Made by a program: the position numbers and the translations under genes | Notes under the pieces: model-generated | Seen by the model: the letters and a program-made list of their open reading frames with translations, nothing else | What the model was told of the DNA's origin: nothing | Databases searched by the model: none | Origin: Octopus sinensis | Lineage: Eukaryota | Reading direction: 5' to 3' | DNA: 64,000 bases | NCBI RefSeq assembly: GCF_006345805.1 | Contig: NC_043013.1 | Location: 59,086,001-59,150,000 of the forward strand | Shown here: positions 1 through 64,000 of the stretch, piece after piece | Layout of the letters: every line of letters begins with the position of its first letter | How positions within the stretch are numbered: the stretch's first letter is position 1

Positions 1-297
1 AAGTACCAGCTGAACACTGGGGTTGATGTAATCTACTCACATCCACCCCCAAAATTGCTGGCCTTGTGTCAAAATTTAAAACCAATAATATTTTTGGAAT
101 GTAAGGTGGCAGGCTGGCAGAATTGTTAGCATGCCAGGCAAAATGTTTTGTGGAATTTTCCTGTCATTACATTCTGTGTTCAAATTCTGCTGAGGTTGAC
201 TTTGTGTTTCATCCTCTGTGTACCAGCTGAATGTAATTGACTTAGCCCCTCCCCTAAAACTGCTGGCCTTGTGCCAAAATTTGAAGCCTGTATTATT
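1..297 (+). mobile_element. Two fragments of a tRNA-derived SINE (family A)
   Basis: The 3' motif GTACCAGCTGA...AAAATTGCTGGCCTTGTG.CAAAATTT occurs twice. A-box-like TGGCAGAATTG and B-box-like GTTCAAATTC lie at ~113-190. The same family occurs at 5165-5595 and 36560-36790. Confidence 0.55.
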
Positions 298-779
298 TTT
301 TGAATGCATTAGCATTAAAAACAATTACAAAACAAAACCAAAATGACAACATATAAATTGTCTTTTCTCTGTAAAACCAAACTGCACTGGAGACATTCTT
401 GAGAAGAAAACACACTATTGTTAAGAATGTGTGGTGCAAGAGACTCTAAAATTCACCCTTCCTGACCGTCATCTATGACACTGATGATAATGTTCCACTG
501 ATGATAAAGATTCCCAAGGCCTCACATTTTGGTTAGTGTGGCATACTGTGTCACTAGAAGAAACTGAGATACAATGAAAGAATTCTCATATTTTGTTCAT
601 CACATTTTTTTAAAAATATAAACTCTATAGACACAAAGGGATTCATGAAGTAAATCCAGTGGCATATATACTGTCCAACTGTTGTTGACATCAGGTGGCT
701 GAATATTGTGAATGTGCTTTAAACAGTATACCAACAATATACTACAAGATGTCTACCCAAATATAAAAATATTACTTAT

Positions 780-1205
780 TTACTCTTTTATTCTTTTACG
801 TGTTTCAGTCATTTGACTGTGGCCATGCTGGAGTACTGCCTTTAGTTGGGCAAATCGACCCCAGGACCTACTGTTTGTAAGCCTAGTACTTATTCTATCG
901 GTCTCTTTTGCCAAACTGCTAAGTTACGGGGATGTAAACGCACCAGCATTGGTTGTCAAGCGATGTTATGGGGGACAAACACAGACACACAAACATATAC
1001 ACACTCACATACATACATATACATATACATATACATATATACAACGGGCTTCTTTCAGTTTCCATCTACCAAATCCACTCACAAGGCTTTGGTCGACCCG
1101 AGGCTATAGTAGAAGACACTTGCCCAAGGTGCCACGCAGTGGGACTGAACCCGGAACCATGTGGTTCGTAAGCAAACTACTTACCACACAGCCACTCCTA
1201 CGCAT
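780..1205 (-). mobile_element. tRNA-derived SINE (family B), near full length
   Basis: The minus strand starts GCGTAGGAGTGGCTGTGTGGTAAG...GGTTCAGTCCC (Pol III box-like), has an internal (TA/CA)n tract and ends in a (GAGTAAAA)n-type tail. Near-identical copies lie at 41790, 42665, 44866 and 61225. Confidence 0.8.
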
Positions 1206-1209
1206 ATTT

Positions 1210-1365
1210 CATCATCATCATCATCATCATCGTTTAACGTCCGCTTTCCATGCTAGCATGAGTTGAATGGTTCAACAGGGGTCTGGGGAGCCCAAAGACT
1301 GCAACAGGCCAGTCAGATCTGGCGGTGTTTCTACAGCTGGATGCCCTTCCTAACGCCAACCCTTC
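1210..1365 (-). mobile_element. RTE LINE 3' UTR fragment with (GAT)n tail
   Basis: GGTTGGCGTTAGGAAGGGCATCCAGC...CATGGAAAGCGGACGTTAAACGATGAT matches the 3' end of the RTE copy at 29030-29968. Confidence 0.7.
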
Positions 1366-1729
1366 CTGACGCCAATATATAAATATGTATAAAGGTAGAT
1401 ATGGCCAGTCTATGATGTTACTCTGGGTTTCATGTCCATACAGCACTTAGCTTTACAGTGTTTCTTCAGACACTAAAACCCATTGGCCTATGGCCTCTCT
1501 AGAAAATGGAGGAGGAAAAGACTTTGTTATTCTGTCAACAACAAGGGATTAACTCCCTTTGACTGCTATTTAATAGACCATGTTGGTGTCTGGATCCCAG
1601 GATGCCAGCATGAAATTCCTGAAGTGTAAGCAGTGGGTGAAATAAGGAGTTGTGGTGATTTGCTACACTTGAGAAGATGAGTTCAAGTTGTGTAAAATCA
1701 CTGTTGTCCATGTGTACAGGCTTGTCTTT

Positions 1730-1962
1730 TACAGGTGTGGGTGCCACATAAAATGCGTTTGTGCCTGTGCTGTGTAAATGTACCCTTGCTGGTGGCATGT
1801 AAAAGGCACTCAGTATTCTCTGTAAAGTGGTTGACGTCAGGAAGGGCATCCAGCCACACAAACCATGCCACAACAGACCATGAAATCTGGCCAGTTCCTG
1901 TCAAACCATCCAACCCATGCCAGTATGGAAAACGGACATTGAACGATGATGATGATGATGAT
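1730..1962 (+). mobile_element. RTE LINE 3' UTR fragment
   Basis: Contains GGAAGGGCATCCAGCC...CCAACCCATGCCAGTATGGAAAACGGACATT followed by (GAT)n. Confidence 0.65.
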
Positions 1963-2553
1963 ATATGTACGCATGCACACACACACACATGCACACACAC
2001 ACACATGCACACACACACACATGCACACACACACAGATAGATAGTTAAACCTGAAGGCTTTGGTCGACCCGAGGCTATAGTAGAAGACACTTACCAAGTC
2101 ACCACGCAGTGGGACTGAACCGGAACCATGTGGTTCGTAAGCAAGCTACTTACCACACAGCCACTCCTACGCCTATTTCATCATCATCATCATCATCATC
2201 GTGAATAGAGGACTAAATTTATTGAGTAACACAGGTATGAAAATTTACATTCAGGACTTTCTGTGCTAACAGTTCAATAATTGTTGCACTTCATCATCTT
2301 ATGTAAGTTCAGGATACACTTGCTGTATACTTACTGCCAGAGTGAGTACCATCAGTGAGAAAATGAAACAAACATTGCCAGTGAATGAGAAAAAACTGCC
2401 GCCATACATTAGACAGATTACCTTTATAGGTGGAACATTTGAAAATTGCTAACTGTAAATGCATGAAACCTAAGGTAGTCTTGAAAATCCCTAAATGAAG
2501 TAAGTATTTATCTCCCAATGCAGGATTGAATATTCATTTTCACCGTTTGGCAT

Positions 2554-2555
<2 letters not shown>

Positions 2556-2613
<58 letters not shown>

Positions 2614-2635
2614 CACCACACACACATACATGTAC
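2556..2635. repeat. (CA)n microsatellite
   Basis: Directly visible. Confidence 0.95.
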
Positions 2636-3059
2636 ATACATAAAATTATAAGAATAAAAATATCACAAATCTTATTCACAGTATGAGATGGTCTACATGC
2701 TAATTCGACAGAAATAGTGATTATGAAGGTCAATTTAATAGCAATACAATATTAAACACATTTTTACATCCCAAAGGATTCCACTGCATAACCCACTACG
2801 GGAAATGATTGTCAGTTATATATGATGTAATCATCAATTAAAGATGTGATTTTTGCCATTCTTGTTCATATTGCCAGTTAATCCAGATTTCTTGAAATTC
2901 TTCTAAGTGATATTTCAATCATACATGAAGAATTACCTTGGATGGTAATTCTATTTGAATTTATCGATATTTGATTGTTTGATACAGTTAACCAAATTCA
3001 ATTAACACTGAGTGCTTTATAGATATCTGCCTGGATTCATTAATACTTTTTACTGCTTG

Positions 3060-3094
<35 letters not shown>

Positions 3095-3247
3095 TATATT
3101 TAAGTAGGTGAATGAATTATCCTAGTATGGATAATTTGGTTAACCGATACCCGGGTAGCAAATTCACGTCAGAAAACATGGTTGAAGCTACATGCCAAGG
3201 GCAGAAATCATGTGTTCTCGAGTGGAAATTTGTGTCTTTTTTTTACC

Positions 3248-3559
3248 TATAAGTAAATGAGAGAATGGTGTCGGACGACGATTTAAACAAAATTCCTTTA
3301 TTCTCGACATATGTTTTGAAGACTGCATATTCTTAATTCCGAAGGAATAAAGGGTGCATTATGCCGCCTTCTCATCAGGAAAGACAAGGAACTTATGTTC
3401 GTCATGATGCTGACATAAGTTCCCTGTCTTTCCTTATGAGAAGGCGGCATAATGCACCCTTTATTCCTTCGGAATTAAGAATATGCAGTCTTCGAAACAT
3501 ATGTCGAGAATAAGGAATTTTGTTTAAATCGTCGTTCGACTCCATTCTCTCATTTACTT

Positions 3560-3562
<3 letters not shown>
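3248..3562. repeat. 315-bp near-perfect palindrome; inverted pair of PLE-type terminal repeats, each with a hammerhead-like motif
   Basis: Arms 3248-3398 and 3413-3562 are reverse complements with a 14-nt spacer. The arms contain CT(G/T)ATGA-GAAG...CTTC-(G/A)AAACATATGTC. Confidence 0.85.
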
Positions 3563-3619
<57 letters not shown>

Positions 3620-4119
3620 TATATAATATATATATATACATATATATATATACATTTATATATATATATACATATATATATACACACACACACACATATA
3701 TATACACACATATATATATACTTGCAGAAACACGTGTCATTAACTGGGTTCAAAAAGCTGTAAAAATTGTACAATGAATATTGAAATTTATTCACTTAGA
3801 TTGTATGGAACATGTATAAGAAATGACTGTTAACTTATGTATTACAACAAACAAAAATACAAACAGATTTTCTTAGATGAATAGCCTGGTGGGTCAAAGA
3901 TATAAATATAAAACAAATGAAAACAATATCATAATGCTATTAAAGTGCACACACAAATTCAATAGGAATATACACATATAATAAAAATCTATCTTTGAGA
4001 GTAGCATAACATCTTACACATAGAATAATGAGGAAGACAGTTGAAGATCAAATATTGTAAACTGTGAAAAATGAATATTTTTCTGCTTTTAGTTTTCCCT
4101 GAACTTTCATTTAGTTTTG

Positions 4120-4350
4120 ATGGGTCTGGGGAGGGTCATTCTATTTTGATGCTTTATTAACATTCACTGGTTCGATTTCCTCTCATTATTTTTTTTTGTT
4201 TTCTTCCAAAATTTTCGTTGTTTCTTGCAACATCTTCAATAGTTGTTGACTATGTCCATTATTGGAGCTGCATTTCTTTTTGTTTGTTTGTTTGTGTGCA
4301 TGTGTGTGCATCAATGTACATGCATATACACATAGGTATGTATGTATGTA
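4120..4350 (-). mobile_element. Copy of the PLE-like 'family Z' terminal repeat
   Basis: Aligns by eye to 53880-54100 and to the reverse complement of 57400-57605. It carries an HHR-like motif at 4206-4242. Confidence 0.55.
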
Positions 4351-4357
4351 TGTGTTT

Positions 4358-4690
4358 ATCATCATCATCATCATCATTTAACGTCCACTTTCCATGCTAG
4401 CATGGGTTGAACGATTTGACTGAGGACTGACAAACCAGATGGCTGCACCAGGCTCCAATTTGATCTGGCAGAGTTTCTACAGCTGGATGCCCTTCCTAAT
4501 GCCAACCACTCCGATAGTGTAGTGGGTGGTTTTATGTGCCACCAGCATGAGGGCCAGTCAGGCGGTACTGGCAATGGCCACAAATGTTTTTTTTTTATGT
4601 GTCACCTGCACACCGGCACAAGTGCCAGTAAGGTGGCGCTGGTTTTCACCTGCACACTGGCACAAGTGCCAATAAGCCAACATGCATTTG
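4358..4690 (-). mobile_element. RTE LINE 3' UTR fragment
   Basis: (CAT)n, TTTAACGTCCACTTTCCATGC and GGATGCCCTTCCTAATGCCAACC on the plus strand. Confidence 0.7.
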
Positions 4691-5029
4691 TATACACATA
4701 TGTATTCTGCATATCCATGTGTATGTGTGTGCATGTTTGTGTGTGTGTATGTATGTTATCTCCTTTAGACTGGGCATTTTTTTGAGTGAGGACTGCACTA
4801 TGTCCAACACTTTGAAAAAGGGCCTGTAGCTCCCTTAAGGGGCTGGGGCCACATAGAGACTTCGGACCACTTCCATTGCTTTCCTTGAAACATTTTACAC
4901 AAGAATTAACTTTTAGCTTTTATGTTGATACCGTAGCCTTTCTTCCTATAAATCGACAAACAGACAGACACACAGACATTCATCTTTTTAATAAAGATAC
5001 ATTCATATTTCAGCTATTACTAGCAATAC

Positions 5030-5130
5030 AACTACTACTACAACAACAACTACTACTACTAGTACTTCTACTACAACAACTACTGCTATTACTACTACTA
5101 CTACTACCACTACTATTACTACTACTACAG
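5030..5130. repeat. (CTA)n microsatellite
   Basis: Directly visible. Confidence 0.9.
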
Positions 5131-5164
5131 CTGTATCTGTTGGCTGAACTGTTGACAAACAAAT

Positions 5165-5595
5165 GATTTCAAATTTTTGCTACAAGGGCAGCTTGATGGA
5201 GGAGGTTAAGTTGATTACATCGACCTCAGTGCATAACTGGTACTTATTTAATTGACCCTGAAAGGATGAAAGGCAAAGTCGACCTTGTTGAAATTTGAAC
5301 TCAGAACATAGCAGCAGACAAAATACCACTAAACATTTTGCCCAACCTGCTAACGATTCTTATTTCTTTATTGCCCATAAGGGGCTAAACATATAGGGAA
5401 CAAACAAGGATAGACAAACAGATAAAGTCGATTATATCGACCCCAGAGCGTAACTGGTACTTGTTTAATTAACCCCGAAAGGATGAAAGGCAAAGTTGAC
5501 TTCAGCAGAATTTGAACTCAGAACGTAGCGACAGACGAAATACCGCTAAGCATTTCACCCGGCGTTATAAAGATTCTGCCAGTTTGCTGCCTTAC
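5165..5595 (-). mobile_element. Two tandem SINE family A copies
   Basis: The block ACTGGTACTT...TTGACCC.GAAAGGATGAAAGGCAAAGT.GAC...ATTTGAACTCAGAAC occurs twice (reverse B-box). Confidence 0.7.
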
Positions 5596-5642
5596 TTTGA
5601 ACAAAATAATACTGATACACAGGAAGGGTTGTAAAGGGAACA

Positions 5643-5825
5643 TTGTAGCAGTAGTAGTAGTAGTAGTGGTAGTAGTAGTTGTACTACAAGTAGTAGCAGT
5701 TATAGTAGTAGTAGTTGTAGCAGCTATAGTAGTGATAGTTATAGTAGCAGCAGCAGTAGTGGTAGCAGTTGTAGTAGTAGTAGTTGTAATAGCTATAGTA
5801 GTAGTAGTAGTAGTAGTAACTTGTA
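5643..5825. repeat. (TAG)n microsatellite
   Basis: Directly visible. Confidence 0.9.
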
Positions 5826-5949
5826 ATTGTTGACATTGTTGTTTAGCACCGAGCAAAGGCATTCTTGTTGTCATTGCCTGTCCCTCAGGCACAATGTATC
5901 CAGTACTAGTCTAAAGTTTAACAAATATAAATTCTGAGGGCAATTTTCT

Positions 5950-6110
5950 GGTGTGACTACGCGGTTAAGAAGCTTGCTTCCCAACCACATGATTTCAGGT
6001 TCAATCCTACTGTGTGGCACTTTGAGCAAGTGTCGTTTACTATAGCCCTGGGCTGTAGTGAGTGCATTTGGTAAACACAACTTGAAAGAAACCTGTCATA
6101 TATGTATGTG
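5950..6110 (+). mobile_element. Diverged SINE family B 5' half
   Basis: CCAACCACATGATTTCAGGTTCAATCCTACTGTGTGGCACTTTGAGCAAGTGT matches the family B head. Confidence 0.6.
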
Positions 6111-6137
6111 TGTGTGTGTTTGTCTGTCTGTTAGTCC

Positions 6138-6179
<42 letters not shown>

Positions 6180-6230
6180 ATGTATGTATGTATGTATGTA
6201 TGTATGTATATATGTATGTATGTATGTATG

Positions 6231-6451
6231 TATGAAGTGTGCTGAAAATTTCCTGGCTTTAAGGGTATCACGAAAGGCCTGGTGGGAGGCTCAACCTTCT
6301 GAGTTCTTTTACAGGGCTTAGGAAAACTGAAGCACCACTGCAATAAGTGTGTGGATCTGAGAGAGGAATATGTTGAATAAAATCATAATTAACTGATACT
6401 CCAGTATTTTTTTTTTACCCAAAGCCAGGAACATTTCAGCACCCCCTTGTA
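6231..6451. mobile_element. Mariner-derived MITE (internal deletion derivative)
   Basis: TA-flanked imperfect TIRs TATGAAGTGTGCTGAAAATTTCCTGGCTTT / AAAGCCAGGAACATTTCAGCACCCCCTTGTA. The interior encodes a mariner-like C-terminus (KCVDLREEYVE*). Confidence 0.7.
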
Positions 6452-6510
6452 TGTAATTCAGTTTTATTTCAAAATTTCTTGCTAATAGAGGAAGAGCCAA
6501 TTTCTAACCT

Positions 6511-7060
6511 TGAGCTCCTACCTCTGCTAGCAACAAAGGGTCTCTCTCTCAGAGTGAAAGGGAAATTGTATGATGCCCATGTGCGAACAGCTATGCTGCA
6601 TGACAGTGAAACATGGGCTACACCAGCTGAGGACATGCGTAGGCTTGAGAGAAATGAAGCCAGTATGCTTCGCTAGATGTGCAATGTCACTGTGCATGTG
6701 CAACAGAGGGTAAGCATCTTGAGAGGAAAGTTAGGCATTAGAGGAATCAGATGTGGTGTGCAAGAGAGACGACTGAGCTGGTATGGTCATGCGATGTGTA
6801 TGGATGAGAACAGCTGTGTAAAGTGCTGATCTCTAACTGTGGAGGGAACCTATGGTAGAGGTAGACCCAGGAAGATGTGGGACGAGATGGTGAAGCATGA
6901 CCTCTGAACTTTGAGCCTCACAGAGGCAATGACTAGTGACTGAGACTTTTGGCAATATGCTGTGCTTGAGAAGACCCGTCAAGCCAATTAGTCATGGCTG
7001 ATGATGGTGTCACATAACTGGCACCCACAACCAACACTGGTGGTGCATAAAGAATGTTGT
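6511..7060 (+). pseudogene. 5'-truncated RTE LINE, ORF2 C-terminus plus start of 3' UTR
   Basis: Translation ELLPLLATKGLSLRVKGKLYDAHVRTAMLHDSETW...RLERNEASMLR*MC...WYGH...GRGRPRKMW...EKTRQAN* (stop at 6989-6991) is typical of the RTE ORF2 end. It has internal stops. Confidence 0.85.
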
Positions 7061-10000
7061 TGAAGCACTGGGCCTCATGGAGGCAAAGTGACAAAGTTCC
7101 TTTAAGCGTTGGGCCTCAAGGAGGCAAAGTGGATGAGTTTCTTTTGAGTGTTGGACATCATGGAGACAAAGTGGCTGAGTTCCTTTAAGCATTGGGCCTC
7201 AAGGAGGCAAAGTGGCTGAGTTCCTTTAAGCATTGGGCCTCAAGGAGACAAAGTGGCTGAGTTCCTTAAGCATTGGCATTGGGCCTCAAGGAGGCAAGTG
7301 GCTGAGTTCCTTTAAGCATTGGGCCTCAAGGAGGCAAAGTGGCTGAGTTCCTTTAAGTATTGGACCTCAGGAGGCAAAGTGGCTGAGTTCCTTTAAGTAT
7401 TGGACCTCAGGAGGCAAAGTGGCTGAGTTCCTTTAAGTATTGGACCTCAAGGAGGCAAAGTGGCTGAGTTCCTTTAAGTATTGGACCTCAAGGAGGCAAA
7501 GTGGCTGAGTTCCTTTAAGCATTGGACCTCAAGGAGGCAAAGTGGCTGAGTTCCTTTAAGTATTGGACCTCAAGGAGGCAAAGTGGCTGAGTTCCTTTAA
7601 GTATTGGACCTCAAGGAGGCAAAGTGGCTGAGTTCCTTTAAGTATTGGACCTCAAGGAGGCAAAGTGGCTGAGTTCCTTAAGTATTGGGCCTCAAGGAGG
7701 CAAAGTGGCTGAGTTCCTTTAAGCATTGGGCCTCAAGGAGGCAAAGTGGCTGAGTTCCGTTAAGTATTGGACCTCAAGGAGGCAAAGTGGCTGAGTTCCT
7801 TTAGTATTGGACCTCAAGGGCAAAGTGGCTGAGTTCCTTTAAGCATTGGGCCTCAAGGAGGCAAAGTGGCTGAGTTCCTTTAAGCATTGGGCCTCAAGGA
7901 GGCAAAGTGGCTGAGTTCCTTTAAGTATTGGACCTCAAGGAGGCAAAGTGGCTGAGTTCCTTTAAGCATTGGGCCTCAAGGAGGCAAAGTGGCTGAGTTC
8001 CTTTAAGCATTGGGCCTCAAGGAGGCAAAGTGGCTGAGTTCCTTTAAGTATTGGACCTCAAGGAGGCAAAGTGGCTGAGTTCCTTTAAGTATTGGACCTC
8101 AAAGAGGCAAAGTGGCTGAGTTCCTTGAAGCATTGGGCCTCAAGGAGGCAAAGTGGCTGAGTTCCTTGAAGCATTGGGCCTCAAGGAGGCAAAGTGGCTG
8201 AGTTCCTTGAAGCATTGGGCCTCAAGGAGGCAAAGTGGCTGAGTTCCTTTAAGTATTGGACCTCAAGGAGGCAAAGTGGCTGAGTTCCTTTAAGCATTGG
8301 GCCTCAAGGAGGCAAAGTGGCTGAGTTCCTTTAAGCATTGGGCCTCAAGGAGGCAAAGTGGCTGAGTTCCTTTAAGCATTGGGCCTCAAGGAGGCAAAGT
8401 GGCTGAGTTCCTTTAAGTATTGGACCTCAAGGAGGCAAAGTGGCTGAGTTCCTTTAAGTATTGGACCTCAAAGAGGCAAAGTGGCTGAGTTCCTTGAAGC
8501 ATTGGGCCTCAAGGAGGCAAAGTGGCTGAGTTCCTTGAAGTATTGGACCTCAAGGAGGCAAAGTGGCTGAGTTCCTTTAAGTATTGGACCTCAAAGAGGC
8601 AAAGTGGCTGAGTTCCTTTAAGTATTGGACCTCAAGGAGGCAAAGTGGCTGAGTTCCTTTAAGTATTGGACCTCAAGGAGGCAAAGTGGCTGAGTTCCTT
8701 TAAGTATTGGACCTCAAGGAGGCAAAGTGGCTGAGTTCCTTGAAGCATTGGGCCTCAAGGAGGCAAAGTGGCTGAGTTCCTTTAAGCATTGGGCCTCAAG
8801 GAGGCAAAGTGGCTGAGTTCCTTGAAGCATTGGGCCTCAAGGAGGCAAAGTGGCTGAGTTCCTTGAAGCATTGGGCCTCAAGGAGGCAAAGTGGCTGAGT
8901 TCCTTTAAGTATTGGGCCTCAAGGAGGCAAAGTGGCTGAGTTCCTTTAAGCATTGGGCCCCAAGGAGGCATAGTGGATGAGTTTCTTTTGAGTGTTGGAC
9001 ATCATGGAGACAAAGTGGCTAAGTTTCTTTTGAGTGTTGGACCTCATGGAGACAAAGTGGCTGAGTTCCTTTAAGCATTGGGCCTCAAGGAGGCAAAGTG
9101 GCTGAGTTCCTTTAAGCATTGGGCCTCAAGGAGGCAAAGTGGCTGAGTTCCTTTAAGCATTGGGCCTCAAGGAGGCAAAGTGGCTGAGTTCCTTTAAGCA
9201 TTGGGCCCCAAGGAGGCAAAGTGGCTGAGTTCCTTTAAGCATTGGACCTCAAGGAGGCAAAGTGGCTGAGTTCCTTTAAGCATTGGGCCTCAAGGAGGCA
9301 AAGTGGCTGAGTTCCTTTAAGCATTGGGCCCCAAGGAGGCAAAGTGGCTGAGTTCCTTTAAGCATTGGACCTCAAGGAGGCAAAGTGGCTGAGTCCTTTA
9401 AGCATTGGGCCTCAAGGAGGCAAAGTGGCTGAGTTCCTTGAAGCATTGGGCCTCAAGGAGGCAAAGAAAGTGGCTGAGTTCCTTTGAGTATTGGACCTCA
9501 AGGAGGCAAAGTGGCTGAGTTCCTTTAAGTATTGGACCTCAAGGAGGCAAGTGGCTGAGTTCCTTGAAGTATTGGACCTCAAGGAGGCAAAGTGGCTGAG
9601 TTCCTTTAAGTATTGGACCTCAAGGAGGCAAAGTGGCTGAGTTCCTTTAAGTATTGGACCTCAAGGAGGCAAAGTGGCTGAGTTCCTTTAAGTATTGGAC
9701 CTCAAGGAGGCAAAGTGGCTGAGTTCCTTTAAGTATTGGACCTCAAGGAGGCAAAGTGGCTGAGTTCCTTGAAGCATTGGGCCTCAAGGAGGCAAAGTGG
9801 CTGAGTTCCTTTAAGCATTGGGCCTCAAAGAGGCAAAGTAGCTGAGTTCCTTTAAGTATTGGACCTCAAGGAGGCAAAGTGGCTGAGTTCCTTGAAGCAT
9901 TGGGCCTCAAGGAGGCAAAGTGGCTGAGTTCCTTGAAGCATTGGGCCTCAAGGAGGCAAAGTGGCTGAGTTCCTTTAAGTATTGGACCTCAAGGAGGCAA

Positions 10001-13000
10001 AGTGGCTGAGTTCCTTTAAGTATTGGACCTCAAGGAGGCAAAGTGGCTGAGTTCCTTTAAGTATTGGACCTCAAGGAGGCAAAGTGGCTGAGTTCCTTTA
10101 AGTATTGGACCTCAAGGAGGCAAAGTGGCTGAGTTCCTTTAAGCATTGGGCCTCAAGGAGGCAAAGTGGCTGAGTTCCTTTAAGTATTGGACCTCAAGGA
10201 GGCAAAGTGGCTGAGTTCCTTTAAGTATTGGACCTCAAGGAGGCAAAGTGGCTGAGTTCCTTTAAGTATTGGACCTCAAGGAGGCAAAGTGGCTGAGTTC
10301 CTTTAAGCATTGGGCCTCAAGGAGGCAAAGTGGCTGAGTTCCTTGAAGCATTGGGCCTCAAGGAGGCAAAGTGGCTGAGTTCCTTGAAGCATTGGGCCTC
10401 AAGGAGGCAAAGTGGCTGAGTTCCTTGAAGCATTGGGCCTCAAGGAGGCAAAGTGGCTGAGTTCCTTTAAGCATTGGGCCTCAAGGAGGCAAAGTGGCTG
10501 AGTTCCTTGAAGCATTGGGCCTCAAGGAGGCAAAGTGGCTGAGTTCCTTTAAGCATTGGGCCTCAAGGAGGCAAAGTGGCTGAGTTCCTTGAAGCATTGG
10601 GCCTCAAGGAGGCAAAGTGGCTGAGTTCCTTTAAGCATTGGGCCTCAAGGAGGCAAAGTGGCTGAGTTCCTTGAAGCATTGGGCCTCAAGGAGGCAAAGT
10701 GGCTGAGTTCCTTGAAGCATTGGGCCTCAAGGAGGCAAAGTGGCTGAGTTCCTTTAAGCATTGGGCCTCAAGGAGGCAAAGTGGCTGAGTTCCTTGAAGC
10801 ATTGGGCCTCAAGGAGGCAAAGTGGCTGAGTTCCTGTAAGCATTGGGCCTCAAGGAGGCAAAGTGGCTGAGTTCCTTGAAGCATTGGGCCTCAAGGAGGC
10901 AAAGTGGCTGAGTTCCTTTAAGCATTGGGCCTCAAGGAGGCAAAGTGGCTGAGTTCCTTGAAGCATTGGGCCTCAAGGAGGCAAAGTGGCTGAGTTCCTT
11001 TAAGCATTGGGCCTCAAGGAGGCAAAGTGGCTGAGTTCCTTGAAGCATTGGGCCTCAAGGAGGCAAAGTGGCTGAGTTCCTTGAAGCATTGGGCCTCAAG
11101 GAGGCAAAGTGGCTGAGTTCCTTTAAGTATTGGACCTCAAGGAGGCAAAGTGGCTGAGTTCCTTTAAGTATTGGACCTCAAGGAGGCAAAGTGGCTGAGT
11201 TCCTTTAAGTATTGGACCTCAAGGAGGCAAAGTGGCTGAGTTCCTTTAAGTATTGGACCTCAAGGAGGCAAAGTGGCTGAGTTCCTTTAAGCATTGGGCC
11301 TCAAGGAGGCAAAGTGGCTGAGTTCCTTTAAGTATTGGACCTCAAGGAGGCAAAGTGGCTGAGTTCCTTTAAGTATTGGACCTCAAGGAGGCAAAGTGGC
11401 TGAGTTCCTTTAAGTATTGGACCTCAAGGAGGCAAAGTGGCTGAGTTCCTTTAAGTATTGGACCTCAAGGAGGCAAAGTGGCTGAGTTCCTTTAAGTATT
11501 GGACCTCAAGGAGGCAAAGTGGCTGAGTTCCTTTAAGTATTGGACCTCAAGGAGGCAAAGTGGCTGAGTTCTTTTAAGCATTGGGCCCCAAGGAGGCAAA
11601 GTGGCTGAGTTCCTTGAAGCATTGGGCCTCAAGGAGGCAAAGTGGCTGAGTTCCTTTAAGTATTGGACCTCAAGGAGGCAAAGTGGCTGAGTTCCTTTAA
11701 GCATTGGGCCTCAAGGAGGCAAAGTGGCTGAGTTCCTTGAAGCATTGGGCCTCAAGGAGGCAAAGTGGCTGAGTTCCTTTAAGTATTGGACCTCAAGGAG
11801 GCAAAGTGGCTGAGTTCCTTTAAGCATTGGGCCTCAAAGAGGCAAAGTGGCTGAGTTCCTTGAAGCATTGGGCCTCAAGGAGGCAAAGTGGCTGAGTTCC
11901 TTGAAGCATTGGGCCTCAAGGAGGCAAAGTGGCTGAGTTCCTTTAAGTATTGGACCTCAAGGAGGCAAAGTGGCTGAGTTCCTTTAAGTATTGGACCTCA
12001 AAGAGGCAAAGTGGCTGAGTTCCTTGAAGCATTGGGCCTCAAGGAGGCAAAGTGGCTGAGTTCCTTGAAGCATTGGGCCTCAAGGAGGCAAAGTGGCTGA
12101 GTTCCTTGAAGCATTGGGCCTCAAGGAGGCAAAGTGGCTGAGTTCCTTTAAGTATTGGACCTCAAGGAGGCAAAGTGGCTGAGTTCCTTTAAGCATTGGG
12201 CCTCAAGGAGGCAAAGTGGCTGAGTTCCTTGAAGCATTGGGCCTCAAGGAGGCAAAGTGGCTGAGTTCCTTTAAGTATTGGACCTCAAGGAGGCAAAGTG
12301 GCTGAGTTCCTTTAAGTATTGGACCTCAAAGAGGCAAAGTGGCTGAGTTCCTTGAAGCATTGGGCCTCAAGGAGGCAAAGTGGCTGAGTTCCTTGAAGCA
12401 TTGGGCCTCAAGGAGGCAAAGTGGCTGAGTTCCGTTAAGCATTGGGCCTCAAGGAGGCAAAGTGGCTGAGTTCCTTTAAGTATTGGACCTCAAGGAGGCA
12501 AAGTTGCTGAGTTCCTTGAAGCATTGGGCTTCAAGGAGGCAAAGTGGCTGAGTTCCTTTAAGTATTGGACCTCAAGGAGGCAAAGTGGCTGAGTTCCTTT
12601 AAGTATTGGACCTCAAAGAGGCAAAGTGGCTGAGTTCCTTGAAGCATTGGGCCTCAAGGAGGCAAAGTGGCTGAGTTCCTTGAAGCATTGGGCCTCAAGG
12701 AGGCAAAGTGGCTGAGTTCCTTTAAGCATTGGGCCTCAAGGAGGCAAAGTGGCTGAGTTCCTTTAAGCATTGGGCCCCAAGGAGGCAAAGTGGATGAGTT
12801 TCTTTTGAGTGTTGGACATCATGGAGACAAAGTGGCTAAGTTTCTTTTGAGTGTTGGACCTCATGGAGACAAAGTGGCTGAGTTCCTTTAAGCATTGGGC
12901 CTCAAGGAGGCAAAGTGGCTGAGTTCCTTTAAGCATTGGGCCTCAAGGAGGCAAAGTGGCTGAGTTACTTTAAGCATTGGGCCTCAAGGAGGCAAAGTGG

Positions 13001-16000
13001 CTGAGTTCCTTGAAGCATGGGCCTCAAGGAGGCAAAGTGGCTGAGTTCCTTGAAGCATTGGGCCTCAAGGAGGCAAAGTGGCTGAGTTCCTTTAAGCATT
13101 GGGCCTCAAGGAGGCAAAGTGGCTGAGTTCCTTGAAGCATTGGGCCTCAAGGAGGCAAAGTGGCTGAGTTCCTGTAAGCATTGGGCCTCAAGGAGGCAAA
13201 GTGGCTGAGTTCCTTGAAGCATTGGGCCTCAAGGCGGCAAAGTGGCTGAGTTCCTTAAGCATTGGCCTCAAGGAGGCAAAGTGGCTGAGTTCCTTGAAGC
13301 ATTGGGCCTCAAGGAGGCAAAGTGGCTGAGTTCCTTTAAGCATTGGGCCTCAAGGAGGCAAAGTGGCTGAGTTCCTTGAAGCATTGGGCCTCAAGGAGGC
13401 AAAGTGGCTGAGTTCCTTGAAGCATTGGCCTCAAGGAGGCAAAGTGGCTGAGTTCCTTTAAGTATTGGACCTCAAGGAGGCAAAGTGGCTGAGTTCCTTT
13501 AAGTATGGACCTCAAGGAGGCAAAGTGGCTGAGTTCCTTTAAGTATTGGACCTCAGGAGGCAAAGTGGCTGAGTTCCTTTAAGTATTGGACCTCAAGGAG
13601 GCAAAGTGGCTGAGTTCCTTTAAGCATTGGGCCTCAAGGAGGCAAAGTGGCTGAGTTCCTTTAAGTATTGGACCTCAAGGAGGCAAAGTGGCTGAGTTCC
13701 TTAAGTATTGGACCTCAAGGAGGCAAAGTGGCTGAGTTCCTTTAAGTATGGACCTCAAGGAGGCAAAGTGGCTGAGTTCCTTTAAGTATTGGACCTCAAG
13801 GAGGCAAAGTGGCTGAGTTCCTTTAAGTATTGGACCTCAAGGAGGCAAAGTGGCTGAGTTCCTTTAAGTATTGGACCTCAAGGAGGCAAAGTGGCTGAGT
13901 TCTTTTAAGCATTGGCCCCAAGGAGGCAAAGTGGCTGAGTTCCTTGAAGCATTGGCCTCAAGGAGGCAAAGTGGCTGAGTTCCTTTAAGTATTGGACCTC
14001 AAGGAGGCAAAGTGGCTGAGTTCCTTTAAGCATTGGGCCTCAAGGAGGCAAAGTGGCTGAGTTCCTTGAAGCATTGGGCCTCAAGGAGGCAAAGTGGCTG
14101 AGTTCCTTTAAGTATTGGACCTCAAGGAGGCAAAGTGGCTGAGTTCCTTTAAGCATTGGGCCTCAAGAGGCAAAGTGGCTGAGTTCCTTGAAGCATTGGG
14201 CCTCAAGGAGGCAAAGTTGCTGAGTTCCTTGAAGCATTGGGCCTCAAGAGGCAAAGTGGCTGAGTTCCTTTAAGTATTGGACCTCAAGGAGGCAAAGTGG
14301 CTGAGTTCCTTAAGTATTGGACCTCAAAGAGGCAAAGTGGCTGAGTTCCTTGAAGCATTGGGCCTCAAGGAGGCAAGGCAAAGTGGCTGAGTTCCTTGAA
14401 GCATTGGGCCTCAAGGAGGCAAAGTGGCTGAGTTCCTTGAAGCATTGGGCCTCAAGGAGGCAAGTGGCTGAGTTCCTTTAAGTATTGGACCTCAAGGAGG
14501 CAAAGTGGCTGAGTTCCTTTAAGCATTGGGCCTCAAGGAGGCAAAGTGGCTGAGTTCCTTGAAGCATTGGGCCTCAAGGAGGCAAAGTGGCTGAGTTCCT
14601 TTAAGTATTGGACCTCAAGGAGGCAAAGTGGCTGAGTTCCTTTAAGTATTGGACCTCAAGGAGGCAAAGTGGCTGAGTTCCTTGAAGCATTGGGCCTCAA
14701 GGAGGCAAAGTGGCTGAGTTCCTTGAAGCATTGGGCCTCAAGGAGGCAAAGTGGCTGAGTTCCGTTAAGCATTGGGCCTCAAGGAGGCAAAGTGGCTGAG
14801 TTCCTTTAAGTATTGGACCTCAAGGAGGCAAAGTTGCTGAGTTCCTTGAAGCATTGGGCTTCAAGGAGGCAAAGTGGCTGAGTTCCTTTAAGTATTGGAC
14901 CTCAAGGAGGCAAAGTGGCTGAGTTCCTTTAAGTATTGGACCTCAAGAGGCAAAGTGGCTGAGTTCCTTGAAGCATTGGGCCTCAAGGAGGCAAAGTGGC
15001 TGAGTTCCTTGAAGCATTGGGCCTCAAGGAGGCAAAGTGGCTGAGTTCCTTTAAGCATTGGGCCTCAAGGAGGCAAAGTGGCTGAGTTCCTTTAAGCATT
15101 GGGCCCCAAGGAGGCAAAGTGGATGAGTTTCTTTTGAGTGTTGGACATCATGGAGACAAAGTGGCTAAGTTTCTTTTGAGTGTTGGACCTCATGGAGACA
15201 AAGTGGCTGAGTTCCTTTAAGCATTGGGCCTCAAGGAGGCAAAGTGGCTGAGTTCCTTTAAGCATTGGGCCTCAAGGAGGCAAAGTGGCTGAGTTCCTTT
15301 AAGCATTGGGCCTCAAGGAGGCAAAGTGGCTGAGTTCCTTTAAGCATTGGGCCCCAAGGAGGCAAAGTGGCTGAGTTCCTTTAAGCATTGGACCTCAAGG
15401 AGGCAAAGTGGCTGAGTTCCTTTAAGCATTGGGCCTCAAGGAGGCAAAGTGGCTGAGTTCCTTTAAGCATTGGGCCCCAAGGAGGCAAAGTGGCTGAGTT
15501 CCTTTAAGCATTGGACCTCAAAGAGGCAAAGTGGCTGAGTTCCTTTAAGCATTGGGCCTCAAGGAGGCAAAGTGGCTGAGTTCCTTGAAGCATTGGGCCT
15601 CAAGGAGGCAAAGTGGCTGAGTTCCTTTGAGTATTGGACCTCAAGGAGGCAAAGTGGCTGAGTTCCTTTAAGTATTGAACCTCAAAGAGGCAAAGTGGCT
15701 GAGTTCCTTTAAGTATTGGACCTCAAGGAGGCAAAGTGGCTGAGTTCCTTGAAGCATTGGGCCTCAAGGAGGCAAAGTGGCTGAGTTCCTTTAAGTATTG
15801 GACCTCAAAGAGGCAAAGTGGCTGAGTTCCTTTAAGTATTGGACCTCAAGGAGGCAAAGTGGCTGAGTTCCTTTAAGTATTGGACCTCAAAGAGGCAAAG
15901 TGGCTGAGTTCCTTTAAGTATTGGACCTCAAGGAGGCAAAGTGGCTGAGTTCCTTTAAGTATTGGACCTCAAAGAGGCAAAGTGGCTGAGTTCCTTGAAG

Positions 16001-19000
16001 CATTGGGCCTCAAGGAGGCAAAGTGGCTGAGTTCCTTGAAGCATTGGGCCTCAAGGAGGCAAAGTGGCTGAGTTCCTTTAAGCATTGGGCCCCAAGGAGG
16101 CAAAGTGGCTGAGTTCCTTTAAGTATTGGACCTCAAAGAGGCAAAGTGGCTGAGTTCCTTTAAGTATTGGACCTCAAGGAGGCAAAGTGGCTGAGTTCCT
16201 TTAAGTATTGGACCTCAAAGAGGCAAAGTGGCTGAGTTCCTTTAAGTATTGGACCTCAAGGAGGCAAAGTGGCTGAGTTCCTTTAAGTATTGGACCTCAA
16301 AGAGGCAAAGTGGCTGAGTTCCTTTAAGTATTGGACCTCAAGGAGGCAAAGTGGCTGAGTTCATTGAAGCATTGGGCCTCAAGGAGGCAAAGTGGCTGAG
16401 TTCCTTTAAGTATTGGACCTCAAAGAGGCAAAGTGGCTGAGTTCCTTTAAGTATTGGACCTCAAGGAGGCAAAGTGGCTGAGTTCCTTTAAGTATTGGAC
16501 CTCAAAGAGGCAAAGTGGCTGAGTTCCTTTAAGTATTGGACCTCAAGGAGGCAAAGTGGCTGAGTTCCTTTAAGTATTGGACCTCAAAGAGGCAAAGTGG
16601 CTGAGTTCCTTGAAGCATTGGGCCTCAAGGAGGCAAAGTGGCTGAGTTCCTTGAAGCATTGGGCCTCAAGGAGGCAAAGTGGCTGAGTTCCTTGAAGCAT
16701 TGGGCCTCAAGGAGGCAAAGTGGCTGAGTTCCTTGAAGCATTGGACCTCAAAGAGGCAAAGTGGCTGAGTTCCTTTAAGCATTGGGCCTCAAGGAGGCAA
16801 AGTGGCTGAGTTCCTTTAAGTATTGGACCTCAAGGAGGCAAAGTGGCTGAGTTCATTGAAGCATTGGGCCTCAAGGAGGCAAAGTGGCTGAGTTCCTTTA
16901 AGTATTGGACCTCAAAGAGGCAAAGTGGCTGAGTTCCTTTAAGTATTGGACCTCAAGGAGGCAAAGTGGCTGAGTTCCTTTAAGTATTGGACCTCAAAGA
17001 GGCAAAGTGGCTGAGTTCCTTTAAGTATTGGACCTCAAGGAGGCAAAGTGGCTGAGTTCCTTTAGTATTGGACCTCAAAGAGGCAAAGTGGCTGAGTTCC
17101 TTGAAGCATTGGGCCTCAAGGAGGCAAGTGGCAAAGTGGGGGATTGTGAGTTCCTAAGCATTGGGCCTCAAGGAGGCAAAGTGGCTGAGTTCCTTGAAGC
17201 ATTGGCCTCAAGGAGGCAAAGTGGCTGAGTTCCTTGAAGCATTGGACCTCAAAGAGGCAAAGTGGCTGAGTTCCTTTAAGCATTGGGCCTCAAGGAGGCA
17301 AAGTGGCTGAGTTCCTTGAAGCATTGGGCCTCAAGGAGGCAAAGTGGCTGAGTTCCTTGAAGCATTGGACCTCAAAGAGGCAAAGTGGCTGAGTTCCTTG
17401 AAGCATTGGACCTCAAGGAGGCAAAGTGGCTGAGTTCCTTTAAGTATTGGACCTCAAGGAGGCAAAGTGGCTGAGTTCCTTTAAGTATTGGACCTCAAGG
17501 AGGCAAAGTGGCTGAGTTCCTTTAAGTATTGGACCTCAAGGAGGCAAAGTGGCTGAGTTCCTTGAAGCATTGGGCCTCAAGGAGGCAAAGTGGCTGAGTT
17601 CCTTTAAGTATTGGACCTCAAGGAGGCAAAGTGGCTGAGTTCCTTTAAGTATTGGACCTCAAGGAGGCAAAGTGGCTGAGTTCCTTTAAGCATTGGACCT
17701 CAAGGAGGCAAAGTGGCTGAGTTCCTTTAAGCATTGGGCCTCAAGGAGGCAAAGTGGCTGAGTTCCTTGAAGCATTGGGCCTCAAGGAGGCAAAGTGGCT
17801 GAGTTCCTTTAAGCATTGGGCCTCAAGGAGGCAAAGTGGCTGAGTTCCTTTAAGTATTGGACCTCAAGGAGGCAAAGTGGCTGAGTTCCTTTAAGTATTG
17901 GACCTCAAGGAGGCAAAGTGGCTGAGCTCCTTTAAGTATTGGACCTCAAGGAGCAAAGTGGCTGAGTTCCTTGAATCATTGGGCCTCAAGGAGGCAAAGT
18001 GGCTGAGTTCCTTTAAGTTTGGACCTCAAGGAGGCAAAGTGCTGAGTTCCTTTAAGTATTGGACCTCAAGGAGGCAAAGTGGCTGAGTTCCTTTAAGCAT
18101 TGGGCCTCAAGGAGGCAAAGTGGCTGAGTTCCTTTAAGTATTGGACCTCAAGGAGGCAAAGTGGCTGAGTTCCTTTAAGTATTGGACCTCAAGGAGGCAA
18201 AGGGCTGAGTTCCTTGAAGCATTGGCCTCAAGGAGGCAAAGTGGCTGAGTTCCTTTAAGTATTGGACCTCAAGGAGGCAAAGTGGCTGAGTTCCTTTAAG
18301 CATTGGACCTCAAGGAGGCAAAGTGGCTGAGTTCCTTTAAGCATTGGGCCTCAAGGAGGCAAAGTGGCTGAGTTCCTTTAAGCATTGGGCCTCAAGGAGG
18401 CAAAGTGGCTGAGTTCCTTGAAGCATTGGGCCTCAAGGAGGCAAAGTGGCTGAGTTCCTTTAAGCATTGGGCCTCAAGGAGGCAAAGTGGCTGAGTTCCT
18501 TTAAGCATTGGGCCTCAAGGAGGCAAAGTGGCTGAGTTCCTTGAAGCATTGGGCCTCAAGGAGGCAAAGTGGCTGAGTTCCTTGAAGCATTGGGCCTCAA
18601 GGAGGCAAAGTGGCTGAGTTCCTTTAAGCATTGGGCCTCAAGGAGGCAAAGTGGCTGAGTTCCTTAAGCATTGGGCCTCAAGGAGGCAAAGTGGCTGAGT
18701 CCTTGAAGCATGGGCCTCAAGGAGGCAAAGTGGCTGAGTTCCTTTAAGCATTGGGCCTCAAGGAGGCAAAGTGGCTGAGTTCCTTTAAGCATTGGGCCTC
18801 AAGGAGGCAAAGTGGCTGAGTTCCTTGAAGCATTGGGCCTCAAGGAGGCAAAGTGGCTGAGTTCCTTGAAGCATTGGACCTCAAAGGGCAAAGTGGCTGA
18901 GTTCCTTGAAGCATTGGACCTCAGGAGGCAAAGTGGCTGAGTTCCTTTAAGTATTGGGCCTCATCAGGAGGCAAAGTGGCTGAGTTCCTTTAAGCATTGG

Positions 19001-21890
19001 GCCTCAAGGAGCAAAGTGGCTGAGTTCCTTTAAGCATTGGGCCTCAAGGAGGCAAAGTGGCTGAGTTCCTTGAAGCATTGGGCCTCAAGGAGGCAAAGTG
19101 GCTGAGTTCCTTGAAGCATTGGACCTCAAGAGGCAAAGTGGCTGATTTCCTTGAAGCATTGGGCCTCAGGAGGCAAAGTGGCTGAGTTCCTTGAAGCATT
19201 GGGCCTCAAGGAGGCAAAGTGGCTGAGTTCCTTGAAGCATTGGACCTCAAAGAGGCAAAGTGGCTGAGTTCCTTGAAGCATTGGGCCTCAAGGAGGCACA
19301 GTGGCTGAGTTCCTTTAAGTATTGGACCTCAAGGAGGCAAAGTGGCTGAGTTCCTTTAAGCATTGGGCCTCAAGGAGGCAAAGTGGCTGAGTTCCTTGAA
19401 GCATTGGGCCTCAAGGAGGCAAAGTGGCTGAGTTCCTTGAAGCATTGGACCTCAAAGAGGCAAAGTGGCTGAGTTCCTTGAAGCATTGGGCCTCAAGGAG
19501 GCAAAGTGGCTGAGTTCCTTTAAGTATTGGACCTCAAGGAGGCAAAGTGGCTGAGTTCCTTTAAGTATTGGACCTCAAGGAGGCCAAAGTGGCTGAGTTC
19601 CTTTAAGTATTGGACCTCAAGGAGGCAAAGTGGCTGAGTTCCTTTAAGTATTGGACCTCAAGGAGGCAAAGTGGCTGAGTTCCTTTAAGTATTGGACCTC
19701 AAGGAGGCAAAGTGGCTGAGTTCCTTTAAGTATTGGACCTCAAGGAGGCAAAGTGGCTGAGTTCCTTTAAGCATTGGGCCCCAAGGAGGCAAAGTGGATG
19801 AGTTCCTTGAAGCATTGGGCCTCAAGGAGGCAAAGTGGCTGAGTTCCTTTAAGTATTGGACCTCAAGGAGGCAAAGTGGCTGAGTTCCTTGAAGCATTGG
19901 GCCTCAAGGAGGCAAAGTGGCTGAGTTCCTTTAAGTATTGGACCTCAAAGAGGCAAAGTGGCTGAGTTCCTTGAAGCATTGGGCCTCAAGGAGGCAAAGT
20001 GGCTGAGTTCTTGAAGCATTGGGCCTCAAGGAGGCAAAGTGGCTGAGTTCCTTTAAGCATTGGGCCCCAAGGAGGCAAAGTGGATGAGTTTCTTTAAGTA
20101 TTGGACCTCAAGGAGGCAAAGTGGCTGAGTTCCTTTAAGTATTGGACCTCAAGGAGGCAAAGTGGATGAGTTTCTTGAAGCATTGGGCCTCAAGGAGGCA
20201 AAGTGGCTGAGTTCCTTTAAGTATTGGACCTCAAAGAGGCAAAGTGGCTGAGTTCCTTGAAGCATTGGGCCTCAAGGAGGCAAAGTGGCTGAGTTCCTTG
20301 AAGCATTGGGCCTCAAGGAGGCAAAGTGGCTGAGTTCCTTTAAGCATTGGGCCCCAAGGAGGCAAAGTGGATGAGTTTCTTTAAGTATTGGACCTCAAGG
20401 AGGCAAAGTGGCTGAGTTCCTTTAAGCATTGGGCCCCAAGGAGGCAAAGTGGATGAGTTTCTTGAAGCATTGGACCTCAAGGAGGCAAAGTGGCTGAGTT
20501 CCTTTAAGTATTGGACCTCAAGGAGGCAAAGTGGATGAGTTCCTTGAAGCATTGGGCCTCAAGGAGGCAAAGTGGCTGAGTTCCTTTAAGCATTGGGCCT
20601 CAAGGAGGCAAAGTGGCTGAGTTCCTTTAAGTATTGGACCTCAAGGAGGCAAAGTGGCTGAGTTCCTTTAAGTATTGGACCTCAAGGAGGCAAAGTGGAT
20701 GAGTTTCTTTTGAGTGTTGGACCTCATGGAGACAAAGTGGCTGAGTTCCTTTAAGCATTGGGCCTCAAGGAGGCAAAGTGGCTGAGTTCCTTGAAGCATT
20801 GGGCCTCAAGGAGGCAAAGTGGCTGAGTTCCTTTTGAGTGTTGGACATCATGGAGACAAAGTGGCTAAGTTTCTTTTGAGCGTTGGACCTCATGGAGACA
20901 AAGTGGCTGAGTTCCTTTAAGCATTGGGCCTCAAGGAGGCAAAGTGGCTGAGTTCCTTGAAGCATTGGGCCCCAAGGAGGCAAAGTGGATGAGTTTCTTT
21001 GAGTGGGGACATCATGGAGACAAAGTGGCTAAGTTTCTTTTGAGTGTTGGACCTCATGGAGACAAGTGGCTGAGTTCCTTTAAGCATTGGGCCTCAAGGA
21101 GGCAAAGTGGCTGAGTTCCTTGAAGCATTGGGCCTCAAGGAGGCAAAGTGGCTGAGTTCCTTTAAGCATTGGGCCCCAAGGAGGCAAAGTGGATGAGTTT
21201 CTTTTGAGTGTTGGACATCATGGAGACAAAGTGGCTAAGTTTCTTTTGAGTGTTGGACCTCATGGAGACAAAGTGGCTGAGTTCCTTTAAGCATTGGGCC
21301 TCAAGGAGGCAAAGTGGCTGAGTTCCTTTAAGCATTGGGCCTCAAGGAGGCAAAGTGGCTGAGTTCCTTTAAGCATTGGGCCTCAAGGAGGCAAAGTGGC
21401 TGAGTTCCTTTAAGCATTGGGCCTCAAGGAGGCAAAGTGGCTGAGTTCCTTTAAGCATTGGACCTCAAGGAGGCAAAGTGGCTGAGTTCCTTTAAGTATT
21501 GGACCTCAAGGAGGCAAAGTGGCTGAGTTCCTTTAAGTATTGGACCTCAAGGAGGCAAAGTGGCTGAGTTCCTTGAAGCATTGGGCCTCAAGGAGGCAAA
21601 GTGGATGAGTTCCTTGAAGCATTGGGCCTCATGGAGGCAAAGTGGCTGAGTTCCTTTAAGTATTGGACCTCAAAGAGGCAAAGTGGCTGAGTTCCTTTAA
21701 GCATTGGGACCAAGGAGGCAAAGTGGCTGAGTTCCTTTAAGTATTGGACCTCAAGGAGGCAAAGTGGCTGAGTTCCTTTAAGTATTGGACCTCAAGGAGG
21801 CAAAGTGGTTGAGTTCCTTTTGAGCATTGGGCCTCATGGAGACAAAATGGCTACATTCCTTTTGAGTATTGGGCCTGAGAGAGGCAATGA
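7061..21890. repeat. Satellite/minisatellite array, 41-bp monomer AAGGAGGCAAAGTGGCTGAGTTCCTT(T/G)AAG(C/T)ATTGG(G/A)CCTC, about 360 copies
   Basis: Period measured directly (7531 to 7572 = 41 bp). The array is continuous over ~14.8 kb with a few recurrent variants. Confidence 0.98.
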
Positions 21891-22169
21891 CTGAAACCTT
21901 TGGCATTATGCCAGGCTTGAGAAAAAGACCCATCAAGCTGAGCAAAATCACAGTCATGCAGATACTGGTGCCACACAAATGGTACCCATGCTGGTGACAT
22001 GTAAAAGCACCTATTACATGCTTGGAGTGGTTGACATTAGGAAGGGCACTCAGCCATAGAAAACCATGCCAAATCAGAATGGCGTCTTGTACAGCCAGGC
22101 ACTATTCTGGTCAAACCATCCAACCCATGCCAGTATGGACACCGGACGTTAAAGAATGATGATAAGGAG
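21860..22169 (+). mobile_element. 3' end of the same RTE insertion (duplicated ORF-end segment, 3' UTR, GAT tail)
   Basis: GAGGCAATGACTGAAACCTTTGG...GAGAAAAAGACCCATCAAGC...GGAAGGGCAC...CCATGCCAGTATGGACACCGGACGTTAAAGAATGATGAT. Confidence 0.8.
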
Positions 22170-22767
22170 GATCTAAGGCTCCTTCATTGGAATTTCAGCA
22201 ACATCAAGAGGATATTTGCATGTATGTGTGTATATGTGCAGCATTTGGAGTGCAGTGCATGTGCAGATTTTTATATTATGTTTTAGGTATGTATTCTCAT
22301 ACGTATAGTTGCTCCTTAAGATATACATATATATACTTAAATAAGGAACTTCTGGGTATGTATGTATGTCGTTCAGTTTTATTTCAAGATTTCTTGTCAA
22401 TAGAGAAAGAGCCAATTTCTAACCTAGATCCAAGGTTCTTTCATTGGAATTTCAACTTCAACAACAGAGTATGTATGTATGTATGTATGTCCCCCACCTG
22501 CGAACACCTTCACGCCACTACATTATACACCACTATACCACACAACACACCACCTCGCACACATCAGCACTGACCACTTCCCAGACCCCCATTTTCACAC
22601 CTACACATACACACACGTACACGTCAAGATCACCAGCCCTCTTCCACACATACATACAAACTCTCTTATACATACGCACGCGCACCTTCGTTTTGGGATC
22701 GATCACCACTACTTTGTTATCTCCCCTTCTCCCTAGCTCTCCTGTGTGACCCTTATGTCCAGCATTC

Positions 22768-23490
22768 GCCATGATAGATCGCTAGCCACTACACATTATT
22801 TTCTCTCCTTGTTTCTTTCTGTGTTCCTTTCTGTGGAAGAGCGTAGGCTCGAAACGTTAAAGACTTTTTCACTTCCCGAGCATTATACTAATACATCTGT
22901 TTGTTGTCTACACCACCTGTCTTCGTCTCTTGTTTTTTTTTTGTGAATTGTCCCCATATATTACATGCTCACGTGGTCGCACCAGTTGATCCTGTCTCCT
23001 CTCATCCCCCACAAGCTTCTACGGATTCTACCTGCCTCCTCTCATCACCCACGACCTTCTACGGATTCTACCTGTCTCCTCTCATCACCCACCAACTTCT
23101 ACTGGACTTTCTACACTTTAGCTGCACCTCTCCTGCCTATGGATTGCACTGGACTCCTCTGTTGATGAAAAATCGCTCCAATACACCACGACGTCTGAAG
23201 CTTTTGAACTTTTCGTAACTTTTTTTATACTTTCTAAACTTTTTTTGTACTTTCTGATTTTTCCTATTGTCGTTTCTACCTACTCTGGTTGTTCTTTGCC
23301 ATGATAGATTGCTGGCCACTACACATTCTTTATTATCTCTCCTTGTTTCTTTCTGTGTTCCTTTTTGTGGAAGAGCATAGGCTCGAAACATTAAAGACTT
23401 TTTCACTTCCAGAGCGTTATGCTAATACATCTGTTTGATGTCGACACCACCTGTTTTTGTCTTTTTATTTTTTGTGAATTCTGCTCATAT
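22768..23490 (+). mobile_element. PLE-like partial tandem: two ~200-bp direct terminal repeats flanking a short body with 3 x 40-bp repeats
   Basis: Direct repeats at 22768-22960 and 23298-23490 each contain GAAGAGC.TAGGCTCGAAAC.TTAAAG. The 40-bp units lie at 22991-23113. Confidence 0.6.
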
Positions 23491-25442
23491 GTTTATGTCT
23501 CCTTGCCTTGACACTGTGTTTGTTGTAAATGCATGTCATTCATTTCTAAGACGCTGTGTTAAAACATATCCTGGTCATGAGAAGATACTATTTTCATCGG
23601 AAACAGGTGAGTGTTGGTGACAGGAAGGGCATCCAGCTATAGAATATCTGACTCAAAATACTCCTGACCCATGCAAACATGGAAAAGTGGAGGTAAACAT
23701 GATGATGATGATATTGATAATGATGATTATGATTTAGCAGGTCAATTGACTTGTAGTAGTAGTAGTAGTTGTAGTAGTAGTAATAGTAGTAGCAGCTGCA
23801 GCAGCAGTAGTAATAGCTGCAGCACCAGCATCAGTAGTAGTATAATAGGAGTTACAGTGGAAATAGTGAAGTCTATGATAGTGGCTGTTGTGGTCGTAGT
23901 ACTTGATAATGTTGCTGCTACTGTTGTTTACTACCCATTAGCTTCTATGAATGCTTATGCATAAACATACCAAATATATATTTGGTTGATATTTTGAAGT
24001 TATGCAATGTCACATATGTCAAATAAAATTAAACTGTAAACAAAACATTAAAAAATTAAATGTAAACATGATTCTTTGACGCAATGTCTTGGCGACAGGT
24101 GGTGAAATTTTGGTGTTGCATTAACCATACAGCTGACCTATTTGATACTAAGCAAATTTATTGATCCTCCTGTTCTGTAGACTCTATATATATGTGCATT
24201 CGAATGTAGTAGGGATCAACTGGCCTTTGACCGCTGTTTGTATCTTGTGTCCACTACTCTGATTGGTTGGTATTGGTGCAATTTGTCTCCTACTATGTTG
24301 TGCCAACTGACCGTGGATAGCCAGTCAGAGACTTCAGATAGCATCATGTGAACAACCTTTTTTGAGCCCTATTTCAAACCTACTACTTTATATAAAAATC
24401 CAGCTTTTTCCTCAATACAGGTCTTCCGGTTCCAGATCTTTTTCGGTCAAGCCACTGACCACACAAGACGCAGCCAGTTCCGGTGACGACACCACAGCAG
24501 CCACGTTGAGACTTTCAATATCATCAGCATCATCTCCCTACCTACATACACCGCTCACCAAGCAACTCGCCCAGGTTCCAACACGCCACCGTTCGTGAAT
24601 TACTTCACAATGGATCAACAGTGAATATACAACCTGCAAGAACTCCTGTACCAAGTGACCCAGGCAGCAGCATCACAGCCACGACTTCACGTATGACATG
24701 TACCTGCAACAGGGTCAGCATCATGGCCATGACTTCTTGATACGGTATTTCAACTATTGTGTATGAACTGATATTATTTATCTTACTTGTGTCTATGAAA
24801 TTCTCACTTCAATGACTATAGACTCTTTCACTAGTTTCATCTCGTTTCCGTTCGTTCTTCACACGTGCATACATCTACGCATACACACACACACACATAC
24901 ATTTTGTTCTCATGACGACCTGTCTATTATCCTGTATATATGATGCACACAAAAACACACATGTTATTGTACCAATAAATCTTCTGGCAGAGGTAAAGAT
25001 CATGAACCGCAACCCCTTTGAGATTTTTTTCTTTTTACAGGAACACACTATATCAAGGACGAAGATTCTGAATCTGCAAAAAAACCTGCATTTCAAAATT
25101 CGCCATATTGGCTAACTCAGATGAGCGTAAGGTTAGACAATTGGATTGTTACCTACCACTCCATTGTATTCCTAGCACGAAACTGATTGGTAAAATCAGC
25201 TGTGATGGATGTATAATACTGTATAATATATAAAAATTATAAAGTATAGTATGTATGTATGTATGTATATATATATATATAATTAATTAATATATTAGAT
25301 CTCTTTATTTTCCAAGTTAATAATAATACTCGATATTTTATATAATATATTCATTGAAGAAATATCTCTTCAAAATACACTATATTAAGCAAGTGTATCT
25401 TGGATAAAAATATTCTTGAAGAGGCCTAAATATCCTCTTACT

Positions 25443-25528
<86 letters not shown>

Positions 25529-25562
25529 CATACATACATATATATATATACATACATACATA

Positions 25563-25849
25563 TATACTCTTTTACTCTTTTACTTGTTTTAGTCATTTGA
25601 CTGCGGCCATGCTGGAGCACCACCTTTAATCAAGCAACTCGACCCCGGGACTTATTCTTTGTAAGCCCAGTACTTATTCTATCGGTCTCTTTGCCAAACA
25701 TATACATATATAGCGGTTCGGCAAAAGAGACCGATAGAATAAGTTCTAGGCTTACAAAATATAAGTCCTGGGGTCAATTTGGTCGACTAAAGTGCTCCAG
25801 TATGGCCACAGTCATATGACTGAAACAAGTAAAAGAGTAAAAGAGTATA
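25563..25849. repeat. Inverted pair of SINE family B 3' ends
   Basis: 25563-25698 is the reverse complement of ~25718-25849. Confidence 0.8.
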
Positions 25850-25899
25850 CATATACATATATATACATATATATACATATATATAACACACACACACAC

Positions 25900-25969
<70 letters not shown>

Positions 25970-26001
25970 GTTTAACTCCATTTATTTTTTTATATATATT
26001 A

Positions 26002-26395
26002 CTAGCAGTATCGCCCGGCGTTGCTCGGGTTTGTAAGGGAAATAATTATATAAGCATTTTTAGAGATGTAAAGTATAATAGCCATCTCAATATGGCTAAC
26101 CACAAAGGGGGAGGGGTGTTACTGTAGCTTTTTACGTTCTGAGATTTAATAATAAATTTTAGAGAGTTACTTCCCTTATATATGTCAAAAATGGATTAAA
26201 AATGGGAAAAATTGATGGTAATTTTTTTTTAAATCGTAGACTCATCGTAGACGCGCGCTAATACCCAGACGGTCTCGATATGAATCACGACTATAAGATA
26301 CCCGGTTTTGGTTAAACTGCACCGCAAAATGTGGGAGTAGTTAGGAATCTAAATCGTAGGAGACAGACACACAACCTCACTTTTATATATAAAGA
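26002..26395 (-). mobile_element. Non-autonomous Helitron
   Basis: On the minus strand: A|TC 5' end, subterminal hairpin CCCGAGCAACGCCGGG, CTAG|T 3' end and no TSD. Confidence 0.85.
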
Positions 26396-26562
26396 TTTCC
26401 TCTATTTACATAATATTGAGGTCTCTTTCTTTCTTTTGTTATCTTACTGTTTTTACCAATATACATATATATATATATATATATAAATATATATATATCG
26501 TTACAGAGATGTACTTGCATAGCAAGTGACTGATCTGAGATCGTGTGCTGGAACGAAAACAG

Positions 26563-26820
26563 TTGCAGCGTTGAAGGTGTTTATAAGCCATTTAAGAAAC
26601 ACACAAAAACCGTTAGATTCACTTCAACATTTAAATTTAATTTGTCAAAATTTTTCGTCGCTTTGAGACCGCGACCTGTTAGCACGATATTTTTGTCAGT
26701 GAACAGGTCGCGGTCCCAAAGCGAGGAAAATATTTTGGCAAATTAAATTTAAATGTTGAAGTCAATCTAACGGTTTTTGTGTGTTTCTTAAATGGCTTAC
26801 AAACACCTTCCACGCTGCAA
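26563..26820. repeat. 258-bp palindrome (PLE-type inverted terminal repeats) with an HHR-like fold
   Basis: Arms 26563-26680 and 26702-26820 are reverse complements around a 21-nt spacer. Confidence 0.85.
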
Positions 26821-27174
26821 TATATATATACACACATATATATATGTATGTATGTATGTATGTGTGTATATGTGTATGCATGTATGTGTGTGTGTGTGCG
26901 TGTCTGTGCTTGTGATTGTCCTCCACCACTGCTTGACAACGAATGTTGGTTTGTTTACATCCCTGTCACCTAGTGGTTTGACAAAGGAAACAAATAGAAT
27001 AAGTACAATGCTTACAAAAATAAAACTGGAGTTGATTCATTAAACTACAATTCTTCAAGGCATTGCCCCAGCATGGCCACAGACCAATGGCTGGAAAAAG
27101 CAGAAGAATAAAAGAATACATTCTCTGCTTTGGTCTTATGTTCAAGGCATGAGAAAGCTTGAGTTTACATGAGA

Positions 27175-27455
27175 AGGCCTAACAGACCTGGTAGAAACAG
27201 AGGCCAAATCTCCCTCAAATCACACCTTACTGTCTTATGTATGTATATATATATGAGCCAATGAGGGGGACCTCTACTTGGTAGCTAGACCTGGTAGAAA
27301 TAGCAGCCAAATTTCCCCCAAATCACACCTTACTGTCTTATCTATGTATATATGTATGTATGAGCCTATGAGGGAGACCCCTACATGGCAGCTAGACATG
27401 GTAGAAATAGCAGCCAAATCTCCCTCAAATCACACCTTACTGTCTTATGTATGTA
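27175..27455. repeat. Three tandem ~105-bp units
   Basis: AGAC(C/A)TGGTAGAAA...CAAATCACACCTTACTGTCTTAT recurs at ~27184, ~27288 and ~27394. Confidence 0.8.
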
Positions 27456-27981
27456 TCTCTTATTATAAAAGGCAGATTTTATCTGCCTCCCTTTGTCACT
27501 TATAGAAATCTACAATATAGGATTTCTTCAATTACAATTTACCTAGCATTTTTAAGAGTAGAATGCATCGGGTCATGCCAGGTCCAGTTTTTAAAATTTA
27601 AACTCCAATTAAGCAAAACTTACAGAAAACTCACATTCTGGTGTGTATGTCAAATGCTTTTCTTAGTCTGGTTTACAGCACACGCAAACGCACACACACA
27701 GTGTGCAACGAATAAAGTGAAACTAATTCACTGTCTGTGTTGACAGGTAGACAATAGAATGCGATGGCGATGGAAATGGCGATGTAATATTTGTTTCTGT
27801 CTATCACGCTGATAGATACATGAGTAAAATGTATGGCAAGCTAAGAGATAAGAGTGAGTGAAAATGTTCTTGGAAGAGAGTAAATAGCGACAGAGTGATT
27901 TGAGGAAGACTAAACTGAAAGTATGAAACAGTGTTTATGTATAAACAGACGACACTTATATATAGTTATGTATGCATCCAT

Positions 27982-28300
27982 TTAACCCTTTCGTTACCAA
28001 ACCGCCCGAATTACCTATTCATATTTAAATGAGAATATCAGAGTAAATCTCTTTAGTACATTCGTGAAAACACGTATTATACTTCGTAAACACTTCAAAT
28101 ACAGTTTTGTACAAAAATCGAAGTGTAATTTTAATTCCGTGAATTATGGGAGATTTTTTTCCGAATTTGTTCCTATTGTGTTTTCAAAATTTGTAATTCT
28201 GACAAAAAATGGATACGAATTTCATTATATCAAGCAGCGAGTCAGAATTCGAAGGATTTTCTACTGAAGACCTTCATAAATCTAACTCTATGACTGAAAA
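27982..28300 (+). mobile_element. Possible piggyBac-like 5' fragment
   Basis: TTAA followed by CCCTTTCG, and an acidic N-terminal motif SSSESEFEGFS in the ORF at 28209. No matching right end was found. Confidence 0.4.
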
Positions 28301-28309
28301 AAAAAAGCA

Positions 28310-28693
28310 TCTTTATATAAGAGTGAAGTTGTGTGTCTGTCTCCTACGATTTAGATTCGTAACTACTCCCACATTTTGCGGTGCAGTTTAACCAAAAGCG
28401 GGTATCCTATAGTCGTGATTCATATCGAGCCCTTCTGGGTATTAGCGTGCGTCTATGATGAGTCTACGATTAAAAAAAAATTTACCATCATATTTTTCCA
28501 TTTTAATGCATTTTTTCGCTTTTATATAAGGGAAGTAACTCTCTAAAAATATCTACGATGTGTCAACGATTTAAAAAAAAAATTTACCTTAATTTTTTTT
28601 CAATTTTTAATGCATTTTTTGGCTATAACTCTCTAAAAATGCTTATATAGTTATTTCCCTTACAACCCGAGCAACGCCGGGCGATACTGCTAG
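28310..28693 (+). mobile_element. Non-autonomous Helitron (same family as 26002-26395)
   Basis: A|TCTTTATATAAG 5' end and CCCGAGCAACGCCGGGCGATACTGCTAG|T 3' end. Confidence 0.88.
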
Positions 28694-28848
28694 TAAGAGA
28701 TACAAAATATTTCACATCAACCCGGAGTTTCTACTTTTAAAATTGGGTTTACATCCTTATTACTTGTGTGATTTTTTGCTGCCCTGGTAACTTTTTATTT
28801 ATTTTTTCCATGTTATTGTAAAACAAGGGGAAAATACACACATCCATT

Positions 28849-28939
<91 letters not shown>

Positions 28940-29029
28940 ATGTATATATATATATATATAAGATGTACCTAGAGTAAGCTATGAACACATAAGAGGTGCA
29001 GCAATATCAAAGGAAGACTAACTGGGAAG

Positions 29030-29968
29030 ATAGTTTTTGTGTGTAGCAAATGTTCAGGAGCAATAAACACTAAAGATGCGCAGAGACCAACTTCCGCCAC
29101 ATTCCAGGGAGAAAAACTAGAAATAGTTGATAGCTTCCGTTACCTAGGTGACCAAGTCATTAGCGGGGGCAGGTGTGCTGAAAGTGTAGCTACTAGAATA
29201 AGAATAGCCTGGGCAAAGTTCAGAGATCTCCTATCTCTGCTGGTGATAAATGGCCTCTTGCTCAGAGTAAAAGGCAGACTGTATGACACATGTGTGTGAG
29301 CAGCCATGCTACAAGGCAGTGAAACATTGGCCGTGATTGCTGAGAACATGCGTAAACTTGCATTGGGCCTCACCGAAGCAATGACAAGTGACTGAGACCT
29401 TTGGAAATATGCTATGCTTGAGAAGACCCAGCAAGCCAAGTGAGACCATAAACATGGCCTATGCCAGTGCAGCATAACCAGTCCATTTAAGAGTACCCTT
29501 CAATCATTGGGCAATAAACTACGCTTGCGAAGACCTGTTGAGGCAAGTGAAATCATTATCATGGCTGATTACTATACCGCCTGATTGGCACACGTGCCAG
29601 TGGCACGTAAAGAGCACCATTCAAGCATGATCATTGCCAGTGTCGCATGACTGGCTCCTGTGATGGTGGTACGTAAAAAACACCATTTGAGCGTGGTCGT
29701 TGCCAGTACCCCCTGACTGGCTCCTGTGTCAGTGACACGTAAAAAGCATCATTTGAGCGTGGTCTATACCAGTACCGCCTGACAGGCCCTCATGCTGGTG
29801 GCACATAAAAAGCACCCACTACACTCTCTGAGTGGTTGGCGTTAGGAAGAGTATCCAGCTGTAGAAACTTTGCCAGATCAGACTGGAGCCTGGTGCAGCC
29901 TTCTGGCTTGCCAGCCCTCAGCCAACCGCCCAACCCATGCCAGCATGGAAAGCGGATGTTAAACGATG
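29030..29968 (+). mobile_element. 5'-truncated, internally deleted RTE LINE (ORF2 end plus 3' UTR with sub-repeats)
   Basis: Translation GEKLEIVDSFRYLGD...RIRIAWAKFRDL...RVKGRLYDTCV, followed by UTR and a GAT tail. Confidence 0.85.
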
Positions 29969-29973
29969 ATATG

Positions 29974-30057
<84 letters not shown>

Positions 30058-30926
30058 TACATACATACATACACACACACACACACGCACACATATATAT
30101 ATATATGTACATTATATATATATAAATTAGAGAGAAACCAATATTATGCAATTCAAACAATGATAGACATCAACCAAATTATAAATAAAAAATATAACTA
30201 GATCGCAAAAAGTACAAAAATGAATAAACAATACGTAGTTTCATGGCTATAATTTAAATTCGAATTATAATTAAATTTAAACTTAATCAAAAAACAATTC
30301 AATTTAAAATTATAGTCACTCATCAGGTCAACAATAATAACAATAATAGTTAAATAAAAAAGCAAATAGAATTTAACAATATTTCTTAAAGAAATTATGA
30401 TTGTTCTTATAGAAGATACTCCATTAACTGAATTTGAAACTTAAAACATTAGGACCAGGCACCTATAATACATTTATCATGTTAAATATTTAAGATAAAA
30501 AATAGAGTAATTAGATAGAAAACGTATTTATCTGTGAAGATATAATTTAGCTTTAATAAAAAACATTAATAAACTAGTGAATATCTCTAACCTAGCTATA
30601 CTCTAATATTTAATTACCAAACTATTTTACAAAACAGTCACACTTAATATTTTTAGATTTTAGTTCAAATATAATAATTATAAAATAGTAAAATTATAAA
30701 ATTATATAAAAGTATGTACCTGTATTATAATCAACAAATATAGCAATTAAAAATCCATATTTTTTCAATCAATAAACATATAAATAAATAAATAAATTAG
30801 TCCATTATTACTTAAATAAATATTATAGATATCATTCCAAAAATATTCATGAAATAAAAAATAAAAATTTCCAAACCTAAAAACGTATAACTTATCGTTT
30901 ATAAGATTATTTGCAAAATAAAAATT

Positions 30927-30959
<33 letters not shown>

Positions 30960-30981
30960 CATTATTATTATTATTATTATT

Positions 30982-33900
30982 CAGTAGTTTTTTATTTTTA
31001 TAGCGTGCTGCTTTCACTTCACTACGAGCGCAGCTCTGTGTGCCTTGGGTATGGCTGTGATTTGTTGTGATGCTCTGATGGTTATTGTATGGAAAGTGTT
31101 CTGCGTAGGATGTGTGCAGTGCCTAGTAGTGCAATTTTCTGTATGTTATATGTGTTTGTAAGTCCTGGTGTTTTTGTTATGTATTTGTCTGAATATTTTT
31201 TTATCATGCCTAATGCACCTACTATGATAGGAATTGTTTCTGTTTTCAGGTTCCACATTCTAGTTACCCCTCTATTTCCAGGTCTTTGTATTTTGGAGTT
31301 TCTCCATTTCTTTTAGAGACACGTTTGTCATCTGCCGGTATTGATACATCATTAGAAAGCATTTTTTTTCTTCATGATCTCTGACAACTATATCTGGTCT
31401 GTTGGCCTTAATTTCTCTATCTGTGTGTATCGGCATATCCCAGAGTATGGTTGCTTTCTCGTTTTCTGTGACCTTTTCTGGTGTGTGCCTATACCATCTT
31501 TTTTCTGTTGTTATTCCATAATGTTGGCATAGCTTCCAATGTATGTAGGTTCCAACTCTGTCATGTCTGTGAATATATTCCTTCTTAGCCAGGACTGGGC
31601 AGCTAGAGATAATATGATTTTTGTTTTCTTGTCCATCTCCACATATTCTGCAGTTACTTGTAATATTTCTTTTCATTACATGTTTTTGGTAATTTCTGGT
31701 TGGGAGGCTTTGGTCTTGTGCTGCAATTAAAAATCCTTCTGTTTCTGCTTTTTGAGTCCTGAGCTTCTCAACCATTGCTGGGATTTTTCTTTGTCTATTT
31801 CTTTTGCGTTTAGTTTAGTGCAGTATTTACCATGAAGGGGTTTTTCTTGCCATCGTTTTATCATGGCTCGTTGCTGTTCTATTTTAGTTTGGATTTCATT
31901 TGTTTTATAGCTTTTGTTGTTTCTTCATCATCTTCTTTCTCTTCTTTGTGTTTATTATGGTGGTATGATTCTTGTTTGTATTGTCAGCTTCCTTAAATAC
32001 TGAGAACAGTTTTTTGTTTTGCTCGTGTTTTGCTGGCTATGCTGATCAGTTTTCCTTCCTTCTGAAGTAGGTTATTTTTGCAGTCCTATGGTGGTTATTT
32101 TATAGTAGTTTTTCCAGCTGTATAAGGCCTCTACCACCTTCTATACGTTGTATATATAGTCTTTCTATGTCAGATTTTGGGTGATGCATCCTAGATCCTT
32201 CAGTATTTTTCTTGTTTTCTATCTATTTTGGACAGTTCATTTCGTGTCCAGTTAGGATATTTAGCTGCTTTAACTTATAATCTGGGACACTAAAGTGTTG
32301 ATACCTATTATCCTGTTTTTAGCATGAGCTCTTTTTTAGTATTGATCTAACTCGTCTATAATATTCTTTTTTTATTTTCTCTTTCATTTGTGTGTGTTGT
32401 GTCTTATCTAGTTCATGGATTCCTAAGTATTTGTAAGTTTGGCTTTGGTCTAATTCTTTTATTTCATTGGTTTTATCTAGTGTGATGTTGTTATGCTTGG
32501 AATGGTTGACATTAGGAAGGGCACCCAGCCATAGAAAACCATGCCAAATCAGAATGGTGTCTGATACAGCCAGACACTATTCTGGTCAAACCATCCAACC
32601 CATGCCAGTATGGACACCGGACGTTAAAAGTTGATGATGAGGAGGATCTAAGGCTCCTTCATTGGAATTTCAGCAACATCAAGAGGATATTTGCATGTAT
32701 GTGTGTATATGTGCAGCATTTGGAGTGCAGTGCATGTGCAGATTTTTATATTATGTTTTATGTATGTATTCTCATACGTATAGTTGCTCCTTAAGATATA
32801 CATATATATACTTAAATAAGGAACTTCTGGAAAGTTTTACAAATTTTTTGCAGTTCCAGTGATGGCTTGGATCTGTAGTCTTCAAATCAGCTTTCTCTTT
32901 TCACGTATGCATGCATGCATGCATGTATGTATGTATGTATGTATGTATGTATGTATGTATGTATGTATGTATGTATGCTTCTGTGCAGGTGGCACATAAA
33001 AAGCACTATTTGAGCGTGGCCGTTGCCAGTACTGCCTGACTGGCCCTCGTGCTGGTGGCACGTAAAACCACCCACTACACTCTCAGAGTGGTTGGCGTTA
33101 GGAAGGGCATCCTGCTGTAGAAACTCTATCAGATCAGATTGGAGTCTGGTGCAGCCATCAGGTTCGCCATGGAAAGCGGGCGTTAAACGGTGATGATGAT
33201 GATGATTATGTATGTATGTATGTATGTCGTTATTCAGTTTCATTTCAAGATTTCTTGTCAATAGAGAAAGAGCCAATTTCTAACCTAGATCTAAGGTTCC
33301 TTCATTGGAATTTCAACTTCAACAACAGAGTATGTATGTATGTATGTATGTATGTATGTATGTATGTATGTCCCCCATCTCCGAACACCATCACACCACT
33401 ACACCATGCACCACCATACCACACATCACATCACATCACAACACACCACCTCGCACACATCAGCACTGACCACTTCCCAGACTCACATTTTCGCACCTAC
33501 ACATACACACATGCACATGTGAAGATCACCAGCCCTCTTCTACACGTACATACAAACTCTCTTATACATACTCACGCGCACCTTCATTTTGAGATCACCA
33601 CTACTTTATTATCTCCCCTTCTCCCTAGCTCTTCTGTGTGACCCTTCTGCCCAGCATTCGCCATGATAGATCGCTAGCCACTACACATTATTTTCTCTCC
33701 TTGTTTCTTTCTGTGTTCCTTTCTGTGGAAGAGCGTAGGCTCAAAACGTTAAAGACTTTTTCACTTCCCGAGCATTATACTAATACATCTGTTTGTTGTC
33801 TACACCACCTGTATTTGTAAGTATTTGTAAGTTTGGCTTTGGTCTAATTCTTTTATTTCATTGGTTTATCTAGTGTGATGTTGTTACTCTTAACTAGTTT

Positions 33901-35233
33901 CCTCTTTTCATGGTTACTTGGCGCATTTTTCTAATCCAAATTCATATCTATTTCTTTGGTAATCCATGAACTGTCTTTAATAGTGTTTCCAGCTGTTTGT
34001 CATTTGCAGCGTATAGTTTTTAGGTCATCCATATATAAAAGGTGGCTGATCGTTTTGCGTAACATTTATATCCGCATCCAGTTCTATTTAGCATATCAGA
34101 TAGAGGTGACAGTGCCAAGCAAAAAGTAGTGGAGAGAGCGTGTCTCCCTGGAATATTCCTCTTCTAATGGGGATGTCTTTGGTTTTCATGAGTCCCTCTT
34201 TTGTTGGAGGTGTAGGACTGTTTGCCATAGAGTGCTCTATGAATTTTATGATGTTGGTGCTACTTTGTTAATGGCTAGTGTTTCGAGGATCCATGTGTGG
34301 GGGATGCTATCAAACGCCTTTTTGTAGTCAATCCAGGCCATACTGAGGCCTTTCTTCTTCTGTGGCTGTCTTCAGTTACGGCTTTATAATCATTAGTTGA
34401 TCTTTACAGCCATATGAGCCCTTGCGGCATCCTTTCTGCTCTTCTGGGAACAGTTTGTTTTCGTCCAGGTGCTTGTTCAGCCTTTGCGATATCACTGCAG
34501 TAAATGCCTTGAACATAGTAGGGAGGCAGGTTATGGTCTGTAGTTTTCTGGTTTTGTTGTTTCATTTGATTTGGGAATTAAGATGGTTTTCCCCTTCGTG
34601 AGCCATTCAGGCATTGTCTCTGGCTGCTCTGCTAGTATGCTGTTAAAGTTTTCAGCCAGCTTTTTGTGCATTCCTGTTAGATATTTCAACCGGAAGTTGG
34701 GGATCTTGTCATGCCCAGGTGCCTTCCAGTTGCTTAGTTTTGCAGTGCCTGGGTGACCTCTTCAGTTGTTATGGGGGTCCAAAGTTGTTCAGATGCCGAG
34801 TTTTGTTATTTTCATACTCCTTTTTTTTGCTGTTCGTTCGCCGACCATATTTCTTTCCAGAATTCTTCCAATTCTTCTGCCGTTAGTGCTGCAGTGACTT
34901 CTATTTATTTTTGCCCAGTTCTTGGTAGAACTTTTTGGGGTCAGAGTTGAACTTTTTGTTCTGTTCAAAGAAGCGTTGGCATTTCTCGTACCGGCGGATC
35001 GTTTGAGCTTTGGCAAGGATATCTTGCTTCAGCTTTTCTTTTATCTCCGGCAAATCTTTTTCTGTGATGTTATATTTGCGGAGCATTTTTGTTCTCTTTT
35101 TGTTGCTCAGTAGCGTTGCTTGTTTGCTGATTTCATTAAGAATCGACAGGTCTTTTCTAATTTTTTTTATTTTGTTTTGGATGTTATTTATCCACAGGGT
35201 TTGTTTGGGTGGTGGTACTCCTGTTTGGGCGGG
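30982..35233 (-). mobile_element. R4/Dong-like non-LTR retrotransposon (RT plus CCHC/restriction-like endonuclease), 5'-truncated, decayed, interrupted at 32494-33812
   Basis: Minus-strand HLLYMDDLKLY near 34030. ORF 31272-31775 contains ETEGFLIAAQDQ, CRICG...HIISSC and HD...ANRPDIV. (TAA)n tracts flank both ends. Confidence 0.85.
32494..33812 (+). repeat. Inserted copy of the 22018-22920 region
   Basis: 32494-32830 matches 22018-22355 and ~33225-33812 matches ~22365-22920. It is flanked by a ~70-bp duplication of the LINE target. Confidence 0.9.
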
Positions 35234-35255
35234 TTATTATTATTATTATTATTAA

Positions 35256-35297
<42 letters not shown>

Positions 35298-36194
35298 ATT
35301 TAATACTACTAGAAATATAATAAAAACCTTTAGTTATACTAAGACATTTTTACAATCTAAATCACAAAGTGACAAACTAATATTTTACAATTTACATTCA
35401 GATATAATAATTATAAATAATAATAATTAAATAATGTATGTATCTAAATTATCATTAACAAATAAAAAAAATTATATATATATATATATTATATTATATA
35501 TATATATATATATATAAAGGAAATGAAGAAAATGCTGACAAAATAATTTAAGTAAGGGAGAGTGGATTTAATTAGGTGAAAGTTCTTTTTACCGGTTGCG
35601 CATTTGTTATGCTTATCAAAAGATATTTTTTTAAGAGAGATAGCGTTCCTTTCTGATAGATATTTTTCTCTTCCTTTTTTTATATATCACAACTCGTGTT
35701 CCACATCTCCTTTTTTAAATATATATATATACACATATACATATATTATTCTTATAAATATCTTGTGTAACTGAAATATCTCAGAAATAGTATATTTTAT
35801 CTTAATTTTTTTTACATATTTATTTTCAAACTTACTTTCAGCAGTGCAGTACAAATTTTTGTGATATTTGAACCTCTATTTAAACGATGAAGCGCAATCT
35901 TTGTTATTTCTTGATGAAAAAAAAATACATGGCTTCCTTGACATCAACACACAAACACACATACAGAATGCACACACATATAATGAATGTTATGGCATGT
36001 CAATCAATACAAACACATGTCCGCTATCTGTGACATATACACACAGATTGTCTTTGCATTCTCTTAGGGAAAAAATGTTTACTTTTTGATGTATACAACA
36101 ATTTAATCATTTAGAAATATTTTTAACTGATTGTGATTTCATCATCTTGAGTTCGTTAACTTCCGTAAAAATTTTTTATTTATTTACTTTTGCT

Positions 36195-36487
36195 TTAAAG
36201 TGAAAGAAAGGAGAAAGTGAAAGATGTATGTATGTGTATATGAAATGGATGTGTGTGTGAAAGAGAGAGAGAGAGAGAGCAAGAAAGAACCAGAGAGAGA
36301 GAAAAAGAGAGACAGTGTGAATGAAGGGGTGCGTTGTCATTGTATGTGTGTGTGTGTGTGAGAGAGAGAGTGTAAGCGAATATGTGTGTTCTCATGTATG
36401 TGTAAGTGGCACACATTCTCTCTCTCTCTCACACACACACACATCCATTTCATATACATGTTCATACATCTTTCACTTTCACTTTAA
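36195..36487. mobile_element. MITE-like element with ~70-bp imperfect TIRs and TTAA at both ends (Kolobok- or piggyBac-like)
   Basis: TTAAAGTGAAAG...GAAAGATGTATG...TATGAAATGGATGTGTG versus CACACATCCATTTCATATAC...CATACATCTTTCACTTTCACTTTAA. Confidence 0.5.
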
Positions 36488-36559
36488 AACAAAAGTAACA
36501 GGTGATTTTCAGGAGAAAAATTGTTAAAAAAAAGCTTCTACTCATGTAAATTGATTACT

Positions 36560-36790
36560 TATTTCTTTATTACCCACAAGGGGCTAAACACAGAGGGGAC
36601 AAACAAGGACAGCCAATGGGATTAAGTCGATTATATCGACCCCGGTGTGTAACTAGTACTTATTTAATTGACCCCGAAAGGAAGAAAGGCAAAGTTGACC
36701 TCGACGGAAGTTGAACTCAGAACGCAACAGCAGACGAAATACGGCTAAGCATTTCGCCCGGTGTGTTAACAATTCTGCCAGCTCGCTTGA
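36560..36790 (-). mobile_element. SINE family A
   Basis: Closely matches 5365-5595. Confidence 0.7.
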
Positions 36791-37355
36791 TTACTATTGT
36801 TTGGATAGTTCCAATTAAATAAGTTCAGAAGTTAGGTTAAATAAATATATATATACATGCATAAGTACCGTGAATTCCCATTCTACAAACTGGCAAACAA
36901 CTCCATGAATACTTTACCGGGCAATGCTGTGTAGTAAGTCTAGTATACATATAAAAATGACTAGAAAATGGAGATATACTATTCATTTTTCTAAATTTAA
37001 TATATACTCATATGAATTGTAAGGTTTTTCTCTACAAAATTGGGTATTAAACATTGGAGCCAGTGAAAGATTGGGTGTTTTCATCCCTATTTTTCTTGTA
37101 TATATACATATATATATATGTATAATATATGAGAGGTGTTGGTACCCAGAAGACCCAAAGTGACAGGTAATACTATGTAAATGCTATGGAAGGACCATAG
37201 TTAAACTCTCAGTTCGATAATGATATGAGTTTGGAGTCTAATGCTGGTCTTGTATGAGCATGTATAGGTTAAATAAAATGAGACAACAAAGGCAAGGCTG
37301 TGTGGAGTTTTCAGGACCTTTATAAATAGAAAGTTAGTCTTAACCATCACACATC

Positions 37356-37403
37356 GTCTCTGATGAAGGGATATCCCTAATATCTCAGAAACAGCTGTAA
37401 GAC
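37356..37403 (+). ncRNA. Minimal type I hammerhead ribozyme candidate (PLE type)
   Basis: GTCT-CTGATGA-A-GGGATA/TATCTC-A-GAA-ACAGCTGT-A-AGAC. Helix I is 4 bp, helix II is 6 bp, helix III is palindromic, and the GUA cleavage site falls after 37399. Confidence 0.7.
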
Positions 37404-37492
37404 TAACTTTCTCTTTATAAATTTCCTGAAAACTCCACACAGCCTTGGCTTTGTTGTCACATTTTATTTAACATATATGTATAATGTGTGTC

Positions 37493-37565
<73 letters not shown>

Positions 37566-37637
37566 CATACACACACATATACACCACAAACACACACACA
37601 TATATATACATATATATATATATGTATACATACATAC

Positions 37638-37668
<31 letters not shown>

Positions 37669-38040
37669 TATGTATTTATATATGTATCTGGTTTTGTTTT
37701 TATCCCTACCATTATTGTTTTTACGTTTTTGTATTCTTATTCGTGCTTTCCTTATTGTTTTCACGTATTTTTGTATTTTTATTCGTGTACATCGTCCGTT
37801 TTCCGTCCTTGTGTTGTATACATTCGAGGCTTTCTTCCAAGGGATCTAATGCGCTTGGCTTAGATTTCCCTTGGTGGCTGCCCAGGTCGGAGCAATCTCA
37901 AGATTAATCAGCCGAAATTGCGAAGATGATCCGGTTCTTGACTGATGACTGAGGGCTTCGAATGTCCCGTCCTGTGGTTCTTGTGTCGTCTTCTAGGTGT
38001 TTCACGTTCTTGTCCCAGTTTGTATATATTTTTTACTTTT

Positions 38041-38091
<51 letters not shown>

Positions 38092-38975
38092 GGTATGTAA
38101 GGTATTTGAGGACATACCTTTTTTGGGCCATTGCCTGCAAAAAGAAAATGACACTCTCCAGATACAACAGAATATATATGTATGCATATATATATATATA
38201 CAAGCTGTAATGGAGAGATGTAGAACACCTTTCATTGTATATTCTGCCTGATCAGGGATAATTTAAAAGCTAAAACAACAATGACAGCAACAATTATAAA
38301 CCTCTTTAAATATGTGTTGGTTTTCATATCAACAGTGGAAGACCAAGAAACGGATCAACATTAATAATCCCAAACTCCATCCCACTTGCCATGAGGTGCC
38401 ATTAGAAGAAGGAGGCGAACAAAAGACGGACAATCAATCTCAATCACATATGTTGCAACTTCTATAAAAGAAGAAAAATAATAAATCAATTAAGTGATTG
38501 CAACAGAGTTTTATGTTTTTTTTTTCTTTCTCTTTATTACTTAGTTTCGGGAGGGGAGGGAAAACAGAGCTGAGTCAAATTGGCTGGTGAGTGTGAACGT
38601 CCTTGATGTTTAAATCAAATTATGTGGGTTGATGCCGACGGACTGAGAGGAGGTGACAGTGGCTGGTTCTTAACAGGAACAAATTGAACAAAGAGTTTTT
38701 TAGTAATGGTTTAGTGAAGTGAGTCATACTTTGTAAAAAAAATGACAGAGAGATAAAGTGAGAGAGAGAGAGAGGTGAGAGTGAGTGAAAGAGAGAGAGA
38801 GAGAGAGAGAGAAGAGGAGGGTAAGAGCGTTTACTCTTCAGCCTTCATATTACTCTGTCAAATGTAATACTTATTTGTTCACATTTATATTAGACATGCA
38901 CTTCTTTGTAGCTTTGAGAGTTCAAGTACATGATTGTTTATTTCTAAAATAACATTATAGTATAAGTGTGACGGT

Positions 38976-39070
38976 GGAGGTGCAATGGCCTAGTGGTTAG
39001 GGCAGTGGACTCGCGGTTGGAGGATCGCAGTTTCGATTCCCAGACCGGGCATTGTGTGTGTGTTTATTGA
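38976..39070 (+). mobile_element. tRNA-like head of SINE family C
   Basis: A-box TGGCCTAGTGG and B-box GTTTCGATTCC. It matches the head of 59770-60167 and continues into SINE body, with no tRNA acceptor stem. Confidence 0.7.
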
Positions 39071-39227
39071 TGCACCAGAATTTTGTATGGTGTTGTCCAT
39101 AAAAATCCGTGGGGTGATTATAATCAAAATAAGCAACAAGAATGACTCCGGTAATTTGGTACAATCGTTTCGTACTACATCATTTTATTAAATGTTGTAA
39201 GTATTTCCATTAATGGAAAACCTCTAT

Positions 39228-39318
39228 AATTGGCTGATGAGTACTCAGCATCTTAAATCTGTTGTAATACTTACAACATTTTATAAAATGATGTAGTACG
39301 AAACGATCGTACCAAATT
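39228..39318 (+). ncRNA. Type I hammerhead ribozyme candidate with a fully canonical core
   Basis: AATTGG-CTGATGA-GTAC...GTAC-GAA-ACGATCGT-A-CCAAATT. Has G10.1-C11.1, palindromic helix III and a GUA site after 39311. Confidence 0.75.
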
Positions 39319-40771
39319 ACCAGAGACATATATATATATATGTATATACTAACAGAGATACCCGGAATTCTGTGTGTTGGATGCAATTGAAGAATTAGAC
39401 TTTTCTGTTATATTTTCTGTAATGAACTGGAATATCTATGTTTCGAATTTCATCAAAATTGCAGATGAGGGTTCTTTCCTTCTGTACACACCCTAAAAGA
39501 ATTGTAATCGTGCCACATGTATTGCATACTACTGATTTTTATGCACATATTCCAAAATTCCAGTGTTATAGAACCTGTTAAAAGGCTTTTGCTTCTGAAA
39601 AATGGAGGTCATAGAGCTCTAAAATGTGAGAGTTAAGGCCCCTATTGGAGGTGGGTGTCTTAATGTCAACCAGAGAAGTTGAATTGTTGAGAATCTTTTT
39701 AACTTGGGTCTTATATTTATTGTTTGAATTTCTTTGAAATAGGAAATATATGTTCACTGGGTTTGTAAAAGAGAGCAAAGCTACAGGAAATCAAAAGACG
39801 AATGATCACAATAAGCAGTCAGCTACCCTACCCTAGTCGTTACCACTCCCAGTGTAGGATTCCTCACCATCCAGGTGATAGGCACAGCCATAAGATGCAT
39901 CACAAATCTATAGCAATTGGAAGGGCGTGACCCAACTCAAATAAACATTAAGAACTATGTGACATGAGGGCTAAGGAGAAATGAAAGTGTCACCTCTGGA
40001 GTTTGCAAATGACCACTATACTGATACATAACTGAACAGAATAAATTTACAATCTATAAATGTCTTTGAATAACCAGTCACTCATCTGGGAAGGCCTTGA
40101 AATCAACGTTACTATCTGGGGACTATGTGTGATCCAGTGATAATAAAAAGACTGAAAGGAGGTCTGCAACCAAATAACTTTACTCAACACTTTGCAACTG
40201 AATCAGTGGAGGGAAAGATGCCTTTCCTTTACTTGACAATTTATGCACCACATTGCAAAAATCACAATCTAAGTATATGTCAAAGCAAACTCTTATACTG
40301 TTGTACCATTGAATTACAAATAATGCTCATCTTTTATGCTCAGGTGACCCTACAGCTTCCAAGAGTACAACTGTATTCGTCTTTGCTTAAATAAAATGAC
40401 TAAATTGTGGATGTTAAGTCCCCACAGAGGGGTCTTTCTAACTTCTAAGAAGATGAAATTTTATAAATATCACTTCATTTGTGTCTAATATCTAAGGGCA
40501 TTTTCCTTGTTTCTGCCTGTTTCTGTCTCTCTTGTTTACTTCGTGGGTTCGAGGTCGTTGTGAAACTAGGGAGACAGAGACAGACAGAAACAAGGAAAAT
40601 GCCACTTGTATTTGAGCTCTATGCAAATATTCTTTTAAAAAACTTTTCTTTTAATTTTCCCAAAATTTAATTGTTTTCCATATTTACAGATGAAAAAGTT
40701 TTAATGACTGAAACCAGTACTGAAATGTCTTTTATAAAATTATTTTAGCATTTTCTACCATGACTTTTTTG

Positions 40772-40809
<38 letters not shown>

Positions 40810-40969
40810 TTATAAATAAGGATAATATCGATATTTAAATATCGATATTATTAAGTGGCCAGCATGGGAAAAAATACAGTACAAAGGTAATAATTTAACG
40901 TGGTTTTTAAAGTCAGGGTTTTGACTGCTATTTTGGCATGGTGGTGTCTCTCAGACACCCTTATTTTTA

Positions 40970-41008
<39 letters not shown>

Positions 41009-41164
41009 GTATGTATGTATGTATGTATGTAAACATATATATATATGTATATACATATATAAATATATATATGCATGTGTATATATATATATAGAGAGAG
41101 AGAGAAAGAGAGATAGATATATATAGATATATATATACACACACACACATACACATATGTACAT

Positions 41165-41385
41165 GTGACATCATGGTTGTAAATGAGCATCACTGTCATA
41201 CAAGCAGTGTTGTTTATTTGCAGTCTTCTGTGGTAAACATATCTGGCAATGGGGAAATATAACCTTGCTTGAGAAGTAGACGATGGTTGGTGACATGAAG
41301 GGCATCTGAGCATAGAAAATCTGCCTCAATGAATTGCATCTGGCTGATACAAGCATGGAAAAGTGGACGTTAAATGATGATGATG
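41165..41385 (+). mobile_element. SINE-like element with RTE-type (GAT)n tail
   Basis: GGTTGGTGACATGAAGGGCATC...CATGGAAAAGTGGACGTTAAATGATGAT. A related fragment lies at ~23520-23710. Confidence 0.55.
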
Positions 41386-41789
41386 ACAGTGATGTAACCT
41401 TCAAACCTAGTCTTGTCACCAGTATGCTGTCAGTGTTGCTAACCATTCAACCTCCAAACACAAAATATTTCATTAAAGTAGGAGAAACATAGTTACTCTC
41501 TGTTGCAAGTTGGCTCAACTTTCTGAAGCTGAATGTGTATTATTTATATATCTGAATGTGCATTTAATTCTTGTCTGTTCATGCAAGCTAGGTCTTAAAC
41601 ATAGTCACACTTGTAAACCTTTGTTAGTAAACAGAAACTTACTCATGTAGGCCATAATTAAATCATGTAATAATTATATTTAGCTGCTTTCAGTAGTGAT
41701 TTTGTGCAAAAGATGTAAAGCTTGTTTCAGACGTAGCTAATGTGTTAAAAAAATAAACATGAAAAAAAAAATGAATAAAATAAAAATAC

Positions 41790-42208
41790 AGGCGTAGGAG
41801 TGGCTGTGTGGTAAGTAGCTTGTTTACCAACCACATGGTTCCGGGTTCAGTCCCACTGCGTGGCACCTTGGGCAAGTGTCTTCTACTATAGCCTCGGGCC
41901 AACCAAAGCCTTGTGAGTGGATTTGGTAGACGGAAACTGAAAGAAGCCTGTCGTATATATGTATATATATATATATATATGCGTGTGTGTTTGTGTGTCT
42001 GTGTTTGTCCCCCTAGCATTGCTTGACAACCGACGCTGGTGTGTTTATGTCTCTGTTACTTAGCGGTTCGGCAAAAGAGACCGATAGAATAAGTACTGGG
42101 CTTACAAAAGAATAAGTCCCGGGGTCAAGTTGCTCGATTAAAGGCGGTGCTCCAGCATGGCCGCAGTCAAATGACTGAAACAAGTAAAAGAGAAAAGAGA
42201 AAAGAGAA
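41790..42208 (+). mobile_element. Full-length SINE family B with ~33-bp TSD
   Basis: Head GGCGTAGGAGTGGCTG and tail (GAGAAAA)n. The duplicated target lies at 41759-41792 and 42209-42241. Confidence 0.85.
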
Positions 42209-42664
42209 ATGAAAAAAAAATGATTAAAATAAAAATACAGGTGCAGATGTGGCTGAAGTTTGCTGATGAAAAAAAATTTACTTTCCAACCATATCGTTTC
42301 AGGTTCAATCTCACTAAGTGTTTTCTACTATAATCCTGGACTGACTAAAACCTTGTGAGTTGATATGGTAACCAGAAACTGAAAGAAGCCCATTATGTGT
42401 GTGTGTGTGTGTGCATGTGTTTGCATGTGTGTTTGTCCCCCCCACCCCACCACTGCTTGACTACTGGTACTGGTGTCTTTATGTCCCTGTAATCTAGCGG
42501 TTCAGCAAAAGTGACCAATAGAATAAGGATCAGGATTTACAAAAAAATAGAAATAAAATAAGTTCTGGTGTTGATTTGTTCGACTAAAATTCTTCAAGGT
42601 GATGCCACAGCATTGTCATGTCTCCTTCTCTCAATTGTTTATGAACTGGATTGACATGTGCAGC

Positions 42665-42862
42665 CATTACTCTTTTACTCTTTTACTTGTTTCAGTCATT
42701 TGACTGTGGCCATGCTAGAGCACCGCCTTTAGTCATGCAAATTGACCCAAGGACTTATTTTTATTCTATCGGTCTCTTTTGCCGAACCGCTAAGTTACGG
42801 GGACATAAACACACCAGCATTAGTTGTCAAGCGATGTTGGGGGGACAAACACAGACACACAA

Positions 42863-42911
<49 letters not shown>

Positions 42912-43082
42912 CATATATACGACGGGCTTCTTTCAATTTCCGTCTACCAAATCCACTCACAAGGCTTTGGTTGGCCTGAGGCTATTGTAGAAGACACTTT
43001 CCCAAGGTGCCATGCAGTGGGACTGAACCTGAAACCATGTGGTTGGTAAGCAAGCTACTTACCACACAGCCACTCCTACGCC
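42665..43082 (-). mobile_element. Full-length SINE family B
   Basis: Reverse complement of the 41790 element. Confidence 0.8.
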
Positions 43083-43089
43083 TACGCCA

Positions 43090-43960
43090 TTGTGGAAGTG
43101 GTATCACAATCGATGGGTGAAGGATCAGTTGGCTGATATTTGCAGATGACATTGTGCTATTTGGCTCACCAGATGGTGATCTTTGGAATCCACTGAATGG
43201 ACTCACTGCTGAGTGTTGCAAAGCAGGTGTAAGAATTAGTGTCATGAAGACCGAGAATTTGGTCCTCTTCAGAAAGTTGTTCCAGTGTACTCCACATGTT
43301 AGTGGAACATTACTGAGAGAATTGGACAAGTTTAAGAATCTTGGGGCTGTATTCATAAGTGGTGGGAAGCAGGTGGAAAAATTGGATGCTGAAATTGCAG
43401 GTGTTGACTCAGTAATGCACTAGCCCAAGCATTTCTTCCTCAGAAGAGGAATGGTTGGCAAAAAAGTCAAACTCACAAACTTCGGTTCAGTTTCCATGCC
43501 TTTCCTTACATATGGTCATAAATGACTGAAAAGTAATGACTGAAAAGTACAATCTTGAATACAGGGGCCAAAATGGTGTCCTGCAAAGGATCTCTGGAGA
43601 AATGCTACTCGACAAGGGGCAAAGCTTAAAGATCAGGGAGTCTCTTCAAGTTGAGCTGCTACTTCTCAGGGTTGAGAGCTCACAATTCTTGTACAATAGA
43701 CATGCAATTAGAATGTCACAGGAAAGTATCACAAGATGGATTCTTGAAACCGAGCCAACTGGCAGGAGATTTTGAGAGCAGACCAATAACAAGACAGTTG
43801 GATAATATTCACAGTCTCTGCTGGTCATGCTTGGAAATTCAGCCAGAAAGTGTAATAAGAGTTGCTTTTGACAAAACCTCACGGGGAAGATGCCTGAGGA
43901 CTCTGCTCCAATGGCTCTCCCTGGAACAGAGGCTAGAGAAGATATGGATGGGTGGAATTA
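43090..43960 (+). pseudogene. Decayed RTE-clade LINE fragment (RT C-terminal half), a different lineage from 6511 and 29030
   Basis: RISWLIFADDIVLF (FADD motif)...GVRISVMKTE...FKNLGAVF...EPTGRR, with stops and frameshifts. Confidence 0.65.
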
Positions 43961-44499
43961 CAGTTATTTAGTGACACTTTCATTACTAGTTCAGTAATTA
44001 TGTTTAAGCTTATGCCTGACTGATGAGGTCTAAAGAAAACTTAAACGTTTCTAGAATAGTCTCTCATACTTATCATATTAATTAAAATTAGCTTTGTAAC
44101 TGTTTAATTGATGCAAGATTAAATATGTTGACATCAATCTCGCTATTATGTTTTTATGGAAGAATAAATGAAGAAGAGGGAAAGAGAGCGAGACAGAGAG
44201 ATGGGGCAGTTACATTAAACCAGAGGAGTTGGAGTTAGTAATAGTGATTTTATATAAGATCATATGTTGAACTGAGTTTACTGTACACAAAAAAATATAA
44301 TAATGGTGTCTGTTACATTAAAAAGATATTTCTGGGTGGTTGGGGTAGCAGTATTGACTTTATTCATGAGGTATTTATTTCTAAAGGTTTATGGTATCAG
44401 AAATACAATGCAGTGAGTACACAATATTTGTGGGACATTGTGTAGGAGGTTATTGTGTTACAGAGACATGGTACAGGGTGTCGATAAGTATTAGATGGA

Positions 44500-47400
44500 T
44501 GTTGTTTAGCTTCAGGTCAAACCTTTATGCATAGACATAGATCTGAAGGTATTTAGTGACTGTTCTTTCTGACTGAGTACGTATGTGTATGTGTACGTAC
44601 AAAGTTGATAGTCATGTCTGTGCTGATATAGTAATTATACTGTGATACTGAATGGATGTTATAACGATCCAACCTTTTGAGGATAACAACACTGTACGAC
44701 TGGGGGTAGTACAGTGCCAGGTAGAACCATTCTATTGACGAATTCGGAATATAACAATATCTGTCAGAGTGACATCTGTCATCAAAGGATAGATGCCATA
44801 GTGGCAAAAGAACGCTTCACAACAGTGGCGATGAGGAAAAACAAATTTATGTGGAATAAAAAAAAATAGGAGTGGCTGTGTGGTAAGTAGCTTACTAACC
44901 AACCACATGGTTCCGGGTTCAGTCCCACTGCGTGGCATCATGGGCAAGTGTCTTCTGCTATAGCCCCGGGCCGACCAATGCCTTGTGAGTGGATTTGGTA
45001 GACGGAAACTGAAAGAAGCCAGTCGTGTATATATATATATGTGTGTGTGTTTGTGTGTGTCTGTGTTTGTCCCCCTAACATTGCTTGACAACCGATGCTG
45101 GTGTGTTTACGTCCCCGTCACTTAGAGGTTCGGCAAAAAAGACCGATAGAATAAGTACTGGGCTTACAAAGAATAAGTCCCGGGGTCAATCTGCTTGACT
45201 AAAGGCGGTGCTCCAGCATGGCCGCAGCCAAATGACTGAAACGAATAAAAGAGTAAAAAAAAAAGAGTATTCATTCAGAGAGTTTAAACTAATTCATGTG
45301 GAAAGTTAAATACCTTGACAAAAAAGAAACAAAAATCTTGATGTGCAAACTTACGAAAATTGTAAAAAGACTTGTTAGCTGGGATAGTTGAATTGCAAAA
45401 ACAACAACAGCAACAACTCAAGGAACAACAAGAACAACGACAAGGATTGCATCGGCAAATGTTACACCTAATGAAATTGATAACCAATCCAGGGAATATA
45501 TTTTCACCTGACCATGTAGCAAATTTCATAAGTGAATTCAAATATGATCCCGAAAAAGCAACAACCTTCAAGGCTTACTTTTGAAAAAGAATGTAAAGAT
45601 TGGATGGACGAAATGAGAATGTGTCTAGTTTTAAGAAAACTAGCAGCAGCAGAGTATAGGAAGTATAGTAATGTCATATTACCAAAAAAAAAAGAAAAAA
45701 AAAAGCTTCCAACAAATTTCACTGGCACAATTGACATTTTGTGCAAAATGTTTAGTGAAAAGAACTCCCTATTTAATACTTGATGGAATATAGAAAGAAG
45801 CAAAGATGAAGACTTCACTACTTTTACAGGCAGAGTCAACAAAGAACATGAGAGATTTAGGTTAGATGTGCTTACTCCAGATTCTTTCAAGTGTTTGATT
45901 TTTGCACAAGGATTAATAGAAAGAAGGGATGCAAAAATCCGAATGGATATTCTATCAATACTGGAAATGAACCAGGATTTGACATTGCACAAACTTTTGG
46001 AAGAGTGTGACAGGATATTAAAACTAAGGCATGACATGAAAGAAATTCAATGGAAAGTGTATTTCCACATATGACCACTGCAAAAAAATTGGAAGACAAA
46101 TAAAGCTTTGCAGAAAAAAACAGAAAAAATATCGGGATGTAGACCCATGTATGACATGTAGTGGGATACACCTGAAAAGGGATTGTCTGTATAAAAGAAA
46201 GCGAAGTGCTTTTGCTGTGGGTTTACAGTATATATAAAATCGCACTGCAAAACTAGAACGATGGGAAAATGGAAAAAATAAGAAAAAATAAGTAGGTTGT
46301 CAGCAGGAAAAGTTATGATCACAACAAACAGAAAATTCATGAATGTGAGAATTGAAATTACTCGTGTCAGAATGCAATTTGACACAGGAAGTGATATAAT
46401 AATCATGAATGGGAAGACATGGGAACAAATAGGTAGACCAAAATTATGTAGTTCAAGCAAAATATAGTACTGTTGTTATGAGAAGAAAATTATATTTCAT
46501 GTGTGAGTGCATTTCTAATATAATGTTCAAAAGTCGAACCAAAAAAGTGAATGTTTATGTGTTGAAAAAAATCCATAAATTTATTTGGAGAAATTTAATT
46601 TATGGGATTCATCCATAACATAAATAGAGCAGTCAAATGACTGAACAAGGTCCATGAACTGAAACAAAAAATGAAACTTTTCTTTTTCAAAAGATTTTTC
46701 GGAAGGCTTAGGCTGATGCACAAAAACAAAAGCAAGGATTGCTATCAATGAAAATTCAACACCTGTTACTTAATAGTAGTGGACAGCTACACAAAATGGC
46801 CTGAGATCACAAGGTGTAAACAACCCACCTCATATACAGTAATAAGCTTCTTATATGAGCTGTTCACAAGATTTGGTGTACTGGATATAATTGTTTCTGA
46901 TTACGGAACATAATTTGTATCCTGTGAGTTTAAAAGATTCTGCAAGACATTTATGTTAGAACATAAAACAATAGCACCGTATCACCTAAGATTGAATGGA
47001 AGGGCTGAATGGTACAGAGAGCTTTAAAGAAAGCTTATAAGGAAGTCACAGACGAGGTCATGATCCAACAATTCTTAAGGGTATACAGGGTAACTCCGAA
47101 CCCAAATGTGCCATAAGGAAGATCACCAGCAGAATTAATGTTTGCTAGAAAGGTGAAGTCAGTATTTGATAAACTGTTATCAGTGAAGAAAAAAATATGT
47201 GCTAGTAAAGACATGCCAAAATTCTTTAAAATTGGGGATAAAGTATATATAAGAGTGTACAAAAATGGCAAGCAATACTAGGAAGAAGAAGAATTTGTAA
47301 CATACATAGGAAGAATGATGTATGGTGTAAGAAGCAGAAATGGAATGGAAAGGAGACATAGAAATCAGTTTAAAGAAAGAGTCATAGAAAAGGAACCAAC

Positions 47401-47928
47401 AAGAGTAGAAATACTGATGCATTGGCTATAGGACATTTTTTAGGTTCCAACACTGTTACAAGAAGTCGAAACCACATGTACAAGGAAAAGGAAGGACACT
47501 GAATTTCTAAAAGTAGACCCTAAGAAGAAAAGATATTGAGTATATAAAAAAGAAAATGGAAGTAGGGTGAATAAAAGAAATTGATTGTTAAATAGAAAAA
47601 TTAAAAGGGGAGATGTTGTATTGTGAAACTCTAATAGACCAGTAACTGGTCAAGAGGAGAAGGTGAAGAAGGCCAAACGGTCAAAAGTATATGTAGACTG
47701 TGTTGATAGACATGTCTGGGTTGATATAGTAAGCATGCTGTGATACTGAGTGGATGTTATGATCCAACCATTTGAGGATAATAGCACTGTATGACTGGGG
47801 TGGTGGGGAGGTCGTACAGTGCCAGACAGAACCGTTTTATCAACAACTTTGGAATATAATTATCTGTCAGAGTGACAACCCGTCATCATAAGATAGATAC
47901 AACAGTGGCAAAAGTCTGCTTTACAACA
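44500..47928 (+). mobile_element. Ty3/Gypsy LTR retrotransposon, internally deleted (gag, protease and integrase core; RT/RNase H missing)
   Basis: 5' LTR ~44500-44824 followed by PBS-like GTGGCGATGAGG. Gag starts at ~45341 with a degenerate zinc knuckle; protease has DTGS; integrase has IVVDSYTKWPE...APYH...NG. PPT at 47603-47613 and 3' LTR at 47614-47928 (TGTTGTA...TACAACA). Confidence 0.85.
44866..45265 (+). mobile_element. SINE family B inserted in the Gypsy leader
   Basis: Family B head and tail immediately downstream of the PBS. Confidence 0.8.
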
Positions 47929-48274
47929 GGTGTATATATACATATCTATGTACGCACACACACACACACACACGCACACACACACACCACACACACACAC
48001 ACACATACACACATAGAAACAAACACATACACATTGTGGACTCTCTCATTGAAGTGTCCAGGTTTTGCTGAATGACCATCACAGATGATTTGTGTATCAT
48101 GATCAAATATATGCACTGTACCAAATCGGTGTGGGCTGAACAGAGGCATGGTGTAACAAAGTGATCACAGAGCAACATGAGATGAAGTGATTTGCTCCAC
48201 GCAGTTTAAGAATTGAAACATGATCTTGTAATTGTGAGTACAACGCCCTAACCACTAGGCCATATGTCCTACTC

Positions 48275-48790
48275 ACTCACATACATACATGTATACATAC
48301 ATACATACATACAAATATACATACATACATACATACACACATACATACATACATACATGTATACATACATACATACATACATACATACATGTATACATAC
48401 ATACATACATACATACATACATACAAATATACATACATACATACATATATACATACATACATACACACATACATACAAATATACATACATACATACATAC
48501 ATACATACATACATACAAATATACATACATACATACATACATACATACATGTATACATACATACATACATACAAATATACATGCATACATACATACACAC
48601 ACATACATACATACATACATACACACATACATACAAATATACATACAAATATACATACATACATACATACATACATAGATAAATACAAATACACATACAT
48701 TCATACAAACATACATACAAACAAACTTACATACATACAAACATACGTACATACATACATACATACATACATACATGCATACATACATTA
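48275..48790. repeat. (ATAC)n microsatellite
   Basis: Directly visible. Confidence 0.95.
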
Positions 48791-48829
48791 TATATACAGC
48801 GTCTGGTAAATAAACTGAAAGAATCCCAT

Positions 48830-48871
<42 letters not shown>

Positions 48872-49273
48872 TTTCTCCTTGTTGTGACATAATGTAATAA
48901 TTATAAAGCCTTGTGCCTCTAGCAGAAAGGATAATTATTATTATAATTAAGTACTTGCACAATTATTATTATCAAATAAGCACGGGACTGTGAGCTGGCA
49001 GAATCATAAACATGCCTGGCAAAATGCTTAGAAACATTTTGTCTTTTGTTCTTTTCTTTTTACTCTTTTGCTTGTTTCAGTCATTTGACTGTGGCCATGC
49101 TGGAGCACTGTCTTTAGTCAAATCAAATCGACCCCAGGACTTATTCTTTGTAAGCCTAGTACTTATTATTCTATCAGTCTGTTTTGCTGAACCGCTAAGT
49201 TATGGGGACCTAAACACACCAGCATCGGTTGTCAAGTAATGTTGGGGGGACAAACACAGATACACAAACATAT

Positions 49274-49344
<71 letters not shown>

Positions 49345-49377
49345 TGTATGTATATATATATATATATATATATATAC

Positions 49378-49762
49378 GAGCATGATCGTTGCCAGAGCAA
49401 CAAGGTGGCCTCCATGCTGCTGGCATGTAAAAAACACCATTCGAGCGTGATCGTTACCTGTGTTGCCTTACTGGCACTTGTGCTGGTGGCACGTGAAAAA
49501 ACATTCGAGCGAGGTCGTTGCCAGTGCGGCTGGACTGGCTCCTGTGCTGGTGGCACATAAAAAAAACACCATTTAAGCGTAGCCGTTGCCAGTACCGCCT
49601 GACTGGCCCTCGTGCCTGTGGCACGTAAAAGCGCCCACTACACTCTCGGAGTGGTTGGCATTAGGAAGGGCATCCAGCTGTAGAAACTCAGCCATATCAA
49701 GATTGGAGCCTGGTGCAGCCATCTGGTTCACCAGTCCTCAGTCAAATCGTCCAACCCATGCT
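49378..49762 (+). mobile_element. RTE LINE 3' UTR fragment with sub-repeats
   Basis: Matches 29580-29945. Confidence 0.7.
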
Positions 49763-49970
49763 ATTTCCGAATTTGTGTAAATGTGTATAGAAAAATATAT
49801 CAGTTGACTAAAGTTGAAACACAGTCTGGTTTCCATGTTGTTTATTATTCATTTAAAAAAAGAATTTATAATGTTGAAGTGTGTTAAGCATTAAAAAATA
49901 TTTTGTAATGTTCATAAAGTTCAATTAGTGCTTTCATATGTTTGTAGTAATCATCAGATTTCAAAATGTA

Positions 49971-51260
49971 CGAGGGGCGTTCAATAAGTAATGCCCCTGA
50001 CCCACTTCCCATAGCAGTAGAGCAACGAAACTTGGCACAGGTATTAGTCTTTTTCTACATAGGAACAACCCAGAGGTATGCATTTCTCCCATCGTTTGAT
50101 GCAGTTCTGGAGACCGTTTTCGTAGAAAACCCCAGCTTGGTCCTCCAACCACGACGTGACTTCAGAAATCAAGGCTGCATCATCTGGGAAACGCTTTCCT
50201 TTCAAAAACAACTTCATGGCTGGGAAGAGGTGAAAATCAGAGGGTGCAAGGTCAGGAGAGTAGGGGGATGGGGGAAGAGTTCATAGCCGCACGCCTGTCC
50301 TTCTGATCTGGCGACACGTGAGTTGTGGATCGGAGCGTTGTCCTGCAGGAGGAGGATGCCTTTGCTGATCTTGCCCCGCCTCTTGGTTTCGATAGCTTCT
50401 CTTAATTTCCTCAAAAGTGAAACATGATAGGCTCCTGTAATTGTGGTACCCTTTGCCAGGAAATCTGTCATCACTACTCCGTCTGGTCCCAGAAGACTGT
50501 GAGCATGACCTTGCCAGCGGAGGGCTGCACCCTTGCCTTCTTTGGAGGAGGTGAGTCATGGTGCTTCCACTGCATTGACTGGGCTTTGGTCTCTGGATCA
50601 TAGTGATGGACCCAGGTCTCATCCTGTGTAATCAGTCTTTTGAAAAATTTTGACTCATCTTCTTGGCACATCCCTAAATTCTTGCTTCTGGAATTCTTGC
50701 GTTCTTGCTTCTGGAAAAGTGTGAGCAACCTGGAAATCCATCTGGCAGACACCTTTTTGCATATGCAAATGGTCATGAATGATAGTTTCCACAGACCCGA
50801 TACTAATCTTGACCTCATGGGCTATTTGGCGAATAGTTATGCGTCGATCTTCCAAAATGGCAGCCTCAACTTGACGGACAGACGTCTCATCAAAGGCAGA
50901 AGGGGGTTGACCAGATCTGGGAGCTGTTTCCACAGAGTTCCGACCATGTTTGAATTCACGATGCCAGCGTTTTACAAGGTCATATGATGGGGCATCATCA
51001 CCATAAGTTACTTTCATTTCATCAAAAGTCTCCCGTGGTGTGCGTCATTTCAAATACAAAAACTGGATCACTGCTCGACACTCAACAGGCTCCATTTCAC
51101 ACTTGACTCATTTCAAACACCTGTAAATCAGAAACCACAATTAGTTCGGAGCTGTAATTCGCCACTTACTCTATAGAGATATCAATAATTGCACATGCAA
51201 GATCAGCTAGATCAAACAAAGGCAAGTGGGTCAGAGGCATTACTTATTGAACGCCCCTCG
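49971..51260 (-). mobile_element. Full-length mariner transposon (1290 bp)
   Basis: TIRs CGAGGGGCGTTCAATAAGTAATGCC.CTGACCCA and TA TSD at 49969-49970 and 51261-51262. Confidence 0.95.
50044..51095 (-). pseudogene. Mariner (D,D34D-type) transposase with stops and frameshifts
   Basis: MEPVECRAVIQFLYLK*...ITQDETWVHHYDPETK...GKVMLTVFWD...LLQDNAP...HPP...WEKCI...YVEKD*. Confidence 0.92.
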
Positions 51261-51262
51261 TA

Positions 51263-52165
51263 TTTAACTGACAGTTGAGTTCTTGACAACTGTAGTAAAA
51301 TGACTGATTTCTTCCGTTTTATACCTCTTAGAAGGCTCCAACAATCTGAATTGTGACCAATACACATGCAGCTTCAACGTCATCGTTTGCTGGGTGCACT
51401 GATATTATTGACATAGACCCCGTCTTTATTCTAACCAATTAGCTTGTGGTTTACACAAACTAGTTTTATGAATGAGCAAACTTTGTTGATTTCAATCATT
51501 TTTATTTCAACTGGTGGGAATCTTCTGTAATTTGTTTATATTCATATGTTAAAGATATTTTTTAATCCACATCATTAACTGGTTGTTATAATATTGTTGC
51601 TATTTCCGTTCAGAACAGGTTTGAACATTTTAATAAAACGTTTTTCTTTTACTTGTGTCGTGTAGTTTGCGGAAAGCTAAAAATTAGAAACATTTTCTGA
51701 CCACGTGTTTCTATATGTTCTCTCGATGGAATTTGTCAAACATTAGTGTTCCGGATTTGTTGTCTGTGGACTCGTGACCATTCCAATAATGTATTCCTTG
51801 TCTCGTTAATATATGGTTCCTTGCAATTAGAACATTTCATGCTATAGATCAAATTTCTGCTTTTGCAATTCATATCTGCATTTGTGAATATCTGTCCATT
51901 TTTTGTTCTAATGGATCTACCAGTATGCATATATTGACACGTTCCACATCTGTTCTCAATACACGTGAATACTATGAATGATCTATCCTGTTTATGTTGA
52001 ATTTTGCCTTTGTTAATAGTTTCTTTAGGTTATGTGGTTACCTTTTGCTTAAGATAAGTGTTTGATTAGTTATTATGTTTTTTAATTTTTCACTTTGTTT
52101 CATGATTGACAAATTTGTTTTGATGATGTTAAAATGTTTTGGTGATGAGATTGTGTGTTACAATA
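51263..52165 (-). mobile_element. Penelope-like element 3' remnant (GIY-YIG endonuclease region plus 3' UTR, probably continuing at ~49765-49968 beyond the mariner)
   Basis: ILSKR*PHNLKKLLTKAKF...RCGTC...NCKSRNLIYSMKCSNCKEPYINET...RVHRQQI...KEKRFIKMFKPVLN. Confidence 0.85.
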
Positions 52166-52394
52166 TATATATGTTTGTGTGTGTGTCTGTGTTTGTCCCC
52201 CAACATCGCTTGACAACCGATGCAGTTGTGTTTATGTCCCCATAGCTTAGCGGTTCGGGGGAAAAACCGATAGAATAAGTACTAGGCTTACAAAGAATAA
52301 GTCCTGCGTTGATTTAATCAACTAAAGGCAGTGCTCCAGCATGGCCGCAGTCAAATGACTGAAACAAGTAAAAGAGTAAAGAGTAAAGACAGAG

Positions 52395-52930
52395 TATCAT
52401 CATCATCATTTAACGTCCGCTTTCCATGCTACCATGGGTTGGACGGTTCAACTGGGGTCTGGGGAGCCCGAAAGCTGCACCAGTCCAGTCAGATCTGGCA
52501 GTGTTTCTACAGCTGGATGCCCTTCCCCTACCGCCAACCACTCCGAGAGTGTAGTGGGTGATTTTATGTGCCACCGACACAGGTGCCAGACGAGGCTGGC
52601 AAACGGCCACGCTCGGATGGTTTTTTTATGTGCCAGCACACACAGGGTGCCAGATGAGGCTGGCAGACGGCCACGCTCGGATGGTGTTTTTATGTGCCAC
52701 CGACACAGGTGCCAGACGAGGCTGGCAGACGGCCACGCTCGATGTGTTTTTTATGTGCCACCGACACAGGTGCCAGACGATGCTGGCAGACGGCCACGCC
52801 GGATGGTGTTTTTATGTGCCACCGACACAGGTGCCAGAGAGGCTGGCAAACGGCCACGATCGGATGGTGCTTGTTACGTGCCCACAGCACGGAGGCCAGT
52901 CGATGTTCATCGAGGCCATTGATGTTCATC
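52395..52930 (-). mobile_element. RTE 3' UTR fragment containing ~5 tandem ~61-bp units
   Basis: RTE tail at 52395-52555 and unit GGATGGTGTTTTTATGTGCCACCGACACAGGTGCCAGACGAGGCTGGCAGACGGCCACGCTC. Confidence 0.8.
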
Positions 52931-54608
52931 TATTTTGATTTGTTTTGATTTTCACTTGCCTCAACAGTCTTCACAAGTGTCACAAGAAGGAAGGTATGCA
53001 CAGGTGGACTGACTACGTCCCAGGTAGGCCATGGGTTATGGCCTGACTAGTCTTGCCGGGTCTTTGGATGGTGTTTTTATGTGCCACCGACACAGGTGCT
53101 AGATGAGGCTGGCGACGGCCACGATCGGATGGTGTTTGTCATGTGCCCACCGCACTGACTACGGCACTGATGGATTTCTTGTGTGCCACAGGCACTGGTA
53201 CCACATATATATATATATTATATATATATATATGTAGTATGTATGTATATGTATTATGTATGTATGATGTATATGTAGGTATATATATATATCATCATCA
53301 CCATCATCATCTGTATATGTACATCCATACACACACATATATATTCATATATGTATGTTTGTATGTATGTATATATATACAATACATGTATATAAATTAG
53401 AGAAGATTTTGTGTTCTTGCTTTAAGATATATTGTTGGATTATTGTTCGATTTTTTTTTAAATTACGTATTTTTATATGTATTTATATTTTCTTATTAAA
53501 TAATATACGTACATTTATTTAATTATTCTATTGTTTTTATCTTGGACCTAATGAGTGACTATATTTAAATTGAATTGATTTTACTGTTTTCAGTTTGAAA
53601 ATATAGCCACGAAACATGTGTAGTCTATTTACTAATTATATACTATTTATTTATTATTTTGTATTTTATTTACTTCTAGATAAATCTTTTATTGTATCTT
53701 TAATTTTTTTCTATATGGCATGATTTAAGTATATCATGGCTGAATTGCTACATGGTGGTTCTTCTCTAATTTATATACATGTATTATATATTGTGAAATT
53801 TGATTTAGTATTACTAAATTGAATTTTCCCATGTAAGTTTGGAATCATATTCCCTAATATTATATATATATATATATATATTGTTGTGTCTGGGGAGATT
53901 CATTCTCTTTTAGTGCCTTAGTATCTAACACACTCGCTGGTTCAGTTTCCACTCATTTACTTATTTATTTTTCCTAAAATTTTCGTTGCCTCTAGCAACC
54001 TTTTCAATAGTCATTGACTCTGTCCGTTATCCAAGCTGTGTTCTTTTTTGTTTGTTTGTGTGCATGCATATGGGTCACTGTGCATGTGCATACACATATA
54101 TACGTATGCATGCATGTATGTATGTATGTATGTATGTATGTATGTGTGTATGCATGCATGTGTGTGTATGCATATATGTATGTATGAATGTATGTATGTA
54201 TGTATGTATGATTGTATGTATGTATGTATATATGTGTGTACGTTTGTATGTATTCTCTATATTCATGTCTATGTGTGTTTGTATATGTGTGTGTGTGTTT
54301 GCATGTGCCTGTGTTTGCACCTGTGTCTGTTTGTGTGTGTGTACCTCTGTCTCCTTGTGTGTGCATGTCTGAGCGTGTCTGTGTATGGGTTTTTGTGACT
54401 ATATACTATGTCTGTTATGTATGGATGTGTGTCTCCTTATGTGTCCTTGTGTTAAGTGAAGTGTGTGTGTGTGTGTATAAGGTCACTTGTTTCAGTCTTC
54501 ACTTGTGTATGCATGTGTGCTTGTCTGTTCATATTACCTATGTACCTATCTATCTGTATGTCTATCTGTTTACATTCATATCCATTTACCTACATACATA
54601 TGCATATA

Positions 54609-55862
54609 CACAGACATGCAGGAAGTAAATAGACACCTTGAATTTTCAAAATTTCTGATCTAAGCGTCTTAATATGTAATTATTCTTTTTTTCATTCCAG
54701 GTGCCATTATATTAAACATTTGCGAAGAGTAACCATGCCACGCACAAAAAATTCAGCAGAACCATCAGATTTTCAAAGAGGTCGTATTGTTGGGCAATAT
54801 GAGGCTAGTCTTTGAAAATTTTCCAAATTGCCAAAAATCTTCAAATTCCTCTTGCTGGTGTTAATAGAATTATAGTGTAATTCAAAAGCCAAGGAAAAGA
54901 ATCAACAGATTCTCGTCCTAGCCGACCTGGGCCCCGGGAAAGGAAGCTTCGCTGTTTGAGAGAATTGTGCAAAACGAACCCCGTTCGAAGGCCTCTGACA
55001 TTGCAAAACAGCTAGAAGTTAGTCCAAGGACGTGTGTTACATATCTGCATAAGCTTGGGTATTATGGACGAGCAGCTAGAAGAAAACCTTTCCCTCAACC
55101 AATTAATATTATGAAAGGAAAGAAATGGGCTAAGGGGATGTCAGAAAAATCCAGTTCATTTTGGGATAGAGTGATTTTCTCAGATGAATCCAGATTTGCA
55201 TTATTTTCAGACAGTGGACGTGTTTGGGTCTGGAGGCTTCCCAATCAAGAATTTGATTTGAAGCGACTCCAACCAACTGTGAAACATAGTGGTATTTCTA
55301 TCATGGTATGAGGAGCTGTCACCAGCAATGGTCGTTCTGAGCTGATCAAATGTGTTGGAACCATAATCTCTGAAAAATACATCAAAATACTTAAGCAAGG
55401 ACTACTTCCAATATATTCACATGATAACATAACAAAAAATGAATTTTTATTCATGTAAGATGGGGCTCCATGTCACACAGTGAAAAGGAATCAACAATGG
55501 CTGACTGAAAATGGGATCATAAAGCTTCCTTGGCTGAGCCAATCTCCTGACATGAACCCAATTGAAAATCTTTGGAGCATACTAGATAGAGCTATATGAA
55601 AAACTCAACAGAAACCTAAATCTAAAGATGAATTGTTTTGATTGTTGCATGAAAAGAGGGCAGAAATTCCACAAGAGACAATCACAAAGCTCATCAGTTC
55701 AATGCCAAAAAGAGTTTCTGAATTAAAAACTGCAAAGGGAATGTCAACTAAATACTAAAGTATGTAGTCCTACCTATCGATTACATTTCAATTGTTTGCT
55801 TTGTGTATTAAATAAAATATTTTGAAAATTGAAAGTGTCTAGTTACTTTCTGCATGTCTATG
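54609..55862 (+). mobile_element. Tc1-like transposon (1254 bp)
   Basis: Imperfect TIRs CA(C/T)AGACATGCAG(G/A)AAGTAA(A/C)TAGACAC. The left flank is TA; the right flank is TG (mutated). Confidence 0.9.
54735..55758 (+). pseudogene. Tc1 (DD34E) transposase with stops and frameshifts
   Basis: MPRTKNSAEPSDFQRGRIVG...ARRKP...VIFSDESRF...PTVKH...*DGAPCH...SPDMNPIENLW...SMPKR...STKY*. Confidence 0.9.
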
Positions 55863-56007
55863 TGCATATATATATACGTATACGTATATACACAACCATA
55901 AACATATATACACATATAAATATATACACATATATACATCTACAAAACAACCCACTAACTATTCTATCGTTATATATATATATATGTATATATATGTATG
56001 TATGTAA

Positions 56008-56040
<33 letters not shown>

Positions 56041-56055
56041 ATATATATATATATA

Positions 56056-56086
<31 letters not shown>

Positions 56087-56090
56087 TATG

Positions 56091-56148
<58 letters not shown>

Positions 56149-56588
56149 TTATATATATATAAACTGTAGGTATAGGCGTATGACTACCTACCACGTATAT
56201 TTCCTATTTAGTACTGGCGATGTTTCATTTATGATGACGTAATCCTGTATTCGTCTGTGTTGGGTCCTTCACGTGCTTGAACACCCGAAGGACCCAACAC
56301 ACAGACAAGTACAGGAGTACGTCATCATAAATGAAATATCCCTCGTACTAAATAGGAAATATACGTAGTAGGTAGTCATACCCCTATACCCACAGATTAT
56401 ATATGTATACAAGTAGAATAGGTAGTGGGATGTTATGTAGATGTATGTATGTGTGGTGTATATATATATATATATATATATGTGTATATATGTTTATGTA
56501 TATGTACATATGTACATACGTATACATATATGTGTTTGTATGCAGGTAAATGGATATGAATGTAAACAGATAGACATACAGATAGATT

Positions 56589-56623
<35 letters not shown>

Positions 56624-56624
56624 T

Positions 56625-56681
<57 letters not shown>

Positions 56682-57685
56682 GTAGGTAGGTAGGTAGGTA
56701 GGTAGGTAGGTAGGTAGGTAGGTAGGTAGGTAAGTAGGTAGGTAGGTAGGTAGGTAGGTAGGTAGGTAGGTAGGTAAGTAGGTAGGTAGGTAGGTAGGTT
56801 GGTAGGTAGGTAGGTAGGTAGGTAGGTAGGTAGGTACATAAGTAATATGAACATACAAGCACACCTGCATACACAAATGAAGACCGAAAGTACGTGACCA
56901 TATACACACACACTTCACTTCATGCAAGGACACATATGAAGACATACACACACATCCATACATAACAGATGCAGTACATAGTCACAGAAACCCATACACA
57001 GACACACTCAGACATGCACACACAAGGGGACATAGGTGCACACATACACACACATACAAACACACAAACACGAACACACAAACATGAATATGCAGAATAA
57101 ATACATACAAACGTACATACATGTATAAATATAATATGCATACACACACACACACACATACATACATACAATCATACATACATACACACACACATACATA
57201 CATACAATCATACATACATACACACACACATACATACATACAATCATACATACATACACACACACATACATACATACATACATACATACATACATACGTA
57301 CGTACGTACATACATACATACATACATACATACATACATACATACATACATACATACATACAATCATACATGCATACATACATATGCATATGTGCATGGA
57401 CACTGACCTACAGACACGCACACTAACAAACATAAAAGAACACAGCTTGGATAACGGACAGAGTCAATGTCTATTGAAAAGGTTGCCAGAGGCAACGAAA
57501 ATTTTAGGAAAAAATAAATAAGTAAATGAGTGGAAACTGAACCAGTGAGTGTGTTAGATAATAAGGCACTAAAAGAGAATGAATCTCCCCAGACAAACAA
57601 AATATGCTTCAACACACGAACTCACATAAAGAATCTTGCAAATCAAATCTAAAAACGAAAATACATACATACATACATACATACA

Positions 57686-57717
<32 letters not shown>

Positions 57718-57827
57718 CATATATATACACATACATATAGATCTATATATATATATATAATATATATATATTATATATATATATATATATAACAAAGTTG
57801 AGTTGTGGGCTATTGCACGAGTGGAAT

Positions 57828-59204
57828 TATATACGAAAGAAGGTTTGAAAATGCAACTTAAAAGATGTTTATTTACTTAACCGGTTTCACTCTTTGGAAA
57901 AAGATTGTCAAAAGTAACATATGGAAGTTTGGTTGCGTTAATTATTGGTTGTTGCAAATTGCTACATTACATGTATATATACAGTCTTTGGTAACAGGGA
58001 CATGTTAAGGACATAAAAAAGTATAACAGTATGATGAGAATATAAAGAGGTTTAACAAGCTCATTGAAAAAATGGGCAGAAAAGATTAAAACAAATATAT
58101 TATACATCTTAGGGTAATTTCCAGGAGGAATTATCAAAAAAAGTTCAGTACAGAATATTATGAATTCAAAAAAATTTACATTAAGATTTACATTAATGTA
58201 GTGGCGAGGTTGTTTACTGACCTGTCCGTTTTAGCAGAAATGTGGGATTGAAAAAGATGTGTATGGCCCGCACACACGCGTAGACGCGCACGCGCACGGG
58301 CGGGCACGCATATATACACACACCATCCTACCCCAAAAAATTCTTTAAACAACACACATCTATTTTCACCACCCTGGAATCAATCAAAAACAGCCCCCAC
58401 ACACACGCAGACACTTGTATACGTGTATGTGCACGCACACAGGAACACACACACACTCACACCAATCTCACCTCCATACGGGCACATATATACACACGCA
58501 GCACCATGTCAAATGCCATCCACACTCATGCATGCGTACACACGCACGCACACGCACACACACACACGCACACACACGCACACACAACACCATGACAACC
58601 ACACACACTTGACAAACAGACGCCATCTGACCAAATACTACAGACACACAGACACATCTATTCACACCACATGTATATGTATGCACGCACACATACATGC
58701 AGAGACACACATATTCACCTCATCCTAACCCCAAAATCATTGATGCTTGAAGGAGAGCCAAGAAAAGAAAAAAACGGGTACATCTTTTTCAATCCCACAT
58801 TTCTGCTAAAACGGACAGGTCAGTAAACAACCTCGCCACTACATTAATGTAAATCTTAATGTAAATTTTTTTGAATTCATAATATCTGTACTGAACTTTT
58901 TTTGATAATTCCTCCTGGAAATTACCCTAAGATGTATAATATATTTGTTTTAATCTTTTCTGCCCATTTTTTCAATGAGCTTGTTAAACCTCTTTATATT
59001 CTCATCATACTGTTGTACTTTTTTATGTCCTTAACATGTCCCTGTTACCAAAGACTGTATATATACATGTAATGTAGTAATTTGCAACAACCAATAATTA
59101 ACGCAACCAAACTTCCATATGTTACTTTTGACAATCTTTTTCCAAAGAGTGAAACCGGTTAAGTAAATAAACATCTTTTAAATTGCATTTTCAAACCTTC
59201 TTTC

Positions 59205-59211
<7 letters not shown>
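57828..59211. repeat. Foldback element with ~433-bp inverted arms (~99% identical) and a CA-rich 519-bp spacer
   Basis: 57828-58260 is the reverse complement of 58780-59211; I counted about 4 differences. The ends are TATA. Confidence 0.92.
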
Positions 59212-59245
<34 letters not shown>

Positions 59246-59364
59246 AAATGGCTAAGATTTTTGGCTGCTATTTCTGAACTTCAGTGTGTGGTGAGGCAAT
59301 TCTTTTTATTAGTATTACTTTTTATTAGTAATACTAATAAACCCTTTTTATTAGTATTACTATA

Positions 59365-59391
59365 TATATATAGAGATAGATAGATAGATAG

Positions 59392-59462
<71 letters not shown>

Positions 59463-59469
59463 GATAGAC

Positions 59470-59555
<86 letters not shown>
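59365..59555. repeat. (GATA)n microsatellite
   Basis: Directly visible. Confidence 0.95.
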
Positions 59556-59769
59556 GTGTGTTTGTGGAACAGCTTTCCCATGCTTTACTCGCAATATTTC
59601 GTTTGGTGAATTTTCATTCCTATATAAGTTGAATTCGTTGCGCTTCTGAATGTGAGAACAAGGTTTCAGTTCCTTGATCAGGCAATGTTTTGTATTCTTG
59701 AAGAAAACACTTCACCTCATGTTGCTCTGTGATTGCTTTGACATTTGACATGTGATACACAATGCAATG

Positions 59770-60167
59770 CCCCTGTATGGATGGAAGCACTCCGTCGGTT
59801 ACGACGATGAGGGTTCCGGTTGATCCGAATCAACGGAACAGCCTGCTCGTGAAATTAACGTGTAAGTGGCTGAGCATTCCACAGACACGTGTACCCTTAA
59901 CGTAGTTCTTGGGGATATTCAGCGTGACACAGAGAGTGACAAGGCCGGCCCTTTGAAATACAGGTACAACAGAAACAGGAAGAAAGAGCGAGAGAAAGTT
60001 GTGGTGAAAGAGTACAGCAGGGATCCCCATCATCCCCTGCCGGAACCTCGTGGAGCTTTTTTAGGTGTTTTCGCTCAATAAACACTCACAACGCCCGGTC
60101 TGGGAATCGAAACTGCGATCCTATGACCGCGAGTCCACTGCCCTAACCACTGGGCCATTGCGCCTCC
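59770..60167 (-). mobile_element. tRNA-derived SINE family C
   Basis: Head GGAGGCGCAATGGCCCAGTGGTTAGGGCAGTGGACTCGCGG...GTTTCGATTCCC with A and B boxes. Confidence 0.8.
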
Positions 60168-61224
60168 GTTCCTGTATGGACAATGTTGATTCGATGGAAG
60201 GAGTTAGTTAATGTGTAGCACAAACATTTGAGCATTACAAAGAAATCACCTGCACAGCTTGTTCAACAAGAATTTGTGGCATTGTTTTTCTGAGTGGTAC
60301 AGTAGGCAAATGCCTTTTACTATAATCCCAGGCTAATCAAAAACTTGTGAGTCGATTTGGTAGGTGGAAAGTGAAAGAAACCCATCATATACATGTGTGT
60401 GTGTGTGAGTGTTTGTATCTCCTTGTCTTGGCATCATGTAACCATTATGAGTGTCGCTATCATTCAAGCAATGTTCGTCATTTCCAGCCTTCTGTAAGAC
60501 ATATCCAACCATGGGGAAAATAATACCTTGCGTGGATACTGGTAAGCTTCAAGTCAAAGATGTGGTGCAACTTTTGAATGAAGAGTCGAGAATTTTGACT
60601 CAGGGCAGTAGTAGTTTGAAAAAAAGAACTGAACTGTTAGCACCATGTAGGTATGTGTCTAAGTATCTTTTATGCAAATACAAGCCTCCTTGAATTTCGA
60701 TCTGATTCAGAAAGAATGCTGGTTTCAAAATGTTTTATTAATAAGTTTTATTGATATATGTTTTAATATGTGAAGGTGCACGCCTATGTGTGCATATGTG
60801 CATATATGCATATATGTATTTGTATACATGAATATATAATTCTGTGTATATGTGTGTGTGTGAGTGTGCATATGTGTATATGTATATATTTGCATGGGTG
60901 CATACACACTCATTATTTTTAAAAACATTAATTAAAACTATTACTCAAAAACACTACTTAAACAGTAAAATACATACCTGTACGTGTGATTGTCTCTATG
61001 TGTAAGTATATGTGTATATAAATATATGAGTGTGTGTGTGAGTGTGTATAAGTACAACCACATGTATGAGTCATTCTATTATAGGCGTTTATGACACTGA
61101 CAAAATGTGTTGAATGCTAGATTCCTTTTTTTGTTCACCTACTTGTACAACTGCTCCAACTCCTGTCAATTGCTCCCCATAAATGAAAAATAAGCAATTG
61201 AAGACGGAGAGGAAGTACTTCTCT

Positions 61225-61620
61225 CTCTTTTTCTCTTTTACTTGTTTCAATCATTTGACTGCGGCCATGCTGGAGCACCGCCTTTAGTCGAGCAAATCGA
61301 CCCCGGGACTTATTCTTTGTAAGCCCAGTACTTATTCTATCGGTCTCTTTTGCCGAACCGCTAAGTGACGGGAATGTAAACACACCAGCATCGGTTGTCA
61401 AGCAATGCTAGGGAGACAAACACAGACACACACACATACATATATATACATATATACGACAGGCTTCTTTCAGTTTCCGTCTACCAAATCCACTCACAAG
61501 GCATTGGTCGGCCCGGGGCTATAGCAGAAGACACCTGCCCAAGATGCCACGCAGTGGGACTGAACCCGTAACCATGTGGTTGGTTAGCAAGCTACTTACC
61601 ACACAGCCACTCCTGCGCCT
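61225..61620 (-). mobile_element. Full-length SINE family B
   Basis: Family head and tail as at 41790. Confidence 0.85.
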
Positions 61621-62414
61621 ACTTGTATATTCATTGTAAACTCTCAACAGAGTCTAACACATACTCCTCAAGGTCGACTTTGGCTTTCATCCTTTTGGGG
61701 CCGATAAAATAATTACTAGTTGTGCGCTGAGGTAGATGTAATTGACTTACCCACTTCCCCAACCCTGTTGACTTGGTACTAAAGTTTGAAACCATTATTA
61801 ATATAGTTATTTTTACTGTTGTTGTTGTTGTTGTTGTTACTGCTGCTGTTGCTGTTGGTGTTGTTGTTGTTGTTGCTGTTGTTGTTGTGAACAAATGCCA
61901 TTCCATGCGGCTATTATCAGCACAGCTTTATATATTGTCAGACAGATTTATGATTTATAATTATTATTTTTTCCACCTTTTTTTGGGGTCACTCCTTTAA
62001 TGACCCTTTTGTTAATTTGTCATCTTAATCTCTGAACAAATACCAAAAGACAGACCAAAGTGTGCATAAGTTTGCATATATGCATTGTGTGCATGCAAGC
62101 ATGTGGATGTGTGTGTGTGTATGCATATATGTGTGTACCTGTATGCAGTGAATCATTTTTCTCTTTCCCACTCTCCTTCCATCTTGGCATTTCTTCTTCT
62201 GTAAGTGTGTTTATTATTTTGTAATTATTACATTCACACTAGTTATATTAATGCTCTTTCTGTGATTTTTTTTTATCATAGTCCAGAGACATGTGTTTTA
62301 GCCAGTTTGGACTTGGCTACACATTCTGGAAACTCCATAATAACAGCCAAAATAAACTATTTATATATAAACATATATATGTTATACAGGGGCAATAGAC
62401 ACCACAGATACTCA

Positions 62415-62750
62415 GAAAACAGATTCCGTCACACTCAAGGGGGAGAAACTAGAAGTAGTTGATAGATTCCGCTACCTAGGGGACCAAGTTAGTAGCGGGT
62501 GTGGATGCTCAGAGAGTGTTATCACTAGAATAAGAATAGCCTGGGCAAAGTTCAGAAAGCTTCTACCCTTACTGGCAACAAAGGGTCTCTCGCTCAGAGT
62601 GAAAGGTATATTGTATGATACATGTGTGTGAACTGCCATGCTTCATAGCAATGAAACATGGGCCATGACTGCGTAGGACATGCATAGGCTTGAAAGAGAT
62701 GAGGCTAGCATGATCCGCTGGATGTGTAATGTCAGTGTGCAGAGTAGAAA
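62415..62750 (+). pseudogene. RTE ORF2 fragment
   Basis: GEKLEVVDRFRYLGD...RIRIAWAKFRKLLPLLATKGLSLRVKG. Confidence 0.8.
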
Positions 62751-62754
62751 GAAC

Positions 62755-64000
62755 TATTCAATCTATGGAATACACCCATAAATGTTTTGTGTAGAAATAT
62801 AGTTGTTTCAGTCGAAGTTTCAAATGCAGCTGAGGGAACTGAAGCACAAAATCGCAGTAAAACAAAGTGGAATGCCTGTATGTAGGTCAAAAAGAAATGT
62901 ACCGTTTGCAGCAATAGATCTGGTTAACAAAGAACTGGAAAGACTGGGAAGTCCTGAGATAATTGTAAAAGAATGACCATGCAGACTGGGCAGGACTGAC
63001 AGTTTATGTGAAAAAGAAGAATGACAAACAAAGAGTTTGTACTGATTTTTCAAAAAGGGTGAACAAATTTTTAGTCGCACATACTCACATTTGTTTAAAA
63101 AATTAACACACACTGTGGCTTATATTAAATTTAAAAGTCTAGATTCTTGCTGAAAAGAAGAAAAAAACTCAAATACTTGGGACAAGTAATTGAAGACAAT
63201 GGAATGCAGTTTGTGTCAAGCAAATTAAAAAAAAATTGTGAAATGTTCACGGTAGAACATATAACTATAGCGCCATACCATCCCAGATCTAATGGACAGG
63301 TGGAATGCTTTGTTGATACCTCCAAAAGAGCTTTAAGAAAAGCAAGTAAGGAAAACATGGATGAGGTAGCTCTACAACAATTCTTAAGAATGTACCGTGT
63401 AACACCAAATCTGAATATACCAGCAGGAAGCTCACCAGCGGAGCTGATATTTGCAAGGAAAGTAGTCAGATTTTGATAACTTGCCACTTGGCAGGAAAAG
63501 AAAAAGTGCCAGGGAAGACACAGTAAGACTTTTTAAAGTTGGTGATAAGGTGTATGTGAGGAAATGGAAAGCATAACTTACAAGAAGGCGAAATTACCAA
63601 ACGCATAGGTAAAATGGTGTATTGGGAAAAAAGTAGAAAAGGCATACAAAAGAAACATAGGAACCAACAGGAAAAGAGATCTGTGGAAAGCGAACCCAAG
63701 AAGTTGGAGGAACCAATGGAATGGTTGTACGATATGTTCCAAGTATCAATGCCATTGCAGGCGATTGAACCTAGGAGTACAAGTGAGAAGCACAAAAAAT
63801 ACTGTGTGTAACTAAAAAGAAAAAAGAAGTCTAAAAAGGGAGGTTGGGGTGATGAAAAAATTATTGCTAAATAAAACTTAAGAGAGGAGATGTTGTAGGG
63901 AATTAGTAATAATAATGCACACTTCCCATGTGATGAGTGGAATAGCCAGTCACTATAAGTAAGGTGACGTTGGCCAGTATTGGGGAGTACATCATAGACT
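62755..64000 (+). mobile_element. Second Ty3/Gypsy remnant: RT N-terminus joined to integrase core, PPT, start of 3' LTR
   Basis: PVCRSKRNVPFA...VYVKKKN...RVCTDF, then DNGMQF...APYHPRSNGQVE...SPAELIF. PPT at 63880-63890 and LTR TGTTGTA from 63891. Confidence 0.8.

What the first reader, a model, noticed from the sequence alone, without database searches (positions are those of the whole stretch)
6511..22169. A 15-kb satellite lies wholly inside one RTE insertion that splits an older repeat
Left of 6511 the sequence ends ...GAGCCAATTTCTAACCT, and right of 22169 it resumes GATCTAAGGCTCCTTCATTGGAATTTC. The uninterrupted 'empty site' GAGCCAATTTCTAACCTAGATC(C/T)AAGG..TTCATTGGAATTTC is visible at ~22410-22455 and ~33270-33315. 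So the RTE ORF2 end, the satellite and the RTE 3' UTR form a single 15.66-kb insert. A 5'-truncated LINE of about 1 kb apparently grew a ~360-unit array in situ, which would be a snapshot of satellite birth with a defined ancestral state.
Basis: partly seen in the sequence, partly recalled or inferred. Interest (0 to 1): 0.8.

Follow-up and report, generated by a model that had tools for sequence, protein, structure and literature searches.

The report
LINE-borne 41-bp repeat expanded to 15 kb
A short repeat unit that an octopus jumping gene (an RTE-like LINE) already carries once in its tail has expanded at this one insertion to about 360 tandem copies (15 kb), a clean but not unprecedented example of how mobile elements seed satellite-like DNA.

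Summary
A 41-bp array (7063-21887, about 361 units) lies inside a 15.66-kb block (6511-22169). The two flanks of that block, when joined, align across the junction to intact copies of a roughly 125-bp local repeat.

The block is one 5'-truncated RTE-like LINE. It holds a decayed ORF2 end (6512-6991), then 3'UTR, the array, more 3'UTR, and a (GAT)n-type terminus.

New here: the array is flanked by two diverged copies of the same LINE segment, which could have meant two insertions. An independent copy of the same subfamily in Octopus vulgaris has the same layout in one piece, with a single 41-bp unit where the window has 361. So the two pieces belong together, and the unit and the duplication around it are older than this insertion. 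Only the expansion is specific to this locus.

In-situ growth is inferred from three things: the array is homogeneous (214 of 362 units are exact copies of three variants), it holds a 2.3-kb block duplication at 98.8%, and no other element interrupts it. The LINE parts beside it, by contrast, are only about 80% identical to the comparator copy.

Whether this 41-mer is a genome-wide satellite could not be tested. This is a new member of a known kind (a LINE-derived tandem array), of moderate interest.

The parts
6448..6510 (+). Left half of the older local repeat (OR-A), ending ...GAGCCAATTTCTAACCT
   Evidence: Aligns to the left halves of the intact copies at 22363-22490 and 33229-33353.
6511..6991 (+). 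5'-truncated RTE-like LINE: the last 159 codons of ORF2, decayed. In-frame stops lie at 6674-6676, 6827-6829, 6905-6907 and 6941-6943; the native stop TAG is at 6989-6991.
   Evidence: Translation. The fragment is 64% identical to the ORF2 C-termini P0001 and P0002, and 80-84% identical over its first part to P0009/P0012 (no organism given) and to P0011, an Octopus bimaculoides protein. It is 80% identical over 479 bp to O. vulgaris copy L002:15629-15172.
6908..6947 (+). A1: the ORF2 codons (LSLTEAMTSD*D) from which the 41-bp unit ultimately derives
   Evidence: The array consensus aligns to A1 of three LINE copies at 67-70% over the full unit. Against the independent window copy at 29360-29400, the local alignment score is reached by none of 1000 shuffles.
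6992..7062 (+). Proximal 3'UTR (end of B1 plus a partial U-type unit, ...GGTGGTGCATAAAG...) that leads into the array
   Evidence: Aligns with the stretch of the O. vulgaris copy just before its single M unit.
7063..21863 (+). 41-bp tandem array of about 361 units (M units). Three variants make up 214 of 362 units. Ancestral-type units (..TCATGGAG..) sit at both edges and in a few internal blocks.
   Evidence: TRF; unit segmentation and variant map. Block duplication 10592-13052 against 12931-15382 at 98.8%, and 8907-9440 against 15053-15587 at 99.3%.
21864..21901 (+). A2: a 38-bp native LINE 3'UTR unit, the last repeat unit, in register with the array
   Evidence: Aligns with A2 of the O. vulgaris copy. 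The A2-B2 segments of the two copies are 83% identical, against 65-69% for A1-B1 against A2-B2.
21902..22169 (+). Distal 3'UTR (B2, one U unit, tail) and the 3' terminus ...GTTAAAGAATGATGATAAGGAG
   Evidence: Aligns with the O. vulgaris copy down to its ...AATGATGATGA end. The tail is shared with at least 7 other RTE or SINE-like tails in the window.
22170..22236 (+). Right half of the older local repeat (OR-A), starting GATCTAAGGCTCCTTCATTGGAATTTC
22363..22490 (+). Intact paralogue of the older repeat (OR-B), used as an 'empty site'
33229..33353 (+). Second intact paralogue of the older repeat (OR-D), used as an 'empty site'
32493..32830 (+). Second copy of the last 152 bp of the LINE tail plus the right flank: the same junction, duplicated after the insertion
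   Evidence: Self-BLAST: 22018-22355 matches 32493-32830 at 96.7%, and the flank part alone at 99.2%.
29055..29970 (+). Comparator: another RTE-like copy, of a sister subfamily. It has a single A unit and no M unit, but its 3'UTR holds a 66-bp repeat of 3.7 copies.
   Evidence: TRF.

Best explanation
**What the element looked like before insertion (shown).** An RTE-like LINE subfamily of octopuses has a 3'UTR that begins with a diverged duplicate of the element's own ORF2 end. The order is ORF2-end(A1)-stop-B1-U'-M-A2-B2-U-tail-(GAT)n. M is a 41-bp unit and A2 is its 38-bp homologue, so the two sit head to tail as a ready-made tandem pair.

**Insertion (largely shown).** A 5'-truncated copy, about 0.9 kb long, inserted by target-primed reverse transcription into a local repeat of about 125 bp. 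The real 3' terminus, the 5' truncation, the flanks that join into an empty site and the lack of a target-site duplication are all shown. That it was target-primed reverse transcription follows from what is known of LINEs.

**Expansion (inferred).**
- The M unit multiplied at this locus from about 1-2 copies to about 361.
- Small steps of 1-3 units (runs such as bbbb, cacaca, cabcab) point to replication slippage or unequal exchange.
- Large steps (a 57-unit, 2.3-kb block duplication) point to unequal sister-chromatid or homologue exchange.
- Derived variants (..TCAAGGAGG..) swept the interior. Ancestral-type units (..TCATGGAG..) survive at both edges.

**Function.** Nothing indicates one. This is most likely a neutral, locus-specific macro-minisatellite or nascent satellite.
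For: **Structure of the block**
- Array.
- Joined flanks and empty sites.
- ORF2 end with four stops.
- Homology to ORF2 C-termini, one hit being an O. bimaculoides protein. Further Octopus hits with the related query.
- RVT_1 and PHD domains in relatives.

**Origin of the unit**
- The array consensus aligns over its whole length to the ORF2-end codons of the independent window copy at 29360-29400. None of 1000 shuffles reaches that score.

**Architecture already present before this insertion**
- O. vulgaris locus L002 (OX597814.1) holds an independent copy with different flanks and a different 5' end.
- That copy reads, in one stretch: A1-B1-U', then one unit GAGCAGTGAGCCTCACAGAGGCAAAGTGGCTGAGTTCCTTTC (86% to the array consensus, with an exact 19-mer match), then A2-B2-U-U-tail.
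- Matching segments in the two copies are more alike (A1-B1 79.6%, A2-B2 83.3%) than the duplicated segments are to each other (64.6-69.2%). So the duplication is older than both copies.

**Growth at this locus**
- 214 of 362 units are exact copies of three variants, and mean pairwise identity is 93.3%.
- Block duplicates are 98.8-99.3% identical.
- No foreign insertion interrupts 14.8 kb of array.
- The LINE parts beside the array are only about 80% identical to the comparator and carry four stops in 159 codons.
- Edge units keep states shared with the O. vulgaris units.

**The 3'UTR is prone to tandem duplication in general**
- 61-66-bp repeats of 3.3-5.3 copies occur in three other tails in the window.
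- The 29-kb copy carries a duplication of B with a period of about 107 bp.
Against: - Only one independent copy of the subfamily could be fetched, so 'one unit' as the ancestral number rests on a single comparator. That copy could itself have contracted.
- No orthologous locus, other haplotype or read data could be examined. Array length and in-situ growth are therefore not shown directly.
- The window's species is not identified, beyond being an octopod with the same LINE subfamily as O. vulgaris.
- RTE-clade membership was not tested by RT phylogeny, because the insert lacks the RT and endonuclease domains.
- The 41-mer was not found in any collection I could scan, but those collections hold almost no cephalopod DNA. 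Its genome-wide status is unknown.
- A second copy of the LINE tail plus right flank at 32493-32830 shows that the local history is more complex than one insertion followed by one expansion.
Confidence: 0.75

Rival explanations
1. The array, or a sizeable part of it, already existed in the source LINE and arrived by retrotransposition. Only modest turnover followed at this locus.
For: The M unit and the A-B duplication are features of the subfamily and are older than this insertion. Copy number of the neighbouring U repeat varies among copies, from 1 to 5.3, so 3'UTR repeat numbers do differ between transcripts or copies.
Against: The one independent copy has a single unit. A cDNA of 15.7 kb would be several times longer than the 4.5-kb octopus RTE described in PMC9115989 (an ORF of 3327 nt plus two UTRs of about 600 nt). 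Units are far more alike (three variants give 59% of units; blocks 98.8-99.3%) than expected if they had decayed since insertion as the flanking LINE parts have. No 41-mer array sits at any other LINE or SINE-like tail in the window.
Confidence: 0.13
2. Assembly artefact: the array length, or the join across it, is wrong. Reads from several loci may have been collapsed or concatenated.
For: Long, homogeneous arrays are error-prone in assemblies, and no read data could be examined here.
Against: Both array edges are in register with the native LINE sequence, exactly where an independent copy has its single unit. The outer flanks rejoin into one repeat. The array has a non-periodic, locus-like order of variants with graded edges, rather than a uniform collapse.
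Confidence: 0.07
3. Two different LINE insertions, or a recombinant between two copies, bracket an unrelated satellite. The left and right pieces do not belong to one element.
For: The left stretch 6911-7027 and the right stretch 21869-21988 are homologous but only about 68-78% identical. At first sight this looks like two elements.
Against: The same pair of diverged segments, in the same order and orientation, occurs in one stretch in the O. vulgaris copy. Matching segments are more alike than duplicated ones. The outer flanks form one empty site. The unit itself is LINE-derived.
Confidence: 0.02

Closest known systems
PisTR-A satellite, from the hypervariable 3'UTR of Ogre LTR retrotransposons in pea (Macas et al. 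2009, as summarised in review PMC9659126)
   Same: A short tandem repeat already present in a retroelement's 3'UTR is amplified into long arrays. The number of 3'UTR repeats varies among element copies.
   Different: That is a plant LTR element and this is an RTE-like LINE. PisTR-A is a documented genome-wide satellite, whereas only one array is known here. Here the unit derives from duplicated coding sequence (the ORF2 end).
LINE-derived satellites: chicken HinfI/SCR1 (CR1 3'UTR plus partial ORF2), Phodopus PROsat and harbour-seal Pvc20 (L1 ORF2), and the common cetacean satellite (L1 3' end), as listed in Table 1 of PMC9659126
   Same: The monomer is homologous to the ORF2 end or 3'UTR of a non-LTR retrotransposon.
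   Different: Those are abundant satellites whose progenitor locus is unknown. Here the array is still embedded, in register, in a single identifiable LINE insertion with an empty-site paralogue. No RTE-derived case appears in that table.
Satellite-like arrays carried by Helentron non-autonomous elements in the Pacific oyster (PMC7492417)
   Same: In a mollusc genome, tandem repeats sit inside mobile elements, and mobile elements may act as carriers of array seeds.
   Different: Those are DNA transposons (Helitron-type) with many short dispersed arrays. Here a LINE carries one 15-kb array, and dispersal of arrays has not been shown.
Microsatellite families generated by RTE elements (Tay et al. 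2010, cited in PMC9115989 for octopus RTE-2_OV)
   Same: RTE 3' ends are known sources of simple tandem repeats. The element here ends in a (GAT)n-type repeat.
   Different: Those are terminal microsatellites of 2-6 bp. The array here is an internal 41-bp unit derived from a duplicated ORF2 end.
Tandem dimers of transposable elements as substrates for satellite evolution (McGurk and Barbash 2018; from my own knowledge, not read here)
   Same: A pre-existing head-to-tail pair of homologous units provides the substrate for unequal exchange.
   Different: In that model the dimer is made by double insertion of whole elements. Here the pair (M-A2) is an internal duplication carried by the element itself.

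Membership tests
TE-derived tandem array (LINE 3'UTR/ORF2-derived satellite-like DNA) | Long head-to-tail array of a unit longer than a microsatellite | tested here: met
   361.6 copies of 41 bp, 14.8 kb; 362 units segmented.
TE-derived tandem array (LINE 3'UTR/ORF2-derived satellite-like DNA) | Monomer homologous to a defined segment of the element | tested here: met
   The consensus aligns full-length to the ORF2-end codons of three LINE copies (67-70%). Against the independent 29-kb copy, none of 1000 shuffles reaches the observed score. It is 86% identical to the single M unit of the O. vulgaris copy.
TE-derived tandem array (LINE 3'UTR/ORF2-derived satellite-like DNA) | Array in register with the element, at the position of the progenitor unit | tested here: met
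   U'-M on the left and M-A2-B2 on the right match the contiguous O. vulgaris copy.
Satellite DNA in the strict sense | Same monomer in arrays at many loci, or at high genomic abundance | not testable with these tools
   No cephalopod genome can be searched at the DNA level. There were no hits in JGI metagenomes, GTDB genomes or IMG/VR, none elsewhere in the window, and no paper holds the core 15-mer.
RTE-clade non-LTR retrotransposon | RT domain that groups with the RTE clade; single ORF with an APE-type endonuclease | tested here: inconclusive
   The insert lacks RT and endonuclease because of its 5' truncation. The related O. vulgaris copy P0013 has RVT_1, and relatives have RVT_1 plus a PHD finger. 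The copy in L002 is itself 5'-truncated, so no endonuclease was seen. No phylogeny was run. An RTE-clade LINE is documented in octopus (PMC9115989).
RTE-clade non-LTR retrotransposon | 3' end is a short tandem repeat rather than poly(A); frequent 5' truncation; tail shared with SINE-like elements | tested here: met
   The termini read ...AATGATGATAAGGAG (window)...GTTGATGATGAGGAG (32620-32644)...AATGATGATGA (O. vulgaris) and ...GGTGATGATGATGATGAT (33180-33200). The 5' end lies inside ORF2. The tail matches at least 7 other tails.
Single retrotransposon insertion (filled site against empty site) | Flanks rejoin into a continuous sequence seen intact elsewhere | tested here: met
   The caveat is that the intact copies are paralogues at about 84% identity, not the orthologous allele.

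The most novel reading that the evidence does not exclude
This LINE subfamily acts as a vehicle that scatters a ready-made tandem pair (M-A2) around the octopus genome. Several of those seeds would then have expanded independently, so that the 41-mer is a dispersed, or even major, octopus satellite whose progenitor element and single-unit ancestral state are both known. On that reading this locus is one of many stages of a satellite being born from a LINE 3'UTR.
Probability: 0.18. Interest if true: 0.55.

Novelty: new member of a known kind. Interest (0 to 1): 0.35.

Why it matters
Satellites born from transposable elements are well documented. In most cases, though, only the end product is seen: an abundant satellite with some similarity to an element.

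Here four things can be read together in plain sequence:
- the array is still embedded, in register, in one datable insertion;
- a paralogous empty site is present;
- an independent copy of the element shows the state before expansion, with one unit next to its homologue;
- the array's internal variant map records how it grew (small-step runs, a 2.3-kb block duplication, and old units kept at the edges).

That makes it a useful worked example, and a possible marker locus for array-length polymorphism in octopus populations. Cephalopod satellite DNA is almost undescribed in the literature I could search. It does not change what is known about how satellites arise.

Tried and rejected
- **Two insertions or a recombinant.** I considered this after finding that 6911-7027 and 21869-21988 are homologous but diverged. 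I rejected it because the O. vulgaris copy has both segments in one stretch and matching segments are more alike than duplicated ones.
- **Duplication of A-B created at this locus or at insertion (template jump).** Rejected for the same reason.
- **Searching for the 41-mer elsewhere.** JGI metagenomes, GTDB genomes and IMG/VR gave no hits. These collections are uninformative for cephalopods.
- **Exact look-ups of window ORFs to find the source assembly or other haplotypes.** I tried the junction ORF 6479-6676, plus 22187-22573, 31275-31775 and 50658-51017. None is on record. P0011 (O. bimaculoides) is not on record either.
- **More copies of the subfamily.** The ENA contigs L001, L003 and L004 are either the sister subfamily or too short.
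- **Pfam on the ORF2 fragment.** No family matched, because the fragment lies C-terminal to RVT_1.
- **Strict BLAST inside the array.** It merges all diagonals and was useless. I replaced it with comparison at the level of single units. A first fuzzy-regex segmentation mis-segmented the array and was replaced by wrap-around dynamic programming.
- **Coding potential of the array.** Reading the consensus by eye, stops fall in every frame on both strands, so I dropped a protein-based search for other arrays.
Full report
**1. The observation**

Tandem Repeats Finder reports a single array at 7063-21887, with period 41, 361.6 copies, 94% matches and 1% indels. A wrap-around alignment to the consensus AAGCATTGGGCCTCAAGGAGGCAAAGTGGCTGAGTTCCTTT segments it into 362 full units. 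303 of them are exactly 41 bp long, and none carries more than 11 extra bases, so nothing foreign interrupts 14.8 kb.

The left-flank word GAGCCAATTTCTAACCT occurs at 6494, 22409 and 33270. The right-flank word TTCATTGGAATTTCA occurs at 22183, 22440, 32658 and 33301. Shuffled sequence gives about 0 matches for either.

The joined flanks align across the junction to 22363-22490 (83.6%, E 5e-33) and to 33229-33353 (84.8%, E 4e-34). At the junction only one base is missing or changed, and there is no target-site duplication. The 15.66-kb block 6511-22169 is therefore a real insert relative to paralogous copies of a local repeat of about 125 bp.

**2. What the block is**

Positions 6512-6991 translate to the last 159 codons of a LINE ORF2 (...LYDAHVRTAMLHDSETW...GRGRPRKMWDEMVKHDL*TLSLTEAMTSD*DFWQYAVLEKTRQAN*). 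There are four in-frame stops, and the native stop is at 6989-6991.

This fragment is 64% identical to full ORF2 C-termini from environmental contigs. Over its first part it is 80-84% identical to three shorter proteins, one of them from Octopus bimaculoides. Relatives carry RVT_1 and a PHD finger.

The right end...GTTAAAGAATGATGATAAGGAG, is the element's true 3' terminus. The same tail and a (GAT)n-type end recur in at least 7 other LINE or SINE-like tails in the window and in O. vulgaris copies.

RTE-clade membership is plausible. Octopus RTE elements with microsatellite 3' ends are documented in PMC9115989. I could not test it by RT phylogeny, because the insert lacks the RT domain.

**3.

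The array is bracketed by two diverged copies of the same LINE segment. Positions 6911-7027 (the ORF2 end, A1, plus the start of the 3'UTR, B1) are homologous to 21869-21988 (A2-B2), at only about 68-78% identity.

The 41-bp unit is itself a derivative of the A segment, that is, of the codons for ...LGLTEAMTSDRD.W. The consensus aligns over its full length to the A segment of an unrelated window copy at 29360-29400 (33 of 44 positions), and none of 1000 shuffles reaches that score.

Taken alone, the diverged duplication could mean two insertions.

**4. The test against an independent copy**

A protein hit from the O. vulgaris chromosome assembly (P0013) let me fetch 20.9 kb of OX597814.1 as locus L002. 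It holds three copies of this LINE.

One of them, L002:15792-14770 on the minus strand, is the closest to the window's left piece (80% over 479 bp). It has different flanks and a different 5' end, so it is an independent insertion.

It reads in one contiguous stretch:
- ORF2 end, A1, B1 and U' (GGTGGTATGTAAAGG);
- one unit, GAGCAGTGAGCCTCACAGAGGCAAAGTGGCTGAGTTCCTTTC;
- A2 (GTGTTGGGCCTCATGGAGGAAATGACCAAGACCTTTG), B2, U, U and the tail ...AATGATGATGA.

The single unit is 86% identical to the array consensus and shares an exact 19-mer with it.

Matching segments in the two copies are more alike (A1-B1 79.6%, A2-B2 83.3%) than any A1-B1 against A2-B2 comparison (64.6-69.2%).

Three conclusions follow:
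- The left and right pieces of the window insert belong to one element.
- The A-B duplication and the M unit are traits of the LINE subfamily and are older than this insertion.
- The array sits exactly where the progenitor has one unit next to its homologue A2.

A sister subfamily lacks M. It is represented by window 29055-29970, by two further L002 copies and by contig L003.

**5. How the array grew**

*Variant composition.* Three variants that differ at 1-3 positions account for 214 of 362 units, and mean pairwise identity is 93.3%.

*Pattern along the array.* The variant map shows runs (bbbb), alternations (cacaca) and triplets (cabcab). It also shows a tandem block duplication of 57 units: 10592-13052 against 12931-15382, 98.8% over 2.47 kb. 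A second duplicated block is 8907-9440 against 15053-15587, at 99.3%.

*Ancestral units.* Units with ..TCATGGAG.. share that state with the O. vulgaris A2 unit and with the first and last array units. There are only 17 of them. They lie at both edges and in a few internal pairs that travelled with block duplications.

*Contrast with the flanks.* The LINE parts beside the array are about 20% diverged from the comparator and carry four stops.

I infer that the array expanded and kept turning over at this locus long after the insertion. Small steps came by slippage or unequal exchange, and large steps by unequal crossing-over. This is an inference from relative divergence, not a direct observation.

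*A 3'UTR prone to duplication.* The same 3'UTR is generally prone to tandem duplication. Units of 61-66 bp are repeated 3.3-5.3 times in three other tails (29575-29816, 49415-49630, 52557-52882). The 29-kb copy has a B duplication with a period of about 107 bp.

**6. A complication in the local history**

The last 152 bp of the LINE tail plus the right flank occur again at 32493-32830. That copy is 96.7% identical overall and 99.2% in the flank. Homology then continues at only 88% (22356-22926 against 33214-33818), with a 384-bp extra block in the second copy.

On its left, the second copy abuts the 5' end of a minus-strand LINE. That element has a zf-RVT ORF at 31272-31775 and an (AAT)n tail at 30931-30981.

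So the insertion is older than a local segmental duplication or gene conversion. The 'empty sites' belong to this duplicated neighbourhood. They are paralogues, not the allele from before the insertion. The second copy stops short of the array site, so it says nothing about array size at the time of duplication.

**7. Rival readings**

- *A pre-expanded array copied by retrotransposition.* This cannot be excluded, but it is disfavoured by the single-unit comparator, by the 15.7-kb length and by the array's homogeneity.
- *An assembly artefact.* This cannot be tested without reads. It is disfavoured because both array edges are in register with the native element and the outer flanks rejoin.
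- *Two insertions.* This is contradicted by section 4.

**8. Comparison with what is known**

Retroelement 3'UTRs and LINE ORF2/3' ends are established sources of satellites. Examples are Ogre giving PisTR-A, CR1 giving the chicken HinfI repeat, L1 giving PROsat, Pvc20 and the cetacean common satellite, and HeT-A giving 18HT (review PMC9659126).

In molluscs, satellite-like arrays ride on Helentrons (PMC7492417). RTE elements are known to generate terminal microsatellites (cited in PMC9115989).

I found no RTE-derived case in that review's table, and no paper on octopus satellite DNA in the searchable library.

This is therefore a new member of a known kind. Its merit is how clearly it can be read: element, single-unit state before expansion, empty-site paralogue and growth record are all visible. 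Whether the 41-mer is a genome-wide satellite, and whether the LINE spreads expandable seeds, remains open and is easy to test with a cephalopod genome search.

Noticed in passing
window 32493-32830 (and 33214-33818): The last 152 bp of the LINE tail plus the right flank are duplicated 10.5 kb downstream: 96.7% overall and 99.2% in the flank. Homology then drops to 88%, with a 384-bp extra block (SSR plus a SINE-like tail). The uneven identity suggests an old segmental duplication that was partly homogenised by gene conversion.
   Followed up: partly
window 30931-32492, minus strand: A different LINE, with a 167-aa ORF at 31272-31775 that matches zf-RVT (E 4.7e-5, below Pfam's cut-off) and an (AAT)17 tail at 30931-30981. 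Its 5' end abuts the second copy of the RTE tail at 32492/32493.
   Followed up: partly
window 29575-29816, 49415-49630, 52557-52882: Tandem repeats of 61-66 bp, 3.3-5.3 copies, whose unit holds GGTGGCACGTAAAAAGCACC. They lie in the 3' regions of other RTE or SINE-like tails, so this 3'UTR appears to vary in repeat number from copy to copy.
   Followed up: partly
window 57828-58260 and 58780-59211: A near-perfect inverted repeat with arms of 433 nt (99-100% complementary) and a 519-nt spacer. It could be a foldback-type element, a recent inverted duplication or an assembly artefact.
   Followed up: no
window 779-1209, 41790-42200, 42667-43084, 44867-45258, 49050-49314, 52164-52389, 61216-61624: A dispersed repeat family of about 420 bp, with at least 7 copies in both orientations at 80-92% identity. 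It is unclassified.
   Followed up: no
window 62387-62741 and 62742-63700: Another RTE ORF2 fragment stops abruptly at 62741. Downstream there is a decayed frame that looks like a retroviral-type integrase (about 63250-63330, IAPYHPRSNGQVECFVDT). I read this from the sequence and did not scan it.
   Followed up: no
window 50655-51017, minus strand: A 120-aa ORF that resembles the N-terminal helix-turn-helix part of a mariner-type transposase. This is from recall and was not scanned.
   Followed up: no
L002 (O. vulgaris OX597814.1:48558987-48579868): Three copies of the RTE-like LINE lie within 21 kb, next to a nuclear-hormone-receptor gene (zf-C4 and Hormone_recep domains). Two belong to the subfamily without the M unit and one to the subfamily with it.
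   Followed up: partly
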